A DNA stretch of 64,000 nt from an uncultured Gammaproteobacteria bacterium (GTDB lineage: Bacteria > Patescibacteriota > Patescibacteriia > UBA11705 > DATKZF01). The position numbers were made by a program, and so were the translations under genes. The stretch lies in contig CAYPKD010000005.1 in the NCBI GenBank assembly GCA_964411255.1, positions 5,547-69,546 on the forward strand, read 5' to 3'. The notes beneath the pieces were generated by a model. It saw only the letters and a program-made list of their open reading frames with translations. It did not search any database and was not told where the DNA came from. Positions 1 through 64,000 of this stretch are shown here, piece after piece. Numbering within the stretch: position 1 is the stretch's first letter; the number at the start of each line of letters is the position of its first letter.

Positions 1-1
1 T

Positions 2-3000
2 AATAAATGGAAGGAAACTCAATTGGAGGAATTAGAAGAAAGTTTTAGCCAAGTTCAAAAAGAGCTAAAAGATTTAGAACCAATGCAGATTTTACCTGAA
101 AATGTTTACCAGGATTTATCACTTAAATACGGTCATGTTTTTGATGCTGGAATCGGTGCTGATGCTCTTAGGAAATTGTTGCAAAAAGTTGATTTAGAAG
201 CATTAATAAAAAAGCTTGAAGTAGAAATAAAGAAAGAGAAGGTAACAAAAAAGAAAAAAGCAATTAATAGAGTAAAACTATTAAAAAGTTTGAGAAGAAC
301 AGGCATTAAGCCTGAATGGATGGTATTGACCTCAGTCCCAGTCATTCCTCCTGATTTGCGGCCAATGGTGCCATTAGATGGCGGACGGTTTGCCACATCT
401 GATTTAAATGATTTATATAGAAGAGTTATCAGTAGAAATAACCGTCTTAAAAGATTGGTGGATTTGCGTGCCCCAGAAGTTATCTGCAGAAATGAGAAGA
501 GGATGCTTCAGGAAGCAGTGGACGCTTTGATAGATAATTCTGCCAGAAAGGCGAAGACGACTACGGCTTCAACAGGCCAAAAGAGAAATTTAAAATCAAT
601 TGCTGATTATCTTAAAGGTAAGCAGGGGCGTTTTAGACAAAATTTATTAGGAAAAAGAATTGATTATTCTGGACGAAGCGTGATTGTAGTAGGTCCTCAC
701 TTAAAATTACATCAGTGTGGTCTGCCAAAGAAAATGGCTTTAGAATTATTTAAACCATTTATTATTTCTAGACTGATTAAGGAAGAATATGTCCATAATA
801 TTCGAAGCGCAAATCGGTTTATTGAAGCGGACAGATCTGAGGTGTGGGATATTTTAGAAGATATCGTAAAGGGCGCTCATGTATTATTAAATCGTGCGCC
901 GACTCTTCATCGTTTGGGTATCCAGGCTTTTCAACCAGTTTTAATTGAAGGTAAAGCAATTAAATTGCATCCTTTGGTTTGTTCTGCATTTAATGCGGAT
1001 TTTGATGGCGACCAAATGGCTGTGCACGTCCCATTAACTGAAGAAGCAAAAGCGGAAGCAAAGGAGAGAATGCTATCAATTAGAAATTTGTTAAAACCAG
1101 CTACTGGCATGCCAGTTACTCAACCATCAATGGATATGGTATGGGGAAGCTATTATTTAACTGAAATGATTGATAAAGAAAAACCAAAATATTTTAGTGA
1201 TAGTAAAGAAGCAAAATTAGCTTATGACTTGCGAAAAATCACATTACAAGAAAAAATATTGGTTAAAGTTACAACCTCTTCAGATTTGAAAGCAAAAGTA
1301 AAAGATAATATTCTTGAAACAAGTATTGGAAGGATAATTTTTAATAAAATATTTCCAGAAAAAATGCCATTTTATAATGAATTAGTTGATAAGAAAAAGC
1401 TAGCCTCTATCGTAAGTTATGCAATAGAAAAATATGGATTTGATGGTACGTCGAAGATTTTAGATAATATTAAGGAATTAGGTTTTATGCAGCTAACCAA
1501 GTCAGGGTATTCATGGGGTATGGATGATTTACCAAAACTGCAGGGAAAAGAAGAATTAATTAAGGAAGGGAATAAAAGAGTAGATGAAGTTCAGATGCAA
1601 TATGAATCTGGATTATTAACTGAAGATGAGCGATATAGCAAAGTAATTGAAATTTGGACTGAAATAAAGGAGAAAGTAATACAATTAAGTCAGAAAAGCT
1701 TAATTGAAGATGGGCCAGTATATACAATGATAACCTCAAATGCCAGAGGCTCATGGGGTCAGCTTACACAGATGATGGGCATGAAGGGATTGGTGACAAA
1801 CCCAGCAGGTCAAATTATTGAATTACCGGTTAAAGCGAACTTTAAGGAAGGTTTTTCTGTGTTGGAATATTATATTTCTACCCATGGTGCCCGTAAAGGT
1901 TTGTCAGATACTGCGTTAAGAACTGCGAACGCAGGATACTTGACCAGAAGATTAGTTGATGTTTCCCAGGACGTAGTAATTATTAAAGAAGATTGCGGTG
2001 AAAAAGAAGGTAAGTTATATACAAAGGAAGAAAGTGATAATATTGGCCAAAGTTTGGTTTCCAGAATTATTGGCCGATATTTATTAGAAGATATAAAGCA
2101 TCCGAAAACTAAAAAAGTGATTGTCAAAAAAGGAGAAGTAATATCTTTGTCAATTGCTAGAGAATTGGAAAAAATTGATTTGCAAGAGGCCCGGGTGAGA
2201 ACTGTTTTAAACTGCAAACTCAATCGTGGCTTATGTCAAAAATGCTATGGCTATGATTTATCTTATAACAAGCCGGTTGATTTAGGGTCTGCTGTAGGTA
2301 TTATTGCTGCGCAGAGTATTGGTGAACCAGGAACCCAGCTTACTATGAGAACTTTCCATACTGGTGGTGTAGCTGGTCAAGATATTACCCAAGGTTTGCC
2401 GAGGGTTGAAGAAATATTTGAAGCTCGTCCACCAAAGAAGAAAGCATTGTTAAGTGAGGCCACTGGAAAAGTATCTATTATTGAAAAACCTAGAGTCATC
2501 CAAGGACCAAAAGGTGAAATTATAGCTCAAACTGCATTTGGAGAAAGGACTATAAAAATTAAATATAGAGAGGAAGAAGTTGATACATATAATTTTAAAG
2601 ATTCTAAAAAAGTTGAATTAGTGGTAAAGGATAATGCTAAGGTAAAACAAGGCGATTTACTCTTCACTGAAGGCCGTAAAAAAATAAAGGCTGTAAGAGA
2701 CGGTGTATTAAATATCGAAGAGAAAGGTGTAAAGATAGTAAATGATATAAATAAGGAAAAGGAATATATTATTCCAGCAGGTGTTACAGTTTGGGTAAAA
2801 GACGGTGACAAAGTGCAAAAAGGTGATCAGCTGACTGAAGGAAGTATAAATCTTGAGGAATTATATAACCTTAAAGGCAAAGATGCTGTCCAGCAGTATA
2901 TATCAAATGAAATTCAGTACATTTATTCATCTCAGGGACAGAAATTAAATGATAAGCATGTTGAGGTTATTTGCCGTCAAATGTTTTCTAGGGTTTATAT

Positions 3001-3298
3001 CAAAGAACCAGGTGATACCTATTTGCTCGAAGGTGAAATAGTAGAAAAGTCTGAATTAGAAGAAGCTAATGAACAAGTGAAAAAAGGTGGCAGGCTGGCA
3101 GCAGTTGAAGAAAAGTTTTTGGGTATTTCAAAAGTATCGCTCTCAACAAAGAGTTTCTTATCTGCAGCCTCATTCCAGGAAACAGCAAGGGTTTTGATAA
3201 ATGCTGCTGTTACTGGAAAAATTGATAGATTAGAAGGCTTAAAAGAAAATGTTATTATTGGTAAATTGATTCCAGCTGGAACAGGATTTAAAAAGTAA
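2..3298 (+). CDS. rpoC: DNA-directed RNA polymerase subunit beta' (5'-truncated at window start)
   Basis: Reading frame is open from position 2. It contains the NADFDGD catalytic motif and conserved beta' C-terminal blocks, and ends at TAA 3296-3298. Confidence 0.93.
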   Translation, partial: NKWKETQLEELEESFSQVQKELKDLEPMQILPENVYQDLSLKYGHVFDAGIGADALRKLLQKVDLEALIKKLEVEIKKEKVTKKKKAINRVKLLKSLRRTGIKPEWMVLTSVPVIPPDLRPMVPLDGGRFATSDLNDLYRRVISRNNRLKRLVDLRAPEVICRNEKRMLQEAVDALIDNSARKAKTTTASTGQKRNLKSIADYLKGKQGRFRQNLLGKRIDYSGRSVIVVGPHLKLHQCGLPKKMALELFKPFIISRLIKEEYVHNIRSANRFIEADRSEVWDILEDIVKGAHVLLNRAPTLHRLGIQAFQPVLIEGKAIKLHPLVCSAFNADFDGDQMAVHVPLTEEAKAEAKERMLSIRNLLKPATGMPVTQPSMDMVWGSYYLTEMIDKEKPKYFSDSKEAKLAYDLRKITLQEKILVKVTTSSDLKAKVKDNILETSIGRIIFNKIFPEKMPFYNELVDKKKLASIVSYAIEKYGFDGTSKILDNIKELGFMQLTKSGYSWGMDDLPKLQGKEELIKEGNKRVDEVQMQYESGLLTEDERYSKVIEIWTEIKEKVIQLSQKSLIEDGPVYTMITSNARGSWGQLTQMMGMKGLVTNPAGQIIELPVKANFKEGFSVLEYYISTHGARKGLSDTALRTANAGYLTRRLVDVSQDVVIIKEDCGEKEGKLYTKEESDNIGQSLVSRIIGRYLLEDIKHPKTKKVIVKKGEVISLSIARELEKIDLQEARVRTVLNCKLNRGLCQKCYGYDLSYNKPVDLGSAVGIIAAQSIGEPGTQLTMRTFHTGGVAGQDITQGLPRVEEIFEARPPKKKALLSEATGKVSIIEKPRVIQGPKGEIIAQTAFGERTIKIKYREEEVDTYNFKDSKKVELVVKDNAKVKQGDLLFTEGRKKIKAVRDGVLNIEEKGVKIVNDINKEKEYIIPAGVTVWVKDGDKVQKGDQLTEGSINLEELYNLKGKDAVQQYISNEIQYIYSSQGQKLNDKHVEVICRQMFSRVYIKEPGDTYLLEGEIVEKSELEEANEQVKKGGRLAAVEEKFLGISKVSLSTKSFLSAASFQETARVLINAAVTGKIDRLEGLKENVIIGKLIPAGTGFKK

Positions 3299-3415
3299 TA
3301 TTACGAATACCCCGAATTATTGATCCGAATATCTGAAATATTTTATAATTCGTAGAGTATTCAGATTATTTGGGGTATTAGGATAGGAAATTCGGGTCAT
3401 TAGGATCAATAATTT

Positions 3416-5275
3416 ATGAAGAAAAATTTAACAAAAAATGTAATTATATTCATTGTCATCTTTTTTGTGATTGCTGCAATTTTCAGTACGTATAACCTGT
3501 CCAACAAGGAAAAAGAAACTATTGATGTTCAAAAAATGATTCAGGAAATAGATGAAGAGAAAATTAAGTCAATTGAAGTGGCAGGCAGTGAAATATCATT
3601 AATTTTAAAAGATGATTCATTGCAAACACTAAAAAAAGAGCCAAATGAAAATTTCTCAGATTTGGTGAATAATTATAATATTGATAGGGAAAAACTATCT
3701 TTAATTTCAATTGAAGTAACAGAAGAGAGAGGGATGTCTTTTTGGTTAACCAGCGTTTTACCCTTTTTATTGCCGATTTTATTGATTGTAGCATTTATTT
3801 GGTTTATGATGCGACAAGTTCAGGGTGCAAATACAAAGGCAATGTCTTTTGGTCAGAGCCAGGCAAAGCAGTTTGACAGTAAGGGGAAAAATAAAACCAG
3901 TTTCAAAGATGTTGCAGGTGTGAGGGAAGCAAAAGAAGAATTAAAAGAAGTGGTTGAGTTTTTACGCTATCCAAAAAAGTTTTTAGATTTAGGAGCAAAG
4001 ATTCCTAAGGGTGTATTGCTGATGGGCCCTCCGGGTACAGGGAAAACATTGCTAGCAAAAGCTGTCGCCGGAGAGGCAAAGGTTCCATTCTTTACTATAT
4101 CAGGATCTGAATTTGTTGAGATGTTTGTTGGTGTGGGTGCGTCCCGGGTAAGAGATTTATTTAAGAAAGCAAAAAAGAATGCACCCTGTATTATATTTAT
4201 TGATGAAATTGATGCCGTTGGCAGACAAAGGGGAGCTGGTCTGGGTGGTTCGCATGATGAAAGAGAACAGACATTGAACCAAATTTTGGTTGAGTTAGAC
4301 GGATTTGATGTCAATACAAATGTGATCGTTATGGCAGCTACCAACAGGCCTGATGTTTTAGACCCGGCTTTACTTCGGCCAGGAAGATTTGACCGCAGAG
4401 TTATTTTAGATATGCCAGATATTCGAGATAGAGAAGAAATATTAAAAGTTCATGCTAAAGGCAAGCCATTAACGAAAAAAGTTAACATGAGAAGAGTTGC
4501 AGAAAGAACTCCGGGATTTTCTGGCGCTGACTTATCAAATTTACTAAACGAAGCGGCTATTTTAACAGCCAGAAAGGACAAGCATGAGATTGGTATGGAT
4601 GAAATACTTGATAGTATTGAAAAGGTTCTGCTTGGTCCGGAAAGAAAAAGTAAAGTACTTACTGTGGAAGAGAAAAAAGTAACAGCTTATCATGAAGCTG
4701 GCCATGCTTTAGTTGCCCATATTCAGCCAGGAGTTGATCCGGTGCAAAAAGTATCTATAGTTTCCAGAGGCCATGCAGCTGGGTATACATTGAAATTACC
4801 AACAAAAGACCGAAGCCTGCACAAGAAATCAGAATTTATAAGTGATTTGGCTGTGTTATTGGCAGGTCATACTGTAGAAAAGATAATTTTTGGCGAGGTG
4901 ACTACTGGCGCATCCAATGATTTGCAAAAGGCAACCGATCTCGCAAGAAATATCGTCACCCGATATGGTATGAGCGAGCATTTGGTGCCAAGAATATATG
5001 GGGAAAAAGAAGAATTAGTATTTTTAGGCAGGGATATACGGGAACAGAGAAACTATAGTGAGAAAGTAGCTGAAGTTATTGATAAGGAAATTGATTATCT
5101 AATAAGCGAAGCAGTAAAAACCTCTACTAATATTATTAATGATGAAAAAGATAAGCTTGAAAAGATAGTTAAACATCTTTTGGAACATGAAACGCTCGAA
5201 CAAGATGAGTTTATAAAGTTAATAGGCAAAAAAAAAGAATTAAACAAGAATGATAATATTGAAAAAAAAGAATAA
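3416..5275 (+). CDS. ftsH: ATP-dependent zinc metalloprotease FtsH
   Basis: Two N-terminal TM helices, Walker [12 protein letters not shown] region, and HEAGHA zinc-binding motif. Confidence 0.95.
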
Positions 5276-5279
5276 AAGT

Positions 5280-5308
5280 AAAGCTGCTTTTCGCAGCTTT
5301 ATTTGTTT
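5280..5308 (+). terminator. rho-independent terminator after ftsH
   Basis: Hairpin aaagctgc-tttt-gcagcttt followed by atttgttt. Confidence 0.7.
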
Positions 5309-5310
5309 AT

Positions 5311-6105
5311 ATGAAAAAAATAATTATTCCCCTAATTTTTTTAATAATTCTCCTGTCAGGCTGTAGCGTGGAAGTCATAGAACAAGACGATCAGAATGTA
5401 GCGGAAACCACATTTGAATTGTCCAAAGTAGAGTTTACCAACTGGACTCAAATTGATATTGGATTAAACATAAAACAATTTATTGCTGATAATCAAAATA
5501 CAATCACAGTATTGAGGATAGATGAAGATAAATATGAATGGGCGCTAGCTCAGGATAGAAGCAATCCAAAAATTATCAGCCAATGGCAGCAGAAATTGAA
5601 AGCAGAAATTGTAATAAATGGAGGATATTTTGATGAGAATAATGAATCCACTGGATTTTTAAAGATTGAAGGAGAAAAATTTGGGAATTTATCGATTAAT
5701 GGTAAAAACGGATATACGGGAATGTTATTAATAAAAGACAATCAGCCTGAATTGAGATATTTACCTGCAGAAAATTATAAAAATGAAAAAGTCAATTTTG
5801 CATTGCAGACTTTTCCAACATTAATCTATAATAATAAAAGCTTAATAACCGAAGATAGTGGGAAAACTGCGAGAAGAACGGTTTTAGCCCAGACAAAAGA
5901 TAAAAAGACTTATATTATTATTTCAGAATCATTTATCAGTTTATACAAATTAGCTCAATGGCTGGAAAATTCAGAATTAGATATTTCAATTGCTATAAAC
6001 CTGGATGGCGGACCCTCAACAGGTTTGATTGTAAAAGATTATTATAAATCTGATTCGGCTTTAGTACCTAATGTTGTTTATTTAACGGCGGTCGGCAATA
6101 GGTAG
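5311..6105 (+). CDS. lipoprotein, phosphodiester glycosidase (NAGPA-domain)-like
   Basis: Lipobox LLSGCS; NGGYF and LDGGPSTG motifs resemble the NAGPA/phosphodiester glycosidase family. Confidence 0.45.
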   Translation: MKKIIIPLIFLIILLSGCSVEVIEQDDQNVAETTFELSKVEFTNWTQIDIGLNIKQFIADNQNTITVLRIDEDKYEWALAQDRSNPKIISQWQQKLKAEIVINGGYFDENNESTGFLKIEGEKFGNLSINGKNGYTGMLLIKDNQPELRYLPAENYKNEKVNFALQTFPTLIYNNKSLITEDSGKTARRTVLAQTKDKKTYIIISESFISLYKLAQWLENSELDISIAINLDGGPSTGLIVKDYYKSDSALVPNVVYLTAVGNR

Positions 6106-6139
6106 TAGGCCAGATGTTAATAAGTTTTCGCTATAAAAT

Positions 6140-6160
6140 TAAACTTTTGATATAATAAAA
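6140..6160 (+). promoter_or_regulatory. extended -10 promoter (TTTGATATAATAAAA)
   Basis: TGaTATAAT motif. A near-identical 15-mer recurs upstream of trxA at 11093. Confidence 0.4.
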
Positions 6161-6241
6161 GTAGCTTGATGTCAAGTTACTTTTTAATTACCAATATACA
6201 AATTAATATAAAATATTACAAATAATAACAAATATACAAAT

Positions 6242-7327
6242 ATGCCATTGTACAGAATTATTTTAAAAAAAGCATGGAAGATTAGTTTGAAAAATAAATG
6301 GCTTTGGTTTTTAGGATTTTTTGCTGCCTTTTTAAGTAATGAAAGTATTTATGAATCTATCATTGGTGGATTTACAAATAAGTTTCAGGGTCAGGATTTT
6401 GTTTTCCTGACTAAAGACTTTTTAGGTGTTGGGTTATTAGATATTTTTCAATGGTCATTTTTAAAATCATGGTGGACTTCAGGAAGTATTACTTTTACTT
6501 TTTTGTTATTGGTTACAATAGCTTTTATTTGTTTATTATTATTCTTTGTCTTTGTTTCAATTATTTCCCAGGCAGGATTGATCAAGTCAGCAATTGCCAT
6601 TGATGTAAAAAAAACATACAGCCTAAAAAAAGCTTTGCAGGATGGTATTGAGAAGTTTTGGTCTGTATTGGCGCTGAATGTGATTACAAAAGTCGTTTTA
6701 TTTGGAGTATTGGTGATTGTTGCATATTTATTTTCTGCATTAATAAAATTAAATCCAGTTAATTTTATTGATTACGTTTTGTATGTGATCTTTATTGCAT
6801 TATTGGTTTTTGGCGCATTGATAATATATTATTTAACAATTTATGGCACTGCTTTTATAATGCTCAGAGGAAAAAAAGTTTTTGATAGCTTAAGACTTTC
6901 ATGGCACATTTTTGTAAAAAATATATTGATAAATTTAGAAATGGCTTTGATTTTATTTGTGTTCGTAATATTGTTAACCATAGTATATTTAATTGTTCTG
7001 TTTGTATTAGGAACCCCATTAGTTCTGCTATACATGCTTTTAGGCTTTGCTGCAGCAGAAAAAGGGGTGATTATTGTCGCTGCTTTAGCTGTATTACTGT
7101 TTATTATTGTTACAGTATTTTTCGGAGCCTGGTATTCTACATTTCAAATCACATGCTGGGCTTTGCTATTTGAAGAATTGGTGTTGAAAAAAGGACGATC
7201 AAAGTTTCTAAGAGTTTTAGATGCGATTTTTGGTAAAAGTAAAAGGAAAAAATTAAACAAAGGGAAAATAAAAAAAATTGCCCGAAAGACTGTAAAGAAG
7301 GGTAAGAAAAGTTTAAGAAGAAGATAA
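6242..7327 (+). CDS. polytopic membrane protein with Lys/Arg-rich C-terminal tail
   Basis: Multiple hydrophobic helices; C-terminal KSKRKKLNKGKIKKIARKTVKKGKKSLRRR. Confidence 0.5.
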   Translation: MPLYRIILKKAWKISLKNKWLWFLGFFAAFLSNESIYESIIGGFTNKFQGQDFVFLTKDFLGVGLLDIFQWSFLKSWWTSGSITFTFLLLVTIAFICLLLFFVFVSIISQAGLIKSAIAIDVKKTYSLKKALQDGIEKFWSVLALNVITKVVLFGVLVIVAYLFSALIKLNPVNFIDYVLYVIFIALLVFGALIIYYLTIYGTAFIMLRGKKVFDSLRLSWHIFVKNILINLEMALILFVFVILLTIVYLIVLFVLGTPLVLLYMLLGFAAAEKGVIIVAALAVLLFIIVTVFFGAWYSTFQITCWALLFEELVLKKGRSKFLRVLDAIFGKSKRKKLNKGKIKKIARKTVKKGKKSLRRR

Positions 7328-7343
7328 ATTTATTTATATATAA

Positions 7344-7372
7344 AACAAGGCATAAAGCCTTGTTTTTGTTTT
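7344..7372 (+). terminator. rho-independent terminator
   Basis: Hairpin acaaggc-ataaa-gccttgt followed by ttttgtttt. Confidence 0.55.
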
Positions 7373-7373
7373 C

Positions 7374-7417
7374 GTCAAAAGGTAAAAACGAATTCGAATT
7401 CGTTTTTACCTTTTGAC
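7374..7417. repeat. perfect 22-bp-arm palindrome (gtcaaaaggtaaaaacgaattc|gaattcgtttttaccttttgac)
   Basis: Read directly from the sequence. It overlaps the last codons and the stop (7406-7408) of the minus-strand methyltransferase gene. Confidence 0.6.
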
Positions 7418-8554
7418 GGCTATTTTCCAAATTGTAATTCTTCGAACCAAATGTTGTCCTGGCCTTGAATAATCAAATTCATTGAGTAAATTATAGCCAA
7501 GCTGTTTTATATTTTCATCAATTGACGTATCGATTATTTGTTTTTTAGATTTTAATTTTGGAAAGATAAATACCACTATATGTTTAGATCCAAGCAATTT
7601 ACTAAATTTTTCAAAGGATTTTAAATATAAAAGCTGAAGTTCTTTTTTTATTTTATTTAAGTCTGCCTGATTTTCTTTACCAGTTAAGGGTTTGCCTAAA
7701 TATGGTTCAGTGACAATTGCTTGAGGTAAAAATTTTAAATCTTTTGCAGTTGCTTTGGTTATGTCTAGCGTTTTCATTTCAATATTTACAGTTAAATTAA
7801 AATTTTCAAGCAGCCAATCAATATTTTTTTGAGCTTTTAGAATAGTTGAAGCATTTATATCACTACCAAAGATGTTTTCATATCCTAATATTGCTGCTTG
7901 CTGCAAAATAGTGCCAAAACCGCAAAATGGATCCCAAATAGTTTTTGTTTTTTGTGGAATTAGATTAATCATCATTTGCGCCACTTTAGGCGGCAGCATA
8001 CCTATCTTGGGATCAAATTCTGGACGGCCATAGTCAAGCTTGTTCCAGAGCTCAAAGTCCTGAACGGCTAAGGTTTTACCAATTAAAAAAATTCCGCGTT
8101 GTTCAAAAATACAAAGCTCAATTCCCTGATCAATCAGCTTATTTTTTTTAACAACGACTGCGGTTAGGTTTTGCGTTTTCGGACTCACAAATCTACATGG
8201 CCGGCTTTGTTTAATAATTTTTTTTATTTCAATGCCCAGTTTGTTTATTTTAAGTTTTTGATTTGTATAGTCGCTTATTCCAAACTGGATCTTGTTTGTT
8301 TGTTTTAAATCAATCGTTTTGATGAGCTCGTTGGCATTGAGTCTCTGAATTTGGCCGATGATTTCACCGAATTTTATTTGACCGCCGAGTCTGTAAAAGA
8401 TTTTGTTATCTATTTTTTCTTTCGATTCAATAATAAAAAGCTCGTTTTGCTGCAAAATTTGCTTAAATTCAATTTTTGTTAAAAACAAAACGTTTTTTAT
8501 CTCAGCTAAAGATAATTGGGGTGTTTTTCCAAAAATAAAATAATATTTATGCAT
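7406..8554 (-). CDS. THUMP/Trm11-like RNA (guanine-N2 or adenine-N6) methyltransferase
   Basis: SAM-binding motif I WDPFCGFGTIL and DPPY-like motif TEPYLGKP. The likely start is the ATG at 8552-8554 (MHKYYFIFGK); the ORF-track N-terminal extension to 8704 is rejected. Confidence 0.65.
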   Translation of the reverse strand: MHKYYFIFGKTPQLSLAEIKNVLFLTKIEFKQILQQNELFIIESKEKIDNKIFYRLGGQIKFGEIIGQIQRLNANELIKTIDLKQTNKIQFGISDYTNQKLKINKLGIEIKKIIKQSRPCRFVSPKTQNLTAVVVKKNKLIDQGIELCIFEQRGIFLIGKTLAVQDFELWNKLDYGRPEFDPKIGMLPPKVAQMMINLIPQKTKTIWDPFCGFGTILQQAAILGYENIFGSDINASTILKAQKNIDWLLENFNLTVNIEMKTLDITKATAKDLKFLPQAIVTEPYLGKPLTGKENQADLNKIKKELQLLYLKSFEKFSKLLGSKHIVVFIFPKLKSKKQIIDTSIDENIKQLGYNLLNEFDYSRPGQHLVRRITIWKIAVKR

Positions 8555-8807
8555 ATATTTTATTGTATCATTTTTTTGATATTTTGATACTTTTATACAT
8601 ACAAATAAAAGTCTGCGCCTATGCCATTTTACAGCAGAATGTTGAGGAGAGAGAGATTTGGTTTTGAATACGTTGTTACGTACCCTAGCCAAAAACATTC
8701 GCACTGTTATAAATTGGCAAAAAGACGCAGACTTTTACAACCAATGTATTTATTATTGTAGCATATTTTTAAATTTTGTAAATACTTAAAAGTTAAATAC
8801 AGCAAAT

Positions 8808-8836
8808 TGACACTTTTCGAAAAAATTGCTAAACTA
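8808..8836 (+). promoter_or_regulatory. candidate sigma70-like promoter for infB
   Basis: TTGACA-17-TAAACT, followed by a roughly 185-nt leader. Confidence 0.35.
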
Positions 8837-9022
8837 AAAGCAATCTTTTTATTTAAGAAGGCCTAAGAAGGCACCAGATGGCTTAATAGATAAAGAGGAA
8901 AAGAGGTTGAGAAGGCAAGTATTAAAATTGGAATAGCCTTCTTTTCCCATATGCCTCATTTTCCTATCAATCCCGCTTAAGCCCTATCAAGCCTTCTTTA
9001 ATAATGAAAGGAGAATATTACC

Positions 9023-11005
9023 ATGAATGTAACAGAATTAGCTAGAATATTAAAAGTTCCGACAAGCGAGCTTTTGGATAAACTGCCAAAGCTTGGTTTT
9101 AGTATTGGGAAAAAAGCGATAAAGGTAAATGATAAATTAGCTCAGCAGATTATGATCGCCTGGCGAGCGCAGGAAAAGCAAAAGGTACAAGAAGAAAAAT
9201 ATTTATCAACAAAAGATCAGGAAGAAGAAAAGGAAGTGATTGAAAAAGGTGAGGTAAATATCCCACCTGTTTTAACGGTAAGAGATTTTTCAAAAATATT
9301 AAATATGCCTGTTACTGAAGTGATTGCAGAATTAATGAAAAATGGAGTCATGGCATCAGTAAACCAGCGTATTGATTATGATACAGCTGCAATTATTGCA
9401 GAAGAATTGGGATTCCAACCAACAGAAGAGGATGTGGAAGCCAAGTTTGAAGTCGATAAATCAGTAAGAGTTAAGGAAGTTTTAGAAAAAGAAAAAAAAT
9501 TATTAGACCGGGCGCCTGTTATTGTAGTTCTTGGCCATGTTGATCATGGAAAGACAAAGCTTTTGGATGCAATAAGAAAAACAAATGTTGTTGAAGGCGA
9601 GGCCGGAGGAATTACCCAACACATTGGTGCTTATCAAGTGAAAAAACAAGGAAGAAAAATTACTTTTATTGATACTCCAGGACATGAGGCATTTACAGCT
9701 ATGCGTTCCCGCGGAGCAAAAATAGCAGACATTGCCATTTTAATAATTGCTGCTGATGATGGCATTAAGCCACAGACCGTTGAAGCGTTAAAAATTGCCC
9801 AGGAAGCGGGTTTGACAATTGTAGTTGCTATCAATAAAATTGACAAGCCCGCTGCAAATGTTGAAAAAGTGAAGCAAGAGCTAACAAAATATAATTTATT
9901 ATCAGAAGAATGGGGAGGCAAAACAATTTGTGTTCCAATATCAGCGAAACAAAATATTGGCATTGATGAATTATTAGAACAGATTTTATTAGTGGCAGAC
10001 ATGGAAGCTGAAAAAATCGTAGCCAATCCGGAAGGACAATTTATTGGAAGTACGATTGAATCGCATGTTGATAAGAACGTAGGACCGGTAGCCACTGTTT
10101 TAGTGAAAAATGGAACGTTAACAAAAGGAGATTTGTTATCTGGTGATGGCGAGTATTTTGGAAAAGTAAGAGCAATGAAAAATTATAGAGGTGAAGAATT
10201 AGACGAGGCCGGCCCATCAGTCCCTGTTCAAATCATCGGTTTTAAGGTGGCGCCAAAAGTAGGAGATGTTATTGAAGTTGGTGGAGATATGAAAAAAGCT
10301 CGAAGAAAAACAGATTATTATAAATTAACAAAAGAAGAGGAATTTGTTAAAACGTCGCATGACTCAGAAGATAATGAAGAAAAAGAAGGCATTACAAAGC
10401 TGGCTATTGTTTTACGAACCGATGTTTTAGGCTCCCAGGAGGCGATTATTGAATCTTTAGAAAAAATTGAAACTGATGATATAAAAATAGACATTGTATC
10501 AAAAGGACTGGGCAGTGTAAATGAATCAGATGTGTTGGCTGCAGAAGCCAGTAATGCAATGCTTTTGGGTTTTAATGTTATTCCTTCAAACGCAGCTGAA
10601 GCACTGGCCAGAGATAAGGGTATTGAAATAAAAACATTTAAAATAATTTATGAAATAATTGATGAGGTGAAGGCACGGCTGAATGAACTTATTAAGGCTG
10701 AATTAATCAGGGAAGATTTAGGTAAATTGGAGGTTTTAGCGTTATTTAAAAAAACAGATAAAGGGCATATCATCGGGGGCAAAGTAATTGAAGGAAAAAT
10801 AGAGGCAAACACCAGTGCGGCAGTAATAAGAAATAAGGCATTTATAGGACTGGGTAAAATTACAGAGCTACAATCGGGAAAACAGGAGGTAAAAGATGTT
10901 CAAAAGGGCCAGGAAGCCGGACTTTCATTTGAAGGACAGGCTGATATTGAAATTGGCGATATTTTAGATATTTATCGTGAGCGGGAACAGAAGAAAGTCA
11001 TTTGA
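9023..11005 (+). CDS. infB: translation initiation factor IF-2
   Basis: GTPase motifs GHVDHGKTKLLD, DTPGHEAF and NKID; IF-2 C-terminal domains. Confidence 0.95.
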   Translation: MNVTELARILKVPTSELLDKLPKLGFSIGKKAIKVNDKLAQQIMIAWRAQEKQKVQEEKYLSTKDQEEEKEVIEKGEVNIPPVLTVRDFSKILNMPVTEVIAELMKNGVMASVNQRIDYDTAAIIAEELGFQPTEEDVEAKFEVDKSVRVKEVLEKEKKLLDRAPVIVVLGHVDHGKTKLLDAIRKTNVVEGEAGGITQHIGAYQVKKQGRKITFIDTPGHEAFTAMRSRGAKIADIAILIIAADDGIKPQTVEALKIAQEAGLTIVVAINKIDKPAANVEKVKQELTKYNLLSEEWGGKTICVPISAKQNIGIDELLEQILLVADMEAEKIVANPEGQFIGSTIESHVDKNVGPVATVLVKNGTLTKGDLLSGDGEYFGKVRAMKNYRGEELDEAGPSVPVQIIGFKVAPKVGDVIEVGGDMKKARRKTDYYKLTKEEEFVKTSHDSEDNEEKEGITKLAIVLRTDVLGSQEAIIESLEKIETDDIKIDIVSKGLGSVNESDVLAAEASNAMLLGFNVIPSNAAEALARDKGIEIKTFKIIYEIIDEVKARLNELIKAELIREDLGKLEVLALFKKTDKGHIIGGKVIEGKIEANTSAAVIRNKAFIGLGKITELQSGKQEVKDVQKGQEAGLSFEGQADIEIGDILDIYREREQKKVI

Positions 11006-11134
11006 TTAAGGTGGTAGGCCGGTAGGATGGTAGTTTAATTGAAGAAATATAAACTACTTGCTATTCTATTCTAACTTTTTTAATTTTCAATATTTTGATA
11101 TAATAAAATAGTCTCTAATAAATAAAATAAAAAT

Positions 11135-11458
11135 ATGGCAGAAATAATATTAACTGATGATAACTTCGAAGTTGAGGTTTTAAATTTTAATGGCCCAGTG
11201 TTGGTTGACTTTTATGCAGATTGGTGTGGACCATGCAAGATGCAAGGTCCGATTATTGATGATTTAGCTAAAGAGCTAGAAGGAAAAGAAGTAAAAGTTG
11301 GGAAACTGGATATTGATAAAAATCCAAGAACCGCGGAAAAGTATGAAGTGATGAGTATTCCTACCTTAGTTTTGTTCAAAGGCGGAGAAGTAAAAGAAAC
11401 TTTGCATGGAGTTCATAATAAAGATGATCTTAAAGCAAAATTAGAATCATTGATGTAA
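11135..11458 (+). CDS. trxA: thioredoxin
   Basis: WCGPCK active site, 107 aa. Confidence 0.92.
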   Translation: MAEIILTDDNFEVEVLNFNGPVLVDFYADWCGPCKMQGPIIDDLAKELEGKEVKVGKLDIDKNPRTAEKYEVMSIPTLVLFKGGEVKETLHGVHNKDDLKAKLESLM

Positions 11459-11462
11459 TCCT

Positions 11463-11490
11463 GAGGGCTTGTATAGCCCTTTTTTGTGTT
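11463..11490 (+). terminator. rho-independent terminator after trxA
   Basis: Hairpin agggcttgtatagccct followed by ttttttgtgtt. Confidence 0.7.
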
Positions 11491-11519
11491 GAAAATGTTT
11501 AATAATTCCCAATTTTCAT

Positions 11520-12509
11520 ATGACAGATAAAAATACAATTTATGATGTAATAATCATCGGTGCTGGCGCTGCAGGTTTGACAGCAGCCATTTATACTGGC
11601 CGAAGAGAATTGAAAACATTAATTTTGACAAAAGACATTGGCGGCCAGGCTGCGATGACTGATGAAATTGAAAATTGGCCTGGTGAAATTTCTATTTTAG
11701 GACCTGAACTAATGAATAAATTTAAAGCCCAAGCTGAAAAGTGGGGTGCAAAAATTGAATTTGCTGAAATAAAAGAGATTAAAAAAGAAAAAGATTATTT
11801 TGTACTACTTGCAGATGGAAAAGAATATAAAGCATTAACTATAATTTTAGGATTTGGACTTGAGCATAGGAAATTAGGAGTGAGCGGAGAGAAAGAATTT
11901 ACTGGAAAAGGAATATCATATTGCGCCACTTGTGATGGCCCATTATTTCGAGGGAAGACAATTGGTGTGGTTGGCGGAGGTAATTCAGCTTTGGATGCAG
12001 TTGAATATTTAGCAAAGCTGGCGGAAAAGGTTTATATGTTTATTAGAAAAGATACTTTTAGTCCAAATGCAGAGACAGTTCTTGTTGATACAATTCAGAA
12101 TTTGGAAAAACAAGGCAAAGTTGAAGTAATGTGGAACACAGAAGTAAAGGAAATAAAAGGAGAAAAATTAATGAATTCTGTGGAATTTGTTAATAATAAA
12201 ACGAATAAAACACAAGATTTAGAATTAAAGGGTTTATTTATTGAAATTGGCATGGTACCGCAGACAAAAGTGATTGAAGGCCTGGTTGATTTAGATGAAC
12301 GTGGACAAATAGTAATTGATCAGGGATGTAATACCAGCGTGCCTGGCATTTATGCTGCTGGTGATGTAACTATCAGTCCATATAAACAATTGGTCACTTC
12401 TGCTGGGGAAGGTGCAAAAGCAGCTTTATCAGCATATTCTCATATTCAGAAAACTCAGGGTAAAAAAGGCGGAGTTGGGAGTGATTTTACAAAAAAGAAA
12501 ATTATGTAA
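11520..12509 (+). CDS. trxB: thioredoxin-disulfide reductase
   Basis: FAD motif IIGAGAAGLTAAIY and redox-active CATCDG. Confidence 0.92.
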   Translation: MTDKNTIYDVIIIGAGAAGLTAAIYTGRRELKTLILTKDIGGQAAMTDEIENWPGEISILGPELMNKFKAQAEKWGAKIEFAEIKEIKKEKDYFVLLADGKEYKALTIILGFGLEHRKLGVSGEKEFTGKGISYCATCDGPLFRGKTIGVVGGGNSALDAVEYLAKLAEKVYMFIRKDTFSPNAETVLVDTIQNLEKQGKVEVMWNTEVKEIKGEKLMNSVEFVNNKTNKTQDLELKGLFIEIGMVPQTKVIEGLVDLDERGQIVIDQGCNTSVPGIYAAGDVTISPYKQLVTSAGEGAKAALSAYSHIQKTQGKKGGVGSDFTKKKIM

Positions 12510-12620
12510 AAACAGATCAACGGATAGCAACAGATACAACGGAAATCAATTAATATCCGTTTCATCTGTTGTAGATCTGCCAGTCCTGAGCTTGTCGAAG
12601 GGTTGATCCGTTTGAATAAT
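12510..12620 (+). repeat. MITE-like / leader repeat element, copy A
   Basis: About 110 bp with imperfect terminal inverted repeats aaacagatcaac...gttgatccgttt and internal CAAC(A/G)GATA direct repeats. It is homologous to 16540-16630 and 30090-30200 and ends at the gdh ATG. Confidence 0.6.
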
Positions 12621-13844
12621 ATGAATGCATTTGAAAACGCAATGCAGCAACTTGATAATGCTGCGAAAATAATTAATTTAGATGAAAAAGTGCTTCAGTC
12701 ATTAAAAAGGCCTCAAAAGATAATTGAGGTTTCTTTGCCTGTGAAAATGGATGACGGCTCGTTAAAGTTTTTTGAAGGTTATCGCGTTCAATATAATAAT
12801 TGGCGAGGGCCATTCAAAGGCGGCATTCGGTTCTTTCCAGAAGTTGACAAGGACGAAGTAAAAGCTTTATCGTTTTGGATGACCATAAAGTGCGCTGTTT
12901 TAGATTTGCCGCTTGGAGGCGGAAAAGGCGGTGTTACTGTAAACCCGAAAGAACTTTCAGAAAAAGAGTTGGAAAATTTAAGCCGCGTTTATACCCGGGC
13001 TTTATATAATGACATTGGACCAGACAAAGATGTACCAGCGCCAGATGTTTATACCACTCCTCAAATTATGTCCTGGATGGCTGATGAGTATTCAAAAATT
13101 AAGAAAAAAAAGACACCAGGCGTGATTACCGGAAAACCGCTTGAAGCTGGAGGCTCTGAAGGCAGAAGTACAGCTACGGCTCAGGGAGGATTTTATTTGC
13201 TAAAGCACATTATGGAAATTGAGCAGAGAAAGCCTGAAAATCAAACAGTGGCTATTCAGGGATTTGGCAATGCAGGCTCAGTAATGGCGCAGCTTTGTCA
13301 TCAGGATGGATTAAAAGTAGTGGCAGTTTCAGATTCAAAAGGAGGAATTTATAAAAAAGATGGGTTAGACATTAAAAAAGTTATTGAACATAAAAAAGAA
13401 ACTGGATCAGTGCAAAATTTTGAAAATGCAGAAAATATTTCAAATGAAAAATTATTAGAGCTTGATGTGCAGTTTTTAGTGCCTGCAGCTTTAGAAAATC
13501 AAATAACGCGAAATAACGCAAATAAAATTGACGCCAACATTATTATTGAGCTGGCTAATGGACCGATTACGCCTGAAGCAGACATTATTTTATTTGAAAA
13601 AGGAATAAATGTTGTTCCAGATGTGCTGGCAAATGCAGGTGGGGTGACAGTTTCATATTTTGAATGGTATCAGAATGTAAATAATGAAAAATGGACAGAA
13701 AAAAAGGTTTTTGAAAAATTAAAACCCAAAATGATTGAAAATTACGATCAGGTTTTTGAAAAACGAAATGAATTTCAGGTTGATATGAGGCGGGCAGCGT
13801 TTGTGTTGGCCTTGGAAAGACTAAAGCAAACCTTTCCTTTTTGA
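12621..13844 (+). CDS. gdhA: glutamate dehydrogenase (Glu/Leu/Phe/Val dehydrogenase family)
   Basis: KGGIRF and LPLGGGKGG signatures plus a Rossmann GFGNAGS motif. True start taken as ATG 12621; the ORF-track extension through the repeat is rejected. Confidence 0.9.
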   Translation: MNAFENAMQQLDNAAKIINLDEKVLQSLKRPQKIIEVSLPVKMDDGSLKFFEGYRVQYNNWRGPFKGGIRFFPEVDKDEVKALSFWMTIKCAVLDLPLGGGKGGVTVNPKELSEKELENLSRVYTRALYNDIGPDKDVPAPDVYTTPQIMSWMADEYSKIKKKKTPGVITGKPLEAGGSEGRSTATAQGGFYLLKHIMEIEQRKPENQTVAIQGFGNAGSVMAQLCHQDGLKVVAVSDSKGGIYKKDGLDIKKVIEHKKETGSVQNFENAENISNEKLLELDVQFLVPAALENQITRNNANKIDANIIIELANGPITPEADIILFEKGINVVPDVLANAGGVTVSYFEWYQNVNNEKWTEKKVFEKLKPKMIENYDQVFEKRNEFQVDMRRAAFVLALERLKQTFPF

Positions 13845-13871
13845 GTTTGGACACAATAATAACAATAAAAT

Positions 13872-14530
13872 ATGGATAATATAGCTAAAAAGAAAATTGA
13901 TGAGATTTACTCAACAGGTCAAGTTGTCTCAGAATTTGACAAGACCACACACACCATCTTTCCAGTTTCCATAGACCCAGTAGAAGGAAAAAGTTTACAA
14001 GAAGTTGTTAAGCAAGAGAATCCAAAGACAGTGATAGAAATAGGACTTGGTTATGGTTTCGCTGCGTTGAATGTTTTTGCAGGAATAAATATCTCAAAAG
14101 GAAAAGATTTTAGATACATAACCATTGATCCTAATCAAGAGAGTCGTTTTTCAAATATTGGACTTCAACTATTACAAGAAATTGAGGCATCTGATTGCGT
14201 TGAGTTTCATAACTCTCTATCTGAGCTTGTATTACCGCACCTTATTGAAGCAAATGAAAAAGCAGATTTCGCAATAGTGATGGTAATCACAGATTCGAAC
14301 ATGTTTTTGTAGATTTATTTTATCTGGATCGAATCTTAAAACCAGGTAGCATAATTTTTCTTGATGACTTTCAATTACCTGGAATTCAAAAAGTTGTTTC
14401 ATTTTTTGTAAATAATATTGAATGGAAAATTGAAGCAGAAGGAAGTATTTCAAAGGATCATCATTGGGTAACGTTACGAACTCGATCTGAAGTCTTGGAG
14501 CGAGATTATGATGCTTTTACTGATTTCTAA
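13872..14530 (+). pseudogene. class I SAM-dependent O-methyltransferase, frameshifted
   Basis: N-terminal part VIEIGLGYGFAALN...ADFAIV continues in another frame as DGNHRFEHVFVDLFYLDRILKPGSIIFLDDF. An apparent 1-nt deletion near 14279 separates the two frames. Confidence 0.55.
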
Positions 14531-14541
14531 AACGAATAAAT

Positions 14542-15081
14542 ATGCTTGGATTGAATCGTAAAAATGTGAAATTATCAAAATATCATCCGGGCTGGAAAAA
14601 GGCTTTTGAGGATGAAAAGACAGCTATCCAAAAGAAATTAGGAGAATCCGTATTAGATATTGAACATATCGGCTCAACATCAATTCCAGGAATGAGTGCA
14701 AAGCCTGTTCTTGATTTTATGATTGCAGTAAAATCAGTTGATGACTATGAAAAATTTGTTGAGCCTCTAAAAAAACTTGGATACAAATTTCGAAGAGACA
14801 ACAGAGAAATTCAGGAACACATTTTATTTGTAAAAGGTCCTGAGGATTTAAGAACCCACTATCTCAAACTAACTGAAAAAGACTCTGAATTCTGGAAAGA
14901 ACATATTTTGTTCCGTGATTATTTAAGAAATCATCCTAAAACGGCTAGGGAATATCAAGAACTAAAAGAAAACCTGCAGGAATCTCTTGGGTCAAGCAGG
15001 GCTACTTACACTGAAGCTAAAGCAGAATTTATCCAAAAGATACTTAGACTGGTAAAAGCTGAGGAAAAGGCTAAACAGTAA
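14542..15081 (+). CDS. GrpB family (UPF0157) protein
   Basis: HIGSTSIPGMSAKPVLD and the conserved C-terminal block typical of GrpB. Confidence 0.65.
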   Translation: MLGLNRKNVKLSKYHPGWKKAFEDEKTAIQKKLGESVLDIEHIGSTSIPGMSAKPVLDFMIAVKSVDDYEKFVEPLKKLGYKFRRDNREIQEHILFVKGPEDLRTHYLKLTEKDSEFWKEHILFRDYLRNHPKTAREYQELKENLQESLGSSRATYTEAKAEFIQKILRLVKAEEKAKQ

Positions 15082-15118
15082 CCGCAAACGGCATTTGCTG
15101 AAATTTCCTATATTAATT

Positions 15119-15736
15119 ATGCACTACGAAAGAAAATTATTTAAAGAAGGATTTAATTATATCGCCGGCATAGATGAAGCCGGCCGCGGGGCCTGGGCAG
15201 GGCCTTTATTTGTTGGTGCTGTTATTTTACCAATAAAGAACTTATCTGAATTTGGTAATATAAAAGATTCAAAAAAACTAACAGCAAAAACAAGGGAAAT
15301 ACTCGAGGATAATATAAAGCAAAATTGTGTGAGCTGGGCAGTGGGAAAAGCTGAGAGTTATGAAATTGACGAGCTGGGATTACAAAATGCGCATTTGCTT
15401 GCGGTCGAGCGTGCATTTTTAACATTAAAGCAATATCCGGATTATGTATTGGTCGATCGAATTGCCAAAGTTAAATTCCCAATACCTTTTGAAAATATTA
15501 TTAAAGCTGATGATAAGTTTTTATGCGTAGGGGCAGCATCAATTATTGCTAAAGTTGGCAGAGATAGAGAAATGATTCGATTGGCTAAAGAGTTCCCTGA
15601 ATTTAAATTTGAAGATCATAAGGGTTATGGCACAAAGCTGCATCAGGATTTAATTGATCAATATGGATTATGCAAAATTCACCGTAGATTATTTTCACCA
15701 ATCCGGCAGCTTGACAAGGATTTACATTTGTTATAA
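15119..15736 (+). CDS. rnhB: ribonuclease HII
   Basis: GIDEAGRGAWAGPLFVGAVIL signature; start taken at ATG 15119. Confidence 0.85.
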   Translation: MHYERKLFKEGFNYIAGIDEAGRGAWAGPLFVGAVILPIKNLSEFGNIKDSKKLTAKTREILEDNIKQNCVSWAVGKAESYEIDELGLQNAHLLAVERAFLTLKQYPDYVLVDRIAKVKFPIPFENIIKADDKFLCVGAASIIAKVGRDREMIRLAKEFPEFKFEDHKGYGTKLHQDLIDQYGLCKIHRRLFSPIRQLDKDLHLL

Positions 15737-15772
15737 TATTTTTTATTCATAATCAAAAAAGAGGGGGAGATC

Positions 15773-15892
15773 ATGGATTCACCATTTTGGCATCAAGTAA
15801 TTTGGATATTTGGTATTGTTGGAACATTATGTGTAGGTGCATTAATTTATTATTTAATTCGATGGTTAAAAGGGAAAAAAGAGATAAACTAA
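15773..15892 (+). CDS. small hydrophobic membrane peptide (39 aa)
   Basis: Strong RBS AGAGGGGGAG 7 nt upstream of the ATG, a single TM helix, and a terminator immediately downstream. Not in the ORF track (under 60 aa). Confidence 0.45.
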   Translation: MDSPFWHQVIWIFGIVGTLCVGALIYYLIRWLKGKKEIN

Positions 15893-15902
15893 TATGAATA
15901 GT

Positions 15903-15931
15903 GACAGAACTTCATAGAGTTCTGTTTTTTT
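15903..15931 (+). terminator. rho-independent terminator
   Basis: Hairpin acagaact-tcatag-agttctgt followed by ttttttt. Confidence 0.7.
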
Positions 15932-16059
15932 ATTATGAGATTACCACGATGTGGTCACTTCGTGACAAGATCCATAATACGAGATAATACAGATTACAGA
16001 TAGTACAAGATTAGCGGATTCCAAATAGTAATAAGCAATCAGCAATTAACAATCATTCC

Positions 16060-16088
16060 TTGACATAATTTTAAATAAATGATAACAT
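16060..16088 (+). promoter_or_regulatory. candidate promoter TTGACA-17-TAACAT
   Basis: Consensus -35 with a 17-nt spacer, about 45 nt upstream of ORF 16134. Confidence 0.4.
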
Positions 16089-16133
16089 TGATAAATGTTG
16101 GGTGAGGTCAGACATCTAAAAAAGGAGGGGTAG

Positions 16134-16454
16134 ATGTCGAGAAGAAAAGACAGAGAAGAATCCAAACCAGGCGGTACGTATGATATTCCACTTGAAAAAG
16201 TGGTTGTCACAGCTCCTGGGCAAAAACCAGATGAAGTTGCTGCAAAAAAGCAGATTGCTCAAAAGGTTTTGAGTAGCCTGCCGCCTGCAGTGGACCGGGG
16301 TTTGCGAGTGGCGTTTGGTATTCCAGTGCCATCGAGTATGCCACTTTCTCAAAAAGAGGGCGCCAGCCCAGAAACAAAAGTTGAAATTGCAAAAATTGAA
16401 CGCAGGGCCTTGGAGCGGCTTCAAACGCAACAAGCAGTTGATTCATTAAAATAA
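16134..16454 (+). CDS. hypothetical small protein, compositionally GC-rich
   Basis: RBS AAGGAGGGG, own promoter and terminator. GC content is visibly higher than the flanks, and both strands are open in this stretch. Confidence 0.5.
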   Translation: MSRRKDREESKPGGTYDIPLEKVVVTAPGQKPDEVAAKKQIAQKVLSSLPPAVDRGLRVAFGIPVPSSMPLSQKEGASPETKVEIAKIERRALERLQTQQAVDSLK

Positions 16455-16469
16455 ATTCATTAATTTATT

Positions 16470-16495
16470 AAGGACTCTTTTGGGTCCTTTTTTAC
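16470..16495 (+). terminator. rho-independent terminator
   Basis: Hairpin aaggactc-tttt-gggtcctt followed by tttttt. Confidence 0.7.
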
Positions 16496-16524
16496 TTGAT
16501 TTTTTGTAAAAATTCAGATAGAAT
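16496..16524 (+). promoter_or_regulatory. candidate promoter TTGATT-17-TAGAAT for leuS
   Basis: Direct motif match; places repeat copy B in the leuS 5' leader. Confidence 0.4.
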
Positions 16525-16539
16525 AGTAATAGTTTTTAG

Positions 16540-16630
16540 AAAAACAGATCAACAGATCAGCAACGGATACAACGGAAATCATTTGACATCTGTTTCATCT
16601 GTTGAATATCCGTTGATCCGTTTGAACAAT
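16540..16630 (+). repeat. MITE-like / leader repeat element, copy B
   Basis: Aligns with copy A over its full length except for a roughly 30-nt internal indel. Termini aaacagatcaac...gttgatccgttt; ends at the leuS ATG. Confidence 0.6.
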
Positions 16631-19036
16631 ATGAAGAAATATAATCACCAAAAATTAGAAAAAAAGTGGCAAGAGTATTGGGAAGAAAAAGAAATATACA
16701 AAGCTTTGGATTTTGATCAAACAGATAAGCCTAAATATTACAGTTTAATAGAATTCCCTTATCCATCTGGGGAAGGTCTTCATGTTGGCCATCCGCGAAG
16801 CTACACCGCCTTAGATGTTATTGCCAGAAAGAAAAGGATGCAAGGGTATAATGTTTTATTCCCAATTGGCTGGGATGCTTTTGGTTTACCCACGGAAAAT
16901 TATGCAATAAAAACCGGTATTCATCCAAAATTAGCTACTGCTCAAAATGTTAAAAGATTTACAAAGCAATTAAAGAGCCTGGGATTGAGTTTTGACTGGT
17001 CAAGGGAAATAAATACTACTGATCCTGAATATTATAAATGGACGCAATGGATATTTTTAAAATTGTATGAAAATGGTTTAGCATATAAAAAGAAAATGCC
17101 AATTAATTGGTGTCCTTCATGCAAAATTGGTTTAGCCAATGAAGAAGTGGTCAGTGGAGTTTGTGAGCGCTGCGGTCATGACGCAGAAAAAAGAGATATG
17201 AAACAATGGCTTTTAAAGATAACTGCATATGCAGATCGTTTGATTGAGGATTTGGAAACCGTTGATTATTCTGAGAATATTAAAACAGCGCAAATAAATT
17301 GGATTGGCCGGAGCGAAGGAGCTGATGTTGATTTTGAAATAAAAGGAACAGATAAAAAACTTAGTGTTTTTACCACCAGACCTGATACTTTATTTGGCGC
17401 AACGTACATGGCAATTGCTCCTGAACATGAATGGGTTGAAGAAATCACCACAAAAGACAATAAAGAAGCTGTTTTTAATTATCAAAAGCAGGCCAGGCAA
17501 AAATCAGATTTAGAAAGAACTGATTTGGCAAAAGAAAAGACCGGAGTGTTTACTGGCGCGTATGCAATTAATCCGGTCAATGGCCAGGAAATTCCAATTT
17601 GGGTTGCTGATTATGTTTTGTCAACTTATGGCAGTGGAGCAATTATGGCGGTACCAGCGCATGATGAGCGTGATTATGAATTTGCCAAAAAATATGATTT
17701 GCCAATTATTGAAGTTATTAAAGGCGGAGACATCGCAAAAGAAGCTTACACCGAAGATGGTGAGTTAATAAATTCAGAAATGCTTAATGGTTTAAATGTT
17801 AGTGATGCCATAAGTAAAATAAATAAATGGCTGGAGGAAAAAGAATTTGGTAAAGCAACTATTAATTATAAGCTTCGCGACTGGATTTTTTCCCGGCAAC
17901 ATTATTGGGGTGAGCCAATACCAATTGTTTTTTGTAAAAAATGCGGTACAGTACCTGTCCCATATGAAGAATTGCCACTGGAGTTGCCAAAAGTTGAAAA
18001 TTATAAGCCAACTGAAACGGGTGAATCACCTTTAGCAAATATTAAAAAGTGGGTTAATACAAAATGTCCAAAATGTAAGGGATCTGCAAAGAGAGAAACA
18101 GACACAATGCCAAACTGGGCTGGCAGTTCATGGTATTTCTTGCGATATTGCGATCCAAAGAACAGTGAAGAATTTGCAAATTCTGAGAAACTAAAATATT
18201 GGTTTCCAATAGATTTATACAATGGCGGAATGGAACACACAACATTGCATTTATTGTATTCCAGATTTTGGCATAAATTTTTATTTGATATAGATTTAGT
18301 GCCAACTTCAGAGCCTTACATGCAGCGGAGATCTCATGGCTTGATTATCGGAGAGGATGGACAGAAAATGTCAAAGTCTAGAGGTAATGTTATTAATCCG
18401 GACGATATTGTTAAGGAGCACGGAGCAGATGTTTTGAGAACATATGAGATGTTTATCGGTCCATATGATCAGTCTATCGCATGGTCAACAAACGGTATAA
18501 ATGGAATTCGGAGGTTTATTGATAGGATTTATAATTTTAAGGGTTTTAAAAATAATGGAACTAAGGATTCTGAGGAAGTTGAGATATTATTGCAAAAGAC
18601 AATAAAAAAAGTAACAGATGATATAGATAAAATGCATTTTAATACAGCTATTAGCGCTTTAATGATTTTATTGAACAAATTTGAAGAAGAAAAGATTATT
18701 TCAAAAGATACTTGGAAAATATTTTTAATAATGTTTTCTGTGTTCGCGCCACATATAACGGAAGAGCTTTGGCAGGCTCTGGGTGAAAAGACCAGCATAT
18801 GCCTAAAACCATGGCCCAAGTATGATGAGGGTAAAATTAAAGAAGAAAAAATTAAATTAGTAGTACAGGTTGATGGTAAGGTACGGGCAAATATCGAGGT
18901 AGAAAGCGGAATAATTGAAGACGAAGCAAAACAAATAGCATTGAAAGATGAAAAATTAAAAAAATCTATTGGGGATAAGGAAATTAAAAAAATTGTGTTT
19001 GTGAAGGATAAGCTGATTAATTTTGTGATAAAGTAA
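16631..19036 (+). CDS. leuS: leucyl-tRNA synthetase
   Basis: HIGH (HVGHPRSY) and KMSKS motifs and the editing domain. Start taken as ATG 16631 (MKKYNHQKLEKKWQEYW). Confidence 0.95.
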   Translation: MKKYNHQKLEKKWQEYWEEKEIYKALDFDQTDKPKYYSLIEFPYPSGEGLHVGHPRSYTALDVIARKKRMQGYNVLFPIGWDAFGLPTENYAIKTGIHPKLATAQNVKRFTKQLKSLGLSFDWSREINTTDPEYYKWTQWIFLKLYENGLAYKKKMPINWCPSCKIGLANEEVVSGVCERCGHDAEKRDMKQWLLKITAYADRLIEDLETVDYSENIKTAQINWIGRSEGADVDFEIKGTDKKLSVFTTRPDTLFGATYMAIAPEHEWVEEITTKDNKEAVFNYQKQARQKSDLERTDLAKEKTGVFTGAYAINPVNGQEIPIWVADYVLSTYGSGAIMAVPAHDERDYEFAKKYDLPIIEVIKGGDIAKEAYTEDGELINSEMLNGLNVSDAISKINKWLEEKEFGKATINYKLRDWIFSRQHYWGEPIPIVFCKKCGTVPVPYEELPLELPKVENYKPTETGESPLANIKKWVNTKCPKCKGSAKRETDTMPNWAGSSWYFLRYCDPKNSEEFANSEKLKYWFPIDLYNGGMEHTTLHLLYSRFWHKFLFDIDLVPTSEPYMQRRSHGLIIGEDGQKMSKSRGNVINPDDIVKEHGADVLRTYEMFIGPYDQSIAWSTNGINGIRRFIDRIYNFKGFKNNGTKDSEEVEILLQKTIKKVTDDIDKMHFNTAISALMILLNKFEEEKIISKDTWKIFLIMFSVFAPHITEELWQALGEKTSICLKPWPKYDEGKIKEEKIKLVVQVDGKVRANIEVESGIIEDEAKQIALKDEKLKKSIGDKEIKKIVFVKDKLINFVIK

Positions 19037-19037
19037 A

Positions 19038-19166
19038 ACCAGCATTTCTGCTGTACGCCTGCCAGTTTCGTGGTCAGCGGCAGAGATGCCGCTTGATTCA
19101 GTGCAGGCGCTTACAAGCACCATTTCTGGTGCTACCCAAAATGACAGCAGAAATGCTGGTTTTTTG
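19038..19166 (+). terminator. complex terminator-like structured element after leuS
   Basis: Perfect 17-bp outer stem accagcatttctgctgt / acagcagaaatgctggt followed by a T-run. It encloses about 86 nt of GC-rich sequence with at least two inner hairpins. Confidence 0.55.
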
Positions 19167-19215
19167 ATATTTCGATAAGGTGTGATAAGATAATATATGA
19201 TTATCTAGGATAAAT

Positions 19216-19974
19216 ATGCAACTTATTCACGATTTACAAGCAATAGGTTTAAATGACAAGGAGGCAAAAGTCTATATTTCCACTTTACAGCTGGGGTTTG
19301 CCAGTGTACAGGATATTGCTGAAAACTCTGAAATAAATAGAACAACGACCTATACTCATGTAAAGAATTTAATTGAACGCGGAATGATTTTAGCACAAGA
19401 AAAAGAGGGAAAGGTTTTTTATATTGCTGAAAAGCCTGAAAAAATTCAAATATTATTAGTTGCCAAAGAAGAGGAAATAAAAAGACAGCATCAGATATAT
19501 GAAGAGGTTTTGCCAGAGCTAAAAGCACTGTATAATGTTTCTATTGAAAAACCAAAAGTGAGATTTTTTGAAGGGAAAAGCGGACTTGAAGAAATGCAGG
19601 AAGACATGCTGTATAGCAGGGAGCCGATAATGTACGGATTTTACTGTTTGGATTTTGTCTATGATGTTTTTCCAAATATTTATAAAAATTATTCCCAACG
19701 CAGAGTAAAGACAGGAATAAGAACAAAAATTATCTACACCCGTAAATCAGGTCAAATGTATTTTGAAGATGATTCTGACAGGCTGAGAGAAAGAAGGTTT
19801 GTGCCTTATGATAATTTTCCCTTTCAGAGTGATGTCACAATTTATGGGAAAAAGGTGGCAATTGCTTCTTTGAAAGATTCTCTTTCGGGAATAATTATTT
19901 CAAACAAAAAAATCGCAGAGAGCTTTAAGCTATTATTTGAATTAGCTTGGCAGGGAGCGAAAAAATATAATTGA
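19216..19974 (+). CDS. TrmB-family transcriptional regulator
   Basis: N-terminal wHTH resembling TrmB (LGL..EAKVY..L...G.ASVQDIAE). Confidence 0.55.
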   Translation: MQLIHDLQAIGLNDKEAKVYISTLQLGFASVQDIAENSEINRTTTYTHVKNLIERGMILAQEKEGKVFYIAEKPEKIQILLVAKEEEIKRQHQIYEEVLPELKALYNVSIEKPKVRFFEGKSGLEEMQEDMLYSREPIMYGFYCLDFVYDVFPNIYKNYSQRRVKTGIRTKIIYTRKSGQMYFEDDSDRLRERRFVPYDNFPFQSDVTIYGKKVAIASLKDSLSGIIISNKKIAESFKLLFELAWQGAKKYN

Positions 19975-20012
19975 AAATATGGGATGTGAATAAAAGTGCA
20001 AAGCCTAGAACT

Positions 20013-20774
20013 ATGGATAACGTAAAACAAAAACTTATTGATTTTGGTTTGTTTGAGCAAGAAGCTGAGGCATATATTGAGTTATTAAAAAAAGGAGAAG
20101 CAAAGGCTGACGATTTAATTTATGGAACAAAAGACCATAATGATTTAATAGTGGCTTTGGATTCCTTAGCTGACCGGAATTTAATTAAAAAAATTGTTGG
20201 CAATGGCTCAGTTTATTATAAAGCAGAAGATCCGGAAAAAATTTTTAAAAATTTGAGTATAAAAAAAGCTCAGGCAGCTTCAAGCAAAGAAAAAATTGAT
20301 CAAGTAGTGGTAAATCTGGATTGGATTTATAATCAGACAGAACGGCCGACAATGGCAAATTCATATAGGGGATATCAAGGTCTTTTGGAAGCTAGAAAAA
20401 AAATTCTCAGCCAAAAATACGATAAAATTTATAATATTACTGCATTAAACAAATATCTTCCGAGAAATCATGTACAATCTTTGCTGAGTCAGGTGAAAAA
20501 TGGATTTTATGCAATTATTCCAAAATCAGATATTGAATATTTAGAAAAGATTAAAGATTTGATTGACAATGAACCAAAATTAAAGATTAAAATTATTGAA
20601 GATGATTTGTGGCAGGAAAAAATGGAAATTTTGATATTTGGAGATTGCGTATCATTTGGTAATAATGAAGATGAACAGCTTTATACAATGATTGAGGATA
20701 AAATCGTTGCGGTGGCAATGAAAAATATGTTTTTTAGCATTTGGAATGGTATTGAAGATGAATTTAAAAAGTAA
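20013..20774 (+). CDS. TrmB-like regulator paralog
   Basis: N-terminal LIDFGLFEQEAEAYIELLKKGEAKADDLI resembles the TrmB HTH. Tandem with the previous gene; start could also be TTG 19971. Confidence 0.45.
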   Translation: MDNVKQKLIDFGLFEQEAEAYIELLKKGEAKADDLIYGTKDHNDLIVALDSLADRNLIKKIVGNGSVYYKAEDPEKIFKNLSIKKAQAASSKEKIDQVVVNLDWIYNQTERPTMANSYRGYQGLLEARKKILSQKYDKIYNITALNKYLPRNHVQSLLSQVKNGFYAIIPKSDIEYLEKIKDLIDNEPKLKIKIIEDDLWQEKMEILIFGDCVSFGNNEDEQLYTMIEDKIVAVAMKNMFFSIWNGIEDEFKK

Positions 20775-21138
20775 AAACCGGACATGAAGATGCCCGGGTA
20801 ACCCTGCTAGTGGAAGTTTTTTAATCACAACCAATATTAGCGCGCAGAAGAGTATGTATTCATCCTGGCTGAGTCCGTTTCCTCCAGCTTTAAGCACAGT
20901 ACATCTGTACAGAGCCAATAGAAGCAGAATCTGCGTTTGGTAAATTATCTCTCTGCACACAGCTGGCTTTGACCGATTACTGCTCAGAAGGGAAATAACT
21001 TGCACAATACACTCTCCTTATGCTATTTTGTTCGCTTTGAAGTTTTACCCTCAAAGGTACTATCAAATAGATCATAAAGAAAAGCATACGCAGGGTAATA
21101 CTATTATATATCAAAGAAATAAAAATGGAAATAGGTTA

Positions 21139-21167
21139 TTGACAAAACGGTAAAAATGTGATAGTAT
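21139..21167 (+). promoter_or_regulatory. candidate promoter TTGACA-17-TAGTAT (extended TG)
   Basis: Direct motif match upstream of ORF 21204. Confidence 0.4.
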
Positions 21168-21203
21168 TAAATATAATATATTATTTTATAAGGAGGTGCT
21201 ATT

Positions 21204-21398
21204 ATGGCCAGAAAAAAGACAAAGATTACCATTAAAATGAAGGAAACTGAGCAAGAGAAAGCTAAAAGGCGGCGTCGATCTGCCAGACGGGCAGGAGAGA
21301 CAGTTCATAAGCCTACCAGAGCTCATGAACCAAAAACCCGCTATAAGCGATCTCGAGCCAAACAGCAGCTTCGCAATCGACTGCAAAAGGAGGGCTAA
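21204..21398 (+). CDS. small highly basic protein (64 aa)
   Basis: Strong RBS TAAGGAGGTG, Lys/Arg-rich sequence, GC-richer than flanks. Function unknown; possibly a nucleic-acid-binding or ribosomal-like protein. Confidence 0.45.
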   Translation: MARKKTKITIKMKETEQEKAKRRRRSARRAGETVHKPTRAHEPKTRYKRSRAKQQLRNRLQKEG

Positions 21399-21420
21399 GC
21401 ATGGCTTGCCAAACTAAAAA

Positions 21421-21455
21421 AACCCTGATTCAATTTCAGGGTCTTTCTTTTTTAA
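21421..21455. terminator. bidirectional terminator
   Basis: Hairpin aaccctgattcaatttcagggt flanked by an A-run and a T-run, between convergent genes. Confidence 0.7.
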
Positions 21456-21464
21456 AATATTAAT

Positions 21465-23537
21465 TTAATCTTCTACTTGCTGAGTAATTACGCCCTTTTC
21501 TTTTCCTTCTTCATCAAATTCTAAATTTGTAGAAATCGGATTTAAGGATATTATCAATGAATCACCGGTAATTGAGTCTTTTGCTTCTAAGCTGGTGTTT
21601 TCAGTTAGCTTCATTAGTTTGCCAATGTCATCGTTAGTTGGTTCCAGACTGAGCTCAAAGTTTGTATGAGCTTCATTTACTGACTGAGGAAGCCTGTTAA
21701 TTTCCCAGGTTATTTGATTTGTATCAGAATTATAATTAATTTGCCCAGTCGTTATTTGTTCATTTCCTGACCAGCTTACTTTATCAGCCAGAGTAGCTTT
21801 TATTTTTACATCTGTTATTTCATGCAGATTATTTGAAATATCCCAGAAAATTTTATAGGTTGTCTTTTCATTTGCTTGCGGTGGAAGAGGACCAGAGCCG
21901 ATTTCATTCCCATCCTGATCATAATATAATGCTTTTATACCTAAAGCAATGTCTGTATTTAATTTGATTTCAATTGTCGAACTGTCAATTGTCGGCTCTT
22001 CTTCATTAATGGTTAATTGCAAATATAATTTTATGTTTTGCTCAGCTAAGCTTTCGTTTGAAAAGTCCTGCAAGGCAGCCAGTTTTTTTATTGGAATTGA
22101 AAATTCAATAACATTTTCTGAATAGGCATTTAAATTGCTTATATTCCAGCTTATTTGAGAGCCTTCTTCTGTATCCTCCAAATCACCGCCGCTCAGATCA
22201 CTGTTTTTCCAATCTAACACCTCTAACGGCCATTCAGTAATATTGGCAATTAGCCCGGCATCTTCAACATCCTGATCGCTTGTGTTTTTTATCACTGCAG
22301 TACAATTTATATTTTCACCATAGCTGGTATTACTATTTTCAGTTTTTCCATTTATTATTAAGTAAGCCAAAAGTTCTTGATCAGAAAGCTCTATAGTAAA
22401 TTGTTCTGATTTTTGGACAAAATTTTGGTCAAATTCTCCAGGATATAAAATTTGGAATTCAAATGGCTGATTTTTTTCAATTGTCGCTAAGTCAATGTCT
22501 TCGGAAAATATGCCTTCAACAGTTATTTCCTGTTCATTATTATCTGCTTTAATATTTTCAATTACCCATTCATTATTTTCAGATTTTGGCTGGCTTTGAA
22601 TAATTGAAAAATCAGCAGGAGATACTAATTTGATGATTAATTTTTCATAATCGATTTCTGTCGGGTTGCTATATGATAATGTCAAATTGAATTTTTGTCC
22701 TGGTATGGCATTTTGAGGATTAGTAATCAGTGCTTCAAGCTCAAGCGGCAAAACCTGGGTTGAATGCGTCTCTATTTTACTGAACTCAGAATTAAAATTT
22801 TCCGGGTTATAGGAAATAGTGGCATTAATTTTTTGAGTTGTGTCAACCTGTGTTATTAATTTACCTTTTATTTTTATTTGTCCAGATTCATTGATTTTAA
22901 TTTTATCAAAATTCCAGGTGCTATTTTCTGTTTCCGGAACTTGTTCAGTTAAGGAAAATCCTTTTGGCATTCTTACAAATAATTTAACATCTTTTAACGC
23001 CACCTGACCTTCATTTTCATAATTTATCAGATATGTGACCTCCTCGCCAATTTGGGTCTCGTCAGGTCCGATTATGCTAATTTTAATTTTATCCTCAGCA
23101 AACTGTTTTCTTTTATTAAAAACAATAAATCCAAATATACTGGCAGCAGCGATAATAAAAAGAAAAATAAGGGCTGATATTATAATAGTGCGTTTCCTCC
23201 TTTTTTGTCTTTTATCCATGATATGAGCCAGTATAGTTTCTTCTTCTTTCGCCTCTTTTTCAACATCTGAATTTGTCTGAAATAACTCTGCGGCCTGCTT
23301 ATATATAGAAGCAATTGATTCAGTATTTTTTGTTTTCTTTTTAAATAAGCTGAATTTACTTTTTTTCTTTTTTTGGGGTTTGTTTTTCTTCTGCTCTTTC
23401 TTCTTACCAGGTTTTTTCTCAGTTTTTTTATTAGTTATGGTTGTCTCTTTTTTTGAATCAGAATTTTTCTTTTCTTGATCAGAAAGATTTTTTTGTTCTG
23501 TATTTTTTTCTTCTTGGTTTGTGTTTTTATTTGACAT
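21465..23537 (-). CDS. membrane-anchored surface protein with Lys-rich cytoplasmic N-tail
   Basis: N-terminal K-rich tail, one TM helix, and a large repetitive extracytoplasmic region. No recognisable catalytic motifs. Confidence 0.5.
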   Translation of the reverse strand: MSNKNTNQEEKNTEQKNLSDQEKKNSDSKKETTITNKKTEKKPGKKKEQKKNKPQKKKKSKFSLFKKKTKNTESIASIYKQAAELFQTNSDVEKEAKEEETILAHIMDKRQKRRKRTIIISALIFLFIIAAASIFGFIVFNKRKQFAEDKIKISIIGPDETQIGEEVTYLINYENEGQVALKDVKLFVRMPKGFSLTEQVPETENSTWNFDKIKINESGQIKIKGKLITQVDTTQKINATISYNPENFNSEFSKIETHSTQVLPLELEALITNPQNAIPGQKFNLTLSYSNPTEIDYEKLIIKLVSPADFSIIQSQPKSENNEWVIENIKADNNEQEITVEGIFSEDIDLATIEKNQPFEFQILYPGEFDQNFVQKSEQFTIELSDQELLAYLIINGKTENSNTSYGENINCTAVIKNTSDQDVEDAGLIANITEWPLEVLDWKNSDLSGGDLEDTEEGSQISWNISNLNAYSENVIEFSIPIKKLAALQDFSNESLAEQNIKLYLQLTINEEEPTIDSSTIEIKLNTDIALGIKALYYDQDGNEIGSGPLPPQANEKTTYKIFWDISNNLHEITDVKIKATLADKVSWSGNEQITTGQINYNSDTNQITWEINRLPQSVNEAHTNFELSLEPTNDDIGKLMKLTENTSLEAKDSITGDSLIISLNPISTNLEFDEEGKEKGVITQQVED

Positions 23538-26070
23538 AATCTTTTAGTTCAAAAATTAATCCGATTAATTCATCAGTATTTAATACTGTTTGCCCCACAG
23601 CTTTATTTCTATCTTTAATTTTTGCATCTTCAGGATAGAGCCATTTTATTTTATAATTATCAGGCAGAATAATGTTTGTTTTCAAGTCAATATTTTGCAT
23701 TCCTGGCTGTTTTTGAATAAACAGAGAATAAAATTGTGAGGAATTATTATTGTCAAAAACTGAATCAATTAATTTTTCTAACCATGAATTATCTTCTGGC
23801 AAGCTCAATCGAAAAGGCAAGGCATATGAGAGTTCTATTGTGCTTTTTTCATTTATTGGTGTTTGTATCCAATTGGCAAAAACCGTTTTACCTGATTCAG
23901 TATAAATTTCTGTTTTTGAAAGAGGATGAACTGAAACTGGAGTGATTATTTTTGACAGGGTTTGATCAGGCATTGCATTATTTAAAGGTTGATAAAAATT
24001 TGCTTCCTTCATGCTAGAAAAACCAGTAGCCTTTATTAGCTGGCTGCCCTGTGGAACAAATATTTTTAAATATGAGGTATTGGTCATGTTTTCAAAAATA
24101 TCATCAGGATCGCCTTTGTGTTCTCTTTCTATTCGCAAATTATTTATAATAGTACCGTTTTCATCGATATTGGTTGTTAATTCAACTTTTTGATGCATCA
24201 CATGGCTGGTTTTTCCACCCATCATGTTTATATCAACAATTGCCAGATAATCTTTTGATGTTTGCTTGACCTCGCCAGCCCAATTATATTCAACCACCAT
24301 TTTTTGCAGTTCTGGGTCATTTAAATACATTAATATTTCTTTTTTGCTAAAGCTGGTATTTAAGGTTTTTAGGATATTCGTTAAAGTAGCATCCTTGGCA
24401 GAGAAAATTGATTCAAGAATTTGAGGCGTAATATCAGCAATGAACTGTTTTGGCTTATTTTCTTCCCGGTCATATTCCAATTCCACAGATTTTTGGGTTT
24501 CTTCAATAAAATTTTCTGCTGTAATAATTTTTCCATATTGAGCTGCTTCAATTGGCGGTATATGATCAAGCAGTTGCTCTATTAGGCTGGCATTTATTGC
24601 TATTATGCCATCAACAGTTGCACCGCCGGCTTTTTGAAAAAACCATTCTATTTTCTGGGCTGAAGTAGGGAAGTCAAAAAACCAGTTTGAATCCTGCATT
24701 TCCCATTTATTATTCACTAATAGCAAAGGCTGCGGCGGAATTAAGCTTTCATACAAAGTTCCCTGAAAATCATAAGTACCGCCGCCAGGAATTTCAATAT
24801 TTTTTATTTCTCCTTTGTAAAAATCAACTAAAGCGACACTGCCCATAAAACCGCCGGTTGGCCGAAGCTCCCGGTTGTTTTGGAAAATTATCAGATATCT
24901 TTTTTTCTTTTTATGACCCAATACTTCCATCATAAATTTAGTAAATGAATCCAGCGTGTGAAAATCAGAATTAAATTGATGGATTTGCGACTTGACCTGA
25001 ACGAATTGATCTGCAAATTCCTCTGGAATGGCATTGGGGCTTATTAGATTTATTTTTTCAGTTGATTGATCGACTAAAGGAAGCGCTTCCTGTATTTGTA
25101 TTTGAATGTATGAAATTTTGTCAGTAATTTTTGAATTATCATTATAAAAATAATTTAGGCTTTCACTGAATATTTGCCCTAAAAGTGAAATGTTTTCTCC
25201 GACTTCAAGCAAATTTTGGGCATCAGATAAAGTTTTTCCTTCATATGGAACTATTTTTAGTATTGGTTGAAGTAAACTGCTGATTTCATCCAGCTGATTT
25301 TTTGCATTGTCAAAATTTCTTTCTGCTTTATTAAAATGTTTTTGTGCTGATGAAGGATTTTTTTCTGAAATTGCAGAGCTGGCAATTTTTAAGTCGCTAT
25401 ATGCGTCTTTTGTCAAATCAAGGACCTTGTCTTTTGTTTGATTTAATTTATAAAAGTGGCTGAAAGCATGAATCGGCCCAGCTAATAGAAGACAAACAAT
25501 TATAAAAACCGTTAATGCCCTGGCCCAGCCAACGGGTAAGACAAAAAGTCTTGGTTTAGTATATTGGCATTTAATTTCTTCATCAGATAATTTTATTTTT
25601 TTAAAATATGTTTCATTAAATTCTGAATTTAAACTGTCTGATCCTTCATCTACAATCTCAGCCTTTTGGGAAAGATCGAGCAGGTGAGGTGATATTTTTG
25701 GTTTGGCCTTTTTATATGAGGATTTGTTGGCAGTGTTTTTATTTAATAAAAAAGCAATATCTGCTTCATCTGAAGCATTGCTTTTTAAAATATTATCTAA
25801 TTTATTTTTCGACTTAACACCTTTTTTTCTTTTTGGAACAGCTTTTACTTTCTTTCTGGCTTTTTTTGTTATTGAACTCTTTTTTTTAACAAATTTTTTC
25901 TTTGTCGTTTTGTTTTTTGATTTTGGTTTTGCTTTTTTTATAATTTTTTTCTTTGCAGCAACTCTAACAGCCTTCTTAGCTTTTTTGTTAGAAGTTTTTT
26001 TCCTCACCACCTTTTTTTTAATGGTTTTCTTTTTTGCAGGTTTTTTGATTTTTGTTTTCTTTATTGCCAT
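23527..26070 (-). CDS. DUF4012-like membrane protein with Lys/Arg-rich N-tail
   Basis: Basic N-terminal tail, a TM helix, and an RELRPTGGFMGS block reminiscent of DUF4012. It overlaps the downstream gene by 11 nt. Confidence 0.5.
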   Translation of the reverse strand: MAIKKTKIKKPAKKKTIKKKVVRKKTSNKKAKKAVRVAAKKKIIKKAKPKSKNKTTKKKFVKKKSSITKKARKKVKAVPKRKKGVKSKNKLDNILKSNASDEADIAFLLNKNTANKSSYKKAKPKISPHLLDLSQKAEIVDEGSDSLNSEFNETYFKKIKLSDEEIKCQYTKPRLFVLPVGWARALTVFIIVCLLLAGPIHAFSHFYKLNQTKDKVLDLTKDAYSDLKIASSAISEKNPSSAQKHFNKAERNFDNAKNQLDEISSLLQPILKIVPYEGKTLSDAQNLLEVGENISLLGQIFSESLNYFYNDNSKITDKISYIQIQIQEALPLVDQSTEKINLISPNAIPEEFADQFVQVKSQIHQFNSDFHTLDSFTKFMMEVLGHKKKKRYLIIFQNNRELRPTGGFMGSVALVDFYKGEIKNIEIPGGGTYDFQGTLYESLIPPQPLLLVNNKWEMQDSNWFFDFPTSAQKIEWFFQKAGGATVDGIIAINASLIEQLLDHIPPIEAAQYGKIITAENFIEETQKSVELEYDREENKPKQFIADITPQILESIFSAKDATLTNILKTLNTSFSKKEILMYLNDPELQKMVVEYNWAGEVKQTSKDYLAIVDINMMGGKTSHVMHQKVELTTNIDENGTIINNLRIEREHKGDPDDIFENMTNTSYLKIFVPQGSQLIKATGFSSMKEANFYQPLNNAMPDQTLSKIITPVSVHPLSKTEIYTESGKTVFANWIQTPINEKSTIELSYALPFRLSLPEDNSWLEKLIDSVFDNNNSSQFYSLFIQKQPGMQNIDLKTNIILPDNYKIKWLYPEDAKIKDRNKAVGQTVLNTDELIGLIFELKDYVK

Positions 26071-26094
26071 AATTTACTAGAAGATTGAAAATGG

Positions 26095-27213
26095 TTAATT
26101 CAGAAGAGAATTATATATTTGCAATGTCCTTTCCGCGCATTTTTGCCAGGAATATTTTTTTGTTTGCTCAAATCCTTTGTTAATCAGATTCTGTTTTTTA
26201 TTTTCATCTGAAATAACCTGATACATTTTATCAGCCATTTCATTTGGGTTTTTAGGATCAAAATATTCTGCTGCATTTCCTAATACTTCTGGCAGACTTG
26301 AGGTATTTGATGAAACTACTGGTGTGCCGCAAGCCATTGCTTCAATACCGATTAGGCCAAAGCCTTCAATAAAAGAAGGAATGACATAAATGTCTGCTGC
26401 ATTATAAAATACCGGTAAATCCTTATTAGAAATAAATCCTGGTCTAATAATATCTTTTTCTAAGCCAAGCTTTTCCCAGGTTTGGCGCACTTCAGGATAA
26501 TGAGGATCTTCATTGCCGCCAATAACCAGTTGATAGTCCAGATTATACTTGTTTTTCAAAACATGAAAAGCACGGATTAGGCCAGGTAGATTTTTATGAT
26601 TGCGCCAAACGCCAACATAAAAAATAAAAGGCTTGGATATCCCGTATTTTGCTTTTACTTTATTAATTATACCATAATCTTCTATAACCCGGAAGTCTGA
26701 TTTTACCCCCAAATAAGTCACAGTTATCTTTTTAGCTGGTACTTTAAAATACTTAATTACATCGTTTTTTGTACTTTCTGAAACAGTGATAACTTTTTTG
26801 GCCCGAGTGACTGAATTTTTAAAAACAAAACGAAATCCATGTCTTCTTACCCATGATGACATTCGATGACCTGGAAAATGATGTGGAGTGACATCATGAA
26901 TAGTGACAACTGATGGCTTAAAATAAAAAAATGGCGAATTAAAATGCGGATAATGAATAATATCAATTTCTTCCTTTAAAAATTGGAGTGGCAATAATAC
27001 TTGCTCAGCATAGCTATACCAGCGGGGAGTTACTTTTACTTTTGTTACATTTTCGTTAAAAACCTGAAATTCAGAAAATTGCGGTTCTCGCAAATACAAA
27101 ATATATTGATTATTCTTATCAATTTTAAAAAGATTGTCTGTTAGATTTTTAATATAATTGCCAATGCCAGTTTGGGCTGAGCCATACATTCTGGCATCGA
27201 TTCCTATTTTCAT
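26095..27213 (-). CDS. glycosyltransferase family 4 (GT-B)
   Basis: EGFGLIGIEAMACGTPVV motif and GT4 architecture. Confidence 0.85.
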   Translation of the reverse strand: MKIGIDARMYGSAQTGIGNYIKNLTDNLFKIDKNNQYILYLREPQFSEFQVFNENVTKVKVTPRWYSYAEQVLLPLQFLKEEIDIIHYPHFNSPFFYFKPSVVTIHDVTPHHFPGHRMSSWVRRHGFRFVFKNSVTRAKKVITVSESTKNDVIKYFKVPAKKITVTYLGVKSDFRVIEDYGIINKVKAKYGISKPFIFYVGVWRNHKNLPGLIRAFHVLKNKYNLDYQLVIGGNEDPHYPEVRQTWEKLGLEKDIIRPGFISNKDLPVFYNAADIYVIPSFIEGFGLIGIEAMACGTPVVSSNTSSLPEVLGNAAEYFDPKNPNEMADKMYQVISDENKKQNLINKGFEQTKKYSWQKCAERTLQIYNSLLN

Positions 27214-27420
27214 AAAATTATGAATAATTATAAATGAAATGAATGCTTATTTATTACAAATAATTATGAATTATCTATTACGAAACTACAAATCAACTAC
27301 ATAAACTACGAAAGCCAGGGTTTGTAACTGCGAAAGATAAATTATAGATTGATTTGTAAATTTATTGCTAGTATGTTAATTTTACCAAAAAGAGGATCTT
27401 TATAAAAGGAGAGTAGGAAA

Positions 27421-27753
27421 ATGAGACAGATGCCCTGGGAAAAAGTGAAAGGAAATTTGTTTTTTTTATTAAAACCTGATACTGAACCAACCTATGTTAT
27501 GAGAAATGGTGTACCAACAGCTATTATAATGGGCATTAATTATTTTAAACGATTAGAAATAGCCGAGGTGACAAGATTATCTTTGATAGAGTTGAGAGAA
27601 TATTTTAGCAAATGGTCGCAAAGATCATCAAAGGCAGCGATTGTATCTGTAAATAAAAAGGAAATGATGGCTATTATGGGAATTAATTTTTACAGGATGA
27701 AAACAAGAGCTTTTAAGGTAATAGATGGTGGAAAAAATAAAACTTCTGGATAA
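27421..27753 (+). CDS. Phd/YefM antitoxin-like protein with internal duplication
   Basis: The N-terminal half matches the Phd/YefM pattern (NL...RNGVPTAIIMGINYFKRLE). The second half repeats the motif (AAIVSVNKKEMMAIMGINFYRMK). RBS AAAGGAGAG. Confidence 0.4.
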   Translation: MRQMPWEKVKGNLFFLLKPDTEPTYVMRNGVPTAIIMGINYFKRLEIAEVTRLSLIELREYFSKWSQRSSKAAIVSVNKKEMMAIMGINFYRMKTRAFKVIDGGKNKTSG

Positions 27754-27767
27754 AATCTGGGAGTTTT

Positions 27768-28907
27768 TTATTCATTGATTGTTTTAAAAAAATTTTCTGC
27801 TGTTTGTTGCCAATTGAATTTTTGCACCTGGACAGATCCTTTGCCAATCAGATTTGCCCGTAAATTATTGTCACCTAAAATTTCTTTAATTGCCCAAAAA
27901 ATTTCATTAATATTATACGGATCAATAAACAGAGCTGTATTTTCGCAAATTTCAGTCAGTGATGAAGTGTGGCTGGTAATTACCGGTGTTCTGCAAGCCA
28001 TTGCTTCAAGTGGTGGAAATCCAAATCCTTCATAATATGAGGGATAGATAAAAATATCTGACAAATTATAAATATAAGGCTTGTCTTCAATGTCAATATA
28101 GCCTGGGAAAAAGATTTCGTTTTCCAATTTTAATGTTTGAATTAAATTAAATATTTCATTATATTTCCAGCCTTTGGCACCGGCGATTACCAGTTTATGG
28201 GGGAAATTTGTTTTTTTCTTTAATAATGCAAATGCTTCAACTAGTGACTCAATGTTTTTTCTTGGCTCAAGCGTGCCCAGGCTTAGAATAAATTTGTCAG
28301 GTAAATTGTATTTTTGTTTTATTTCTCCTTTTTTATCTTTTGAAAAATTAATATTTACACCAGAATAGACAACTTCTATTTTATTTGGATTAATATTATA
28401 TAAATCTATTAAATCGCGTTTAGTATTTTCTGAAACAGCAATTATTTTATGTGCATTTTTAAAAATTTGCCTGCAATCAATTGATTTATGCCAGATTCTT
28501 CTTTTTAAAGAATAAAAATATGGAAATATTTCAAAAGACAGATCATGGGCGGTTATAATATACTTTCCAATGGGTGATATTGATAAAAAGTTAATGTTTG
28601 GGAAAAAAAACATATCAACTTTTTTATTATATTTGGACAGAATCAGAGAGTCTAAAAAAGGACGTTCAAAAATCTTAATACAAGCATTTAATATTTTATT
28701 TGGGTAAGTAAATTCACACAAAGTTATATTATCCTGGCAGAGGCCGTTAATATGTTTCAGATAAGGTTCTCTTTTATTATAAAATAAAAAATATTGATTT
28801 TGAGAATCAATATTAAAAAGATATTTTAATAAATTAAAAGTATATTCGCCAACTCCAGTCAGTTTTTTTTCCATTAATGATCGAACATCAATGGCAATGT
28901 TTTTCAT
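27768..28907 (-). CDS. glycosyltransferase family 4
   Basis: EGFGFPPLEAMACRTPVITS motif. Confidence 0.85.
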   Translation of the reverse strand: MKNIAIDVRSLMEKKLTGVGEYTFNLLKYLFNIDSQNQYFLFYNKREPYLKHINGLCQDNITLCEFTYPNKILNACIKIFERPFLDSLILSKYNKKVDMFFFPNINFLSISPIGKYIITAHDLSFEIFPYFYSLKRRIWHKSIDCRQIFKNAHKIIAVSENTKRDLIDLYNINPNKIEVVYSGVNINFSKDKKGEIKQKYNLPDKFILSLGTLEPRKNIESLVEAFALLKKKTNFPHKLVIAGAKGWKYNEIFNLIQTLKLENEIFFPGYIDIEDKPYIYNLSDIFIYPSYYEGFGFPPLEAMACRTPVITSHTSSLTEICENTALFIDPYNINEIFWAIKEILGDNNLRANLIGKGSVQVQKFNWQQTAENFFKTINE

Positions 28908-28911
28908 ACTT

Positions 28912-30015
28912 TTATCTGCTAGAAATAAAATAGTTATCCTGTTTTATGACTTCTTTTATTTTTTTCTTAAATTGCTCAGTATCAAACTGCAGGGCATGAT
29001 TTCGGATCTGCTCTGAATCAAAATGAAATTTTTTAAAATGCAAAATTTGATAAGCTAAATCTTCCCAATTTTGCTCTTTGAAAAAAAGTCCGGTCTGGGC
29101 ATCAATAATTGTATCTAAAGCGCCGCCAGCCTGATAAGCTATAACTGGCCGGCCAGAGGCCATTGCTTCAACAGCAGTGATGCCAAAGTCTTCTTCCTGC
29201 GGATTAATAAACGCCTGGCAGCTGGCATAGAGTTCAGCTTTTTTAGCATCAGTTACATTTCCTAAAAATTCAACATTTTTCTTTGCCATTTTTTTTAATC
29301 TGCTGTAATCAGGACCAGTACCAAAAATTTTTAAGGGCATATTTAATCGATTAAAAGCCGTAACAGTTAAATCAAATCGTTTATAAGGCACAAGTCTGCC
29401 GCCAGTTAAAAAATAATTTTTCGGAGTATTATTTATATAAAATTTTGAGGTTTCAACTGGTGGATATATCACCAGGCTATCCTGTCCATAGTATTTTTTA
29501 ATTCTTTTTCTGACTGTATTTGAATTTGCAATAAACAAATCAACCCGGTCAGCTGCCAGTTTATCCCACATGCGCAGTTTGCTTAAAGCTAATGGCAGGA
29601 ATTTTTTTATCAATCGGTTTTGTTTCAGGTTTTCAACATAAGTCTGGCTGTCAGTCCAGAGGTAGCGGGTGGGAGTATGGCAATAGCAAATATGTTTTGT
29701 GTTTGGTTTGGTGATAATCCCTTTAGCAAAGGCTGAGGAGCTGGAAATTACAGTATCAAAATTTGATAAATCATAATTTTCAGTAGCTGCTGGCATCCAC
29801 AAAAGAAACCATTGGTATTTTCTAATGCCTAAGGGCAGTTTTTGCAAAAATGACGGATTAACCTGCTTTTCTTTCATGTCATCATTCATTTTTTTCTTAT
29901 CATAAACCAGGGTATATATTGGACTTTGCGGAAAAACATCATGTAAAGTACGCAAAACTTTTTCAGCTCCGCCTTCTTGGGTCAGGTGATCATGTACTAA
30001 TGCAATTTTTGCCAT
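28912..30015 (-). CDS. glycosyltransferase family 4
   Basis: ITAVEAMASGRPVIA motif; tandem with the previous GT. Confidence 0.85.
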   Translation of the reverse strand: MAKIALVHDHLTQEGGAEKVLRTLHDVFPQSPIYTLVYDKKKMNDDMKEKQVNPSFLQKLPLGIRKYQWFLLWMPAATENYDLSNFDTVISSSSAFAKGIITKPNTKHICYCHTPTRYLWTDSQTYVENLKQNRLIKKFLPLALSKLRMWDKLAADRVDLFIANSNTVRKRIKKYYGQDSLVIYPPVETSKFYINNTPKNYFLTGGRLVPYKRFDLTVTAFNRLNMPLKIFGTGPDYSRLKKMAKKNVEFLGNVTDAKKAELYASCQAFINPQEEDFGITAVEAMASGRPVIAYQAGGALDTIIDAQTGLFFKEQNWEDLAYQILHFKKFHFDSEQIRNHALQFDTEQFKKKIKEVIKQDNYFISSR

Positions 30016-30089
30016 AAAAAGTCAAATTTTTGTGTAAAATAAGAGAATTTCTACTGATAGTATAGCTGAAAATTGATAATTTTGGAAGA

Positions 30090-30200
30090 AAACAGATATT
30101 AATTTGTTTCCGTTTTATATCTGTTGCTATCCGCTTGCCCCGAGCGACCTGTCCTGAGCGAAGTCGAAGGAAGTTGAGGCGTTGATCCGTTTCTATTAAA
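30090..30200 (+). repeat. MITE-like repeat element, degenerate copy C
   Basis: Shares gaaaacagat..., cctgtcctgagcgaagtcgaagg and gttgatccgttt blocks with copy A. The 5' half is degenerate. Confidence 0.5.
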
Positions 30201-30227
30201 AAACTCTGCATTATTGTAATACAGAGT
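30198..30227 (-). terminator. rho-independent terminator for the 30231-31943 gene
   Basis: Hairpin ctctgcattattgtaatacagag followed by a T-run on the minus strand. Confidence 0.65.
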
Positions 30228-30230
30228 TAA

Positions 30231-31943
30231 TTATCGGCGTTCACACATGATCCTTGCTTCTTCATAGACTGGTGAATCAGATGGCAATTGCTGTAAGATT
30301 TTTTCAATTTTGCCATCACCATAAGCAGACATTTCAGCTAATTCTCCTAGTGCCCAAATTCTATTATTATTATCTAATTTTTCATTTAATATTAACTGTT
30401 CAAAAGCTTGCTCATCATCAAATTGTCCAATTCTACTGAGAACATCAGTTAATAAATCATTGTCAAATCCACCTAATTCAACATTTTCATTTAGAATTTT
30501 ATCTAATAATATTAAGAATATTTTAACATTTGAGCAATGCTCAATCAATGAAAATTTATACTGATATTCTTCAGTAAGATCTATATCTTCATCATCATCA
30601 TGTAATTGTAGATCTAAGATATCTTTTAATAATTCAAGATCAGTAATATGTTCAGTAACAACCACAGGACGCAAATTACATTCTTCGGTTAAAGCTTTTT
30701 TTAACCATTTAAATAAAATATTTTGGTCTATAAATTGAGCCCTATCCAGCATTTGCTCAAAAAGCCAATCATCATTTTGATCTAATGAATGAGAACAAAG
30801 AGTATCTATATTTTTAGATTTTTTTATTCTTTTTATAGCTAATTGACGCAGATCCTGTTCTTCATCCTGATCTGCAGCAATATCGATAAGCAAATCTTCA
30901 TCTTTTACTTTAGCAATTATAAATCTTTTTGCTTTGATTACATCTTCGTTTTCTTCATCTCCACTTTCATTTTCAAATTTTTTGAAAAATTGATAGCAAT
31001 CAGCAAGTACTTCTGGATCTCTGATTTCTATTAAAGCACGATGTCTTACTTTTACGTGCAATTTCATTTTTGATACTAATTCAAATAATTCTTCATCATT
31101 CAAATCTAATCGAGTTATAGCTTCTATTTTGTGTACAATGTTAATACCCTGAGTAAAAATCATTCTTTTGACTAAATCTGGATCTTTAATCCGATACATA
31201 ACATCTCTGAATAAATATCCACTTTCTGCCCCAAAGTGTTCGAGGATTGTGAAAAGCAGTTCTTCATCTTGAATTTTGTTCATTGCTACGTTAACATACC
31301 CAGATTTAGTAAATGGAGGTTTTTGCTCTGTCACAAATCGAATAAGAAATAGTTCATCATTGATTTTTTCTATTGCTCTTTTTGTAATATCCTCATCAGT
31401 TGAGTTTTGTGCAATTTCTTTTAGAATATTTTCGTATTCATCATCAATAAAGTCCATTGCCTCACAATTTGCCTGTTCAATTGCCAAATATTTAAATAAA
31501 CCTTGAATTCCATGATAATCCAACATTGCAGTAATTTTTCTATCCCAGGGAATGAAAACAAAAGTTAATTTTCTGTCTTGCAATACTTGTAATTTTAATC
31601 CGCGAGAGGTTTCTCCTAATACCAGACCAATAGTGTAATCATCTTTTTCTGCTGTATCCTGAAAGGACACTATTGTATCAGGTGGAAATAAATAATCATC
31701 AAATCCCAGATCTTCCAGAGTTCTGCTACACATACTTTGAAAAAGTTTAATTGCCACCTTTTTTTGTCTGGGAGTCATTTGTTGATCTGCTTGCAGATCA
31801 ACTCTAACCTGAAGTCCAACATCTGTGTTTGAGATATCGCTTGGTCTATAGCGTTTAATAATTTTTCTGCCAGATTTAGCGACTACTACGGTTCGCCAGA
31901 TTGTATTATCTGAATCTGATGTCCAGAACTGTCGTTCGCTCAT
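30231..31943 (-). CDS. hypothetical acidic protein (570 aa)
   Basis: Long ORF with RBS AAGGAGA. No recognisable motifs. Confidence 0.5.
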   Translation of the reverse strand: MSERQFWTSDSDNTIWRTVVVAKSGRKIIKRYRPSDISNTDVGLQVRVDLQADQQMTPRQKKVAIKLFQSMCSRTLEDLGFDDYLFPPDTIVSFQDTAEKDDYTIGLVLGETSRGLKLQVLQDRKLTFVFIPWDRKITAMLDYHGIQGLFKYLAIEQANCEAMDFIDDEYENILKEIAQNSTDEDITKRAIEKINDELFLIRFVTEQKPPFTKSGYVNVAMNKIQDEELLFTILEHFGAESGYLFRDVMYRIKDPDLVKRMIFTQGINIVHKIEAITRLDLNDEELFELVSKMKLHVKVRHRALIEIRDPEVLADCYQFFKKFENESGDEENEDVIKAKRFIIAKVKDEDLLIDIAADQDEEQDLRQLAIKRIKKSKNIDTLCSHSLDQNDDWLFEQMLDRAQFIDQNILFKWLKKALTEECNLRPVVVTEHITDLELLKDILDLQLHDDDEDIDLTEEYQYKFSLIEHCSNVKIFLILLDKILNENVELGGFDNDLLTDVLSRIGQFDDEQAFEQLILNEKLDNNNRIWALGELAEMSAYGDGKIEKILQQLPSDSPVYEEARIMCERR

Positions 31944-32191
31944 TAGCTTCTCCTTATGGCAGGTTTGTTATTAAGCAAGCGTCCTTGCAAAGCAGGGCTG
32001 TCCAGCAGAGATGACTGGATAGCAAAATACAGGTCCCAAAAGGGAAAATTGTAAATGTGCAGGCCTTCTTGACGTCTCAAGAAAAGGCAAAAATAAATGA
32101 AAAATCACTTGCTTTTGCCTTTTCTTGTTTGAGTAAAGTTAACATTTAATATTGCTAGTGTCAAGCATGTATATAAATAAAATAGCCTTTT

Positions 32192-32385
32192 AAAAAACAG
32201 GCCCGTTAGGCCTGATTTAATCTTTTTCAATTTCGGCTTGTGCCGACCTACTTTTTGCTGCCAAAAAGTAGGCAAAAAGCACTGGGGGGCTTCAAATGCG
32301 AAGCAACGATTAAGTTTGAGGATCGCCCCAAGGGCAATCAGCCCCCCAGACCCCCGATTCTATTGACGAATTATTTTTTACAAAA
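32192..32385. ncRNA. candidate structured small RNA (unclassified)
   Basis: GC-rich segment with four or more hairpins, including a 10-bp stem ctggggggct/agccccccag. It is bracketed by terminator-like hairpins at both ends (32198-32222 and 32386-32410); orientation unresolved. Confidence 0.25.
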
Positions 32386-32408
32386 GACCACCAGTTTCCT
32401 GGTGGCTT

Positions 32409-32744
32409 TTATTCTAATTCCTTTCTCAATTTTTTTATTTCTGCTTCAGTATCTTTTGATTTATCTTGTTTTTTTACATCTATTATTCTTTGAGTTAACA
32501 TTTGTTGTGATTTTGCCAGAGCTGCTTGACGATTTGTTTTTATTTGTTCATGCATTTTTTTAGCTTCTGCTACTTGTTTTTGAGCCAGTTCTTCAAGTTC
32601 TTGAGGAGTTTTTGTTTGCATTTCAATAATTAAGTTTAATTCATCTTCAGTCAGATCTTTAGCCATTGAAAGCAACTTGTCTTTTTTTGCTTTTGGCAAA
32701 TTTGATTTTTTTATTTGAGTAATTATTTTCTTTTTTTTATCCAT
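32409..32744 (-). CDS. hypothetical coiled-coil protein
   Basis: Lys/Glu-rich heptad-like sequence. Confidence 0.45.
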   Translation of the reverse strand: MDKKKKIITQIKKSNLPKAKKDKLLSMAKDLTEDELNLIIEMQTKTPQELEELAQKQVAEAKKMHEQIKTNRQAALAKSQQMLTQRIIDVKKQDKSKDTEAEIKKLRKELE

Positions 32745-32745
32745 A

Positions 32746-33111
32746 TTAAATTGCTTGGGCTATTCTCATAAGCTGACCAGTAATATAAATTGCTTTTGAC
32801 AATCTTTTATGCTCTCGAACCCAGTTGTTAAATTTAGCTCTGTTGGCATTGGCTTCATCTCTTATGTTCTCTTCGGCTAACTGGGATATTTCCAAAACGC
32901 GCTCATCGTCTTCATCTACACCCAGATCTTCAGCCAGTTGAGCAGGATCTCCTTCCCATATGTTACTCTCTTCAAATTTTTTTAATTCTTCTTCTGATAA
33001 TTCTTCAAGCTCGCCGCTTTCCAGCATTTCAAAAAAATTCTGCTCTTCTTCAGGAGTAGATATTTGTTCTGGAGCTTCAAGCTCAGGTTGTAATTGTTCT
33101 ATATCAACCAT
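32746..33111 (-). CDS. hypothetical acidic protein
   Basis: Highly acidic N-terminal half; likely operonic with the downstream gene (1-nt spacing). Confidence 0.45.
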   Translation of the reverse strand: MVDIEQLQPELEAPEQISTPEEEQNFFEMLESGELEELSEEELKKFEESNIWEGDPAQLAEDLGVDEDDERVLEISQLAEENIRDEANANRAKFNNWVREHKRLSKAIYITGQLMRIAQAI

Positions 33112-33353
33112 ACGATATTAGTATAACATATTACATTTTACAAACAAAAAACAGCCTGCCAAAGAGACTGTTTTTTGATATTATCATTGGGATTACTGAT
33201 TTGATATTACTCTAACATCACACTGTTGCCAAGAAAAGATAGTTGGAGAGAGGTTTAAAGAACATCTATCTCTTTTGGCAAGCAGTGTGATGCCAAAGTT
33301 TGTTTACAAACTCCAGAGGAATTAGGAGCAGATGAGTGCTCCTAAAGGAAAGA

Positions 33354-34199
33354 TTAGGAAAAGAGAGAATTGGCAGTTTCTGCCAGTTTGACAGGATCTA
33401 CGTTGGAAGGACTGGTAGCCGGAGCCTTTCTGGTACCGCGACTGAAAAGAAATCCTGAAGAATGGGCAAACCATTGATCCAGTTCACCCTGCTGTTCAAC
33501 TATTTCTCGAAGCTGGGGATGATCCATGCGCAAAGTCTGTGATCCCTCGCGGAAAATACCCAGACTATGGCCGTCTACGTAGACAATGGCTTTTACACCA
33601 CGCTCAAACAAAACATATGAGGTGGCGCAGTGTCGCATGTTTCTGAGAATAGCCACATTGTCTCCAGGCAAAATTTCAGCCTCATTAGCTTCAATCTTAG
33701 CCATTTGACGGGATCGGCCAGCTTTCAGCATACCATCAAAGATTTCTGACATGCATTCGATAACAGTATCGTCCCGGCCAGGAAAAATAGACTGGAAAGC
33801 ACGAAGTACTGAATTGATGCCGGTCAGCGAGAAGATTTGCTGCGCTTCATCATTGATTTCAGGCGCCAGGAATTTGACAGCAGAGCCATGAGCATCCTGG
33901 GCATCAATGAATGTAACCAGCGGAGCAAGAGCTTCCTGGTCATTTTTTGAAGCCAGTTTTGAAATGATAGTGGCAAAACAGGAATGTACTGTGCCATCAT
34001 CATCTTTTTTGCCTTTTACTCCTTTGCCGCCAGCTTCAATGTCAACGGCAACAGCTTTATCCTCATTGAGTCCAGTCCCGTCCCAGTTAGCTGGGCGGAA
34101 ACAAACTTCAGCATCCATGTATGCTTCAGCAAAAGTACGGATAGCCCATACAGATGCCACCGCATCAAGGTCCACGTTCATGTGGGTAAAAATTTTCAT
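33354..34199 (-). CDS. DHH-superfamily phosphoesterase-like protein (GC-rich)
   Basis: HMNVDLDAVAS (DHH motif I-like) and IDAQDAHGS (motif III-like). GC content is much higher than the genome background. Confidence 0.4.
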   Translation of the reverse strand: MKIFTHMNVDLDAVASVWAIRTFAEAYMDAEVCFRPANWDGTGLNEDKAVAVDIEAGGKGVKGKKDDDGTVHSCFATIISKLASKNDQEALAPLVTFIDAQDAHGSAVKFLAPEINDEAQQIFSLTGINSVLRAFQSIFPGRDDTVIECMSEIFDGMLKAGRSRQMAKIEANEAEILPGDNVAILRNMRHCATSYVLFERGVKAIVYVDGHSLGIFREGSQTLRMDHPQLREIVEQQGELDQWFAHSSGFLFSRGTRKAPATSPSNVDPVKLAETANSLFS

Positions 34200-34317
34200 T
34201 TTCGCCTCTCTTTGTTGTGAAAAATTTCCTCTGGAATTTGCAAATTTTTAATTAACACTCTTCGAAATTTATTAAAAGTTAATAAATTTTGGAGAGCGAA
34301 GGAATTTTGTAATTCCT

Positions 34318-34635
34318 TCAGATTTGAGGTAGCGGCCAAAGCTGACGAAGCTGTTTGTCAAAGAATTCGTAAGCTTCAAAATCAGCACCGCAAAGTGTGA
34401 GTTTTGCAATTACTGGTATGAGTTGATTGTGCTCTGCTTTATTGGTGATTACGACATATGAATGGTAAGCAGAGGGATTGAAGTCATTGATTATGACATA
34501 GTCCAGTTTATCTGGCGGGGTCATCCAGTGTGAATCAATGGTAATAACCTGATCAAACTGAAAGCCTTCTTGTCTGGCTAGATCAATGATTTCAGTTGTG
34601 ATTGAACCGAACCAGAACTGGATCAGTATTTTCAC
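34318..34635 (-). CDS. hypothetical protein (GC-rich island)
   Basis: RBS AAGGAG plus a GTG start at about 34635; the ORF-track extension to 34698 is less likely. Confidence 0.4.
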   Translation of the reverse strand: MKILIQFWFGSITTEIIDLARQEGFQFDQVITIDSHWMTPPDKLDYVIINDFNPSAYHSYVVITNKAEHNQLIPVIAKLTLCGADFEAYEFFDKQLRQLWPLPQI

Positions 34636-35126
34636 TGAAAGCTCCTTTTTAAAAAAATTTGAAAAAAAACACTCGAATCTAACAAGAGATCCAAGCATTT
34701 TTTCGTACGAAAGTCCGCTTAAGACTCTCTTTCAAAATTTCCAAATAAGTTTTAGAAACTTTGAGAGATCGGAGAGTGCAGTGCTCACTCTCCGATGTCC
34801 GTTGCTTTAACCCGTAGGAGGCAGCTTTAGGTGCCTATGCGTTTTAAGGATGCAAGCGTTAAAGATCTCGGCTTGTTCATCCTGTTACCCATCCCCACTA
34901 GAGGATGTATTGGGTGGTTAGCAGAATTTTATACAGGCGCCTCTGCCAGGGCGCAGATGTAAACACATTGATGACAGATTATTATCTCTTGCCACCAAAT
35001 TAATGTTGTGAAGAGCCTTGTTGCTCTTCTCTGAATTCTGAAAATAAATTTCAGAACTCGGAGAAGCTGAGGATGGTTTGACGCATCCTCAGATATTTCC
35101 TTTCTTAAAATTTGGAGGTGAATAAC

Positions 35127-35567
35127 CTAGGCCTCTTTGTTTTGGCTCTGAGCTTCAGCTTCTGCCTGGGCCTTGGCCTGCTTGAGTGCAGCCTTGGCTT
35201 TGGCTTCAGCTTCGGCCTGCTTGCGCTTTTCAGCGTCAAGTTTGGCCAGACCACCGAGGCCTGTGTTGGGCGCACCACCAGCGCGGCTGGAGCCCTGCCG
35301 TCGGCGCTTGATTTCCAAGCGCTTGAAGCGGGGATCACCATGCTGATGCTTTGCCTGGCGGCGGCGCTGGTTGCGGCGCTGGCGGCGCAGATTACGCTTG
35401 GCGCGAAGTTCATCACGCTCAACCTTGACCTGCGCACGTCGCTCAGCATTCTCAGCTTTGCGAACCAGCTCCTGCCATTTCTTCAGGCCACCATGACGGC
35501 CGCAGAAACCGCGGCCAGCCAGGACATCAGCCGTACACCCGTCATGCTTACACTTTTCCACCTTCAT
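35127..35567 (-). CDS. Arg/Lys-rich protein with N-terminal C2CH zinc-binding motif
   Basis: RBS GGGAGG; CKHDGC...CGRH motif then an R/K/A-rich low-complexity region. About 60% GC with all frames open; coding status less certain. Confidence 0.4.
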   Translation of the reverse strand: MKVEKCKHDGCTADVLAGRGFCGRHGGLKKWQELVRKAENAERRAQVKVERDELRAKRNLRRQRRNQRRRQAKHQHGDPRFKRLEIKRRRQGSSRAGGAPNTGLGGLAKLDAEKRKQAEAEAKAKAALKQAKAQAEAEAQSQNKEA

Positions 35568-36110
35568 GTGGGCCTCCCTATATAAAAAGATTAATAGACA
35601 TTTTTGTCAAAATTGCTGAAAGGACGATGTAGGTGAGATGCCAAAGAGATTTGAAGGGACTTAAATAGATTTATTTCCCTTATCTCAATATGGGCAAAAT
35701 ATGCTCAGCCAATCTAATCGCAAGCGAATAGATCAGCATGAACTTCTCTCTCCTCTACATCGTTCTGTTCAGAAATTAGACATATAAAAACAGACTGAGA
35801 GAACCATGTCTGTTTAAAATACAGCTTTATAATCTAGCTGACTCTCTCTCCATGAAATTTGTTAGATTTCAATTTTCGATTTTGATTTAGTATTATAGCA
35901 TATTTTTTTAAAAAAGTCAAGACGAGAGCATAATTTAAGTCGTTTTTTGTCTAAATTTACGGAAATTACAAATTTGCTAAACTGGTAAATTAATTAAAAT
36001 TTTAGTAAAAATATTACGAATAATTACGAATTAGCAAGGCTGTTATTGAAAAGCATATATTTAATTGGTAATATGATAGAGCCTGTTTTCATGCGGAAAA
36101 GGAGAAAACC

Positions 36111-36545
36111 ATGCAATCATCACCAGAGCTTGGTGTATATGTGGTATTAAAAGACGGTGTAGAAATTGCACGACATCAAAGTGTGGAAAGATTACATGAA
36201 CAATTTCCAGATTGGAATGATGATGAATCAATTAGCATTGTTTATAAGCCATCTGAGGCAGAAAAAGAAATATTACGTGAACTTAAATTATTTCGATCTG
36301 GTGGGAATGTATTAGCAGAGCATGTAGATCCTTTTATTTTACATAGACAATTATTGGAAAAGCATGGAGATAAATGGATAAAAGAATATGAAGGACAATG
36401 GCTGGCAGTTGATGTTGAAAGTGAGCTGGTTATTGATCATGATTGGATGTTGGCTGATTTAGCTGATCGAATTCATGCAAGCAATAAAGATAATAGTAGA
36501 CTAGTCTTATTGTTAGGGATTTCAGATAATGATTTTATAATTTAA
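36111..36545 (+). CDS. hypothetical protein
   Basis: RBS AAGGAGAAA; no recognised motifs. Confidence 0.5.
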   Translation: MQSSPELGVYVVLKDGVEIARHQSVERLHEQFPDWNDDESISIVYKPSEAEKEILRELKLFRSGGNVLAEHVDPFILHRQLLEKHGDKWIKEYEGQWLAVDVESELVIDHDWMLADLADRIHASNKDNSRLVLLLGISDNDFII

Positions 36546-36546
36546 A

Positions 36547-36582
36547 AAGCACTAATATTCAAAATATAGTGCTTTTTTATTT
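36547..36582. terminator. bidirectional terminator
   Basis: Hairpin agcactaatattcaaaatatagtgct followed by a T-run. Confidence 0.6.
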
Positions 36583-36595
36583 ATTTTCAATTTAA

Positions 36596-38023
36596 TTAAA
36601 TAGCATTTTTACCTTTAATCACTGCCCATGGAGTTTTTAATAATATCCAAAAATCAAGTTTTAGCGACCAGTTTTCAATATAGAAAATATCCATTTTTGC
36701 TTCTTCATCAAATGGCAAATCGCTTCGACCACTGATTTGAGCAATACCAGTTATTCCAGGTTTTATATCTAAGGTTCGTAATTGCTCTGGCGTATATCTT
36801 TCAACTTCTCTTGGCTGGTGAGGCCGAGGGCCAACTATGCTCATATTTCCGATAAAGACATTGAAAAATTGAGGCAGCTCATCAATGCTGATTTTTCGGA
36901 TAAATCTGCCAACAGCAGTTACGCGGGGATCTTTTTTTATTTTATATAAAGCACCTCTGGACGCCCCTTGTTCTTTTATTAATTTTTTTTCAAGTTCCAA
37001 TGCTTGTTTACTTGATGGTGCATCTGGCCCTGTACTCATATCCCAATACATTGATCTGAATTTGTATACATTGAATTTTTTTCCATTTTGGCCAACTCTT
37101 TCATTCTTATATATAATTGGCCCTTTTGAATTAATTTTTATGGCAATAGCTGTAAATAGCATTATTGGTGAAGATAAGATTATAAAAATAATTGAACTAA
37201 ATAAATCAGAAAATCTTTTAATAATTTTTTTCCAGCCGTCCAGTGGTGTCTTTTTTATTTCAATTACTGGCAGACCAGCAATCATGTGCGTTTCAATGTT
37301 GGTAGCCCTGGCTTCAAAAGGACCGGCAACATATTTAAAAATAATATGATTATATTTGGCAAAATTGATCAATGAAATTGTATCTTTTCTTGAGATATTT
37401 GGATCAGTTTGAATGATTTCATCAATAAATGTTTTTTTATGAAGAGCTTGAATTTTCATTAATGTGTCTTGATTAAACTGTTCAAAATGTTTGAGAATTT
37501 TTAATCCTAATGAAGGTTGTTTTAAGATTGCATTTTTTACAGCATTAGTATTTGAATTTTTTCCAATAATTATAATTTTATGAGTTCCCCAGCCAGTTTT
37601 ATATAAACTATTTTGAACGATTCTAATTATCATTCTGCCAACAATTATGAAAAGGATGCTGAAAAGCCAGGCAAACAAAATAATAAATCTTGATTCAAAA
37701 AGTTCTCTGACAAAGAACATATATAGAATAATTGCAGTCATGCCAGTAGAGCAGGCTAATATAATCCTGGCCATTTCATCAGTGACTTTTGTTTTTTTAA
37801 ATTTATAAAGAGATGACCAAAAAAAGAAAATCAGCCATATTGCAGCCATTACAATTAGTACACCTAAATATTTATTAAATTCCAGATCAAATACAACCGG
37901 CCTTATTTCAGTAACTGATTCAATAAAACGCAGAGAATAAGCGGTAATACCAGCCAATATTAAAAGAAAGTAGTCAGTGACCAGTTTTATAAGTACAAAT
38001 ATTAATTCTGATTTTTTTATCAT
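36596..38023 (-). CDS. polyprenyl-phosphate sugar phosphotransferase (WbaP/bacterial sugar transferase family)
   Basis: N-terminal TM helices; C-terminal sugar-transferase block IVGPRPHQPREVERYTPEQLRTLDIKPGITG. Confidence 0.85.
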   Translation of the reverse strand: MIKKSELIFVLIKLVTDYFLLILAGITAYSLRFIESVTEIRPVVFDLEFNKYLGVLIVMAAIWLIFFFWSSLYKFKKTKVTDEMARIILACSTGMTAIILYMFFVRELFESRFIILFAWLFSILFIIVGRMIIRIVQNSLYKTGWGTHKIIIIGKNSNTNAVKNAILKQPSLGLKILKHFEQFNQDTLMKIQALHKKTFIDEIIQTDPNISRKDTISLINFAKYNHIIFKYVAGPFEARATNIETHMIAGLPVIEIKKTPLDGWKKIIKRFSDLFSSIIFIILSSPIMLFTAIAIKINSKGPIIYKNERVGQNGKKFNVYKFRSMYWDMSTGPDAPSSKQALELEKKLIKEQGASRGALYKIKKDPRVTAVGRFIRKISIDELPQFFNVFIGNMSIVGPRPHQPREVERYTPEQLRTLDIKPGITGIAQISGRSDLPFDEEAKMDIFYIENWSLKLDFWILLKTPWAVIKGKNAI

Positions 38024-38150
38024 AAATTTGTTAGGCTGGTAGATCGGTAGGTTAGTAGGTTGGTAGATTTAAAAAAAATTGGAAGAAGGACGCTACTAAT
38101 ATTATTGCAATTTTTTGTAAAAATTTCAATAATAACATCCACCTTCCAAT

Positions 38151-38760
38151 TGATCCAAACAGGTCTATAAGCCGAATTCTGTCCCACCAGAGGCGGGGAT
38201 GATCATCTATCTAGTCCCGAGATTACTCTCGGGATCAAGCGAGCTACCAAACTTGCTCTTGCACCAGATAAGGTTTACCACCACCTAATGTTACCATTAG
38301 GCAAGAGAAGTATAAATTAAATAGTCACGTGAACCATTTAACTTTTTTCCTTCTCACTTTTCACCTTTCACCACTGCTACGCAGTGGAATTTCTAAATCC
38401 TAATTTTTTAAACTCTGAACAATTTTCAAATTTTCGAAAGGTTTTAAACATTAGAACATTTGAATTTCGAATTTGTTTAGAATTTCGTATTTCGAATTTA
38501 GCGCTTCCATTGCGCAACAATGGCTAGTATAGTCTCTGTGGCACTGGCTGTCGTCTAGGTTTATTAATTATCCTAGAATCGCCTGGGAGTTACCCAGTAT
38601 CATACCGCAGATTACGCTGATTAGCCGATTACGCAGATTGCAGGACTTTTTTTTATCAGCGTAATCAGCGTAATCTACGGTCAGGTGTTCGGACTTTCCT
38701 CCGGCCTACGCTTTTCACTTTGTTCAAAGCTTCGGCTGGCGATCATCCAACCTATTTGGA
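38151..38760 (-). ncRNA. rnpB: RNase P RNA (bacterial type A-like) with large insertions
   Basis: On the minus strand: GGAGGAAAGUCCGAACACC (P4 5' strand), CUGGGUAACUCCCAGG (P8-like), CCAGUGCCACAGAGAC, GGUGAAAGGUGAAAAGUGAGAAGG (P13/14-like), CUAGAUAGAUGAUCAUCC...GACAGAAUUCGGCUUAUAGACC (P4 3' strand, P2). The 5' and 3' ends pair as P1. Confidence 0.8.
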
Positions 38761-38808
38761 TCATAACAATTATATCAAAAATATTGTAAATTGTCAATAG
38801 GTATGCAC

Positions 38809-38837
38809 TTGACAGATTTTCAAAAATAAGCTAAATT
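38809..38837 (+). promoter_or_regulatory. candidate promoter TTGACA-17-TAAATT
   Basis: Direct motif match upstream of ORF 38887. Confidence 0.4.
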
Positions 38838-38886
38838 AGATTATCCAATGCTCGCACTCAATTGGCTAAAATAAGGAGGAAACGCA

Positions 38887-39660
38887 ATGAGACGAGTAAG
38901 GCAATTGACATATTTTGTTGTAATTTCGTTTATTCTCATGTATGTCAATGGATGTTCTTTATATTCTGAAAATGATCGTTCTTTTTTAGATGATCAGAAT
39001 AGACAGTCTGCTCGAAGAACAGTTCGTTCAGATGATTCTATAGATCAAAATCCTAATCAGCTAAAGCGGGAAAAGATTATTCAAGTAGCTCAGGCAAAAC
39101 TTTCTTTGGAAGAATTTGCTCAGGCTGAACCTTTGAAAAGATATTGTGATATTACTGGCACCAGCTTTGAAGTAGAAAAGATGCCAGTTACTATTTCTCA
39201 TGCTGGAAGAGAAGTATATGTGGAAACTGAATTAAAGGATTCAACTCTTTTTAAAGAAAATGCAACAAAAGTGCTGGGCTGGTGGAAGCGAAATTACCGG
39301 GTAAGAAAAGTAGAAGATAAGGGTCTGCGCTTGGTCACCATGCTGAAAATTCCAAGAGCAGCCAAATATGATGATGTTGCCAAGGCAATATTTGAATTCT
39401 ATCAAAAGAATTTTCAAAATATTGTTATTTCAGTTATTTGTCGGGAAATGAATAACTGGGCAGTTGATGAATATCCAAATGATTTTTCTGTGGTGATTGA
39501 AAAAAAACAGGAAAATCAGACCCAAAAAGAAGACAAGGCTGCTGCGAAAAAGGCAGCAAGGGCTGCTGCGAGAAGGGCGGCAAGGGCTGCTGCGAGAAAG
39601 GCAGCAAAGGCTGATGCAAAAGAACCAGCCAAACCTCCTGCAAAAAAAGCAGATGAATAA
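38887..39660 (+). CDS. lipoprotein with C-terminal Ala/Lys/Arg repeat tail
   Basis: RBS AAGGAGGA, lipobox VNGCS, C-terminal KAAAKKAARAAARRAARAAARKAAKADAK. Confidence 0.5.
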   Translation: MRRVRQLTYFVVISFILMYVNGCSLYSENDRSFLDDQNRQSARRTVRSDDSIDQNPNQLKREKIIQVAQAKLSLEEFAQAEPLKRYCDITGTSFEVEKMPVTISHAGREVYVETELKDSTLFKENATKVLGWWKRNYRVRKVEDKGLRLVTMLKIPRAAKYDDVAKAIFEFYQKNFQNIVISVICREMNNWAVDEYPNDFSVVIEKKQENQTQKEDKAAAKKAARAAARRAARAAARKAAKADAKEPAKPPAKKADE

Positions 39661-39723
39661 TACTATATAAAGCTCTCAAAGAGGGCTTTTTTTTAATTAA
39701 AAACTGCTTTGTGTAAAAAGCAG

Positions 39724-41076
39724 TTAAACTCCGAGTTGCTTAAGTAAGGGCTTCATGGCAATCATTTGATCCAGTTTTTCACCAACGGTAACCATACCGA
39801 CTTTGGTTTGAAAGCATAATCTTTTCCATTCGTCTTCAATTCTATTTACATAATCCCGTGCATTTGTTGGCAGTTCGATAAATTCCCTACATTTGCCAGT
39901 TGGTTTGAACCAACCAGGAACAGTGAGATTTACTGGCTGGCATTCATACCATTTTTGAATATCAGCTGGCGGGAATTCTAAACTTTTTCCTTCATAATTC
40001 CAGTTATACGTGACTGGAATTTTTTCAAGACCTCCCAAGACATCCAGCTTAGTAAAAGCGACTAAGTCTGGTTGAGCCATTCTGAGCGCATGACGCAAAA
40101 GTACATGATCAAGAGGACCACATCGACGCGGTCTTCTAGTAGTTACACCAAATTCATCACCATTTTTTCTAACTTGCTTTCCGAAGAATTCCAAATCTTC
40201 ACCTGGAATTGGTCCGCTGCCCACTCTGGTTGTGTAAAGCTTGGCAATACCTAAGGTAAAAGCAATATCTTTTAATGACAGACCAGCGTGACCCAAAAGA
40301 CCGCCGGGTGTGGTTAAAGAAGAAGTGACAAATGGATAAGTTCCGACAATTCTATCCAGTAAAAGACCTTGGCCTGGTTCGATGATTCCTATTTCGCCGT
40401 TTTTCCTAATTTTCTCAAAAAGCTCAATAGTATCGCCAACATTATTTGAAAAACCATGTGCCATCTCCAGAATTAAATCAAGATCAAACTTTTCTTCAGG
40501 CAGATTGCAGCCTTTAAGGAAAGCATTGGCCAGTTTATAAGCCATTTCGATTTTTTGTTCAGCTCTTTTTCGACTATCAAGCAAATCACTGAAAGTCGGC
40601 CCGAACCGGAATGCTTGCATGGCATATGTTGGCCCAATGGCATTGGCTGTGGTACCAATGTTATCTTTGCCTTTTAATTCCTCAAGCGCTTTTTCAAGGG
40701 TTTTATATACTGGCAGAATGATTTGAGCCCGGCAGTCAATTACAGTTCGATTGACATCAACGTCTTGTTGGCTTAGAACATCCATTTCTAATTGTAATTT
40801 TTCAAGATCAATTACTGTGCCAGCACCAATGATAGCAGTGATGTCAGGATCAAAAACTGCCAGCGGCATATTATGACTTTTGCAAAAAATACCATTGTCG
40901 TCTCTATAGCTATGACCAGAATTTCCGCCGCCATTAGGCTTGATTGCCCACCTGATTTTTAGACCATTTTGTTTTAGGAATTTTGCCAGCCTAAGAGCAA
41001 TTGATCCCTTGGCATTATCTCCCCATAATAAATCAACTAGTTGTATAAATTTACCTGCCAGGTTATTTGGTGGCAT
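39724..41076 (-). CDS. purA: adenylosuccinate synthetase (divergent)
   Basis: LWGDNAKGS (P-loop-like), GGNSGHS, and TTRRPRRCGPLDHVLLRHA...TKLDVL blocks. The P-loop deviates from canonical GDEGKGK. Confidence 0.75.
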   Translation of the reverse strand: MPPNNLAGKFIQLVDLLWGDNAKGSIALRLAKFLKQNGLKIRWAIKPNGGGNSGHSYRDDNGIFCKSHNMPLAVFDPDITAIIGAGTVIDLEKLQLEMDVLSQQDVDVNRTVIDCRAQIILPVYKTLEKALEELKGKDNIGTTANAIGPTYAMQAFRFGPTFSDLLDSRKRAEQKIEMAYKLANAFLKGCNLPEEKFDLDLILEMAHGFSNNVGDTIELFEKIRKNGEIGIIEPGQGLLLDRIVGTYPFVTSSLTTPGGLLGHAGLSLKDIAFTLGIAKLYTTRVGSGPIPGEDLEFFGKQVRKNGDEFGVTTRRPRRCGPLDHVLLRHALRMAQPDLVAFTKLDVLGGLEKIPVTYNWNYEGKSLEFPPADIQKWYECQPVNLTVPGWFKPTGKCREFIELPTNARDYVNRIEDEWKRLCFQTKVGMVTVGEKLDQMIAMKPLLKQLGV

Positions 41077-41179
41077 TAGATGCCCTCCTTTCCCTTTTTC
41101 AAGGAACTTGAGCCCCTGTATATCTTAGTCAAATAAGGGGATTTGGTCAAGGGCTTTTCAGGTAACATGTAGCATGTAT

Positions 41180-41212
41180 CAAAAAACCGACAGGCAAGCT
41201 GTTCGGTTTTTA
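41180..41212. terminator. bidirectional terminator after trpS
   Basis: Hairpin aaccgacaggcaagctgttcggtt flanked by an A-run and a T-run. Confidence 0.7.
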
Positions 41213-41220
41213 AATTCGTT

Positions 41221-42198
41221 TTATTTTACTAATCCGATTTGTTCTTTTACCCGTTCCAATGTTTGTGAAGCAACTTTTTGTGCGTTTTCTGCTCCTTTTT
41301 CTAAAATTTTTAAAACCTTTTTATCATCAAGTTCATTTATTTTATCTTGAATAGGATTTAGAAATTCAATAATTTTTTCAGCTAAGTCTTTTTTAAAATT
41401 ACCATAACCTTTGCCTGCATATTTTTTTTCAATTGATTTGATTTCTTCGCCAGTTACTAAGTGGTAAATGGTTAACAGATTGGAAACCGCAGGTTTATCA
41501 TCAGCATATTTTATTTCAGATCCAGAATCAGTGACTGCTTTCATTATTTTTTTGCGAATTAAATCTGGCTGATCTGTTATTGCAATATAATTATATTCTG
41601 AAGCGGCAGATTTGCTCATCTTTTGTGTTGGGTCATCGAGCCCCATCAAGCGGGCACCATGTTCTGGCACAAAAGTTTTCGGTACTTTTAGAGCATCCCC
41701 ATACAAATTATTAAACTTCTTGGCAACTGTTCTGGTTAATTCAACATGCTGCATCTGATCTTCACCTACTGGGACAACATCAGTGTCATAAAGCAAAATA
41801 TCTGCAGCCATTAGTACTGGATAGGTGAAAAGACCGGCATTGATATTTTCCTTATGTTTTTGTGCCTTGTCTTTAAATTGAGTCATCCGCTCTAATTCAG
41901 CAATCGGAGTAATAGTGCTTAGGATCCAGGACAGCTCAGTATGTTCAGATAAATGTGATTGAATAAATAACGTGCATTTTTTTGGATCAAGTCCAGCAGC
42001 AATAAATATTTTTGCCAGATTCAAAGTATTTTGTCTTAATATTTCAGGTTGCTGATAAACTGTTAAGGCATGGAGATCAACTATACAAAAATAAGAATCA
42101 TATTCATTTATGAAGTTAAGCCAGTTTTTTATTGCGCCAAAGTAATTTCCGAGATGAATTATACCGCTTGGCTGGATTCCACTTAAAATTCTTTTCAT
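41221..42198 (-). CDS. trpS: tryptophanyl-tRNA synthetase
   Basis: HIGH-type motif PSGIIHLGNY and KMSKS. Confidence 0.9.
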   Translation of the reverse strand: MKRILSGIQPSGIIHLGNYFGAIKNWLNFINEYDSYFCIVDLHALTVYQQPEILRQNTLNLAKIFIAAGLDPKKCTLFIQSHLSEHTELSWILSTITPIAELERMTQFKDKAQKHKENINAGLFTYPVLMAADILLYDTDVVPVGEDQMQHVELTRTVAKKFNNLYGDALKVPKTFVPEHGARLMGLDDPTQKMSKSAASEYNYIAITDQPDLIRKKIMKAVTDSGSEIKYADDKPAVSNLLTIYHLVTGEEIKSIEKKYAGKGYGNFKKDLAEKIIEFLNPIQDKINELDDKKVLKILEKGAENAQKVASQTLERVKEQIGLVK

Positions 42199-42207
42199 AT
42201 ATTTTTA

Positions 42208-42244
42208 GATTGGTAGATCGGTAGATTTGTAGATTGGTAGTTAG
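42208..42244. repeat. GGTAGAT-unit repeat block (left inverted repeat of 4HB cassette)
   Basis: gattggtagatcggtagatttgtagattggtagttag; its reverse complement recurs at 42674-42710. Confidence 0.55.
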
Positions 42245-42246
42245 AA

Positions 42247-42647
42247 TTATTTATTATTTAATTCTTTAGTTTTTGAATTTGTCATTTTATTCAACATTCG
42301 CATGACTTCATTTAATAAATTATCAACTTTTAAAAAATTTAATTTTTTTCCAAATGGTAGACGATTGGCAATTTCTATTTGAGTTTCTAATTCTGCCCCG
42401 GAAGCATATGCTACTATTAAAAAGTGACGATATTCTTTTATTGTTAGTCGTTTTTTTCCTTCAGCGATATTCGAGGGGATAGATATAGCTGTTTTTCGTG
42501 TATGTTGAATTAATCCAAATGATTCAATTTTCGGATATTATTCTGTTAATTCATAGACCGCGACAACTAAATCCATTGCTTTTTGCCAAACAATTAATTT
42601 CCGGTAATCCCCAGGTTGATTAATTTCATTTTAAAATAATTTCCCAT
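42247..42647 (-). pseudogene. four-helix-bundle protein (Avd / 23S rRNA IVS protein, TIGR02436-like), disrupted
   Basis: The minus strand encodes MGNYFKMKLI..VWQKAMDLVVAVYELTE*YPKIESFGLIQHTRKTAISIPSNIAEGKKRLTIKEYRHFLIVAYASGAELETQIEIANRL.... A 26-nt duplication-type insertion (direct repeat attaatttc at 42594/42620) shifts the frame. There is an in-frame TAA at 42538-42540. Not in the ORF track. Confidence 0.6.
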
Positions 42648-42673
42648 GTACTTTTATCCTATCATTTAAATCT

Positions 42674-42710
42674 CTACTGATCTACCAATCTACCGCCCTA
42701 CCGAACTAAC
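42674..42710. repeat. inverted copy of GGTAGAT-unit repeat block (right IR)
   Basis: ctactgatctaccaatctaccgccctaccgaactaac is the reverse complement of the block at 42208-42244. Confidence 0.55.
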
Positions 42711-42713
42711 TTA

Positions 42714-44444
42714 TTAAATTTCAATAACTACAGGCAAGACCATTGGTCTTCTTTTAGTTTTCTTAAATAAGAATGAGCCTACTTCATTTCGTAGCCTATT
42801 TTTTATGTTATTTGGATCTGACGGGCATTTTGGATTTTTATCTTTGATAATTTTTCGGACAAGGCTGCGGGCGTTTTCAACTAATTCCCGGCTTTCTTTC
42901 ATATATATAAATCCTCTGGAAATAATGTCCGGACTTCCGATTAATTCTCCGGTTTTTCGGCTAATAGTGGCAATGACCACAAACATGCCATCTTCTGACA
43001 TCTGCCTTCTGTCTCTTAACACAATATTACTGATATCGCCGACACCCAGTCCATCAACCATTACGTATTCGGTTGGTACTCGTTTTTTTGTCAAGGTACC
43101 TCTTGCTGTTTTGCCGCGCTTTGTAAATTCAATAATTTGTCCATTATCAGCAATAAAAATATTAGATGCAGGAATGCCCATACTTTCTGCTACCTCTGCA
43201 TTTCCGCGTAACATAAAATGATTGGCTTCAATCGGGATGTAGTATTGTGGTTTTAGCAATCTGATAAGCATTTTTACATCTTCTTGTTTGGCATGTCCGC
43301 CAGCATGAACGTCCATTAGCTTATTATGAAATAATTTTGCTCCCTGGCGGGTTAGCGTGTCTTTAAGGCTTTGAATTGTTCGTTCATTACCTGGAATTAC
43401 TGAAGACGAAAATATAACAGTGTCGCCTTTTGCAATACTTAAAAATCGATGATCATTATTTGCAATTCTCATTAGAACAGCATTATTTTCGCCTTGAGCA
43501 CCTGTTCCAATAACCACTTGTTTGTTTGCAGGCAGTCGCAAAAACGGTCCTTGTTCGACAATTGTACCAGGCTTAATTTTTAAATAACCTAATTTATGAG
43601 CAATTTCAACATTAGAAACCATACTCCGGCCATCTAAATAAACTTTTTTGCCATATCTTTCAGATATGCTGATTAATTGCTGCACTCGATTTAGTGACGA
43701 GGCAAATGTCCCGACAATAATTCTACCCGGAGCCACTTTGAAAATTTTATCAATATCTTCGCCAACTGTACTTTCAGATATTTGATAACCCGGCTGCATG
43801 GCGTTTGTACTGTCAGACATTAAAGCCAATACTCCGCTTGCTCCTATTTGTGCAATTCTGTTTAAATCAGCAGGTTTATCATTGACTGGATTAAAGTCGA
43901 TTTTAAAGTCACCTGTATGAACAATATTTCCGACAGGGGAGTTAATAACGACTCCAAAACTGTCCGGAATGTTATGATTAACCCTGAAAAAGTTGACTCG
44001 GAGTTTCCCAAGCTGGATATTGTCTTTTTCCGGATCAATAATCTGAATGTTTAGTTTTTGAGTTTTGAATTCCTCATGCCGTTTTTGGATCATTCCTGCC
44101 GTTAGTTTTGCAGTGTAAATTGGTGGGAAGCTAAGCTTTGGCATTAAGTATGAAATTGCACCAATATGGTCAAGGTGACCATGAGTGATAATTACACCTT
44201 TAATTTTTTTGAGCTTGTCTTCCAGGTAAGTGATGTCTGGGATAATAAAATCAATACCAGGCATGTGTTCTTCTGGAAATTGAAGTCCCATATCGATTAA
44301 GACAATGTCATTGCCATATTCGATCAGGGTCATGTTCCGGCCGACTTCTTCCAGTCCGCCTAAAACAATGATTTTTAGTTTGTTAGAAGATTCTCTGCTA
44401 GTCCATTTTCGTCTAACAGGTCTTTTTGTTTGTTTTCGAATCAT
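42714..44444 (-). CDS. rnj: ribonuclease J
   Basis: Metallo-beta-lactamase HGHLDH motif, beta-CASP and C-terminal domains. Confidence 0.85.
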   Translation of the reverse strand: MIRKQTKRPVRRKWTSRESSNKLKIIVLGGLEEVGRNMTLIEYGNDIVLIDMGLQFPEEHMPGIDFIIPDITYLEDKLKKIKGVIITHGHLDHIGAISYLMPKLSFPPIYTAKLTAGMIQKRHEEFKTQKLNIQIIDPEKDNIQLGKLRVNFFRVNHNIPDSFGVVINSPVGNIVHTGDFKIDFNPVNDKPADLNRIAQIGASGVLALMSDSTNAMQPGYQISESTVGEDIDKIFKVAPGRIIVGTFASSLNRVQQLISISERYGKKVYLDGRSMVSNVEIAHKLGYLKIKPGTIVEQGPFLRLPANKQVVIGTGAQGENNAVLMRIANNDHRFLSIAKGDTVIFSSSVIPGNERTIQSLKDTLTRQGAKLFHNKLMDVHAGGHAKQEDVKMLIRLLKPQYYIPIEANHFMLRGNAEVAESMGIPASNIFIADNGQIIEFTKRGKTARGTLTKKRVPTEYVMVDGLGVGDISNIVLRDRRQMSEDGMFVVIATISRKTGELIGSPDIISRGFIYMKESRELVENARSLVRKIIKDKNPKCPSDPNNIKNRLRNEVGSFLFKKTKRRPMVLPVVIEI

Positions 44445-44550
44445 ATTCTAAAGTTTTTTTCGTGGCATGTTGATAAGGTTTTTTGAAAATAAAAAATATT
44501 ATTTGCCACCATTTGTTGATTAATTTATTAATATTGAAGCAAGTAAAGTT

Positions 44551-46395
44551 TTACTTAGACCAAGCTCTTTTTGTTTTAATATACCAATTTGAGATATTAG
44601 CAAAACGATGAGCAGGAGTAATTATTTGATGAGATCCTGAACCATTAATTTTTTTAGTAACAGGATATGTATAGGTAGGATTAAATAGAAAAATAGCTGG
44701 AATTTCTTCACTGATAATTTTTTGAAATTCAATATATTTTTTTCCTCTTTCTTCATTTGAAGTGGTGTTTCTGGCTTCTTCAAGCAATTTATCAGCTTTG
44801 GCATTTCTAAAACAAGACAGGTTCAAACCTGGATGTTGGCATTGGCTGGAATGCCAAAATGGATAGGGATCAGGGTCGTAACCCAGTATTTCTCCGTAAA
44901 GCAAAATTTCATAATTTCTTTCTTTTATTAAACTTCGCTGAATTTCATTAGCATCTAAAATATTTAGATTTGTTTTTACTCCGATCTGCTGCCAGAACTG
45001 CTGAATTCCTTTGGCTATTTTTTCAAATTCTGCCTGATTAGGGGCGGTAATTGTTAATTCTAAAAATTTATCATCTTTTTTTCTAACTTTAAAAGGATAT
45101 AGTTCGTCTGAATTTTCATTAGAATAGTCAGTCGATTTCCAGCCGGCTTCATCAAGTATTTTTTTTGCTTCTTCGACATTAAAATTATATTTTTTTATAT
45201 CATCAGAAAATCCGATGTAGCCTGGTAAAATAGGACTCTCAATAGTAGAAGCAGATTCCTCATAGACAGAATTTTTTATTTGCTCTTTATTAATGGCAAA
45301 AGCAAGGCTTTGTCTGACTGCTTTGTTTTTCAAAAGATCGTTTTTATTTTGATTTAAAAACAATGCAATGTATTGAGGCAGGGAGAACTGCTGGAAGTTA
45401 ACGCTTCTGTTATTAAATATTTTTTCTTTAAATTGCCCAGGCAGATAACTAATGCTTTCAATGTTCTTATTATTCAAAGCATCAATGGCGCTGTTAAAGT
45501 CTGGATAAAATTTAAAAGTCAATTGATCAATAAAAGGTTGGTCGCCATGATATAAATCATTTTTTACTAAGGTAATGCTTTTTATTGCACCATTTCTTTC
45601 TTTGGTAAGAGATTTTATCTTATATCGGCCGTTGCCAATTGGCTTTAAATTATATTCAGCCAAATTCATGTTTTCAGCGGGAATGTCTATCAGTATATGT
45701 TCTGGCAGAATGCCAAATGACAATGACTCAATGAACAGAGCAAAAGGTTTTTCCAAAGTGAATTTGACAGTATAATCATCCAGCTTTTCTGTTTGCACGC
45801 CACTGAAATTAAAAATTAAAGGACTTTTCGTATTTGGATCCTTAATTCTATCTATGGTGAATAAAATATCATCTGCATTTATTTTTTCATTATCATCCCA
45901 GAAAAGGTCTTCTCTTAGATGAAATGTATACACTTTCTGATCTTCACTAATATCGTATGACGCGGCCATATCATTGACCAGGCCCTTGTCTGGCTCAAAC
46001 TTTAATAAGCCAGAAAATAAAAGATAGCTTAAATCCAGATCAACATCATTTGTCTGCGCCAAAATAGGATTTATATATTGAGGCGATCCGATCAATCCTT
46101 CAGTATATTCTCCGCCGGAAGCTGCGATTACATTTGAATTTATCCAATAAAAATTTATCCCAATACTGACGATGCTTAAAATAATAACGGTAGAAAGAAT
46201 TTTAATTAATATTGATTCTTTTTTTGAAAAGAATTTTTTTAGGTATTTAAGTTGCTTAAAAGATGGTAATTTTTTTTGTTTACTTAAATCCTGAACCAAT
46301 CTTTGATCCATTTTCATTTGCATTTGAACCTTTTTTAATCTAGATTGTTTCTTAGTGTTTGTTCTACTTAAAAAATTGTGAAAAGGATTATTCAC
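44551..46395 (-). CDS. ABC transporter substrate-binding protein, family 5 (peptide/nickel type)
   Basis: N-terminal TM anchor and SBP_bac_5-like architecture. Confidence 0.65.
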   Translation of the reverse strand: MNNPFHNFLSRTNTKKQSRLKKVQMQMKMDQRLVQDLSKQKKLPSFKQLKYLKKFFSKKESILIKILSTVIILSIVSIGINFYWINSNVIAASGGEYTEGLIGSPQYINPILAQTNDVDLDLSYLLFSGLLKFEPDKGLVNDMAASYDISEDQKVYTFHLREDLFWDDNEKINADDILFTIDRIKDPNTKSPLIFNFSGVQTEKLDDYTVKFTLEKPFALFIESLSFGILPEHILIDIPAENMNLAEYNLKPIGNGRYKIKSLTKERNGAIKSITLVKNDLYHGDQPFIDQLTFKFYPDFNSAIDALNNKNIESISYLPGQFKEKIFNNRSVNFQQFSLPQYIALFLNQNKNDLLKNKAVRQSLAFAINKEQIKNSVYEESASTIESPILPGYIGFSDDIKKYNFNVEEAKKILDEAGWKSTDYSNENSDELYPFKVRKKDDKFLELTITAPNQAEFEKIAKGIQQFWQQIGVKTNLNILDANEIQRSLIKERNYEILLYGEILGYDPDPYPFWHSSQCQHPGLNLSCFRNAKADKLLEEARNTTSNEERGKKYIEFQKIISEEIPAIFLFNPTYTYPVTKKINGSGSHQIITPAHRFANISNWYIKTKRAWSK

Positions 46396-46413
46396 ACAGT
46401 TTATTATTAGATT

Positions 46414-46629
46414 TTAAATAATAATTTGAAGTAATGAAATACCTAAAAATAATATAGAGAGGATTATAGTTAGAGAAAATAATGTTTTTTCAATTCCTCG
46501 TTTTGTCCTATAAACAGCGCTTGTACCGCCAAAAACACCGCTTAATCCAGATCCGCGGTTTTGAAGCAAGATGGTTACTGACAGTAAAACAGCAATAGCC
46601 AACTGTACAATTGTAATTATATTTTTCAT
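46414..46629 (-). CDS. secG: preprotein translocase subunit SecG
   Basis: 71 aa, two TM helices, central LLQNRGSGLSGVFGG resembling SecG's LLQQGKG...FGG. Confidence 0.65.
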   Translation of the reverse strand: MKNIITIVQLAIAVLLSVTILLQNRGSGLSGVFGGTSAVYRTKRGIEKTLFSLTIILSILFLGISLLQIII

Positions 46630-46769
46630 AAGTTTTTTGTAAGAAACGTCAAATGATATTTACATTATAATTGATAAGGACATATTTGTCAATCCCTGTG
46701 TTGTTAGAAAATTTTTTTGTACTCAGTTTCATTTTTCTATGCAGTAAAAAAATGCTATAATATAAATCA

Positions 46770-47465
46770 ATGAAAGAAGCTAATAAATTGTATAAAAACT
46801 GGTGGTTTAAGCCAACAATAGTTATTATTGGCATTCTTTTGATTATAATAATGATAAACGTAAAAGTCAATAGGCCATTTGAGGATTTTATAAAAAAAAT
46901 AAAACAGGCAGCAGTGCCAATTGAAAGCACTTATAATATGGATGAGATACGAACTGACAATGATCCGTATTTGGGGATTAAAGAAGCACCTGTTCAGATT
47001 GTGGAATTCGGAGATTTTAATTGTCCGTATTGCAAGGCTTCTGTATCAATAATGAGAGAAGTACTGCTAGAGTATGAAGATGAAGTTTTTTATCAGTTCA
47101 GAGATTTTCCAGTAGTATCTGAACAATCAATATTTTTGGCAATGGCAGGCAGCTGCGCTCATGAGCAAAATAAATTTTGGGCATTACATGATTTGCTCTT
47201 TCAAAGACAGGGAGAAATTAATGAACTCAATATTAATCAGTATGCGCAAAGCGTGGGCTTGAACACCAATCAGTTTAGTGAATGTATAAGTAGTGAAAAA
47301 TTTAAAAATGAAGCAATGGAAGATTTTTTAGCTGGAGATAAATTGCAGGTCAAGGGCACGCCAACATTTTTCGTTAATGGGAACAAATTCCAGGGCGTAC
47401 CAACAAAGGAAAATTTAAAAAGAATAATTGATCAGCTTATTTTAATAGAAGAAAAAAAACAATAG
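46770..47465 (+). CDS. DsbA-like thiol:disulfide oxidoreductase (membrane-anchored)
   Basis: TM anchor and FGDFNCPYCK CxxC thioredoxin-fold motif. Confidence 0.7.
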   Translation: MKEANKLYKNWWFKPTIVIIGILLIIIMINVKVNRPFEDFIKKIKQAAVPIESTYNMDEIRTDNDPYLGIKEAPVQIVEFGDFNCPYCKASVSIMREVLLEYEDEVFYQFRDFPVVSEQSIFLAMAGSCAHEQNKFWALHDLLFQRQGEINELNINQYAQSVGLNTNQFSECISSEKFKNEAMEDFLAGDKLQVKGTPTFFVNGNKFQGVPTKENLKRIIDQLILIEEKKQ

Positions 47466-47472
47466 TTTATAT

Positions 47473-48024
47473 ATGAAAGAAATAAGAATACATGGGCGAG
47501 GTGGTCAAGGCACAGTTACTGCAGCTGAACTTTTAGCAATGGCAATTTTTTTTGATGGCAAATATTCTCAAGCTTTTCCAAACTTTGGAGTAGAAAGAAG
47601 GGGTGCGCCTGTAGAATCATATGTTAGAATTGGCAAAAAGCCAATCAGGCTGCGTTCCCAGATTTATAAGCCAGACTTTTTAATCATTATGGATTTAAGT
47701 TTATTAGATTTGCAGCAGGTTTTAGCAGGTACAAATAAGGATACGATTGCGCTGGTTAATAGCGAGGTAAAACGAAAATTAAAGGGAATGAAATCGTATC
47801 ATATACCTGCCACTTCTGTTGCCCTAGAAGCGATTGGCAGTCCATTGCTTATCAATACGGCATTAATGGCAGCCTTTATTACAATAACTAAATTGGTTGA
47901 TTTTGATTCATTGATAAAGGCAGTACAAGAAAGATTTTTATATAAGGGAGAAGAAGTAGTTAAAAAAAATATTATTGCAATGAAAGTGGCGAAAAAATTT
48001 ATGGAAGAAGAATACAGCTTGTAA
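47473..48024 (+). CDS. porG: pyruvate/2-oxoacid:ferredoxin oxidoreductase gamma subunit
   Basis: MKEIRIHGRGGQGTVTAAELLA N-terminus typical of POR gamma. Confidence 0.85.
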   Translation: MKEIRIHGRGGQGTVTAAELLAMAIFFDGKYSQAFPNFGVERRGAPVESYVRIGKKPIRLRSQIYKPDFLIIMDLSLLDLQQVLAGTNKDTIALVNSEVKRKLKGMKSYHIPATSVALEAIGSPLLINTALMAAFITITKLVDFDSLIKAVQERFLYKGEEVVKKNIIAMKVAKKFMEEEYSL

Positions 48025-48034
48025 TAACAAAATT

Positions 48035-48313
48035 ATGAAAAAACCATTACATACCAAATCAGGTACAACCAAAGATAATAAAACAGGTTCATGGCGGACA
48101 TATGTGCCAGTTGTTGATCATGATAAATGCATTGCCTGCGGAATTTGCGCTCGCGTATGCCCTGAAGGATGTGTTTTTCCGGTGGGAGAAAGAGTGTTAC
48201 AGAAAAATGCTAAAATTTTTTATGAACATGACTTGGATTATTGCAAGGGCTGCGGAGTTTGCGTTGAAGAATGCCCGGTTAAGTGTATAAAAATGGTTAG
48301 AGAGGAAAAGTAA
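48035..48313 (+). CDS. porD: POR delta subunit (2x[4Fe-4S] ferredoxin)
   Basis: Two CxxCxxCxxxCP clusters. Confidence 0.85.
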   Translation: MKKPLHTKSGTTKDNKTGSWRTYVPVVDHDKCIACGICARVCPEGCVFPVGERVLQKNAKIFYEHDLDYCKGCGVCVEECPVKCIKMVREEK

Positions 48314-48436
48314 TTTAAATTTGAGAATAGTTATTTAGAAATCAGTATTAGAAATAAGATAATAAAAATAGTTTTTAAATACTAATTTCAAATTTCCATT
48401 TTCCATTACCAATTTTGATTTTCTATAAACTAATTT

Positions 48437-49539
48437 CTATGAGAAAAAACATTGAGGGATCAGAAGCAATAGCTGAGGTGGTTAAATTAATACAACCAGA
48501 AGTGGTAGCCACTTTTCCAATTACACCTCAGACTCATATAATAGAACATCTGGCTAAATATAAAGCAGATGGTGAGGTTGGTTTTGAATATATAAAAACT
48601 GAAAGTGAGTTTGCAGCAGCCTCAGTTGTTTTGGGTGCCAGCGCGATGGGGGTACGGGTATACACCGCTTCCAGCTCACAAGGATTGCTTTTAATGGGCG
48701 AGGTTTTATATGACATTGCTGGCATGAGATTGCCCGTGGTTATAACTGCAGCTAATAGGGCGATTTCCGCGCCATTAAATATTTGGAATGACCATCAGGA
48801 TGTAATGCCTTTTCGTGATGCTGGCTGGATAATGCTTTTTGCTGAGACTAATCAGGAGGCGATGGATCTGCATCTTTTGGCTTTCAAGTTGGCTGAAAAA
48901 TTATCGCTCCCAGCAATGGTTTGCATGGATGGTTTTGTCTTAACCCACACTTATGAGCCGGTTGACATTCCAAAGTTAAGCGAAGTTAAAAAGTTTTTAC
49001 CTAAATACAGGCCAAAGAAAAATACATATTTAGATGTGATTAATCCGGTTAGCCTGGGTTGTTTTGCCACCCCAGCTGATTATCAGGAAATAAGACTGGA
49101 ATTACATGAGGATTTATTAAAATCAAAAAATCTATTCATTCAGGAAGCAAAGAAATTTAAAAAGATTTTTAAACGGAATTTAAATATTATTGATTATTAC
49201 GGCCCAAAAAATGCAAAAACTGTAATTGTCGCGATGGGAGCAGCTTTAGGCACCATTAAAGAAGCTGCAGATCAGTTAAATGAAAAAGGATCAAAGGTGG
49301 GAGTATTAAAAATATCAATGCTGCGGCCTTTTCCAAAAATGGAAATAAAACATTTATTAAAAGATAAAAAAAACGTGATTGTTCTGGATCGGGCAATATC
49401 ACTGGGTTCTGGTGGTATATTATATAATGAGGTTAGAAATGCTTTATGCAATACCAATGCCAAGGTTAGCGGAGCAGTAAACGGCTTGGGTGGAAGGGAT
49501 ATTACAATTGATTTTATTAAAAAACTTATTGTAGCGTGA
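48437..49539 (+). CDS. porA: POR alpha subunit
   Basis: EGSEAIAEVVKLIQPEVVATFPITPQT N-terminus; start at ATG 48437. Confidence 0.85.
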
Positions 49540-49552
49540 TAATTTTGAGAAT

Positions 49553-49631
49553 TGGAGGTTACGGAATTACGGAAGGTTACTGATATTACGGATATCCGTA
49601 GTATCCGTAATAATCAGTAAATCCGTAATCC
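49553..49631. promoter_or_regulatory. palindromic array of TTACGGA / TCCGTAA repeats (operator-like)
   Basis: ggttacggaattacggaaggttactgatattacggatatccgtagtatccgtaataatcagtaaatccgtaatcc: three direct TTACGGA on the left and three TCCGTAA on the right, around a perfect 14-bp palindrome tacggatatccgta. Confidence 0.55.
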
Positions 49632-49640
49632 CTAATAAAT

Positions 49641-52118
49641 ATGAAAAAAATAATATTACTTACAATTCTTCTGGCATTAATTTGCACGTCTTTTTTAGTT
49701 GCTGCCAAGGTTAGTGCGTTTGAGCCTTTGGAAGAATTAATTCCAAGAATGAAAATCCCGATCCCGCAGCTTGAACCATTTCAAAAGCCTACTTATGTGG
49801 AAGAAGGAGGCAAGGGCTATATTTTCATTCCATGGATAGCCCAATATGTAAGTGCAATGTATAAATATGCTTTGGCTATTGGATCAATCATTGCTGTGAT
49901 TGCAGTTATGGTAGGAGGAATTTTATATTTAACCTCTGGCGGTGCGCCTGGCAGAATAGATCAGGGTAAAAATATTATTATTGGTGCTATTACCGGACTT
50001 TTAATTATAATTTTTTCTTATATCTTTTTAAATACAATTAATCCTGAACTGGTGAATCTTAAGGCTATTAGAATTCAAGCTGTAAAACAAGAAGCATTAG
50101 TGGTTGGAAATAATTGTAAGGATTTGGGAGCTGGATTTATAGTCAGAACTCCAAGCGGAGAAAAAGAAGGAACAACAGGTAATGCCCAGTATTTTGCATG
50201 CGGCAGTTCATATCCAGTAAGGTCAGGGGCAGCAGATGTGATTGTTCCCGAAGGTCAGAATTGCGATGGGGCGTATTGCCAAAAGGGTGCTTGCGAGACT
50301 GTTGATGGTAAACCACAGTGTGTGAATGCTTTGTTTACAGGAGAAATTACAGGAACGATGTTGTCCGGAGGAAGATATATTGATGAAGAATTTGAGCTTT
50401 GGGGCATGCCGGGAAATGGTCTTCTCGCAGCATTTCCAGTTCCATCTAAAGGACGATATGTTATTCCTTTAACAGCTGAATTAGAAAACAAACTAAATCT
50501 TGTAGACAAAGTGTATTTTCATCTACAGATAAATACCACAGGTGCTTATCCTTATTGGGCCTATAAAATTGGAAAGGAAGGAGTTGTTGATGTGGATTTG
50601 ATAAAAGAAACGGTAAAAAGTTATTTTAAAACTACAATAGATAGTGAATTTTATGCAGTAAAAAGTTATAAGGATCCAGAAAAAGCAATATGGGGATTCC
50701 CATACTCTCTAGATCAGATGTCCCCACTCAATCCTAGTTATGGTAATACCCCTTGTGATCCATGTTTTGTGATGCCTAGGAACGCTGAATGGCGATTTGA
50801 ACAGAGATTGCCTTGGTGTCAATTTTGGGAACCGACTGATCTTTTAGTAGCAGCAAAAAGTGGATCTGGAACAGTTGTAAATTTTAATATTGATGATTTT
50901 CCAGAATATCCTCAGTGGCCTCCACCGGTTCTAGTAAAAGAACTTCTATTAGATAATATTTCTGGATTACCTACGCCTGAATTTTTAAAGGGTGTTAAAT
51001 ACGAAGATATAGATTGGAATAATTTGGCTACAATCAATCCAGATTTATATCCTTATATGACTGATCCTGCTGAATTTTGTGTGGCTTCGAGTCAGTTAAC
51101 ATCTGCCTCTCCATTTCCTGGGACTCCATGTACTAGTCCGTTTGAGACAGCATTTGTTGCAGCTGATGATGCGAATGCGCCAGATGATTTAAAGGGGAAA
51201 ACATTATATTGTCGGCCTGCTGGTTATCAAGTCGGTTCAGGCACAGCAGTAGCAAAGTTTGAATGGACATTGGAAGATGCTAGGAAAGGAGATACGTGTG
51301 ATAATTTAAGTGTTGCTCAGAGTTTTCCAGGACAATTTTCAGCTGGACAAACAGCAAAAAACGATGGACAGCCATTTGTTAATTGTGAATCTGGCGTTAG
51401 TTGCCAATGGGTTAGCGGTGATGTAGGAGAATGTATAAATGGTTTAACATATTGTTTTGGGTTTTGTGAAGATGATGAAGCAGTATTGTCTATGGGAATT
51501 GGAGATCCATGCAGAGATGGCACCTGCCTTCCATATAAAGGATCAATAGAATTAAAATGCGTTTTAAATGGAAATGCCAGGGAATGTTTATTAGGCACAT
51601 GGGGATCATTTTGCAATACTGATAACGACTGTAAAGACGGTTTTGAATGTATTAAGCATGACACTACAACTACTGATGAAGTTCAATTTTGTGCAAAAAA
51701 GAATGCAGGAAGATGGCAGGCATGTGGAGATAAAATTAGCGGTAGTGGTACGAATTGTTCTTCTGGATTGGATTGTGAGCAAGTAGAATACGGAGAAGAA
51801 GGTGATAGTGACGCACAGTGTGATACAGGCCATTGGTCTGGAGCAGATACTAATAATTTGAAATTTTGTCTTGAAAGTACTTATGATGATAATAATCATG
51901 GGATCTGCTCCTGTTCAAATAATAGTAATTGTGCCAATACTTATGGTTGGGATTCTGGTGCAAATTATTGTAATTTAGCAGGTTATGAATATTGTTCTCA
52001 AAAAGTTGAAGGCGCATGGTGTAAAGTAGAGGGAAAAACAACACCAGACAATTATTTTTGCCATGGTGTAGGAGGTGAGTATGGAGTTTTACATCAAAAG
52101 ATTTCAACTAGTCAATAA
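49641..52118 (+). CDS. large Cys-rich secreted/membrane-anchored protein inserted in the por operon
   Basis: Signal peptide, then two hydrophobic helices separated by a short Gly-rich loop, then a roughly 680-aa domain with dozens of Cys. No catalytic motifs recognised. Confidence 0.55.
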   Translation: MKKIILLTILLALICTSFLVAAKVSAFEPLEELIPRMKIPIPQLEPFQKPTYVEEGGKGYIFIPWIAQYVSAMYKYALAIGSIIAVIAVMVGGILYLTSGGAPGRIDQGKNIIIGAITGLLIIIFSYIFLNTINPELVNLKAIRIQAVKQEALVVGNNCKDLGAGFIVRTPSGEKEGTTGNAQYFACGSSYPVRSGAADVIVPEGQNCDGAYCQKGACETVDGKPQCVNALFTGEITGTMLSGGRYIDEEFELWGMPGNGLLAAFPVPSKGRYVIPLTAELENKLNLVDKVYFHLQINTTGAYPYWAYKIGKEGVVDVDLIKETVKSYFKTTIDSEFYAVKSYKDPEKAIWGFPYSLDQMSPLNPSYGNTPCDPCFVMPRNAEWRFEQRLPWCQFWEPTDLLVAAKSGSGTVVNFNIDDFPEYPQWPPPVLVKELLLDNISGLPTPEFLKGVKYEDIDWNNLATINPDLYPYMTDPAEFCVASSQLTSASPFPGTPCTSPFETAFVAADDANAPDDLKGKTLYCRPAGYQVGSGTAVAKFEWTLEDARKGDTCDNLSVAQSFPGQFSAGQTAKNDGQPFVNCESGVSCQWVSGDVGECINGLTYCFGFCEDDEAVLSMGIGDPCRDGTCLPYKGSIELKCVLNGNARECLLGTWGSFCNTDNDCKDGFECIKHDTTTTDEVQFCAKKNAGRWQACGDKISGSGTNCSSGLDCEQVEYGEEGDSDAQCDTGHWSGADTNNLKFCLESTYDDNNHGICSCSNNSNCANTYGWDSGANYCNLAGYEYCSQKVEGAWCKVEGKTTPDNYFCHGVGGEYGVLHQKISTSQ

Positions 52119-52124
52119 ATTTCT

Positions 52125-53039
52125 ATGCCAATAAAAAATAAATACCACACACCATATCAGCATTTAATAAATCCAGGACACACAGCCTGCTCTGGGTGTG
52201 GTTTGATTGTGGCAATGATTAATATTTTAGATGCGCTAGGTCCGAACACGATTGTTGCCAATGCCACTGGCTGCAGCGAGGTGACGACCAGCAAATATCC
52301 TCAGACTGCTTTTAAGGTGCCGTGGATCCATTCTATTTTTGAAAATACAGTGGCAGTGGCTGCAGGTATTGAAGCTGTGCTCAGAAAACAAGGAAAGGAC
52401 GATAATATAAATGTATTAGCCTGGGGCGGAGATGGCGCTATGTTTGATATTGGCCTTGGGTTTATGTCAGCCTCCTGGGAAAGAGAAGAAAATATTTTAA
52501 CAGTTTGTCTGGACAATGAAGCTTATATGAATACTGGAATTCAATCTAGCAGTGCCACACCAATAGATGCATATACCATGACCACTCCATCTGGAAGGAA
52601 ATCATGCGGTAAAAAATTAACTAAAAAAGATATGATAAAAGTGGCATTGGCTCATGATGTTCCCTATGTGGCTACAGCAACAATTGGAGATTTAGTTGAT
52701 TTATCTAATAAAATTAAAAAAGCATCCAAGGTTAAGGGGCCGAAGTACATTCAGGTTTTGACTACTTGTATTCCCGGCTGGAATGTTGAATCACATCTGA
52801 CAATTAAATTAGCCAGGCTTGCTCAGCAGACTGGCATTTATCCGGTTTTAGAATATGAGAAGGGCAAATTGATTTCTGCTAAAAAAGTAACAAAGGACAG
52901 GCCAAAAGTTGAAGAATATTTGAAACCGCAGGGAAGGTATAAACATTTGTTTAGCAAAAGCGGCAAGTGCAGAGGAGGAGTTGATATTATTCAAAAGCTG
53001 GCTGATGAGAATATTGAGAAATTCGGACTTCTCAAATAA
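52125..53039 (+). CDS. porB: POR beta subunit (TPP-binding)
   Basis: CSGCGL...GGDG TPP-binding blocks; starts 7 nt after the previous stop. Confidence 0.85.
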   Translation: MPIKNKYHTPYQHLINPGHTACSGCGLIVAMINILDALGPNTIVANATGCSEVTTSKYPQTAFKVPWIHSIFENTVAVAAGIEAVLRKQGKDDNINVLAWGGDGAMFDIGLGFMSASWEREENILTVCLDNEAYMNTGIQSSSATPIDAYTMTTPSGRKSCGKKLTKKDMIKVALAHDVPYVATATIGDLVDLSNKIKKASKVKGPKYIQVLTTCIPGWNVESHLTIKLARLAQQTGIYPVLEYEKGKLISAKKVTKDRPKVEEYLKPQGRYKHLFSKSGKCRGGVDIIQKLADENIEKFGLLK

Positions 53040-53205
53040 CAAATCATTTTTTTGGTGGTCGTTGGTTGTTAGGCATGGCAGCCAGTATGATTTTTTGTTG
53101 TTAGTCATTAGACTTTCTAACCAATGACCTAGGCCCATAGACCAAACTGGCAGTCAAGACTTAAAACTAATTACCTAAAATAAATTTTTTTAAATTTACT
53201 AATTT

Positions 53206-53232
53206 GGGGTTCATCCCCTTTTTTTATTTTTT
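53206..53232 (+). terminator. rho-independent terminator
   Basis: Hairpin ggggttcatcccc followed by a long T-run. Confidence 0.6.
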
Positions 53233-53258
53233 CTTTTTGCTTTTTGATTTCTTACCTC

Positions 53259-53287
53259 TTGCCACTTCCCAAAAAGTGTGATAAACT
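53259..53287 (+). promoter_or_regulatory. candidate promoter TTGCCA-17-TAAACT for uvrA
   Basis: Direct motif match. Confidence 0.35.
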
Positions 53288-53314
53288 CTTTAGCAAGGTG
53301 TTTAAAGAATATTT

Positions 53315-56191
53315 ATGAATAATAATATCAAAATAAAAGGAGCTCGGGTCAATAATTTAAAAAATATTGATGTAGAGATACCCCGTAATAAGCTTGTAGT
53401 TATAACAGGACTGTCTGGTTCTGGCAAATCTTCACTTGCCTTTGACACAATCTATGCTGAAGGCCAAAGGCGTTATGTGGAGAGCTTGTCATCTTATGCT
53501 AGGCAGTTTTTAGATGTCCAAGATAAGCCTGATGTTGATGGCATTGACGGTCTTTCTCCTGCAGTAGCCATTGACCAGCGGTCAACATCCAGAAACCCGC
53601 GTTCCACAGTTGGTACAGTGACAGAAACCTATGATTTACTTCGATTATTATATGCCAGAATAGGTGTCCCTCATTGTCCAAAGTGTGGCAAAGAAGTTAA
53701 GAGACAGACGGTCGAGCAGATTGTAGATAAGATTTGGGCAATTGATAATAATGTCAATGTTACAGTTTTAGCACCAGTGATAAAGGAACAAAAAGGCAGG
53801 CATCATAAAATTTTTGAAGAATTACAAAAAGCAAATTTTTATCAGGTTCGTTTTGATGGCATTGTTTATAATTTAGAGGAGGTTTTAGAAATGCCGATTG
53901 ATAAGCAAAAAAAACATATAATTGAGGTTGTCATTGACAGGGTAATGCTTGATGGAGATAAAGAAGTAAAAAATCAGCTGCTTGAATCGGTGAAGATAGC
54001 CTTGGATCTGGGTAATGGCCTGTCAATAATCCAAAGGTCTGACAAGGATGAAGACCAGCTTTTTAGCCAATATTACAATTGTCCTGATTGCGGTATAAGC
54101 TTGCCGGAAATTGATTTAAGGAGCTTTTCATTTAATTCTCCAAATGGCGCTTGCCCAGAATGCAGTGGCTTGGGAACAAAGCAGGAAGTTGATCCGGAAT
54201 TAGTGATTTCAAATCCAAGGCTGACTTTAGCTGAAGGGGCAATCAAGCCATGGACGAAAATTTTTTCAACCCAGACAACAAATTGGCAGCTGTTGGAGGC
54301 AGTGGCTAAAAAATATAAATTTTCTGTAAATATTGCTGCAGAAAAATTGTCAAAAAAAGCAAAAGAAATTATTTTATACGGCACTGATGGAGATCTCTAC
54401 CAAATAGGAAGCAAATCTTTGCCATTTGAGGGTGTCATTCCATTTTTAGAAAAAAAATATAAATCAACAGACTCTGATTATATTCGAAAAGAAATTGAAA
54501 AGTACATGCGCATGCATATTTGTCCTCTGTGCGAAGGAAGAAGATTAAAACCAGAATCTCTTGCTGTAACAGTGGGCGGTTTGTCTATTTCTGAATTATC
54601 GAGCCTGCCAATTGAAAAAATTAAAATATTTTGTGATGAGGCTGTTCGCAGCGTAAAGGAAAAAGCAAAAAGACTACCAAAGGGGTATTCAATAATAAAA
54701 GAATCAGTTAATGAAAAAGCATTAAATATTGGACGGCAGATTTTTACAGAACTTGAGAGAAGATTGTTATATATTGAGGATGTGGGTTTAAGCTATTTAA
54801 CTTTAGACCGGAGCTCTGTTACTTTATCAGGCGGTGAAGCTCAAAGAATACGATTAGCCACTCAGATGGGTTCAAAGCTGGCAGAAGTAATTTATGTTTT
54901 GGACGAGCCAACAATTGGTTTACATCAGGCTGATATAAATAAATTAATACAAGCACTAAAAAAATTAAAAGCACAAAATAATAGCGTAATTGTAGTTGAA
55001 CATGATGAGACTACAATGCTTGAAGCTGATCAAATTATTGATATAGGGCCAGGTGCTGGAATTTACGGCGGAGAAGTAATTGCTCAGGGGTCTCCTGAGC
55101 AGATAAAAAAAGACAGCAATTCTTTAACAGGTAAATATTTATCTGGTAAATATAAAATTGAAGTACCAAAGATTGACAGAAAAAAAAGAGGCAATGGCAA
55201 AAGCATATCAATCAAGGGCGCATCTGCTAACAATTTAAAAAACATTAATGTTGATATTCCTCTGGGAAATTTCGTTTGTATTACTGGGGTATCAGGATCT
55301 GGAAAGTCAACTTTGATGACTGATATTTTATCAAAGGCACTGGCTAGAAAATTTTATCGGTCAAAAGAAATTCCATCTGATCATAAAAGCATTAATGGTA
55401 TCCAGCATTTAGATAAAGTTATTTCAATAGATCAAACTCCAATTGGCAGAACTCCACGTTCAAACCCGGCTACCTATACTGGGATTTTTACATATATCAG
55501 GGATTTATTTACACAAGTGCCTGAATCAAAGATTAAAGGTTTTGATGCCGGCAAGTTTAGTTTTAATGTAAAAGGCGGCAGATGTGAAGAATGTGGTGGA
55601 GATGGTTTTGTGAAAATAGAAATGCAGTTTTTGCCTGATGTTTATGTGACTTGTGATGAATGCAAGGGGAAAAGATATAAAAAAGAAGTTTTGGAAATAC
55701 ATTATCGGGGAAAAAATATTGCTGATGTTTTAGAAATGACTGTATCAGAGGCGAGAGAATTTTTTAATGACACGCCAATACTAAAGGAAAAATTAACCAC
55801 CTTAGAAGAAGTGGGACTTGGATATTTACAGCTTGGCCAGCCAGCCACTACTTTATCTGGCGGTGAAGCTCAGAGGATTAAACTGGCCACAGAACTTTCA
55901 AGGTATTCAACCGGTAAAACTTTATATATTTTAGATGAACCGACAACTGGCTTGCATTTTGATGATATAAAAAGATTATTGATAATTTTGAATCGATTGG
56001 TTGATAAAGGTAATTCAGTTTTAATTATTGAGCATAATTTAGATGTAATAAAGCAGGCAGATTGGATAATTGACTTAGGCCCTGAGGGAGGAGAAAAAGG
56101 CGGATATTTAGTGGCTGAAGGCAGCCCTGAGCAGATAGTGAAAATAAAAAAGTCTGCGACCAGCCAATATTTGAAAAAAGTTTTGAAATAG
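53315..56191 (+). CDS. uvrA: excinuclease ABC subunit A
   Basis: Two ABC ATPase modules ([20 protein letters not shown]) and zinc-finger Cys pairs. Confidence 0.95.
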
Positions 56192-56230
56192 AACTATATT
56201 GACGAATATATAGATTTATAATATACTAAA

Positions 56231-56254
56231 AAATGCCTTTAATGGCATTTTTTG
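56231..56254 (+). terminator. rho-independent terminator after uvrA
   Basis: Hairpin aatgcc-ttta-atggcatt followed by ttttt. Confidence 0.7.
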
Positions 56255-56310
56255 AATTTATTTAACCGCGCTTGCAGTAAACTTTGCTCTTTGAGGAGGG
56301 GAAAAAGAGC

Positions 56311-56622
56311 ATGACAATGACTGTTTCAACAGCAGAGGCCGAGCCTGGCAAGGCTCCATCAGAATTAATGGCTTGTCCGCATTGCGGAGCAATTGCCCAG
56401 AAAGGGGAAGATGGGCAATTAAAGCAGCCGTTAGATATGGATGAATTAGGTGATGAAGTTTTAAATCAACTTGATTTATTGTCTTTGGAAGATAAAGTAT
56501 ATATGCTGAATAATCGGCGAAATACCCGAATCTGGCAGGATTGGCTGGATAAGAATGGTTTTGACTATATTGCCTGCATTGCCTGCGGACATTTCTACCA
56601 GCCAGAGCAGGAGGAAAGCTGA
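56311..56622 (+). CDS. small zinc-ribbon protein (GC-rich)
   Basis: RBS GGAGGGG with 8-nt spacing; CPHCG...CIACG Cys pairs. The overlapping minus ORF 56258-56722 is rejected. Confidence 0.45.
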   Translation: MTMTVSTAEAEPGKAPSELMACPHCGAIAQKGEDGQLKQPLDMDELGDEVLNQLDLLSLEDKVYMLNNRRNTRIWQDWLDKNGFDYIACIACGHFYQPEQEES

Positions 56623-56654
56623 AGGGTACTGAATATGAATCTAGGGAGTAGAAA

Positions 56655-56918
56655 ATGGTTGCCCGTGTCATTCCGTTAAACCGTGCTCCGCCTAAAGTGC
56701 AGCAAAAGCACTTGACGCACAAAATGAATCAGGCTTTGAGCAAATTGCCAACAAAAGTTGTAGATCAGCTTTTCAATGAGCAGGATGTTTCAAAGTTTAA
56801 TTCAATTGCCTTTGTTTGTGGCAGTTGGCGCTGCTCAAAATGCCACTTTTTTTCTGATATACATCGAATTGATTCGTCGTATTGCAGGAATTGTGGCAAA
56901 TATTTGTTTGGACTTTAA
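56655..56918 (+). CDS. small zinc-ribbon protein
   Basis: RBS GGGAG; CGSWRCSKC...CRNCG Cys pairs. Confidence 0.45.
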   Translation: MVARVIPLNRAPPKVQQKHLTHKMNQALSKLPTKVVDQLFNEQDVSKFNSIAFVCGSWRCSKCHFFSDIHRIDSSYCRNCGKYLFGL

Positions 56919-56983
56919 CCGTCATCATTGTGGCGGTTTTTTTATTGAAGTTAGAAAATAGAATTTAAAACCAATTTTTATTT

Positions 56984-57017
56984 TAAAAAACTGTCTAGGT
57001 TCAGACAGTTTATTTTT
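56984..57017. terminator. bidirectional terminator
   Basis: Hairpin aactgtctaggttcagacagtt with an A-run and a T-run. Confidence 0.6.
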
Positions 57018-57414
57018 TATTTTCGAGAAGATGTTTCATTCTGTTAAATAATGCTTTTTTTTCTAATGGCTTATCCATATAATCATCCGCTCCATATAGC
57101 GGCGAAGTCATTTCGTTCAGCTGTGGTCCAATTCCGCTTACAATTAAAATTATTGATGGGGGAAATTTTGGATGAGTTTGTTCATAATATCTAATTCTCC
57201 GGCATGTTTCCCAACCATTTTGGACTGGCATCATTACATCCAGTATGACAAAATTTGGTTTTACTTTTTCAAAAACCTCAAAGGCCTCACATCCATCGTA
57301 TGCTTCAAAAATTTCTACTTCTTGCCCCTCTTCTGCAAATCTTTTACAAAGTTCTTTGTGCCAAAGATTACAGATTTCCATGTCATCATCAGCTATCAAA
57401 ATTCTTAATAGCAT
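57010..57414 (-). CDS. stand-alone response-regulator receiver (REC) domain protein
   Basis: Acidic pocket ADDD, phospho-acceptor Asp in VILDVMMP, conserved Ser/Thr and Lys (YMDKP). Confidence 0.8.
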   Translation of the reverse strand: MLLRILIADDDMEICNLWHKELCKRFAEEGQEVEIFEAYDGCEAFEVFEKVKPNFVILDVMMPVQNGWETCRRIRYYEQTHPKFPPSIILIVSGIGPQLNEMTSPLYGADDYMDKPLEKKALFNRMKHLLENKK

Positions 57415-57503
57415 GACCCCTCCTTATGTTGCCTACAGGCATAAAAAAAATGGTACACTAAATGAGGAAAAAGATCAAGATTTTTTTAAAAAACCACCTA
57501 AAT

Positions 57504-57875
57504 TTAGGCGGTTTGATGTTGGGGGTCTTTCAGGATTATTTTTTTTAAATCAGATTCCTGAATTGGTTTGGGAATGGTGTAATCTGGTCCCCAACCTTTG
57601 ACCGGATTTTTTGAAAATTCTGTATCTGGTTTTACTCTGATTAAAGTAAATTTTAGAAAACGAGTAGCCTGCAATATTGGTTCTAATCTTTGCCTAGTAT
57701 TATCATCTACTAAAACAAATGATGGCTCTTGGGTTCTCAAAAACTCCATTGCTTTTTCTAAAACATCAGTGTTACACATTACTATGTTTCGAGGTTGATA
57801 GGTTGGATACAAAAATTTTTGCATGGCCTTAAAAATATCAAAGTCAGCTGAAATAATTAAAATTTTAAGTTTCAT
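57504..57875 (-). CDS. divergent receiver-like domain protein
   Basis: REC-like pattern (ILIISADFD ... FVLVDDN ... RVKPD) with non-canonical residues. Confidence 0.45.
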   Translation of the reverse strand: MKLKILIISADFDIFKAMQKFLYPTYQPRNIVMCNTDVLEKAMEFLRTQEPSFVLVDDNTRQRLEPILQATRFLKFTLIRVKPDTEFSKNPVKGWGPDYTIPKPIQESDLKKIILKDPQHQTA

Positions 57876-57921
57876 GCCTCCTCCATTTATCCTCAGTTTA
57901 GATATTATCTTATATCAAAAA

Positions 57922-57950
57922 TAAAAAATTGGCAATAGTAGCCAATTTTT
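57922..57950 (-). terminator. rho-independent terminator after rplS
   Basis: Hairpin aattggcaatagtagccaatt followed by a T-run on the minus strand. Confidence 0.6.
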
Positions 57951-57958
57951 AGAAGAAT

Positions 57959-58285
57959 TTATTTTATCTCTTTTAATCTAGTATGAGATGTTCTTAAATA
58001 TCCCAATTTTGCCCGCCTGACTCTGTATGTTTTTGCTACTTCGATTTTTTCCAAAGTAGGCATGTGCAACGGAAATATTTTTTCAACTCCAACACCATCA
58101 GAAATTTTTCTGACTGTAATGGTCGCCCCGGGTTCTGATCCATGTCTTCTGGCTAAAACCATTCCTTCAAAAACCTGGATTCTTTCTTTTTCCTCGCCTT
58201 TTGGGTTTAGCTCCTTAATTTTTTGGTGAACACGAACAACCTTGCCTGGTTGAATTTCTGGATATAATTGTTTTTTTTCTGACAT
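57959..58285 (-). CDS. rplS: 50S ribosomal protein L19
   Basis: bL19 signature; C-terminal YRVRRAKLGYLR. Confidence 0.9.
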   Translation of the reverse strand: MSEKKQLYPEIQPGKVVRVHQKIKELNPKGEEKERIQVFEGMVLARRHGSEPGATITVRKISDGVGVEKIFPLHMPTLEKIEVAKTYRVRRAKLGYLRTSHTRLKEIK

Positions 58286-58374
58286 AGAATTGTAGATTGA
58301 TAGTCTTTAGACTGTTTTTATTGTTTATGAGTAACACGCTAAAGTTTGTCATACTGGAAAAGAATTGTCAAGTT

Positions 58375-58923
58375 TTATGTAAATATGATTTTCTCACATT
58401 CTAACATTGTTTGATCTATTTTATTTTCTTTATTATATACACTGTAATCTGCCTGAGAAGCCAGTTTAAGCTCTTTTGGTATGAAGCTTTTTCTTTTTTC
58501 AAATATCTCTTTTGGCAGATTTCTTTTTTTAAGCCTTTTTTCAATATTTTCCGGCTTGGCAGTTAAAAATATTTTTGAAATGAAATCCTTTTTATATTCT
58601 TTTTTATTAATTGACAAAGGATCAATGGTGGTGATAGCAATTTTACCTTGCTGCCAGATTTTTTCAAGTTCAGGCATTGGTTTTCCATAATAATTTCCAT
58701 AAACTTGTTCCCATTCAATTAAATTGTGCTGCGCAATTAATTTTTTAAAATCTTTTTCAGTTAAAAAAATATATTCACCGCTTGTTTCATCTTTTTTTCT
58801 TGGTAGTCTGGTAGTGTAGGTGATTAGGCGCTTAATTTTATCAGAATGTTTTTCTAAAATTTTATTAACGATTGTAGTTTTTCCTACACCAGACGGTCCT
58901 GAAAAAATTATTAATTTATTCAT
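58375..58923 (-). CDS. gmk: guanylate kinase
   Basis: P-loop SGPSGVGKTT and the TTR.PR..E..G..Y.F motif. Confidence 0.9.
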   Translation of the reverse strand: MNKLIIFSGPSGVGKTTIVNKILEKHSDKIKRLITYTTRLPRKKDETSGEYIFLTEKDFKKLIAQHNLIEWEQVYGNYYGKPMPELEKIWQQGKIAITTIDPLSINKKEYKKDFISKIFLTAKPENIEKRLKKRNLPKEIFEKRKSFIPKELKLASQADYSVYNKENKIDQTMLECEKIIFT

Positions 58924-59036
58924 ATATATAGAAAGCTTAATGGGCTTGATAAGGCTTAAGAAGGTAAAGAGGGCAATTTCATTGCTTCATTATTTAACAT
59001 ATAATAACATCATAACCTCGTAACTTCATAACTTTT

Positions 59037-60635
59037 TTATCTCTTTTTACCTTTTTTCTTCTTTTTCCTAGATTCAATAATCTGTTTTTCTTGATCCAAA
59101 ATTTCTTGCTTATGATTTTGAAGATATTTCATTGCCTGTTTTTTTGAATTTATTTCTCCATTTAGCCAAGCATCCTGAACTGCTGTTAAAGCTAAGCCAA
59201 AATAAATTCCCCCACGTCTTTCAAAAAATATTTCATTAATATCATCACTTGAAAGAATGGTCTTTGGTAATTTTTGCTCTTGCCTTGCTTCAATTCTCTT
59301 CCTTACTTTTTCAATTTTGGTCATCAGCTCATCATAACGCTTAGTATTTGGCTGGCCATCAGATTTAATTGAGCTTAATGAATCTAAATAGGTAAGCATT
59401 AATAATTCATTGCCATGTTTTCCGAAAAAAGCATTTTCAATATCTTTAAAAGAAAATTGTCCTGGATCTTCCAGCAGATTTCTTATTAAAAAAGTGATTT
59501 CCTTAATTTGCTTATTGGAAAATTTTAAACGACGAGTGATTTTTTCAGACAGTTGAGCGCTTTGCTCGTTAGGATGTTTAAATTTGATTTTTTCATCTCC
59601 ATCTTCAATTACAATTTCCTGTGATTTTGGTTTCCCAATTTGCGAAAGCATAATAGCGACAGTAAATTCTGGAGATATTTTGGCATTTGGGAATTTTGAT
59701 TTGAATTCTGGAGAATTGATTTTTTCCAGCATTAATTTAGTATGCTGCCAGACATCTCCTTCCTGATGAGATTCAGCTGGTTGAGTGCAATTTTTGAGTT
59801 TATTTAATTCAGGAATAATCTGCTGCCAGAGACTTGCTTTATCATATAAATCAAAAGCGCGTTCTGAATTTTCTTTAAGGCTTTTTAATAATTCTTTTCT
59901 AATGGTGTCTTCTGGTACTTTTCTTTCTTTTTTACCTTTTTCACCCACCACAGTATCATTGATGTGCTGGGCATTTTCAATAATTGCTTTCCAGGTATTT
60001 TTTTCAATTTGAAAATCAAACCGGCAGGCAAAGCGGATAGCGCGCAGCATCCTGGAATAATCTTCTTTGAATCTGTCTTCAGGTTTGCCAACAGCACGGA
60101 TAAGCTTGTTTTCTAAATCTTTTTTTCCATCATAAGGATCAACCAATTTTCCTTCTCTGACATCATAGGCCATGGCATTTATAGTCAAATCCCTTCGGCC
60201 CAAATCTTCTTCGACCGGCATGTTTGGATCAGACTGAACTTCAAAATCTTTTTTGCCACCGCCGCCAGTTGAAAATTCTGTGCGTGGAAAAGCAATATCA
60301 ATTGGTTCATCTAAACTTTTGTCTTCTGGCATGAATTTATAAACGCCAAAATGCTTTCCAACCAGATCTAAGCTGCCCTTTTCTTCAGTTAAAGCCTTTT
60401 CAAGGTCCTGGCCAGATATTTTTCTAAATATAAAATCAAAATCTTTTGATTTAAGCTTGTCTAAAAGGGTATCGCGCACAATTCCACCGACCATGTACAT
60501 TTCCAAATTTTCAAGATTAGGGTTGGTAATAAAATCATCTAAAAATCGCTTGACAGCTGGTTCAGTTAATATTCTTTTTCGCAGCTTGTCTTCTGGAGCC
60601 TCTTCCTTTAGTAATATTTTTTCAAAAAATTTCAT
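59037..60635 (-). CDS. cca: CCA tRNA nucleotidyltransferase / poly(A) polymerase family with HD domain
   Basis: GGIVRD...DFD nucleotidyltransferase motif plus a C-terminal HD-like region. Confidence 0.8.
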   Translation of the reverse strand: MKFFEKILLKEEAPEDKLRKRILTEPAVKRFLDDFITNPNLENLEMYMVGGIVRDTLLDKLKSKDFDFIFRKISGQDLEKALTEEKGSLDLVGKHFGVYKFMPEDKSLDEPIDIAFPRTEFSTGGGGKKDFEVQSDPNMPVEEDLGRRDLTINAMAYDVREGKLVDPYDGKKDLENKLIRAVGKPEDRFKEDYSRMLRAIRFACRFDFQIEKNTWKAIIENAQHINDTVVGEKGKKERKVPEDTIRKELLKSLKENSERAFDLYDKASLWQQIIPELNKLKNCTQPAESHQEGDVWQHTKLMLEKINSPEFKSKFPNAKISPEFTVAIMLSQIGKPKSQEIVIEDGDEKIKFKHPNEQSAQLSEKITRRLKFSNKQIKEITFLIRNLLEDPGQFSFKDIENAFFGKHGNELLMLTYLDSLSSIKSDGQPNTKRYDELMTKIEKVRKRIEARQEQKLPKTILSSDDINEIFFERRGGIYFGLALTAVQDAWLNGEINSKKQAMKYLQNHKQEILDQEKQIIESRKKKKKGKKR

Positions 60636-60647
60636 ATTACCAATTGA

Positions 60648-61544
60648 TTATTTGTAAAGGGATCTTTTATATTCATCTAAAACATCTTTTATAAGGCTAT
60701 GGATGATTGTTTTTACAACTTGCTCTTGTTCTCCTTTTTTCCCATAACCAATGAATTTTTTAATTTCAAATTTTTTTGTCCCACCTCCAGAGAATTTTTT
60801 TATATTTATTTTTAAAAATTGTTCAGCCAGAGTTTGTAGTTCTTCTCTTATTTGGGGAATTTTTTGGTCTGCCAATTCTCTTAATTTTGCTTCGAGTATT
60901 GCCTTTAGTCCGATTTTAGTCAGATTTCTGATAATTGCTGGATCCTGATATAAAAATAAGGATTGGTTATCAAAAAAAAGTTCAGCCTGCTCAAGATCCT
61001 GAAATTGAGATGCTTTGCTGAATAGTTTAGTATAGTGATTTTCTTCTAATTTTTGTGTAATGAATTCTGCGATTTGTTCATTATTTGTATAATCTAAATT
61101 TTCTAGGTCTTCTTCGTCATTAGGCTCTATTAATCTTCCAGTAAAATACATTGGATAAGCTCCTTTCATTGCAGTGTACCATCTTGTAGTATCATATGAA
61201 TTATCTTCTTTGAGGTGAATAAAAAACACAACTTCATCATCTGAACCTTTGAATCGTTTACCTTCTTTTTCCTCACTCGATTGGACAAACTCTGGGTTTA
61301 GTCTAATTGAAAAGCGAAGTACTTTGCTATGAGTTTTTTTCGTACTATATGGCAAATTTGCTTGATCAAGTTTTTTTTGGAGCAATTTATTTATTTCCTT
61401 ACTTCTTTCTGCCAGTTCTTTTATTCTTTTTTCATGTTTCGAACCATAATCAACAACAATCTGCTCATGTTTTCGCCATCGAAGTTTTTCAGTTGGCTTT
61501 AATGATTTTTGGCCGAGTGATTCTTCTATTGTTGGTTTTCTCAT
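60648..61544 (-). CDS. hypothetical protein
   Basis: 298-aa ORF with no recognised motif. Confidence 0.45.
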   Translation of the reverse strand: MRKPTIEESLGQKSLKPTEKLRWRKHEQIVVDYGSKHEKRIKELAERSKEINKLLQKKLDQANLPYSTKKTHSKVLRFSIRLNPEFVQSSEEKEGKRFKGSDDEVVFFIHLKEDNSYDTTRWYTAMKGAYPMYFTGRLIEPNDEEDLENLDYTNNEQIAEFITQKLEENHYTKLFSKASQFQDLEQAELFFDNQSLFLYQDPAIIRNLTKIGLKAILEAKLRELADQKIPQIREELQTLAEQFLKINIKKFSGGGTKKFEIKKFIGYGKKGEQEQVVKTIIHSLIKDVLDEYKRSLYK

Positions 61545-61549
61545 ATTAA

Positions 61550-62491
61550 TTATGTAAGATTTTTTATAAAATTATTTAAATTTTCCTTTAAATCAATTTC
61601 ATATTCCATTTCATTACTCTGCAAGTCTGTGAATTTTAAATAATATGCTTGTAAAAACATGTTTTCAATTTTAACTGGTTTGATTTTTTTTGATTTGTAT
61701 AAAGGATCGCCGACTACTGGATTGCCCAGAGCAAAAAAGTGAACTCTGATTTGATGAGTGCGGCCGGATTTTGGCATTACATCTACAAATGAAAATTTTT
61801 TAAATTCTTTAATAACATCATACTGGGTTAAAGCTTCTTTTCCCCGACGTGAATTAAACGGGTGAGCAGCCAGCGCACCAGTTTGCGAGCTTCTGCCAAT
61901 TCGAAATGATATTGAATCTTCTTTTGTGTCTAAGTGCCCGTAAACCAATGCATAGTATTTTTTTTCAATCAATCTTTTTTTAAATTGAGATTTGAGATGC
62001 TCAAACATGTCCTGAGTTTTTGGGATTATCATCAGGCCTGACGTTTCTTTATCTAATCGATGAACAATTGCTGGTCTTTGCGGATCTTCACCTATTTTTT
62101 TTAGTTCTGGATATTTTTTTATCAGCCAATGTACTAATGTATTTGGTTCATTTTTATCAGTTGGATGAACTAAAACATTTGCTGGCTTATTGATAATTAA
62201 ATACTTATCTTTATCATCAATTACTTTAATTTGTTTTAAAAGTTCTTTATTTTCATCTTTTTTAAATACTCGTTTTACTTTGGAGACTGCTTTTTTTATT
62301 TTTTCTTCTTTGACAATGACAATATCTCCGGTTTTTAAAAAGTGATGAACAGTCGGCACTTTTTCATTTATTAAAACCAAGCCAGATTGAATCTGTTTTT
62401 TAATTTGGCTTCTGGTGATTTCTGGCATCATTTGAGCCAGAAATTTATCAAGTCGTGATTTATCAAATTCTTTAATAACTTTATATTTCAT
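61550..62491 (-). CDS. rluD: RluA/RluD-family 23S rRNA pseudouridine synthase
   Basis: N-terminal S4 domain (RLDKFLAQ) and catalytic HRLDKETSGLMII motif. Confidence 0.85.
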   Translation of the reverse strand: MKYKVIKEFDKSRLDKFLAQMMPEITRSQIKKQIQSGLVLINEKVPTVHHFLKTGDIVIVKEEKIKKAVSKVKRVFKKDENKELLKQIKVIDDKDKYLIINKPANVLVHPTDKNEPNTLVHWLIKKYPELKKIGEDPQRPAIVHRLDKETSGLMIIPKTQDMFEHLKSQFKKRLIEKKYYALVYGHLDTKEDSISFRIGRSSQTGALAAHPFNSRRGKEALTQYDVIKEFKKFSFVDVMPKSGRTHQIRVHFFALGNPVVGDPLYKSKKIKPVKIENMFLQAYYLKFTDLQSNEMEYEIDLKENLNNFIKNLT

Positions 62492-62549
62492 GAGTTTATT
62501 CTATCATTTTTTACCTAAACAAACAATAAAAATAGAGGAAAGGAAATAT

Positions 62550-62578
62550 TTGACAAATTAAAGCAAATATGTTAAATT
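62550..62578 (+). promoter_or_regulatory. candidate promoter TTGACA-17-TAAATT upstream of the RT gene
   Basis: Direct motif match, about 50 nt before the ATG. Confidence 0.4.
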
Positions 62579-62626
62579 GAATTACCGTGTTCTTTGAATA
62601 AAACCTCTTTGGGAAAGGGAAAAATC

Positions 62627-64000
62627 ATGCTTGATCTGAAGCGAAAAAAGCGCCGTAAGCCAAGAACTGAATTTAAGTATGAAGATTTTCGTGTTGTGAC
62701 TGAGCTTGATGTTCATCTGGCTCAGTACCTGCGGACTTTTCTTCACATTGACATTAGTCAATGGAATTTTTGCATGGATATTATCCGCCAGGGCCGGGCT
62801 TATACAACTGAGCTGCGGTCAAAAGGCAAAGGCAAAGGTACTCGAAAAATCTATAAGCCGCACAATGCGCTTAAAGTAGTGCAGCGGGCAATTAAGAACC
62901 GGATTCTAAAGCAGATCCCTGTTCATTTTGCCAGACATGGCGGGCCAGACGGCACCAGTACGATGACCAATGTGGCTCAGCATGCTGGATTTGCCAAAGC
63001 AGTTTTTTCTGTTGATCTGGTCAATGCCTATCCGTCAGTAACCCGTTATCGGGTAAAAAGAAATTTGGAAAAGCCGATTTCTTTTCTGCTAAAGCAGTTT
63101 ATGGGAGTGGAATTTTCAAAAGACGATGTTGAAAAAATGATTGAAGCAATTTGCGATTTGACATGTTACCATGATCGGGTGCAGCAGGGATTGCCATCTT
63201 CAGCAAGAATGTTGGACATTTGTTGCATGAAGCTGGATATGGACATTTTCAAGCTTCTTCATGACCAATCTTCTGCATTGCAGAAGTATCGGTATACTGC
63301 TTTTGTAGATGATCTGACAATTTCATCAAATGATGAAATTACAATTGAACTGATGCAGCAAATCATCGATACGATTGAAGCCAATGGCTTTATTCCCCAC
63401 ATAAGAAAAGATAAGACAAAGTATTTCAGCCGAAAAAGTGGTGAAGTGCCAGAGGTAACTGGCTTGGTAGTTAATGATGATGGCCGTATCACTATGGCTA
63501 AGGGAAAAGTCAACCAGATCAGGGGTACGCTTTTCAATATTTGCAAGCAAGTCAAATGGACAGAAGAAGACTTGAATAGAGTTAGGGGCCTGATCGCCTA
63601 TGTTAATATGGTTTACCCTGACAAGTTGCCCAGCAAGCTGAAAAAGATTGTTGATGCAGCGCAATTGCGAGTCAAAGCTGAACAGCTTGCCAGATTTAGC
63701 AGTTCTAAACCTGTTGAATTTTCAGCAGCGCAGGACGATGATGAAAAAGAAGTTGTCTCAGGTATTCTGTACACTGACGGCGCTTCTAAAAAGGGAATCG
63801 GAACTGTCGGAGTGGTGCTGCAAAAAGAAGGCAGAGTGGTGCGTGAGATTTCCAGTGTGATTGGCGCTGCCACAAATAATCAGGCTGAATATCAAGCCTT
63901 GATTACTGGTATGGAAGCAGCGCTTGAAGAAAATGTTACTGCTCTTGATTGTTTTTTTGACAGCAAGCTGATCTATAATCAGTTGAGCAAGAGTAATAAA
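62627..64000 (+). CDS. retron-type reverse transcriptase fused to C-terminal RNase HI domain (3'-truncated by window end)
   Basis: Open frame from ATG 62627 to the window end (not in the ORF track because there is no stop). RT domains match retron Ec86: TRKIYKPHNALKVVQRAIKNRIL (d1), FSVDLVNAYPSVT (d2), GLPSSARMLDICCMKLD (d4), YTAFVDDLTIS (d5, YxDD), and the retron-hallmark VTGLVVN after d7. It is followed by an RNase H fold with ILYTDGAS, ATNNQAEYQAL and FDSKLI (the D/E/D catalytic residues). GC is markedly higher than the flanks. Confidence 0.8.
   Translation, partial: MLDLKRKKRRKPRTEFKYEDFRVVTELDVHLAQYLRTFLHIDISQWNFCMDIIRQGRAYTTELRSKGKGKGTRKIYKPHNALKVVQRAIKNRILKQIPVHFARHGGPDGTSTMTNVAQHAGFAKAVFSVDLVNAYPSVTRYRVKRNLEKPISFLLKQFMGVEFSKDDVEKMIEAICDLTCYHDRVQQGLPSSARMLDICCMKLDMDIFKLLHDQSSALQKYRYTAFVDDLTISSNDEITIELMQQIIDTIEANGFIPHIRKDKTKYFSRKSGEVPEVTGLVVNDDGRITMAKGKVNQIRGTLFNICKQVKWTEEDLNRVRGLIAYVNMVYPDKLPSKLKKIVDAAQLRVKAEQLARFSSSKPVEFSAAQDDDEKEVVSGILYTDGASKKGIGTVGVVLQKEGRVVREISSVIGAATNNQAEYQALITGMEAALEENVTALDCFFDSKLIYNQLSKSNK

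Follow-up and report, generated by a model that had tools for sequence, protein, structure and literature searches.

What are the two related palindromic stretches of DNA that stand in front of the genes for an amino-acid dehydrogenase (gdh; Glu/Leu/Phe/Val dehydrogenase) and for leucyl-tRNA synthetase (leuS), and do they serve these genes? Both are located in a contig segment of 64 kb, referred to here as the window, which has a G+C content of 34.8% and encodes proteins whose close homologues are named as Patescibacteria MAG proteins. The initial annotation of this DNA offered two explanations, either a miniature mobile element that landed repeatedly at start codons, or a dedicated cis-regulatory RNA leader shared by the two genes. 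The evidence presented below favors the first in a modified form. The two stretches are probably copies of a dispersed palindromic repeat of Patescibacteria, about 81 nt long, which is gained, lost and swapped at tight gene junctions, and which is selfish or neutral rather than a gene-specific regulator.

Copy A (positions 12510-12613, plus strand) fills the intercistronic gap between trxB and gdh, and copy B (16542-16623, plus strand) lies in the 5' leader of leuS. They are homologous, near-perfect palindromes with the same pair of termini, AAACAGATCAAC...GTTGATCCGTTT, and with four AAC(A/G)GAT-type units, at a spacing of 8-10 nt, in each arm. The inner 52 nt of the two copies are 87% identical, and the terminal 11-mer AACAGATCAAC occurs 11 times with at most one mismatch, against 1.4 occurrences expected. 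TRF detects the tandem units in both copies (period 10 with 3.3 repeats in copy A, period 8 with 2.1 repeats in copy B). The predicted folds are hairpins of about 30 bp, with -33.5 kcal/mol for copy A (z -3.7) and -30.5 kcal/mol for copy B (z -4.6), and no shuffled sequence was as stable in either case. The homology, the internal tandem units and the ability to fold into a long hairpin, all described in the initial annotation, are therefore confirmed. Elements range in size from 81 to 104 nt, contain no ORF, and have inverted termini AAACRGATCAAC/GTTGATCYGTTT.

Copy A carries a nested 22-nt insert, CCAGTCCTGAGCTTGTCGAAGG, in its 3' arm (12580-12601, plus strand), which is missing from copy B and from the metagenome copy L009, otherwise near-identical to copy A. 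Once the insert is taken out, copies A and B align over their full length. Besides the two copies recorded initially, we found a third, degenerate copy (copy C, ~30092-30192, plus strand) between two minus-strand genes. Copy C has kept the loop-proximal part and the terminus GTTGATCCGTTT (30181-30192), has lost most of its 5' arm, and contains a nested insert of 46 nt (~30135-30180) with the core TCCTGAGCGAAGTCGAAGG. The core motif of the copy A insert recurs in copy C and in the relative L028, and only three instances of the nested-insert core, CCTGAGC-NNN-GTCGAAGG, were seen. Small dispersed repeats nested in other repeats were reportedly observed in cyanobacteria by Elhai and co-workers in 2008. 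The inserts of 22-46 nt in copies A and C, and a small hairpin in the metagenome copy L013, are reminiscent of these, although the sequences of the inserts in copies A and C differ from theirs.

The stop codon of trxB (TAA, 12507-12509, plus strand) abuts copy A. The elements had been described as ending exactly at the ATG of the next gene, but both palindromes end 7 nt before it. The intervening spacers are GAATAAT in front of gdh (spacer and start codon 12614-12623, ATG 12621-12623, plus strand) and GAACAAT in front of leuS (16624-16633, ATG 16631-16633, plus strand). The orthologous counterpart of the gdh ATG in the relative L025 overlaps the stop codon of trxB. The start that the gene caller assigned to gdh is located 7 codons downstream of the orthologous ATG. 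A GAAYAAT spacer precedes the ATG in four copies (A, B and L014 exactly, L007 in extended form). The empty site does not have this spacer, which therefore appears to travel with the element. Upstream of copy B, a terminator-like hairpin of the preceding gene (16470-16489) is followed by the promoter-like sequence TTGATT-17-TAGAAT (16496-16524, plus strand) noticed initially, whose -10 hexamer is conserved in relatives, as is the atagttttt behind it. The earlier assignment of both elements to 5' UTRs fits copy B, in a leader behind a promoter-like sequence, whereas copy A is an intercistronic spacer. As suspected, TTG starts at 12603 and 16496 artificially extend both ORFs through the elements, which produces the shared peptide LIRLNNM. 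We rejected the missing Shine-Dalgarno sequence after the element as a special trait, since such a sequence is present for only ~13 of 50 ORFs in the window.

If the element is a dispersed repeat, copies are expected at unrelated genes. We scanned metagenome contigs (241 million records) with a strict pattern, in which the two termini are spaced 52-82 nt apart. The scan returned 13 loci, 11 of them full homologues (81-83 nt) and the other two GC-rich loci that share the termini only. The copies come from several metagenomes, and L013, one of the 11 homologues, carries a nested mini-hairpin of its own. When all are turned the same way and aligned, the 13 copies (A, B and the 11 homologues) have a mean column identity of 88% and a conserved, asymmetric AC/TC internal loop close to the hairpin loop. 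A covariance model built from these copies scores each of them at 85-105 bits (93 bits for copy B), with the exception of the two that carry nested inserts, copy A at 55-57 bits and L013 at 49 bits. In the window, the model matches only copies A and B and, marginally, copy C (15 bits, E about 1). Copy numbers are modest, with two to three in 64 kb and 11 in the metagenome records under the strict pattern.

The metagenome copies adjoin lysS, rpsG/fusA, mraZ/rsmH, rpsM/rpsK, dcd, proS, mnmA, pheS, alaS and a glycosyltransferase gene. Orthologues of these flanking genes are not found in the window, and with 11 further copies at unrelated genes the element is not confined to gdh and leuS. It nearly fills the gap between the adjacent genes, with the upstream stop codon 0-4 nt away and the downstream ATG at a distance of 2-16 nt, and some copies point along the direction of transcription, others against it. 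The sequences just outside the element are asymmetric (consensus TAA-element-GA(A/T)C), and the core lies either way round relative to them (8 versus 5 copies). The two ends are AAACGGATCAAC and AAACAGATCAAC, one of each in nearly every element. As judged from the aligned sequences, core, termini and flanks are combined in a flip/flop-like mosaic. Viral contigs gave no match, and we therefore dropped a phage origin.

Comparison of orthologous sites reveals how variable these positions are. Four syntenic relatives were reached via Gdh homologues (91, 88, 81 and 78% identity), with the shared gene order infB-trx-trxB-gdh-rnhB-...-leuS. At the trxB-gdh junction of L025 (Gdh 91%) there is no element, and the two genes overlap as ATGA. 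The 88% relative has a GxxExxY/PDDEXK_3 gene between periodic inverted arms at this junction, and the 78% relative has two small ORFs. Conserved in the leuS leaders of the five syntenic genomes are the first codons and, upstream, the terminator and the -10 TAGAAT with the atagttttt after it. These flanks are nearly identical in the window and L025, but the hairpin that they enclose differs from genome to genome. The hairpin consists of AACRGAT units in the window, of TTACAGAA/TTACGGAA units in L025 and of CTACGAAT units in L027; it is short, with a nested CCCTGAGCGCAGTCGAAGGG at the tip, in L028, and is formed by TTACAAAT arms around a GxxExxY gene in L030. At the junction of an upstream gene with proS, the element is present in L010, an 82% relative has a one-armed array of 8-nt units, and relatives of 77% and 76% have plain short spacers. 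Within the few nucleotides that separate a start codon from the preceding stop codon or promoter, the element has been gained, lost and replaced.

Dispersal at unrelated genes, together with presence/absence and replacement polymorphism, upholds the core of the proposal that a mobile element has landed at start codons. The formal signs of transposition are missing from that proposal: neither a consistent target-site duplication nor a partner transposase was found. No consistent duplication emerged when the flanks of every copy were compared, together with the only clean empty site. Measured against that site, in L025, copy A seems to be bordered by a duplicated GAAAATATGAA, but this overlaps terminal sequence that other copies also have and is at least partly explained by ends carried by the element itself (TAA...GAAYAAT). 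No transposase domain, RAYT or integrase was found among the ORFs of the 64-kb window, and no ORF-loaded version of the AACRGAT family was seen. Targeting of TTAC as in IS608 was considered and dropped, because TTAC is on the wrong side of the element. A retron-type RT-RNase H is encoded at the end of the window, with no evident link to the elements.

We then consider the second of the two explanations, a dedicated leader responsive to amino acid or tRNA (T-box-like or an attenuator) that is common to a dehydrogenase gene and a synthetase gene. In its favor, the genes behind both window copies are related to amino acids, and several other copies flank the aminoacyl-tRNA synthetase genes proS, alaS, pheS and lysS. 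Yet further copies precede rsmH, rpsK, fusA, dcd and the glycosyltransferase gene, in both orientations, and orthologous gdh and leuS genes do without the element. Rfam scans (the whole window at the gathering threshold and at E<=0.05, and positions 12400-16700 at E<=5) yielded the RNase P RNA and chance-level matches elsewhere, but none to the elements, in line with the earlier statement that a T-box consensus is absent. The stems of copies A and B are not followed by a U-tract and have no terminator/antiterminator alternative, and no tRNA was found in the window. In the 13-copy alignment 93% of the cells pair, as they should in a palindrome, and there is no compensatory covariation beyond the palindrome itself, the score being below that of all 500 shuffles. 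Four variable A/G-C/T column pairs are uncompensated (columns 5/79, for example, contain G.T eight times, A.C four times and G-C once), and G-U is not in excess over A-C on the sense strand. The similarity of the copies therefore reflects copying, not selection on pairing. With no covariance-model match, no covariation and no U-tract, a T-box or riboswitch leader was rejected as a candidate, and the dedicated-leader explanation, already largely refuted, is very improbable.

A less specific role of the RNA deserves more weight. The hairpin might be a selected, generic cis-acting stem that acts as a stabilizer, as a processing site for RNase III or RNase J, or in translational coupling, and whose sequence is free to drift or to be swapped. 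The stems are long and stable, the elements always stop 2-16 nt before the ATG, RNase J is encoded in the window, and a hairpin of some kind, with differing sequence, is located between promoter and leuS ATG in all five genomes. The last observation also counts against neutrality, as it could mean selection for a stem there. However, close relatives have no hairpin at the trxB-gdh junction or upstream of proS, and one-armed arrays found at the same position are completely unstructured. Compensatory changes are absent, sense-strand A-C mismatches are as common as G-U pairs, and the 88% identity among copies at unrelated genes indicates copying rather than convergent selection. We consider selection for a generic stem unlikely as the main explanation, although clearly less so than a dedicated leader.

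Under the preferred explanation of a dispersed repeat, the element would behave as a selfish or neutral repeat similar to MITE, REP or ERIC sequences. From the arrangement of genes and signals, it is likely co-transcribed with its neighbors, copy A inside a trxB-gdh unit and copy B behind the conserved promoter. The transcript is predicted to fold back into a hairpin of about 30 bp, which would bring the upstream stop codon and the downstream start codon next to each other. We infer that insertion into a tight or coupled junction is tolerated because of this juxtaposition. A stem of about 30 bp is long enough for RNase III. By analogy with rRNA intervening sequences, the element may at most provide a generic intercistronic or leader stem, acting as mRNA stabilizer or as an RNase III-type processing site. 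The flip/flop-like mosaic hints that spreading could involve an intermediate of fold-back or hairpin DNA, or else recombination of one arm with the other.

The element resembles several known repeats without matching any of them. It shares with MITEs the short non-coding sequence, the inverted termini, the dispersal at non-homologous sites and the insertion polymorphism, but has no consistent flanking duplication, and the window ORFs include no transposase with the same ends. Hairpins of ERIC and Correia elements affect mRNA processing. Like ERIC/IRU of enterobacteria, Correia/NEMIS of Neisseria, RUP/BOX and REP/BIME/REPIN sequences, the element is a short non-coding palindrome in intergenic, probably transcribed DNA with unrelated neighbors and presence/absence polymorphism, and it shares with ERIC, Correia and REP sequences an RNA hairpin, which is here a predicted fold. 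It differs from ERIC, Correia and REP sequences in its arms of periodic 8-10-nt units, in the absence of a TA or clear target duplication and of a RAYT or IS partner, in its near-nucleotide placement between stop and start, in the swapping of whole hairpins at one site and in its patescibacterial host. REPs are palindromes of 20-40 bp (PMC3733652). We rejected an assignment to REP/REPIN, which carry a GTAG/CGTC tag and are associated with a RAYT, because the element is 81 nt long with AAAC/GTTT ends and the window contains no RAYT; GTAG-containing units do occur in the arms of the four-helix-bundle cassettes described below, and not in copies A or B. Integron attC sites were likewise rejected, as the terminal GTTGATC does not fit GTTRRRY, the flanks are housekeeping operons and the window has no integrase.

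Two further systems are also similar in some respects. The STRRs of cyanobacteria also consist of short tandem units in intergenic DNA and inside the RNase P RNA gene, where Vioque in 1997 reportedly placed the repeats in helix P12. A parallel is also provided by the Calothrix genome, which carries a hairpin of AACGGAT units. STRRs have 7-nt units and are found in heterocystous cyanobacteria, whereas the units described here measure 8-10 nt (7 nt in one P12 array), an array is followed by its inverted counterpart to give a hairpin, the host belongs to the Patescibacteria, and the AACRGAT element is a discrete 81-nt family, not an open-ended one. With period, hairpin layout and host all different, it is not an STRR proper. 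STRR-type repeats inside the RNase P RNA gene are attributed to Vioque, 1997, as cited in PMC2858038. Repeats in Nostoc are positioned between the starts of transcription and translation, and whether they act in translation or are relics of transposition has been debated (PMC2408588). The second system is the intervening sequence (IVS) of 23S rRNA, which resembles the wider set of hairpins in having inverted-repeat stems around a PF05635 (S23p/four-helix-bundle) ORF (42199-42713 in the window; L032-L035 elsewhere) and in being tolerated inside a structural RNA gene. The IVS stem juxtaposes the ends of the insertion in the RNA, and RNase III can remove the insert. Copies A and B differ in that they lack an ORF, have periodic arms and are placed in mRNA spacers, and the cassette at 42199-42713 lies in an mRNA leader; neither is an IVS proper. 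A literature search, of incomplete coverage, retrieved no description of such elements in Patescibacteria, which is weak evidence of novelty.

The initial annotation missed that hairpins of periodic units form a genome-wide class, of which the AACRGAT element is one family. A hairpin of another family, with TTACGGA units (49551-49636, plus strand; -39.2 kcal/mol, z -6.6; 42 bits), stops 4 nt before the ATG at 49641 of a pilin-domain gene. The hairpin at 33209-33299 has a z of -7.5, and those at 8865-8998 and 48317-48395, with other intergenic hairpins and arrays, likewise fold well. A weak hairpin or array of GGTAGG units (11006-11080, plus strand) lies just past the infB stop. A one-armed array of CTACC/GGTAG units (38024-38075, minus strand) is located directly upstream of the ATG of the gene at 36596-38023, and resembles the downstream arm of a four-helix-bundle cassette; one-armed arrays at this start-codon position are completely unstructured. 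In much of the wider class, a given hairpin seems to occur at one site only, which fits local generation better than transposition.

Periodic units have also entered a structural RNA. The RNase P RNA gene (38152-38758) is 607 nt long because of two periodic-unit inserts (38379-38681, minus strand). The first, with ATTTCGA units, is located in P12 (~38379-38504), and the second, of ~118 nt, takes the place of model positions 75-89 and contains a hairpin of CGCAGATTA units (38604-38681; z -9.8 for 38595-38690).

Some hairpins of the class enclose a gene. The cassette at 42199-42713 (minus strand) has inverted arms of GGTAGAT units (42199-42248 and 42664-42713) around a pseudogene of the four-helix-bundle family PF05635/TIGR02436 (~42247-42630, minus strand; in-frame TAA at 42538-42540), and lies directly upstream of a gene for a class I aminoacyl-tRNA synthetase of the W/Y type (tRNA-synt_1b, 41221-42198). 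An intact orthologous cassette is found in L032. The four-helix-bundle genes examined comprise the window pseudogene and four others from Patescibacteria (L032-L035), the other three sites being upstream of a tRNA-synt_1c (Glu/Gln-type) gene, in the pheS/pheT gap and in a pilin operon. Periodic inverted arms flank all five of these genes and both GxxExxY genes examined, the latter within the hairpins at the trxB-gdh and leuS leader sites of the relatives. The four-helix-bundle cassettes always have the order 5'-GTAG-type units, ORF, CTAC-type units-3'. The literature search, with the same incomplete coverage, returned no link of PF05635 or GxxExxY genes to periodic arms.

We speculate that periodic-arm hairpins represent a single, unrecognized kind of mobile cassette, a proposal that we put forward tentatively and hold with much less confidence than the dispersed-repeat explanation for copies A and B. 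The loop of such a cassette would be either empty, as in A and B, or loaded with a four-helix-bundle (PF05635) or GxxExxY PD-(D/E)XK (PF13366) gene. Its targets would be 5' leaders, the junctions of stop and start codons, and structural RNAs in their peripheral helices, and fold-back of the RNA would neutralize the insertion. The flip/flop mosaics would be explained if turnover proceeds by cassette exchange with hairpin DNA as the intermediate. If correct, the proposal would unite cyanobacterial STRRs, 23S rRNA intervening sequences and the four-helix-bundle and GxxExxY families, across Patescibacteria, Cyanobacteria, Chloroflexota and Bacteroidota.

Unit sequences are unevenly distributed between intergenic and coding DNA. 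AACGGA, AATTCG, ATTACG and ACAGAT are enriched 3.6- to 11-fold in intergenic DNA, with AACGGA at 11-fold, and ACRGAT is enriched 4.6-fold. A CRGAT core common to all hairpin types was considered and rejected, as its enrichment is weak (5.7 versus 4.2 per kb) and the resemblance is loose only. Scanning genomes with the inner-arm pattern, we detected AACGGAT hairpins, with 9-nt units, in Larkinella, Calothrix PCC 7103, a Saprospiraceae MAG and several Chloroflexota MAGs; the G+C content of these genomes is 39-61%.

These distributions bear on a further alternative, in which the element acts as double-stranded DNA or as a cruciform, with AAC(A/G)GAT/GATC sites about once per helical turn that are bound by a sequence-specific protein. 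Such a protein could belong to the nucleoid, be linked to methylation or act as a nuclease, and the four-helix-bundle and GxxExxY proteins themselves are possible candidates. The intergenic enrichment of ACRGAT and AACGGA, the 8-10-nt spacing of the units and the occurrence of AACGGAT-unit hairpins in Calothrix, Chloroflexota and Bacteroidota are compatible with DNA sites, and so is the conservation of sequence instead of pairing, with invariant unit cores and uncompensated paired A/G and C/T positions. On the other hand, a single sequence-specific factor would not explain why orthologous sites carry completely different units. Nor do DNA sites predict a placement strictly inside transcribed stop-start gaps. 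We regard this alternative as improbable, more so than a selected RNA stem.

The mobile-element explanation is, on the sequence evidence, broadly right for copies A and B, though without formal MITE credentials, and the interest of the locus would come mostly from the wider class. In these compact Patescibacteria genomes the only hypervariable DNA consists of precisely bounded stop-to-start gaps and leaders, in which whole hairpins are swapped between relatives with Gdh proteins that are 78-91% identical. Periodic arms are tied to two abundant orphan gene families, the four-helix-bundle/23S IVS protein and the GxxExxY nuclease. This link of hairpins to genes, and the parallel to STRRs in RNase P RNA, bear on the nature of STRRs and on the role of IVS-type proteins. 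For annotation, the elements extend ORFs artificially and shift start-codon calls. They probably also break metagenome assemblies, and many of the four-helix-bundle matches are found on contigs shorter than 2 kb.

In two metagenome contigs from syntenic relatives, nuclease-family genes of the GxxExxY type (TIGR04256 / PF13366) are enclosed by periodic-arm hairpins, a wider class of inverted arrays of short repeated units (L027:9571-9975 and L030:12693-13088). These genes are located at precisely the two sites, the trxB|gdh junction and the leuS leader, where the window carries copies A and B of the palindromic AACRGAT element.

In the public annotation, gdh begins at the second ATG (window 12642) and encodes 400 aa. 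The start that is orthologous with the relatives is the first ATG (window 12621), which lies 7 nt 3' of the element and gives a protein of 407 aa. Between gdh and rnhB (window 13872-15081) there are an O-methyltransferase-like gene, a GrpB gene and a 229-nt gap; a relative with 91% identical Gdh (L025) lacks all of this, and there rnhB directly follows gdh.

A small insert with the core CCTGAGC-NNN-GTCGAAGG is nested within hairpin arms or at the hairpin tip, at window 12580-12601 and 30135-30180 and, in a further relative, at L028:12963-12980. The core has two matches in the window, against zero expected. A copy of the AACRGAT element almost identical to copy A is found on a 3-kb metagenome contig of 51% G+C (L009:111-192), next to a gene for a huge Cys/Asp-rich repeat protein. 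This contig represents either another host or a chimera.

Hairpins of periodic units are also present in the RNase P RNA (window 38152-38758, minus strand; Rfam 139.6 bits), which is 607 nt long compared with the usual ~370 nt. Their insertion sites are P12 and model positions 75-89, and P3 contains a further, smaller insert.

Directly 3' of the leuS stop codon, a perfect 20-bp inverted repeat surrounds two GC-rich hairpins (window 19035-19163). The structure (MFE -69 kcal/mol, z -8.8), which is followed by a U-run and has no match in Rfam, far exceeds an ordinary terminator in strength. Convergent genes flank a palindrome of 46 nt (window 7373-7418) that is perfect and has GAATTC at its centre. 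Four long intergenic stretches (window 20775-21464, 31944-32408, 34699-35111 and 35586-36110) are relatively GC-rich, have few ORFs and contain local hairpins that are obvious from the sequence. Rfam gives no match to them at E<=0.05, and they may contain unannotated RNAs.

The plus-strand gene at window 62594-64000, which is truncated by the window end, encodes a reverse transcriptase of the retron type with an RNase H domain fused at its C-terminus (aa ~390-466). The protein matches PADLOC RT_XIII (9e-39) and, under the family cut-off, the NCBIfam retron St85 family (4e-41). The 102-nt gap upstream could accommodate the ncRNA of the reverse transcriptase.

Follow-up and report, generated by a model that had tools for sequence, protein, structure and literature searches.

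A type-A-derived RNase P RNA gene with J5/7 and P12 helices lengthened by short tandem repeats in a putative Patescibacterium

Introduction

RNase P is the ribozyme that trims tRNAs, and rnpB encodes its RNA subunit. A GGU motif in the loop of helix P15 binds the tRNA 3′ end. Repeats have reportedly entered this gene in one bacterial group: in 1997 Vioque is said to have found STRR sequences inside rnpB of heterocystous cyanobacteria, where heptamers lengthen helix P12. The repeats reportedly lie elsewhere in the genome too, close relatives are said to carry unrelated repeats or none, and the inserts, reportedly acquired by independent invasion, are said to be dispensable in vitro. In ribosomal RNA, the intervening sequences (IVS) of 23S rRNA are cut out by RNase III, and the expansion segments of eukaryotic rRNA are retained.

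Helices P6, P16 and P17 separate type A from type B RNase P RNA (PMC7191817); in type B, helix P5.1 in J5/7 takes their place (PMC2858038, PMC7191817). The RNase P RNAs of CPR bacteria show “large extensions of helices” or lack P13/14/16/17 (PMC8172020), and they are often missed by Rfam at default thresholds (Lui, Nielsen & Arkin 2021, PMC8172020). The UGG/GGU motif is missing in two thirds of that CPR set, and P12 is variable, being missing in at least one bacterium (PMC8172020). A literature search found no report that links Patescibacteria rnpB to repeat-built expansions.

Here we describe an rnpB gene in a 64-kb stretch of metagenomic DNA (the window), together with its orthologs at the same locus and a broader set of CPR sequences; individual related loci are given L numbers. 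The explanation that we favor, and hold to be probable as a whole, is that a Patescibacteria (CPR) bacterium carries this rnpB gene in single copy and transcribes it independently, and that the peripheral helices of the RNA have been lengthened by repeats which are transcribed, retained and non-catalytic.

Identity, boundaries and host of the gene

The locus is, with very little doubt, an RNase P RNA gene. The original prediction had called it a minus-strand rnpB and proposed scoring the region with Infernal. The minus strand from 38152 to 38758 matches Rfam family RF00010 (RNaseP_bact_a) at 139.6 bits (E 8.2e-43), above the gathering score of 100 bits, and the alignment spans the whole model (positions 1–367). 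After Rfam clan competition the type-A model alone is reported. RF00010 is also the sole Rfam family matched in the 64 kb; a second, canonical rnpB, which the original prediction held would speak against its reading, does not appear in the Rfam scan of the window.

Extending the match to a complete 12-bp P1, from G38762 to C38152, gives the ends adopted in Table 1. The whole 611-nt RNA folds with a minimum free energy (MFE) of −226.8 kcal/mol (z = −12), and no ORF of at least 60 aa overlaps it. Upstream lies a sigma-70-type promoter that agrees with consensus at 12 of 12 positions; its −10 element stops 7 nt short of G38762, the first base of P1, and a like promoter precedes rnpB in L107, L109 and L013. 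Downstream, a simple terminator scan found no match at rnpB, because the apical part of the terminator-like hairpin is long; folding revealed this long hairpin and the U tract that follows it. The hairpin is kept 3′ of rnpB in L107, L109 and L110.

The window resembles an ordinary bacterial chromosome, with a G+C content of ∼34% and genes that include rpoC, ftsH, infB, leuS, uvrA, trpS, purA and those for the CCA-adding enzyme, RNase J and PFOR subunits. The sugar transferase encoded just downstream of rnpB has homologs named as Patescibacteria group, Falkowbacteria, Kuenenbacteria and Parcubacteria. Judging from the source names of such protein homologs, on which the taxonomy rests, the host appears to be an uncultured Patescibacteria/CPR bacterium.

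Table 1. Features of the rnpB locus (window coordinates)
Feature	Coordinates	Strand	Basis
Promoter of rnpB, TTGACA / 17-nt spacer / TGaTATAAT, extended −10	38769..38797	-	12/12 consensus positions
rnpB, RNase P RNA, type-A-derived, 611 nt	38152..38762	-	Rfam; P1 extended to full 12 bp
P4 5′ strand / CR-I, AGGAAAGUCCG	38690..38700	-	Aligned to invariant model positions
J5/7 expansion hairpin (P5.1 position), 9-nt GAUUACGCU units, 76 nt	38605..38680	-	Fold, repeats
P12 in full, 155 nt (minimal relatives, 18 nt)	38370..38524	-	Rfam, fold
AT-rich distal P12, 23% G+C, 5′ arm an AAAUUCG heptamer array	38386..38501	-	TRF
P13, extended, sequence near-invariant in clade	38305..38355	-	Rfam alignment, ortholog comparison
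P14 hairpin, GGUAAC loop	38283..38302	-	Rfam alignment
P15, simple 18-nt hairpin, loop AAGUUUGGUA with GGU motif	38241..38258	-	Rfam alignment
P18 hairpin, GUAA loop	38215..38234	-	Rfam alignment
P4 3′ strand / CR-V, ACAGAAUUCGGCUUAU	38167..38182	-	Rfam alignment
Terminator-like long hairpin, then U tract	38069..38151	-	dG −27 kcal/mol, z = −5.6

A type-A-derived core

The core of the window RNA comprises P1–P5, P7–P14, a P15 hairpin, P18 and the strands of the P4 pseudoknot. Both conserved P4 strands, CR-I GGAAAGUCC and CR-V ACAGAAnnCGGCUUA, are present, with a posterior probability annotated by an asterisk, and the universally conserved core nucleotides and helices are all intact in the Rfam alignment. 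P13 and P14 are both aligned by Rfam and both form in the MFE fold. The 5′ strand of P5 is CACC (38684–38687), that of P7 is GAUA (38598–38601), and P18 comes directly after P15.

P6, P16 and P17 are absent. The Rfam alignment of the window RNA skips 34 model positions between the two strands of P15, and an equal deletion is found in the relatives whose Rfam alignments were examined. The original prediction had every core type-A element present, which these missing helices contradict; the RNA is type-A-derived and not a complete type A. We prefer this term because loss of P16 and P17 is described as not unusual in CPR (PMC8172020). A helix does stand at the P5.1 position, with a loop that is not conserved and no P15.1 as partner; an L5.1–L15.1 contact would therefore be lacking.

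A conserved helix of tandem 9-mers in J5/7

The first expansion is a hairpin that had originally been placed right after the 5′ strand of P4. It follows the 5′ strand of P5 (CACC) and precedes P7 (GAUA), and therefore occupies J5/7, a segment of 8 nt in the RF00010 model. Its description as a near-perfect hairpin of ∼75 nt was accurate: it measures 76 nt and forms 26 pairs, two of them G-U, with one bulge. The repeat unit proposed for it, GATTACGC, was not, as the unit is a 9-mer. GATTACGC occurs four times in the hairpin, twice per arm, and twice more elsewhere in the window (six copies in total versus 0.73 expected). TRF finds a period of 9 on both arms, with 3.9 copies on one and 2.3 copies (100% match) on the other. 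The hairpin folds at −40.8 kcal/mol (z = −8.4), and none of 200 shuffles folds as well.

Comparison with orthologs shows that the pairing is kept. We aligned the basal 19 rungs of the helix from the window, L008, L109 and L004, which amount to three distinct sequences. All 19 pairs are standard in every sequence (100% of cells paired), and 6 of the 19 have changed on both sides, a result matched by 2–3 of 500 shuffles. Registers slid by 1–3 columns leave 23–42% of cells paired and show no double changes. The repeat period is constant across orthologs; unit sequence and copy number drift, TRF giving period-9 units of CGCTGATTG in L109 (2.9 copies) and TCGCAGACT in L004 (2.1 copies). The apical loops are not conserved among the four loci. 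J5/7 thus holds a conserved RNA helix, its pairing maintained and its tips free to vary. Covariation within an inverted repeat could in principle also be kept at the DNA level. The sense strand of the hairpin folds at −40.1 kcal/mol versus −30.6 kcal/mol for the antisense strand.

An AT-rich rod within P12

The second expansion had been read as an AT-rich stretch between P12 and P13. In the Rfam alignment it lies within P12, with the basal strands of that helix on its 5′ and 3′ sides. That the stretch is AT-rich and bears repeats holds (23% G+C), but its unit is a heptamer, arrayed on the 5′ arm only (period 7, 6.6 copies, 38458–38499; TRF). The unit first suggested, AATTTCGAA, was rejected: at up to one mismatch it has 33 matches across the window versus ∼60 expected, 7 of the 33 clustering in the AT-rich stretch. 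The basal part of P12 is richer in G+C than the distal part. As a whole the helix adopts one rod-shaped fold (dG −50.6, z = −7.0), which is kept in the full-length MFE structure.

The window P12 is homologous to that of L107 and L110. Its two arms are 88% and 85% identical to those of L107, whereas the adjacent gene reaches 48% identity at its third codon positions between the same two loci. Against L107, 45 of the 57 MFE pairs are unchanged and four are broken; five differ on one side, exchanging G-U for Watson-Crick pairs or the reverse, and two differ on both sides. The apical third of the helix is unrelated between the two. Both the pairing and the arm sequence of P12 are therefore maintained, and the tips vary freely. 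Since the identity of the arms (85–88%) is above that of a neutral passenger, the rods may have a role, or segments of rnpB may have been exchanged recently.

The strand preference seen in J5/7 recurs here, with the sense strand of P12 at −50.6 and the antisense strand at −38.7 kcal/mol. Over all expansions in the clade the sums are −780 versus −726 kcal/mol, with 50 versus 40 G-U pairs. We regard this bias as suggestive: it is modest over the clade and not decisive for the two rods of the window.

Gain and loss among orthologs at the same locus

PurA, rnpB and the sugar transferase follow one another in a conserved order, and dozens of more distant loci still have rnpB paired with the transferase. 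The ortholog set consists of seven complete rnpB genes, that of the window included, and two partial ones (L013 and L110); a 267-nt shared core is 87–98% identical to the window's. Total length ranges widely (Table 2). The excess of ∼200 nt noted in the original prediction is evident against the smallest ortholog, L101 (404 nt versus 611 nt), and arises because short tandem repeats have lengthened two outer helices. The window RNA amounts to an L101-type core plus ∼74 nt in J5/7 and ∼138 nt in P12; the L101-like J5/7 reads AUAAAAAG and the L008-like P12 reads GUCCGCCUCUGGCGGAC. The minimal rnpB lies directly upstream of the same sugar-transferase gene, which identifies it as an ortholog rather than a second copy.

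Table 2. Lengths (nt) of complete orthologous rnpB genes and of their variable segments
Locus	Total	P1–P3	J5/7	P9	P12
L101	404	61	8	25	18
L008	473	63	80	25	18
L109	484	39	106	25	25
L004	603	84	105	25	97
Window	611	61	82	25	156
L107	714	126	21	25	173
L005	765	128	9	189	103

P8, P13, P14, P15 and P18 are constant in length. Variation is confined to P3, J5/7, P9, P12, a site beside P14 and the hairpin that separates P2′ from P4′. The last of these carries ∼50-nt extensions in L107 and L005, and L107 has an additional hairpin adjoining P14. Of the partial genes, L013 has a J5/7 of 6 nt and a long P3, and L110 has a window-type P12 3′ arm. A P12 module of higher G+C content is common to L004, L005, L019 and L069, and may be a cassette open to lateral exchange.

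The expansions do not follow the history of the neighboring gene. The neighbor-joining tree built from the sugar transferase has the topology ((window, L008), (L101, L004), (L110, L107)), L109, L005. The J5/7 hairpin occurs with a short P12 in L008, which is sister to the window; both expansions are missing from L101, which is sister to L004; and the window-type P12 is found in L107 and L110. Neither expansion fits this tree cleanly, and both have therefore been repeatedly gained, lost or swapped. The original prediction had suggested that the expansions might be lineage markers or insertion scars. They do vary by lineage, but their patchy distribution on the neighboring-gene tree makes them poor as clean markers.

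J5/7 hairpins across CPR rnpB

To place the locus in a broader set, a DNA pattern for the P15-hairpin region was used, which retrieved 92 metagenome stretches with a P15 hairpin like that of the window; among them are 50 distinct rnpB genes in which both P4 strands occur. A PurA protein search of GTDB species representatives found no relatives. Among the 50 genes, J5/7 contains a hairpin in 41 and is a plain 6–8-nt segment in nine. A hairpin at the P5.1 position is therefore the norm in this group, where P6, P16 and P17 are missing. The median J5/7 is 26 nt and five genes exceed 70 nt, so that the window (81 nt) lies at the long end of the range.

In the same set P4 and P15 lie a median of ∼220 nt apart, compared with 439 nt in the window and 574 and 667 nt in the two longest genes, L052 and L087. 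The L087 rnpB is ∼1025 nt long, and its J5/7 insert is made of GAAATTC heptamers. At the motif level this insert resembles the P12 insert of the window, so a similar kind of repeat occupies a different site.

Fate and role of the rods

Both rods are grafted on peripheral positions around a complete catalytic core (CR-I/CR-V, P4, and P15 with its GGU). They are most likely transcribed, retained in the mature RNA and exposed to solvent. By analogy with the STRR repeats in P12 of heterocystous cyanobacteria, they would protrude from the ribozyme and be dispensable for catalysis; lying outside the catalytic mechanism, they would so behave like bacterial expansion segments.

Alternatively, the rods could be functional modules. 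The J5/7 helix would then be a P5.1-like brace replacing P6/P16/P17, and the P12 rod would be a docking platform or folding aid with a lineage-specific partner. Type B supplies the precedent, with P5.1 substituting for P6/P16/P17 (PMC2858038, PMC7191817), and the J5/7 hairpin is common in related rnpB without P16/P17 (41 of 50). However, the receiver for an L5.1 contact, P15.1, is absent. The covariation in the J5/7 helix, and a conservation of the P12 arms that far exceeds that of synonymous sites, likewise point to a role, yet L101, L013 and L005 have a plain J5/7 of 6–9 nt, and L008, L101 and L109 have a P12 of 18–25 nt, on cores that are otherwise near-identical. Most relatives manage without length beyond ∼8–10 bp, and the apical loops of the window, L008, L109 and L004 share no conservation. 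We consider functional modules unlikely.

RNase III classically cleaves duplexes such as the near-perfect one of 26 bp, which counts against retention of the rods. They could instead be intervening sequences, with RNase III excising the duplexes after transcription and the core helices joining the resulting pieces of RNase P RNA. The geometry is that of rRNA IVS, in that long regular duplexes (26 bp and ∼57 bp) sit at the tips of peripheral hairpins, where relatives have short capping hairpins. The P12 rod departs from it with many bulges, G-U pairs and AU-rich stretches, and excision by RNase III would not need the arm sequences to be conserved. Relatives of up to ∼1 kb (L087) seem cumbersome for a ribozyme, which fits removal of the inserts. 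Against removal, no RNase III gene was seen among 20 window ORFs scanned against family libraries, and a narrow literature query, a weak negative, found no fragmented bacterial RNase P RNA. Excision strikes us as improbable. A bolder version, in which tandem-repeat hairpin cassettes colonise the loops of essential structured RNAs and their removal by RNase III, here and for the still larger inserts of relatives with an rnpB of ∼1 kb, creates the first split bacterial RNase P ribozyme, is likewise improbable in our estimation.

Origin of the expansions

Under the explanation that we favor, with the rods retained and non-catalytic, the expansions would stem from short-tandem-repeat hairpins that were amplified in place, or seeded, at hairpin tips able to tolerate them, the source hairpins being of a type scattered through the non-coding DNA of the lineage. 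The J5/7 helix would have grown to 26 bp or more through tandem 9-mers, and P12 from ∼18 to 155 nt, largely through tandem AT-rich heptamers. Hairpins of the presumed source type do occur. The top inverted repeat of the window is intergenic (49551–49636, TTACGGA-type units, dG −41), and AT-rich heptamer hairpins resembling the P12 insert are intergenic in L041, L103 and L030. A blastn search of the 64-kb window and of 110 related loci found, apart from orthologous positions, no near-identical second copy of either insert. Besides orthologs it returned weak, motif-level similarity to other AT-rich hairpins, with between-site E-values of 1e-5 to 1e-3 obtained under lenient scoring on low-complexity sequence. 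With no second copy in the window, an origin from a genome-wide repeat family rests on similar, not identical, elements.

An intron or another RNA family within the inserts was also considered and rejected: at E ≤1, Rfam gave only chance miRNA-like and sRNA matches, well below their gathering scores, in 38000–38900.

The same scattered hairpins, at unrelated sites that include the J5/7 of L087 as well as the intergenic ones, together with the patchy presence and absence between close relatives, could instead mark MITE-like palindromic insertions, that is, selfish DNA scars without meaning at the RNA level. Their likeness, however, extends only to motif and period, and the window holds no near-identical copy, no TIR with target duplication and no transposase-related feature. 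The number of 9-mer copies varies among orthologs, which fits slippage better than transposition, and the helix shows compensatory changes and folds better from the sense than from the antisense strand. Such scars are very unlikely, and on the simplest reading the origin looks unlike transposition of a defined element.

The unusual length and low-complexity inserts might also suggest an assembly chimera or a decaying pseudogene, which we dismiss almost entirely given that three independent assemblies (L001–L003) carry both expansions with 100% identity, that every universally conserved nucleotide and helix of the core is preserved, that relatives share the promoter and terminator, and that homologous expansions occur in other lineages.

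Significance and comparison with known systems

The gene itself is ordinary and essential, and these findings leave the function of RNase P unaltered. What they add is a natural map of insertion tolerance in a bacterial RNase P RNA, drawn from orthologs of 404–765 nt and a distant gene of ∼1 kb. Insertions are tolerated in P3, J5/7, P9, P12, next to P14 and in the P2′/P4′ hairpin, and the ortholog series is a bacterial analogue of rRNA expansion segments. There are also practical consequences. The expansions drop the rnpB of relatives under the Rfam gathering score (L107, 95.1 bits; L087, ∼1025 nt, 47.2 bits). Such sub-threshold scores help explain why rnpB has been reported as undetected in CPR, and they bear on completeness checks based on rnpB. 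The hairpin at the P5.1 position after loss of P6/P16/P17 is relevant to the evolution of type B from type A. We rate the importance as moderate to low unless the inserts prove to be excised, the variation being unusual and not unprecedented.

Helix extensions and losses of P13/14/16/17 in CPR are already known (PMC8172020), as is a repeat-lengthened P12 in cyanobacteria. New here are the helix of tandem 9-mers at the P5.1 position, the size range to ∼1 kb, and the ortholog series, with six insertion-tolerant sites around a constant core and patchy gain and loss.

Compared with type A (RF00010), the window RNA likewise has P1–P5, P7–P14, P15 with GGU, P18 and CR-I/CR-V. It differs in lacking P6/P16/P17, in its added J5/7 helix and extended P13, in a P12 of ∼8 times the minimal length, and in its size (611 nt versus a consensus model of 367 positions). 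With type B (Bacillus, RF00011) it shares a hairpin between P5 and P7, a hairpin-loop P15 and the absence of P6/P16/P17; unlike type B, it keeps P13/P14 and has no P10.1 and no P15.1/15.2. Its J5/7 helix, composed of tandem repeats, is at least three times longer than the P5.1 of type B.

The diverged CPR RNase P RNAs described previously (PMC8172020) belong to the same superphylum and likewise show helix extensions, loss of P16/P17 and Rfam misses. The window RNA differs from two thirds of that set in retaining the UGG/GGU motif, and the J5/7 helix, the tandem-repeat make-up and the pattern of gain and loss among orthologs are undescribed there.

Together with these CPR RNAs, the cyanobacterial STRR sequences are the closest precedents. 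As in the latter, P12 is built of tandem repeats of ∼7 nt (6.6 copies), some relatives carry unrelated repeats or none, and repeat hairpins occur elsewhere (49551–49636 and other CPR contigs). The present case concerns another phylum and other repeat sequences; J5/7 is expanded as well, with period 9 (3.9 and 2.3 copies), and in relatives the expansions extend to P3, P9 and other hairpins. The rods match rRNA IVS in duplex geometry only. With IVS and expansion segments alike, they share the character of extra rods at the tips of peripheral hairpins that vary between close relatives.

P12 modules and long RNase P RNAs

The extended P12 helix takes different forms among the relatives of this Patescibacteria (CPR) bacterium. 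In four of the related CPR loci compared with the window (L004, L005, L019 and L069) the rnpB genes have in common an extension of P12, about 100 nt long (GUCGCGAAGCGACUAUCCUGAG...UCGAAGG...CCUUCGA...), which differs from the P12 of the window and is richer in G+C. Because its carriers belong to quite distant lineages, the common extension suggests either an old module or a lateral exchange of P12 cassettes. Three further relatives have long rnpB genes (see table).

A small capping hairpin, CCGCC-UCU-GGCGG, is found repeatedly at differing positions of the rnpB RNAs of the window and its relatives, namely in a short P12, in the P2'/P4' hairpin and in P3. We conjecture that one generic stable hairpin may heal deleted expansions.

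Features of the window and of related loci (L-handles); coordinates without a handle are window positions
Feature	Location	Strand	Details
CCGCC-UCU-GGCGG sites	L008, L101; 38184-38196; L109		P12 in L008 and L101; P3 and P12 in L109
L087 rnpB	L087:9394-10418		about 1025 nt; Rfam 47.2 bits, below gathering score
L107 rnpB	L107:~2130-2843		714 nt; Rfam 95.1 bits, below gathering score
L052 rnpB			718 nt, of which about 350 nt form a P12 insert bounded by ACCCCGCCC...GGGCGGGGU
PF05635 (23S_rRNA_IVP) genes	L005:565-933, L012:116-493, L109:6406-6762
PurA, adenylosuccinate synthetase	39724-41076	-
24-nt tandem repeat	39524-39653	+	5.4 copies; C-terminus of ORF 38887-39660
C/A-rich octamer tandem repeats	38028-38068 and 42199-42252	-	5' UTRs; unstructured; CTACCNAT-like
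Promoter-like site	38101-38129	-	TTGAAA, 17 nt, AATAAT with TG; 10/12 matches
Intergenic hairpin	49551-49636	+	dG about -41; arms of tandem 8-9-nt TTACGGA-type units
825-aa ORF	49641-52118	+	in pyruvate:ferredoxin oxidoreductase gene cluster, between POR_N and TPP_enzyme_C genes

Genes around rnpB

Only seven close relatives of the window PurA were found among 5.8 billion proteins searched. The best matches beyond these share 35-39% identity with it, and those with a named source come overwhelmingly from Actinobacteria. This CPR lineage may thus have obtained its PurA gene by lateral transfer. Upstream of rnpB and in divergent orientation lies an ORF for a lineage-specific 257-aa protein, for which a family search returned no match; its 24-nt repeat encodes an Ala/Lys/Arg-rich tail (AAKKAARAAARRAARAAARKAAKA...).

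Genes of PF05635, a family of four-helix-bundle proteins originally discovered within 23S rRNA intervening sequences, turn up repeatedly close to the rnpB locus in three relatives, with no established link to rnpB.

Two genes, sugar transferase and trpS, have the octamer repeats immediately before their start codons, in the place expected of a Shine-Dalgarno sequence; the TRF units of these repeats are GTAGGTTA and TAGATTGG, and L107 has another repeat, AUUUGUAA, at the equivalent 5' UTR position. The promoter-like site falls inside the rnpB terminator hairpin and may be the promoter of the sugar-transferase gene, whose start lies ∼80 nt further downstream.

Other regions of the window

At ∼32000-36000 the G+C content is 0.39-0.43 against a background of 0.31-0.36, and the two ORFs scanned there had no family match; this region may be a foreign island. 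A third ORF in it (35127-35567) encodes a very basic 146-aa protein.

The 825-aa ORF likewise gave no match in Pfam and NCBIfam. In L004 and L005 the POR_N gene also adjoins long ORFs that have no recorded family. In the window, the ORF is separated from the POR_N/PFOR_II gene (48415-49539) by the intergenic hairpin, the top-ranking inverted repeat of the window. The construction principle of this hairpin is identical to that of the J5/7 hairpin of rnpB.

Follow-up and report, generated by a model that had tools for sequence, protein, structure and literature searches.

What is a dead gene for a four-helix-bundle (4HB) protein, framed by two arrays of short tandem units, doing in the spacer between the genes for RNase J (rnj) and an aminoacyl-tRNA synthetase (trpS)? 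The unit lies in the window considered here, the whole stretch of 64,000 nucleotides of DNA that was analysed, and a first-pass annotation had described it as a relic cassette resembling the intervening sequences (IVSs) of rRNA genes, or else as a remnant of a retroelement. The locus touches on two older puzzles. To our knowledge, the origin and function of rRNA IVSs and their S23p ORF have stayed unexplained for about 30 years, and the over-representation of heptanucleotides in Xanthomonas, cyanobacteria and Beggiatoaceae is likewise unexplained. If a gene with its inverted arrays forms a common unit, the IVS and heptamer puzzles would merge into one testable question. Taken alone, the window yields a modest result, namely one recently inactivated copy.

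The rnj-trpS spacer is occupied in full by a 505-bp unit (window positions 42205-42709), with margins 4 nt past the rnj stop codon and 6 nt short of the trpS ATG (Table 1). Its inverted arms of 36 nt each, with 81% complementarity and a separation of 433 nt, constitute the second-longest inverted repeat in the whole 64-kb window. Each arm consists of four tandem GGTAGATN units, and the last of the four 8-nt units of the 5′ array lies 26 nt ahead of the pseudogene ATG. TRF analysis of the arm array returned a period of 8 with 4.4 copies, 85% matches and the unit TAGATTGG, so that the arm unit is GGTAGAT plus one base. The ends had first been described as inverted GGTAGAT heptamers; TRF and the inverted-repeat search uphold the reverse-complementary arrays, but with 8-nt units in 36-nt arms rather than pure heptamers. 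Allowing up to two mismatches, GGTAGATNGGTAGAT has nine matches in the window against 0.18 expected, and no second full copy of the cassette is present within the window. When the cassette is folded as RNA, minimum-free-energy and centroid structures alike show the arms paired (z = -3.4). Scanning the cassette for promoters and terminators gave a result not above that for shuffled sequence, and an Rfam scan of the window matched only an RNase P RNA and no rRNA.

Table 1. Coordinates of the cassette, its neighbours and related arrays in the window
Feature	Position	Strand	Remarks
Solo GGTAG-type array (GGTAGGCC GGTAGGAT GGTAG)	11011..11035	+	~5 nt past infB stop (infB 9023-11005); no partner arm, no 4HB gene
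Arms-only hairpin, CAGAT/ACGGAT-type units	12519..12571	.	Directly past stop codon of ORF 11520-12509
Solo GGTAG-type array, CTACC-type on minus strand	38038..38068	-	Ends ~13 nt before ATG of sugar-transferase gene 36596-38023; 3′-arm position
Class Ib aminoacyl-tRNA synthetase gene, downstream neighbour, cassette strand	41221..42198	-	PF00579; the name trpS is that of the first-pass annotation
3′ arm in gene sense (downstream)	42205..42240	-	CTACCAAT CTACAAAT CTACCGAT CTACCAAT CTAA
PF05635/TIGR02436 4HB pseudogene	42247..42647	-	ATG 42645-42647, native stop TAA 42247-42249
In-frame TAA (LTE*YPK)	42539..42541	-	Gly or Gln here in intact relatives
1-nt deletion in A/T run after codon 5	~42628..42632	-	Located by aligning L006 and L007 (both intact)
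5′ arm in gene sense (upstream)	42674..42709	-	TTAGTTCGG TAGGGCGG TAGATTGG TAGATCAG TAG
RNase J gene rnj, upstream neighbour, cassette strand	42714..44444	-	Lactamase_B, RNase_J_b_CASP, RNase_J_C
ORF-less arms-only palindrome, inverted tandem 8-9-mers (TTACGGA type)	49551..49636	.	Fills spacer of ORFs 48415-49539 and 49641-52118

The family assignment of the gene is secure. With the in-frame TAA read as Lys, the repaired translation matches PF05635 along profile positions 1-106 of 106 (E=2.6e-31; 108.4 bits, cut-off 33.8) as well as TIGR02436 (E=5e-28; 97.5 bits, cut-off 24), and the profile search that the first-pass annotation had proposed thus bears out its assignment with scores far above the cut-offs. 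Members of the family were recognised by the motifs G/RxxxSxPxNIAEG and ELETQ; the repaired translation retains SIPSNIAEG and ELETQ, both of which are invariant in alignment A1. An intact translatable ORF, another mark of the family, is missing at rnj-trpS as a consequence of a 1-nt deletion, which shifts the ATG into a different frame from the rest of the gene, and the nonsense codon. Inactivation through an in-frame TAA had been correctly recognised from the outset. The accompanying proposal of a 26-nt insertion fails, however: the 9-nt repeat GAAATTAAT is indeed present twice, 26 nt apart (42593/42619), but the bases between the repeats encode INQPGDYRK, which is conserved in two intact homologues (L006 and L007) and is therefore ancestral coding sequence; the true second lesion is the 1-nt deletion. 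The lesions are not assembly errors, a question that had also been raised, since the 515-nt spacer is 100% identical across five independent assemblies (ENA, JGI, Logan). A dN/dS of 0.09-0.12 at dS 0.7-1.0 indicates that the 4HB protein was under purifying selection until recently. The inactivation of the ORF in this genome by a 1-nt deletion and a nonsense codon is a recent event, and the arms persist.

Close relatives show that the arms belong to the gene. L006 carries an intact orthologue, 84% identical, at the same rnj-trpS site and between GGTAGAT-type arms. The paralogue L007, 80% identical, sits elsewhere between other genes and has these arms as well; the arms therefore travel with the gene. 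Two relatives are without the cassette at the rnj-trpS site, L088 (TrpS 83% and RNase J 85% identical) with a spacer of ~38 nt and L090 with one of ~42 nt, and both spacers hold only short CT-type arrays. The presence of the cassette is thus patchy among relatives with ~80% protein identity. With the gene family right, the gene dead and the arms tied to it by the two filled and two cassette-less sites, the initial description as a relic IVS-like cassette has held up.

The arrangement is not peculiar to this lineage. PF05635 loci were sampled across many phyla, and at 83% of these 82 loci the flanking inverted repeats score above the 99th percentile of controls (830 genomic positions of the same geometry); that percentile is 25, and the median at 4HB genes is 35. 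The array period is 7 at 50 loci and 8 at 15. The usual array consists of five 7-nt units, which is also the modal length, with units mostly of the form YAGNNNN: of the 68 consensus units, 61 contain AG, usually with a pyrimidine before it, and ~10% of units are without AG, for example GGGAATC. Both neighbouring genes are co-directional at 46/68 loci, and the arms mostly lie directly against the stop codon upstream and the start codon downstream. Arms are also found at 23 of 34 viral-contig loci. The family as a whole is present inside rRNA genes, in cas operons and on viral contigs; none of the 80 genome loci fetched was embedded in rRNA according to a crude conserved-motif scan, so the comparison with true IVSs rests on published work (PMC4990558). 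A free-standing, repeat-bounded copy had appeared unusual at first sight, which the 80/80 loci outside rRNA in the crude scan and the frequency of arms contradict.

The arms themselves do not distinguish a role in RNA from one in DNA. Mismatches between arms comprise 59 G·U and 67 A·C pairs, and with A·C as frequent as G·U there is no RNA-specific signal. In a mirror test, in-register identity was 86%, compared with 72% when shifted by one unit, which is approximately the expectation for homogeneous arrays and lends no support to mirrored unit variants. The arms are thus best described as two arrays of one unit, and DNA-level roles fit the data equally well. At one locus with a divergent upstream neighbour (L205, a single example), a promoter-like box, TTGATATATAAT, lies upstream of the 5′ arm, which would therefore be transcribed. 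Recent transposition was not seen: P0005 and P0066 are both found on numerous contigs, but each in one genomic context only. No target-site duplication was evident by eye in the window or at L006, L007 and L168, where the array edges are fuzzy. No recombinase or reverse transcriptase (RT) is associated with the cassettes, and the intact family members P0001 and P0139 match no PADLOC defence model.

In 23S rRNA genes, IVSs occupy helix 25 or helix 45. The Coxiella 23S IVS has three to four tandem GACAGAT heptamers ahead of the S23p ATG, and its stem is formed by inverted repeats and cut by RNase III; its authors doubt that S23p is translated there (PMC4990558). Judged by sequence, the layout of the cassette with its PF05635 gene is this published anatomy of an ORF-bearing Coxiella 23S IVS. 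Like the ORF-bearing 23S IVSs of Leptospira and Coxiella burnetii, it holds a PF05635 ORF in sense to the host transcript; like that of Coxiella, it has tandem short units between its 5′ end and the start of the ORF, inverted-repeat ends that can form a stem closing off the ORF, and an ORF that is prone to decay (PMC4990558). It differs in lying between two protein genes rather than within a 23S rRNA gene, in its 8-nt unit as opposed to one of 7 nt, and in that a putative RNase III cut would split an mRNA instead of fragmenting an rRNA.

On balance, the cassette is probably a dead member of a fixed-layout class of IVS-type elements outside rRNA, in which about five units of 7-8 nt (mostly YAGNNNN) precede a 4HB ORF of ~120 codons and a reverse-complement array follows it. 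Such an element would be co-transcribed with its neighbour genes, and folding predicts that the two arrays pair in a stem of ~36 bp closing off the ORF. RNase III, the cleavage of which is known from rRNA IVSs, may then cut this stem and split the host transcript harmlessly at the cassette, so that the upstream gene would retain its stop codon and the downstream gene would have the CT-rich 3′ array as its leader. Only rRNA IVSs, that of Coxiella among them, have been shown to be excised by RNase III with no rejoining of the transcript (PMC4990558). The protein would most likely be a homopentameric ring that binds the arrays, five units to five subunits, and would serve the maintenance or spread of the element rather than a housekeeping need. 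The pentameric form is that of Xcc0516, which has been reported as a homopentamer (PMC4990558); by sequence comparison this protein (2GSC, five chains) is the sole relative with a solved structure, matching the intact orthologue with E=5.5e-22. We infer both the mobility of the element and the role of its protein.

Two groups of known systems offer instructive comparisons. HutP reads UAG-N4-UAG-N4-UAG and TRAP reads 11 x (G/U)AG, both as ring-shaped RNA-binding proteins. The analogy lies in the oligomeric ring, in evenly spaced YAG with the 7-nt period of HutP, and in a modal unit number of five that equals the number of subunits of the 4HB pentamer. The folds are unrelated, however, and in the 4HB arrays, the binding of which is putative, the repetition extends to the spacer bases and there is a complementary array as well. 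MITEs, REP/BIME elements and integron cassettes are, like the 4HB cassettes, short intergenic elements with inverted repeats at their boundaries and with ORF-less derivatives more numerous than gene-bearing copies, and the cassette arms do provide the terminal inverted repeats expected of a MITE or transposon. Like integron attC sites, the 4HB cassettes conserve architecture while varying in sequence. Unlike all of these, they have tandem 7-8-nt arrays for arms rather than unique terminal repeats and are accompanied by no transposase or integrase; neither a target-site duplication, looked for by eye, nor multi-copy families of near-identical members were seen in the available data.

Arrays also occur without the gene. 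Tandem arrays of 7-9 nt and of several kinds are common in the spacers of this genome, and the RNase P RNA of the window holds arrays similar to the STRRs of cyanobacteria. The longest inverted repeat in the window is an ORF-less palindrome, and GGTAG-type arrays stand alone near 11011 and 38038, which marks them as genome-wide repeats. Both in the window and at cassette-less sites, solo arrays directly precede start codons or directly follow stop codons. Several unit families are found in this one window, yet only one 4HB gene, a dead one, is visible in its 64 kb. Near the cassettes of L060 and L039, ORF-less hairpins and solo arrays are built of the cassette's own unit, and extra arrays of that unit lie nearby in 15 of 51 loci, compared with 1.35 expected. 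In the other spacers of the window's own genome, such hairpins and solo arrays resemble more advanced stages of the decay seen at rnj-trpS, or else non-autonomous relatives. The first-pass annotation had conceded that the cassette idea would fall if the arms were ordinary genome-wide repeats with no relation to this gene; solo arrays do occur elsewhere in the window, but across phyla the arrays are tied to the 4HB family.

These gene-free arrays can also be read the other way round. The 4HB pentamer could be a host or domesticated nucleic-acid-binding regulator with the heptamer arrays of spacers as its sites, AG-type after stop codons and CT-type before start codons; arrays at its own gene would then mediate autoregulation, and the window would record the loss of one copy of the regulator. 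Arrays far outnumber 4HB genes, as in Xanthomonas with ~186 GGGAATC arrays of a unit identical to that of its cassette (PMC4692102), and the clustering of own-unit arrays near cassettes, the adjacency of solo arrays to start and stop codons, the strong purifying selection on the protein, and the lack of a wobble signal or of recent transposition would all suit a host regulon. Such a regulon is harder to reconcile with patchy presence among close relatives, with pseudogenes such as the rnj-trpS copy, with family members inside rRNA genes, in cas operons and on viral contigs, and with the many unit families in one genome set against the few 4HB genes in view. We regard this reading as unlikely, though deserving of serious consideration.

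Far less probable is an origin from a diversity-generating retroelement (DGR), with the gene as its Avd accessory gene, now decayed, and the RT, template repeat and variable repeat lost. The bacterial protein bAvd is pentameric and basic and works with nucleic acid, and its family (PF22296) is related to PF05635, both being four-helix bundles; the pseudogene gives weak matches to the Avd models. These lie well below the cut-offs, however (PF22296, E=0.0015, 19.4 against 40 bits; NF033474, E=5.6e-5, 23.4 against 80 bits). The RT gene that had been placed about 20 kb away was not found, as 30 scanned ORFs of the window, including every ORF of at least 250 aa, contain no match to an RVT Pfam family, nor does an RT gene lie beside the intact homologues of L006 and L007; together with the missing PADLOC matches, this leaves the retroelement half of the first-pass annotation without support. 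It would be equally surprising if simple repeats born of slippage merely flanked an unrelated decaying gene, or if the lesions were artefacts of assembly. Short tandem arrays do abound in the spacers of this genome, and bacteria are known to have an excess of heptamer simple repeats, but same-geometry controls almost never reach the observed scores, the arms accompany the gene to another locus and across phyla, and five independent assemblies are identical; on these grounds, coincidence and artefact were rejected.

Returning to the reading as IVS-type elements, their gene-plus-inverted-array layout across phyla possibly explains some long-puzzling 7-base repeats. In Xanthomonas, a 4HB gene lies between accB and accC and is flanked by GGGAATC x4 and NATTCCC x4; the arms of this cassette are the unexplained GGGAATC repeats, which form 70-75 inverted pairs in Xanthomonas. 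The arms of L191 consist of GGGGATT-type units, and the 4HB gene of L173 is accompanied by TAACTGA-like units, with CAGTTGC/CAACTG-type arms and a separate (N)AACTGA array ~600 nt downstream. STRRs have been described inside cyanobacterial RNase P RNA, a finding credited to Vioque (1997). The GGGAATC repeats of Xanthomonas, GGGGAYT of Nostoc, the STRRs of cyanobacteria and TAACTGA of Beggiatoaceae and cyanobacteria resemble the cassette arrays as intergenic tandem 7-nt units, often directly before start codons, but differ in having been published without an associated gene and in being mostly solo or ORF-less. Four-helix-bundle proteins have no occurrence in the papers describing these repeats, and a search of open-access papers and bioRxiv brought up none that connects 4HB/IVP genes with flanking heptamer arrays.

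More tentatively, and with more doubt than conviction, PF05635 cassettes, arms-only hairpins and solo arrays might together form one cross-phylum class of IVS-type elements that settle in operon spacers and in the genes for structural RNAs (23S, 16S and RNase P RNA) and are neutralised at the RNA level. The heptamer repeats of Xanthomonas, Nostoc, cyanobacteria and Beggiatoaceae would then have their source in these elements or be their cognate sites, with the pentameric ring reading about five YAG-phased heptads. If so, genes annotated as "four helix bundle protein" within accBC or cas operons would be read as insertions and not as working partners of the genes around them, and arrays and hairpins could be annotated as operon punctuation.

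Among the cyanobacterial loci, the 4HB copy of Calothrix has weak arms. Nostoc PCC 7120 carries an identical 4HB gene on two plasmids beside transposase genes (of the ISL3 family on pCC7120gamma), and these copies, which retain only the 3′ array, are an exception to the arm rule and represent a duplication carried by an insertion sequence.

The spacer between the RNase J gene (rnj) and the downstream class Ib aminoacyl-tRNA synthetase gene (trpS in the first-pass annotation) is 515 nt long, in a window of 35% G+C whose closest named protein relatives come from metagenome-assembled genomes of Patescibacteria (CPR). The inverted repeats previously described as bracketing a unit at this position were found again (see table), and since these arms start 4 nt past the rnj stop codon and end 6 nt short of the trpS ATG, the cassette fills the spacer completely. 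The arms are tandem arrays, each with about four units of 8 nt (TRF: period 8, 4.4 copies, 85% matches), the upstream arm reading TAGTTCGG TAGGGCGG TAGATTGG TAGATCAG in gene sense. Nine matches to the double unit lie in the window, where 0.18 would be expected; the arm pair ranks second by length among the inverted repeats of all 64 kb, and the arms pair in predicted RNA folds, both minimum-free-energy and centroid (z = -3.4).

The minus-strand interior encodes a four-helix-bundle (4HB) protein, as had been claimed: with the TAA taken as a sense codon, it matches PF05635 (E=2.6e-31) and TIGR02436 (E=5e-28). In the same profile search, Avd-specific models scored far below their cut-offs. Aligned with the intact sequences of two close relatives, the spacer shows exactly two lesions, a 1-nt deletion and the in-frame TAA already reported. 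The '26-nt insertion' of the first-pass annotation is ancestral coding sequence instead, because the stretch between the two GAAATTAAT repeats encodes INQPGDYRK, which is kept in both intact relatives. The spacer is identical across five independent assemblies from three sources, which excludes assembly error as the cause of the lesions as far as assemblies allow. Relative to the intact homologues, dN/dS is 0.09 at dS 0.7-1.0; for most of its history the protein was therefore strongly constrained by purifying selection, and its inactivation is recent. A reverse transcriptase gene had also been placed in the window; none of the 30 window ORFs scanned, which take in all those of at least 250 aa, matches a reverse transcriptase family.

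Features of the cassette and of related arrays (window coordinates unless a comparison locus is named)
Feature	Position	Strand	Remarks
Class Ib aminoacyl-tRNA synthetase gene (trpS)	41221-42198	minus	
Inverted arms of cassette	42205-42240 and 42674-42709		36 nt each, 81% complementary
Lesion 2, TAA	42539-42541	minus	Gly or Gln in relatives
Lesion 1, 1-nt deletion in A/T run	~42628-42632	minus	directly past ATG
ATG of 4HB pseudogene	42645-42647	minus	
RNase J gene (rnj)	42714-44444	minus	
Solo array, GGTAG unit of cassette	~11011-11035		directly past infB stop codon
Solo array, GGTAG unit of cassette, CT-type	38038-38068		13 nt ahead of a start codon
ORF-less arms-only hairpin	12519-12571		inverted tandem 8-9-mers, other unit
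ORF-less arms-only hairpin	49551-49636		inverted tandem 8-9-mers, other unit; longest inverted repeat of window
RNase P RNA (Rfam RF00010)	38152-38758	minus	139.6 bits; 607 nt vs 367-position model
ATTTCGA x6.6 in RNase P RNA expansion	38458-38499		
Inverted 9-mers in RNase P RNA	38604-38681		CGCAGATTA / ATCAGCGTA; 20 nt, 95% complementary
Arms-only hairpin, unit of the local cassette (Planctomycetota)	L060 4666-4727		~1.3-2.4 kb from 4HB cassette (both loci)
Arms-only hairpin, unit of the local cassette (Pyrinomonadaceae)	L039 529-703		as for L060

The proposal of an IVS-like relic is upheld, as gene family and anatomy agree: the locus is a recently inactivated 4HB cassette of the type found as intervening sequences (IVS), outside rRNA. 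In the 23S IVS of Coxiella burnetii, the inverted repeats of the element form a stem and the ORF decays among strains (PMC4990558); the window cassette shares this anatomy but differs in its non-rRNA host context. Reports also place PF05635 ORFs in insertions of CPR 16S and 23S genes and wedged within cas operons, for example in the cmr3-cmr2 gap; the cas placement agrees with the tight operon-spacer position found here. The only solved relative by sequence is PDB 2GSC (Xcc0516), a Xanthomonas homologue cited as a homopentameric ring in PMC4990558.

Among intact homologues, the closest is P0001 (84% identical), encoded at the same rnj-trpS site of a related organism (locus L006, TrpS 80% identical), in a cassette bordered by GGTAGATT-type arrays inverted as in the window. 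P0002, the next homologue (80% identical), is found in locus L007 with unrelated genes on either side and likewise has GTAGAT-type arms. The cassette is absent from two loci of relatedness comparable to that of the cassette-bearing relatives, L088 (TrpS 83%, RNase J 85% identical) and L090 (TrpS 81% identical), where the rnj-trpS gap is ~38 and ~42 nt, respectively. These short spacers are mostly CT-type tandem heptamers differing in sequence from the cassette unit (CTTCAAG CTTCCAA in L088; CTTACTT CTTGCTT CTTACTT in L090). In L101, from a more distant relative, three distinct solo arrays, which have no partner arm (AAGTCTGTA-, AGTTCTA- and TAGATTC-type), fill the spacer, with no 4HB gene. Therefore, cassette presence at this site is polymorphic, and the site has hosted arrays of differing unit types, which is compatible with insertion and loss but does not in itself demonstrate that mechanism. 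The array-packed spacer of L101 lies at ~2300-2500 of the locus; at ~2300-2500 of L095, also from a more distant relative, the spacer lacks a 4HB gene and is packed with tandem 7-9-mer arrays, here of ACTTCCT type; each of these two spacers has two or three different arrays.

The association of 4HB genes with inverted arrays spans phyla. Relatives were collected from 80 loci of species-representative genomes (Patescibacteria, Bacteroidota, Acidobacteriota, Proteobacteria, Firmicutes, Planctomycetota, Verrucomicrobiota and others), and L006 and L007 were added for the inverted-repeat sample of 82, with 830 same-geometry positions within the same loci as controls. The best score of gene-flanking inverted repeats has a median of 35, and 83% of the 82 loci exceed the control 99th percentile of 25. 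The arm arrays have a period of 7 nt in 50 loci and 8 nt in 15, with a mode and median of 5 units. Unit sequence varies by locus (TAGGGAC, AGTTCAC, TTAGTGG, GAGTATT); AG is present in 61/68 unit consensus sequences (chance expectation ~36-40% by our own estimate), mostly after a pyrimidine, giving YAGNNNN, and the inward-reading strand of the arms has a G:C ratio of 3:1. Both neighbours are co-directional with the 4HB gene in 46/68 loci, the upstream arm usually starting a few nucleotides past the preceding stop codon and the downstream arm ending 0-30 nt ahead of the next start codon. A conserved-motif scan found rRNA-embedded copies at 0/80 genome loci. Arms are present at 23 of the 34 4HB loci on viral contigs. 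On two viral contigs (L171 1-3474, L179 397-3480), a 4HB-like match lies within ORFs of >1000 codons with no flanking arrays; these could be domain fusions or over-long ORF calls. In L213, the last unit of a 5' arm of TAGGAG x5 (1960-2000) gives a Shine-Dalgarno-like AGGAG 5 nt before the 4HB ATG, and the TAG stop of the MIP-channel gene upstream comes from an earlier unit.

Three published heptamer families, reported without an associated gene, fit the description of the arrays: GGGAATC in Xanthomonas (~186 arrays, 70-75 inverted pairs; PMC4692102), GGGGAYT in Nostoc, and TAACTGA in Beggiatoaceae, cyanobacteria and Bacteroidetes, mostly just upstream of start codons. In Xanthomonas campestris, the Xcc0516-type 4HB gene (L168 2424-2872, GCA_035012225.1) lies between accB and accC, preceded by GGGAATC GGGAGTG GAGAATC GGGAATC and followed by CATTCCC CATTCTC GACTCCC TATTCCC, which reaches the accC ATG. 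Rehm et al. (2015) treat GGGAATC as a 'G-quadruplex' repeat and draw no connection to the 4HB gene; the general pattern is directly testable in this genus. Two viral-contig loci have units related to the published ones: one carries CAGTTGC/CAACTG-type arms and a separate (N)AACTGA array downstream (L173), and another has GGGGATT-type arms (L191). Plasmid-borne members come chiefly from heterocystous cyanobacteria, which are the classical hosts of STRRs. Plasmids gamma (L221) and alpha (L222) of Nostoc sp. PCC 7120 encode an identical 4HB protein (WP_010994075.1) with adjoining transposase genes (ISL3-family on gamma); their common segment of ~870 bp retains only the downstream (3') array, CTTCTGC/CCTCTGC, which suggests that an insertion sequence carried the duplication. 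No paper tying heptamer repeats to 4HB genes was found among open-access papers and preprints. The general pattern, with inverted arrays of about five YAG-phased heptads on both sides of 4HB genes lodged in the operon spacers of many phyla, is undescribed as far as could be found, as is the coincidence of arm units with unexplained heptamer repeats.

Derivatives of the arrays also occur apart from the gene. The two arms-only palindromes of the window occupy entire spacers between co-directional genes. Elsewhere, arms-only hairpins or solo arrays sharing the local cassette's unit lie in neighbouring spacers (L060, L039), and in L060 hairpin and cassette both fall within one run of co-directional genes; extra same-unit arrays are found in 15/51 loci against 1.35 expected with permuted units. 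The expansions of the window's RNase P RNA are made of tandem short units, recalling the cyanobacterial RNase P RNA in which STRR heptamers are reported (Vioque, 1997, as cited elsewhere).

RNase III cuts the equivalent stem in an rRNA IVS (PMC4990558). The cassette would be co-transcribed with its neighbouring genes and its arm stem cut within the mRNA, and the element may be mobile now or have been so formerly. By analogy with HutP, which reads UAG at a 7-nt period, the 4HB protein may bind the arrays, five units to five subunits. Under the main rival explanation, the protein would act as a regulator for the host, controlling array-bearing transcripts or DNA sites. Arm mismatches have no G·U excess, the arms are homogeneous arrays and not mirrored variants, and there was no sign of recent transposition, of a target-site duplication or of a recombinase, all of which counts against an RNA-only reading.

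Further repeats were noted in the window. Spacer solo arrays lie at 15974-16055 and 59004-59034 (ATAATACAG x3.9, AATCAGC x3.7 and ATAACTTC x3.9), the ATAACTTC array directly past the stop of a minus-strand poly(A)-polymerase/CCA-adding-like gene (59037-60635). There is a perfect 23-bp palindrome at 7373-7418, a perfect 20-nt inverted repeat with arms 89 nt apart (19035-19054 / 19144-19163), and a 24-nt x5.4 tandem repeat (39524-39653) within ORF 38887-39660.

Follow-up and report, generated by a model that had tools for sequence, protein, structure and literature searches.

A cysteine-rich protein with a pilin-like membrane anchor is encoded between porA and porB in a clade of Patescibacteria

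Introduction

The Patescibacteria comprise a large share of bacterial diversity, and their few cultured members are epibionts of other microbes, a lifestyle presumed for the rest. The molecules with which they recognize their hosts are almost unknown. VirB2-like pilins, often forming variable arrays, are widespread in Patescibacteria and have been found to be essential in one case (bioRxiv 10.1101/2025.01.22.634366). Outside this group, the TraN protein of F-like plasmids is a type IV secretion system (T4SS)-associated, adhesin-like protein with 20 conserved cysteines, the folding of which requires DsbA and a co-encoded thioredoxin-fold enzyme (PMC7555446). Here we describe a gene encoding an 825 amino acid protein, referred to as X, in a 64-kb stretch of DNA (the window) from a 390-kb contig. 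The operon was not described in the literature searched, the coverage of which was incomplete and hence provides no proof of novelty.

Organization of the por locus

The gene encoding X is located within a cluster of pyruvate:ferredoxin oxidoreductase (POR) genes in the order dsbA-porG-porD-porA-X-porB, as assigned by Pfam comparison. The locus comprises the following features:

46753..46761, + strand: extended -10-like motif TGCTATAAT, read from the sequence, 8 nt upstream of the dsbA ATG
46770..47465, + strand: dsbA-like gene for a membrane-anchored thiol:disulfide oxidoreductase, first gene of the operon (Pfam Thioredoxin_4, E 9e-31; DSBA, E 9e-20)
47473..48024, + strand: porG, POR gamma subunit (Pfam POR, E 5.7e-39)
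48035..48313, + strand: porD, POR delta subunit, 2x[4Fe-4S] ferredoxin-like (Pfam Fer4 families)
48439..49539, + strand: porA, POR alpha subunit (Pfam POR_N, E 2.8e-70; PFOR_II, E 1.4e-31)
49551..49636, no strand assigned: 86-nt imperfect palindrome of TTACGGA/TCCGTAA heptamers, a lineage-specific structured insert in the porA-X spacer
49641..52118, + strand: gene for X, 825 aa, ATG start (ORF call), stop TAA at 52116-52118
52125..53039, + strand: porB, TPP-binding POR beta subunit (Pfam TPP_enzyme_C, E 2e-18), ATG at 52125
53061..53096, + strand: terminator-like hairpin followed by a T-run, 22 nt past porB (a consensus-scan match, not proof of function)

All four POR subunit genes are present, yet the alpha and beta genes are not adjacent and lie 2.6 kb apart. 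The first-pass annotation of this DNA had described the gamma-delta-alpha order, the separation of beta from alpha by an 825-aa ORF and the start of porB almost directly after the stop codon of X, and these observations are borne out by the Pfam assignments and ORF calls, with a spacer of 6 nt between the X stop and the porB ATG. An origin of the ORF through assembly artefacts, which that annotation had also raised, is excluded by the occurrence of an identical protein on 9 contigs and by the recurrence of the arrangement in many unrelated assemblies. The mechanical ORF of porA begins at TTG 48415, and the gene caller places its start at ATG 48439 (366 aa; locus L004).

The junctions of X are tight in most lineages, with 0-30 nt on the upstream and 2-14 nt on the downstream side. 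A consensus scan identified neither promoter-like nor terminator-like sites within the porA-X spacer, and a terminator-like site occurs only after porB, so that the transcription unit dsbA-porGDA-X-porB probably ends at the hairpin at 53061-53096. Judged from these tight junctions, the signal-free spacer and the terminal hairpin, the co-transcription of X with the por genes, previously asserted as a consequence of gene proximity, is plausible. The TGCTATAAT motif is a candidate promoter for the operon, which would then produce a near-leaderless mRNA; it is not listed by the consensus promoter scan, which demands a -35 hexamer. Of the 42 genes in the window, only 11 have a Shine-Dalgarno-like motif, and X is typical in its AT-rich context. 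A proposal that a hairpin draws a distant GGAGG near the start codon of X was dropped in view of this scarcity.

The palindromic repeat array noted upstream of X is real, with five of the seven exact TTACGGA/TCCGTAA units of the 64-kb window located in the porA-X spacer. Folded as RNA it reaches -39.2 kcal/mol (z = -5.9; 0/200 shuffles equally stable), and its two strands fold alike (-39.2 and -38.6 kcal/mol). The operator role attributed to it is, however, unsupported, and a repressor-binding array was rejected, as the spacer contains no promoter-like site and the palindrome is missing from most orthologous spacers. It was found only in the window and, in diverged form, in the locus of the closest relative (P0002), while orthologous spacers are mostly 0-30 nt long and the others harbor unrelated palindromes or an inserted ORF. 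Comparison against Rfam yielded no family, only chance miRNA-like hairpin matches, and no copy of the palindrome was found in viral contigs.

Architecture and membrane anchor of protein X

Four segments can be distinguished in the translated product:

49641..49718, + strand: predicted signal peptide, aa 1-26, MKK...AAKVSA followed by FEP (hydropathy, AxA-type site)
49719..49847, + strand: short N-terminal segment, predicted extracellular, ending in an invariant I-P-W-[IL]-[AS]-x-Y motif (nine-homologue alignment)
49848..50045, + strand: VirB2-like two-helix hairpin, then an invariant N-P-E-L (PF18895 match at aa 70-132, hydropathy)
50046..52115, + strand: ectodomain, 690 aa, acidic (pI 4.5), 38 Cys; outside the Cys scaffold the sequence is hypervariable between species

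Kyte-Doolittle analysis reveals three hydrophobic segments only (residues 1-26, 70-97 and 111-131), with no hydropathy window above 0.85 beyond residue 140. The hairpin is predicted to consist of a transmembrane (TM) helix at 70-97, the cytoplasmic loop TSGGAPGRIDQGKN with a net charge of +1, and a second TM helix at 111-131. An AF2 model of the whole protein, built from a 2-sequence alignment (pLDDT 32.7) and unusable overall, places helices at 64-97 and 105-132 with low confidence. Thirty-eight of the 39 cysteines fall in the ectodomain, most densely at aa 553-807. The earlier description of a signal peptide, two hydrophobic helices and a long Cys-rich domain thus agrees with the hydropathy profile and cysteine count, and X appears to be an exported, Cys-rich protein anchored by two helices. 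A lipoprotein was rejected, as the lipobox is absent and Cys15 is not conserved among homologues.

Residues 70-132 match the T4SS_pilin family (PF18895; E 1.9e-5) with 25.1 bits, just under the cut-off of 26.6, and PF18895 matches were obtained for 6/6 full-length homologues (best E 2.9e-7). The hairpin is furthermore homologous to that of an NlpC/P60 protein, P0003 (E 8e-8 in a search of 5.8e9 proteins), which lies above the PF18895 cut-off (38.6 bits), as do the paralogous modules of L103, L111, L120 and L130 (27-30 bits). The resemblance to VirB2/TrbC pilins suggested in the first-pass annotation is supported by this match just under the cut-off and by homology to PF18895 members. In its predicted layout, a signal peptide followed by two helices with a short basic loop between them, X conforms to the VirB2/TrbC type; the pilin size, about 100-150 aa for the precursor, is not fitted by an 825-aa protein with 690 aa after the hairpin.

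This homology raises the question of whether X is a working part of a T4SS pilus, such as a minor or tip pilin displaying a Cys-rich domain on a conjugation-type pilus. The wide occurrence of VirB2-like pilins in Patescibacteria is in line with such a function, as are the presence of two or three pilin-hairpin genes within or after the por operon of three relatives (L126, L107 and L122) and a weak match (E 0.0046) of one family member to the NCBIfam Mbov_0395 pilin-like conjugal transfer protein. However, no VirB4, VirB6 or VirD4 genes were identified by Pfam among the ORFs of the 64-kb window or in the 20-kb loci of relatives, a module HMM detected no other pilin-like module anywhere in these 64 kb, and X exceeds a pilin about 7-fold in length. 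Moreover, in paralogues the same hairpin carries Amidase_2, Peptidase_M15_4, SLT, glucosaminidase-like, NlpC/P60 and Metallophos domains, and its occurrence on hydrolase and metallophosphatase domains suggests that it acts as a general membrane anchor. A role as a pilus component is therefore rather doubtful. The 'T4SS pilin' hairpin of CPR bacteria serves to anchor large extracellular domains in a modular way, in Cys-rich proteins as well as in cell-wall hydrolases, which bears on how 'pilin' matches are counted in genome surveys.

Conserved location of X in the por operon

The carrier clade appears to consist of small Patescibacteria (CPR), with Candidatus Falkowbacteria as the nearest named relatives; the best named UvrA matches are to Patescibacteria, Parcubacteria and Falkowbacteria (69-81% identity). 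Homologues of X were collected by exhaustive HMMER searches, and further ones by synteny and by a motif scan of metagenomes. The HMMER searches returned only five full-length relatives, and the four homologues P0002, P0011, P0012 and P0013 from this source are all located between porA and porB. Three loci chosen through UvrA alone (L092, L093 and L094) show the same layout as the window. Scanning for I-P-W-[IL]-[AS]-x-Y retrieved 39 metagenome loci, and the N-terminal module falls into 37 clusters, 21 of which are located between porA and porB or next to them. A profile of 3 sequences, used in a word-indexed protein search, added nothing new and missed one known homologue.

A pilin-anchored Cys-rich homologue thus occupies the por position in at least 21 distinct lineages, across which porA identity ranges from 92% to about 50%. 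In other phyla the alpha and beta genes are close together: the porA-porB gap is below 400 bp in 75 of the 76 por operons that were fetched with porB, and the sole larger gap, of 2.4 kb, belongs to a syntenic relative (L005) and is filled by an X homologue. The first-pass annotation had treated X as a local insertion, which is not upheld, as the same position is held clade-wide in 21 lineage clusters, and the gene does not appear to be a recent insertion. Conservation of the position in relatives, which that annotation had named as evidence against its reading, was indeed found, though not coupled to a known function. It is unusual in operon evolution for a membrane-protein gene to persist between the genes for two subunits, alpha and beta, of a central enzyme, as it does here in lineages with porA identities as low as about 50%.

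Divergence and predicted fold of the ectodomain

Comparison with the closest relative reveals a sharp contrast in evolutionary rate along the operon. The flanking genes are highly conserved (porA: dN 0.036, 92% amino acid identity; porB: dN 0.015, 94-99%), as is the anchor of X (dN 0.02), whereas aa 233-825 show a dN of 0.67 and 36% amino acid identity. The anchor is thus conserved like the por genes, while the ectodomain evolves at about 20-40 times this rate. Despite this, 37/38 ectodomain cysteines are kept in the closest relative, and among six homologues cysteine accounts for 27 of the 44 invariant ectodomain columns, though it makes up 5.5% of the residues; almost no invariant residues other than Cys and Gly are found. 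The ectodomain dN/dS is about 0.44 with a saturated dS (about 1.5), so that positive selection cannot be claimed, and relaxed constraint between the cysteines would look alike.

Divergence on this scale between species could arise through a dedicated mechanism, for instance one that relies on a diversity-generating retroelement (DGR) or switches cassettes, and an Avd-like (PF05635/PF22296) four-helix-bundle gene is indeed located directly upstream of the homologue in a single relative (L087-L089). However, no reverse transcriptase is encoded in the 22-kb loci, the window contains no template-repeat-like copy of any part of X, and X itself lacks internal repeats. Furthermore, the divergence spans the entire 600-aa ectodomain and not a short variable region, and P0001 and P0012 were each recovered as identical protein sequences from 9 contigs, showing no sign of within-population hypervariation. 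With neither repeats nor a reverse transcriptase, a DGR or cassette mechanism is largely refuted and scarcely credible here.

The Cys-rich domain was compared against Pfam, as had been proposed earlier, and no Pfam, NCBIfam or PDB-sequence match was obtained for the ectodomain. An AF2 model restricted to aa 140-425 (pLDDT 72.5) consists largely of β-structure, and the best 40 PDB Foldseek matches of this model are of the transthyretin family (prealbumin fold), with E about 0.05-0.25 (0.047 at the lowest) and TM about 0.33, which is below significance. In addition, aa 178-245 resemble the SdrD_B/SpaA prealbumin-like repeats of P0014 (HMMER E 4.7e-5, library-wide). Together these provide weak hints of a prealbumin/SdrD-B-like β-sandwich.

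As paralogues with the same anchor bear the catalytic domains listed above, X could alternatively lack a binding function and be an extracellular enzyme or toxin of unrecognized fold, with the host envelope as one conceivable target. The six homologues nevertheless match no catalytic family in Pfam, NCBIfam or PDB profiles, and the scarcity of invariant residues beyond Cys and Gly is unlike a conserved active site, which renders an enzymatic function quite unlikely.

Association with dsbA

The product of the first gene of the operon has a CPYC active site at residue 85 and an N-terminal TM helix. Of the 28 metagenome loci that reach far enough upstream, 22 contain a dsbA homologue there, in the same orientation. 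In relatives lacking por at this locus (L111, L119, L124 and L130-133), dsbA is directly followed by the pilin-anchored gene, with uvrA next in L111 and L119. The retention of dsbA-X(-uvrA) in these por-less relatives indicates that the consistent partner is DsbA, not POR, and dsbA, which was absent from the first-pass annotation, is the more informative neighbour of X. The ectodomain cysteine count is even in 25/26 non-redundant proteins, including 17/17 of the por-embedded ones. X combines the features expected of a DsbA substrate: it is predicted to lie outside the cytoplasm, its conserved cysteines are even in number, and a dsbA gene is linked to it; the disulfides themselves are predicted. 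Neither DsbB nor VKOR was identified within the 64-kb window, and the DsbA-like protein of one relative has CxxS instead of CxxC.

The tight placement between porA and porB in 21 lineage clusters, together with the richness in cysteine, might also indicate that X is tied to POR, as a membrane tether, redox or electron-transfer partner or regulator, which would explain its position. POR, however, works in the cytoplasm, where only about 14 residues of X are predicted to reside, and its subunits are highly conserved, while the ectodomain is hypervariable and predicted to be extracellular. The even, DsbA-linked cysteines point to disulfides and not to Fe-S ligands, the por-less relatives retain the gene, and 75/76 POR operons elsewhere work without it. 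We therefore consider a POR-associated role very unlikely; functional dependence of X on POR is not indicated, and a role in cell contact is more likely for X than one in metabolism.

Proposed role of protein X

We suggest, as a moderately probable reading, that X is an adhesin or host-contact protein of the cell surface which is folded by DsbA, diversifies rapidly and is co-transcribed with por. The protein would be exported by Sec with cleavage of its signal peptide, and anchored by the VirB2/TrbC-type hairpin with both ends outside and the 14-residue loop inside. The operon-encoded membrane DsbA would then fold the 690-aa ectodomain oxidatively into about 19 disulfides, giving a disulfide-braced scaffold with loops that diverge very fast between species. 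Such a pattern would be expected of an adhesin, a protein for host or partner recognition, or a target of phages or antagonists. As the ectodomain has no recognized binding domain, the adhesin label is one of analogy. Through the shared transcript, X would be made whenever the fermentative cell expresses POR, and its expression is probably constitutive because the gene rides in the POR operon. X thus provides a concrete, clade-wide candidate for a host-recognition molecule.

A role as adhesin leaves the strict retention between porA and porB unaccounted for. It is conceivable, though unlikely, that the placement itself is functional and selected. The near-invariant, essential flanking genes may serve as anchors for homologous recombination, through which naturally transformable Patescibacteria could swap host-specificity alleles, with the conserved N-terminal anchor of X as an internal crossover point. 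Conserved genes flanking capsule and O-antigen loci similarly enable allele exchange by recombination. Alternatively, embedding the gene may hard-wire its expression, tying synthesis of the host-contact protein to the central pyruvate-fermenting operon. Were the placement selected in either manner, the host range of the clade would be determined chiefly by X.

Comparison with known systems

The closest counterparts of the anchor are the VirB2/TrbC-like pilins (PF18895) of Patescibacteria, which share with X the signal peptide, two helices, a short basic loop and restriction to CPR bacteria, and the arrays of which likewise show high variability between copies (10.1101/2025.01.22.634366). These pilins measure about 100-150 aa, whereas X counts 825 aa, 690 of them in a Cys-rich ectodomain at the C-terminus. 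Its gene belongs to a por operon and does not lie beside virB4, and X scores 25.1 against the required 26.6 bits. The hairpin-anchored hydrolases (P0003, NlpC/P60; L105, Amidase_2; L121, M15_4; L103, SLT) share the IPW...NP[ED]L module with X (E 1e-8 or better), and several also adjoin dsbA. They differ from X in being recognizable enzymes with 9-23 cysteines, as opposed to 35-70, and in lying outside por operons.

With regard to the ectodomain, TraN (and TraH/TraU) together with TrbB/TraF parallels X in the pairing of a Cys-rich surface protein with a co-encoded disulfide enzyme. There is, however, no sequence similarity between TraN and X, for which a mating or host-contact role is hypothetical, and TraN is an outer-membrane protein of diderms, while X would be held in the membrane of a CPR cell, presumed to be monoderm, by its pilin-like hairpin. 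Among the B-repeat or prealbumin-like stalk domains of Gram-positive adhesins (SdrD_B, SpaA, Cna-B), SdrD_B/SpaA repeats show weak sequence similarity to aa 178-245, and the best PDB matches of the β-rich model are transthyretin-family proteins. The ectodomain of X has neither a Pfam match of its own nor a sortase signal, and would be stabilized by disulfides instead of isopeptide or Ca2+ sites. Conserved cysteines with variable sequence between them are also a feature of the Giardia VSP/CRP170 surface proteins. The VSPs are, however, eukaryotic proteins with CXXC motifs that switch among many paralogues per genome, whereas the window contains one copy of X, the variation of which is seen between species and not within a population.

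Gene anatomy and operon context

The first-pass annotation placed a gene for a cysteine-rich surface protein between porA and porB, and this arrangement is confirmed: the open reading frame encodes an 825-aa protein (X; sequence P0001), and Pfam supports the identity of its neighbors, among them the genes for the gamma, delta, alpha and beta subunits (porG, porD, porA and porB) of pyruvate:ferredoxin oxidoreductase (POR).

Features of the por operon and its 3′ flank (genes other than that of X assigned by Pfam)
46770-47465, gene for a DsbA-like thioredoxin-fold protein (dsbA)
47473-48024, porG
48035-48313, porD
48415/48439-49539, porA
49641-52118, + strand, open reading frame of X, 825 aa
52125-53039, porB
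53061-53096, terminator-like hairpin 3′ of porB
53315, start of uvrA

The stop codon of X lies 6 nt before the porB ATG. Hydropathy analysis identifies exactly three hydrophobic segments, namely a signal peptide (residues 1-26, end VSA/FEP) and two helices (residues 70-97 and 111-131) joined by the short loop TSGGAPGRIDQGKN, and none beyond residue 140. The 690-residue ectodomain following this hairpin is acidic (pI 4.5) and contains 38 cysteines. In the C-terminal third (aa 553-807), 26 of 255 residues are cysteines, which fall into short modules; the motifs read from the sequence include C-x3-[DN]-x-C-x2-G-x2-C. In line with the proposed VirB2-like topology, residues 70-132 match the T4SS_pilin family (PF18895; E-value: 1.9e-5; 25.1 bits), with a score just below the cut-off of 26.6.

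The porA-X spacer contains no promoter-like or terminator-like site, porB is followed by a terminator-like hairpin and, by eye, a TGCTATAAT motif directly precedes dsbA, from which we infer co-transcription of dsbA through porB. The position of TGCTATAAT suggests leaderless or Shine-Dalgarno-independent initiation; a Shine-Dalgarno-like motif precedes only 11 of the 42 genes in the window, and most starts lie in an AT-rich context, such as AATAAAT-ATG.

The best named UvrA relatives belong to Patescibacteria, Parcubacteria and Candidatus Falkowbacteria (69-81% identity), and the remaining gene content of the window comprises common housekeeping functions and a cluster for cell-surface glycosylation. 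The latter (21465-30015, - strand) encodes a DUF11 protein (690 aa), a DUF4012 protein (847 aa) and three GT4 glycosyltransferases, with TrmB-family regulators upstream (19216-20774). The bacterial RNase P RNA gene (RF00010; 139.6 bits; 38152-38758, - strand) spans 607 nt against a 367-position model, and thus contains large insertions.

A conserved position between porA and porB

Among 5.8e9 proteins, a word-indexed search returned a single full-length homolog of X, that of the closest relative (P0002; 46% identity), and two proteins with similarity confined to the hairpin. When 1.84e9 cluster representatives were searched exhaustively by HMMER with the ectodomain, only P0002, P0011, P0012 and P0013 were recovered, the genes of which are all located between porA and porB.

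When species-representative genomes were scanned on the basis of porB, 76 loci with porA upstream were obtained, and the porA-porB gap measures 18-383 bp in 75 of these, which derive from archaea, Omnitrophota, Proteobacteria and others. The exception, locus L005, has a 2.4 kb gap holding an 810-aa homolog of X (27% identity) and shares the window's gene order, SBP-secG-dsbA-porGDA-X-porB-uvrA, with an additional M48 peptidase gene before uvrA. This contig (CAZSER010000001.1) is labelled 'uncultured Gammaproteobacteria bacterium', and its UvrA is 69% identical to that of the Patescibacteria window; given the gene order and UvrA identity, the label or the binning is probably wrong.

Three relatives selected by UvrA alone (81%, 71% and 72% identity), without reference to X, all show the order dsbA-porG-porD-porA-[777/783/715-aa protein]-porB. 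Each of these three proteins has a signal peptide, an IPW motif, the hairpin and an NP[EDN]L motif (NPNL in one), together with 35-70 cysteines, and the ectodomain of one is no longer recognizably homologous. A metagenome scan with the conserved N-terminal module yielded 39 loci; when these were pooled with the loci found before and clustered at 80% identity, 37 clusters resulted. The gene lies between porA and porB, or is flanked by them on a truncated contig, in 21/37 clusters, directly after porB in two, where a further pilin-hairpin gene occupies the porA-porB interval, adjoining or near dsbA without por genes in eight, and apart from both por and dsbA in six. X is a fixed feature of the clade and not a one-off insertion: the view of the gene as a local oddity does not stand against its recurrence at this position in 21/37 clusters. 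Synteny, proposed earlier as a check, places the gene at a conserved position in relatives, and 75 of the 76 other por operons lack it.

In a more distant por operon (L126, 797-2816), two tandem pilin-hairpin genes lie between porA and porB, while L107 (2736-3812, 4710-5897) and L122 (2863-3882, 4761-5942) carry one there and another directly after porB. Such sets amount to small arrays and recall those of VirB2-like genes known from CPR.

Palindromic elements in the porA-X spacer

The palindromic repeats noted upstream of X are present as an 86-nt imperfect palindrome of TTACGGA units, exact copies of which number seven in the window, five of them in this spacer. It folds strongly (-39.2 kcal/mol; z = -5.9), equally well on both strands, and matches no Rfam family. 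The operator-like role first proposed is not upheld: the palindrome is a lineage-specific structured insert, the spacer being 0-30 nt in most lineages and devoid of a promoter-like site in the window.

Expanded porA-X spacers
Window: 101 nt
Closest relative: 112 nt, diverged heptamer palindrome
L096, 3524-3582: palindromic insert, strongly folding, unrelated to that of the window
L106, 4672-4814: unrelated palindrome, 143 nt, -51 kcal/mol
L090: 133 nt, no significant structure
L088: 421 nt, 23S_rRNA_IVP/bAvd-like ORF between inverted repeats

The spacer of the P0012 lineage harbors a 122-aa four-helix-bundle gene (PF05635 23S_rRNA_IVP / PF22296 bAvd; L087/L088 9604-9972; L089 1271-1639). The flanking inverted repeats (CTTGTAGGTTGTAGGTGGC ... 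GCCACCTAATCAGCTAACAAG) contain heptamers resembling those in the palindrome of the closest relative. An element of this kind, having lost its ORF, may have given rise to the window palindrome as a MITE-like derivative, and small palindromic elements seem to insert preferentially at the porA-X junction.

Diversification of the ectodomain

Compared with the closest relative, DNA identity is 85-89% in porA and 83-89% over X codons 1-135, falls to 50-65% in the ectodomain and rises again at porB (77% in the X-porB junction bin; mostly 82-88% in the aligned 5′ part). Nei-Gojobori estimates follow this profile (porA: dN 0.036, dS 1.2; X aa 27-135: dN 0.02; X aa 233-825: dN 0.67, dS about 1.5; porB: dN 0.015, dS 1.0), and nonsynonymous change in the ectodomain is therefore about 20-40 times faster than in the flanks. 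With dS at saturation and an omega of about 0.44, no claim of positive selection is possible. Across more distant relatives porA identity declines from 79% through 72% to 54%, with X near 39-27%. Nine contigs carry a sequence identical to P0001 and nine carry one identical to P0012, and the variation thus lies between species, not within populations. A DGR is largely ruled out as its source, as neither repeats or template-like copies of X in the window nor a reverse transcriptase in the 22-kb loci were found.

DsbA and the ectodomain cysteines

DsbA is a consistent partner of X, as 22 of the 28 metagenome loci with sufficient upstream sequence have a dsbA homolog 5′ of the gene in the same orientation. 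In loci without por, dsbA abuts the pilin-anchored gene, followed by uvrA, which is the order of the window minus the por genes (L111 and L119; L120, truncated, retains X-uvrA); the simplest reading is that POR was lost and dsbA and X retained. The DsbA of the window combines a CPYC site with a membrane helix at its N-terminus. The number of ectodomain cysteines is even in 25/26 non-redundant proteins and in all 17 por-embedded ones, 37 of 38 cysteines are conserved between X and P0002, and 27 of the 44 invariant ectodomain columns across six homologs are cysteines. The linkage to DsbA and the even, conserved cysteines point to a fully disulfide-bonded extracellular ectodomain, predicted to be folded by the operon's own DsbA.

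The DsbA-like protein of one lineage (L093 589-1299; L125) has CQVS (CxxS) and not a CxxC active site, and the X homolog there has 68-70 cysteines. Cytoplasmic thioredoxin and thioredoxin reductase genes lie at 11135-12509 (+ strand), and the scanned ORFs of the window include no re-oxidant of DsbA of the DsbB or VKOR type.

Ectodomain fold and the hairpin anchor

Apart from T4SS_pilin, none of the six homologs matches an entry in Pfam, NCBIfam or the PDB sequences. For aa 140-425, an AF2 model from six sequences is β-rich (pLDDT 72.5; pTM 0.64) and has no significant Foldseek match in PDB or BFVD; the top 40 PDB matches are all transthyretin-family (prealbumin-fold) proteins (E about 0.05-0.25; TM about 0.33). 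By HMMER, aa 178-245 resemble the prealbumin-like SdrD_B/SpaA repeats of a surface protein (E-value: 4.7e-5). These weak, independent hints agree on an adhesin-stalk-like β-sandwich, which is a lead and not a result.

I-P-W-[IL]-[AS]-x-Y before the first helix (49827-49847) is invariant in nine aligned homologs, and N-P-[ED]-L directly after the second (50040-50051) is conserved in the X group with few variants, such as NPNL; processing, docking and lipid contact are candidate roles of the two motifs. In other Patescibacteria the IPW...hairpin...NP[ED]L module is fused to NlpC/P60 (P0003), Amidase_2 (L105), Peptidase_M15_4 (L121), SLT (L103), glucosaminidase-like (L120) and metallophosphatase (L100) domains, several of these proteins passing the PF18895 cut-off; the hydrolase fusions P0003 and P0004 retain N-P-[ED]-L and have the first motif replaced. 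The hairpin behaves as a general anchor of large extracellular domains, or may dock them to a T4SS.

Comparison with known systems

In CPR, PF18895 matches have been treated as pilins of the VirB2-like type, the genes of which often form variable arrays close to virB4 (10.1101/2025.01.22.634366). Small size and a T4SS context, both of which help to define a pilin, are missing from X: at 825 aa it is large, the module HMM detects no second pilin-like module in the window, and no T4SS ATPase or channel gene occurs among the window ORFs scanned against Pfam. X therefore counts as a pilin-domain fusion protein, not a true pilin.

Confidence is high for the anatomy and synteny of X and moderate for its function. 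On a modest balance of probability, the most likely reading overall is that X would be a surface adhesin or host-contact protein that is folded by DsbA, diverges fast and is co-expressed with POR. No description of a pilin-anchored, cysteine-rich gene inside a por operon was found in the literature, coverage of which was incomplete. The closest functional analogy, with no sequence similarity to X, is TraN of the F plasmid, the parallel being that a contact protein rich in cysteines comes with a disulfide catalyst of its own: adhesin-like and with 20 conserved cysteines, TraN is encoded together with TrbB, a thioredoxin-fold protein (PMC7555446).
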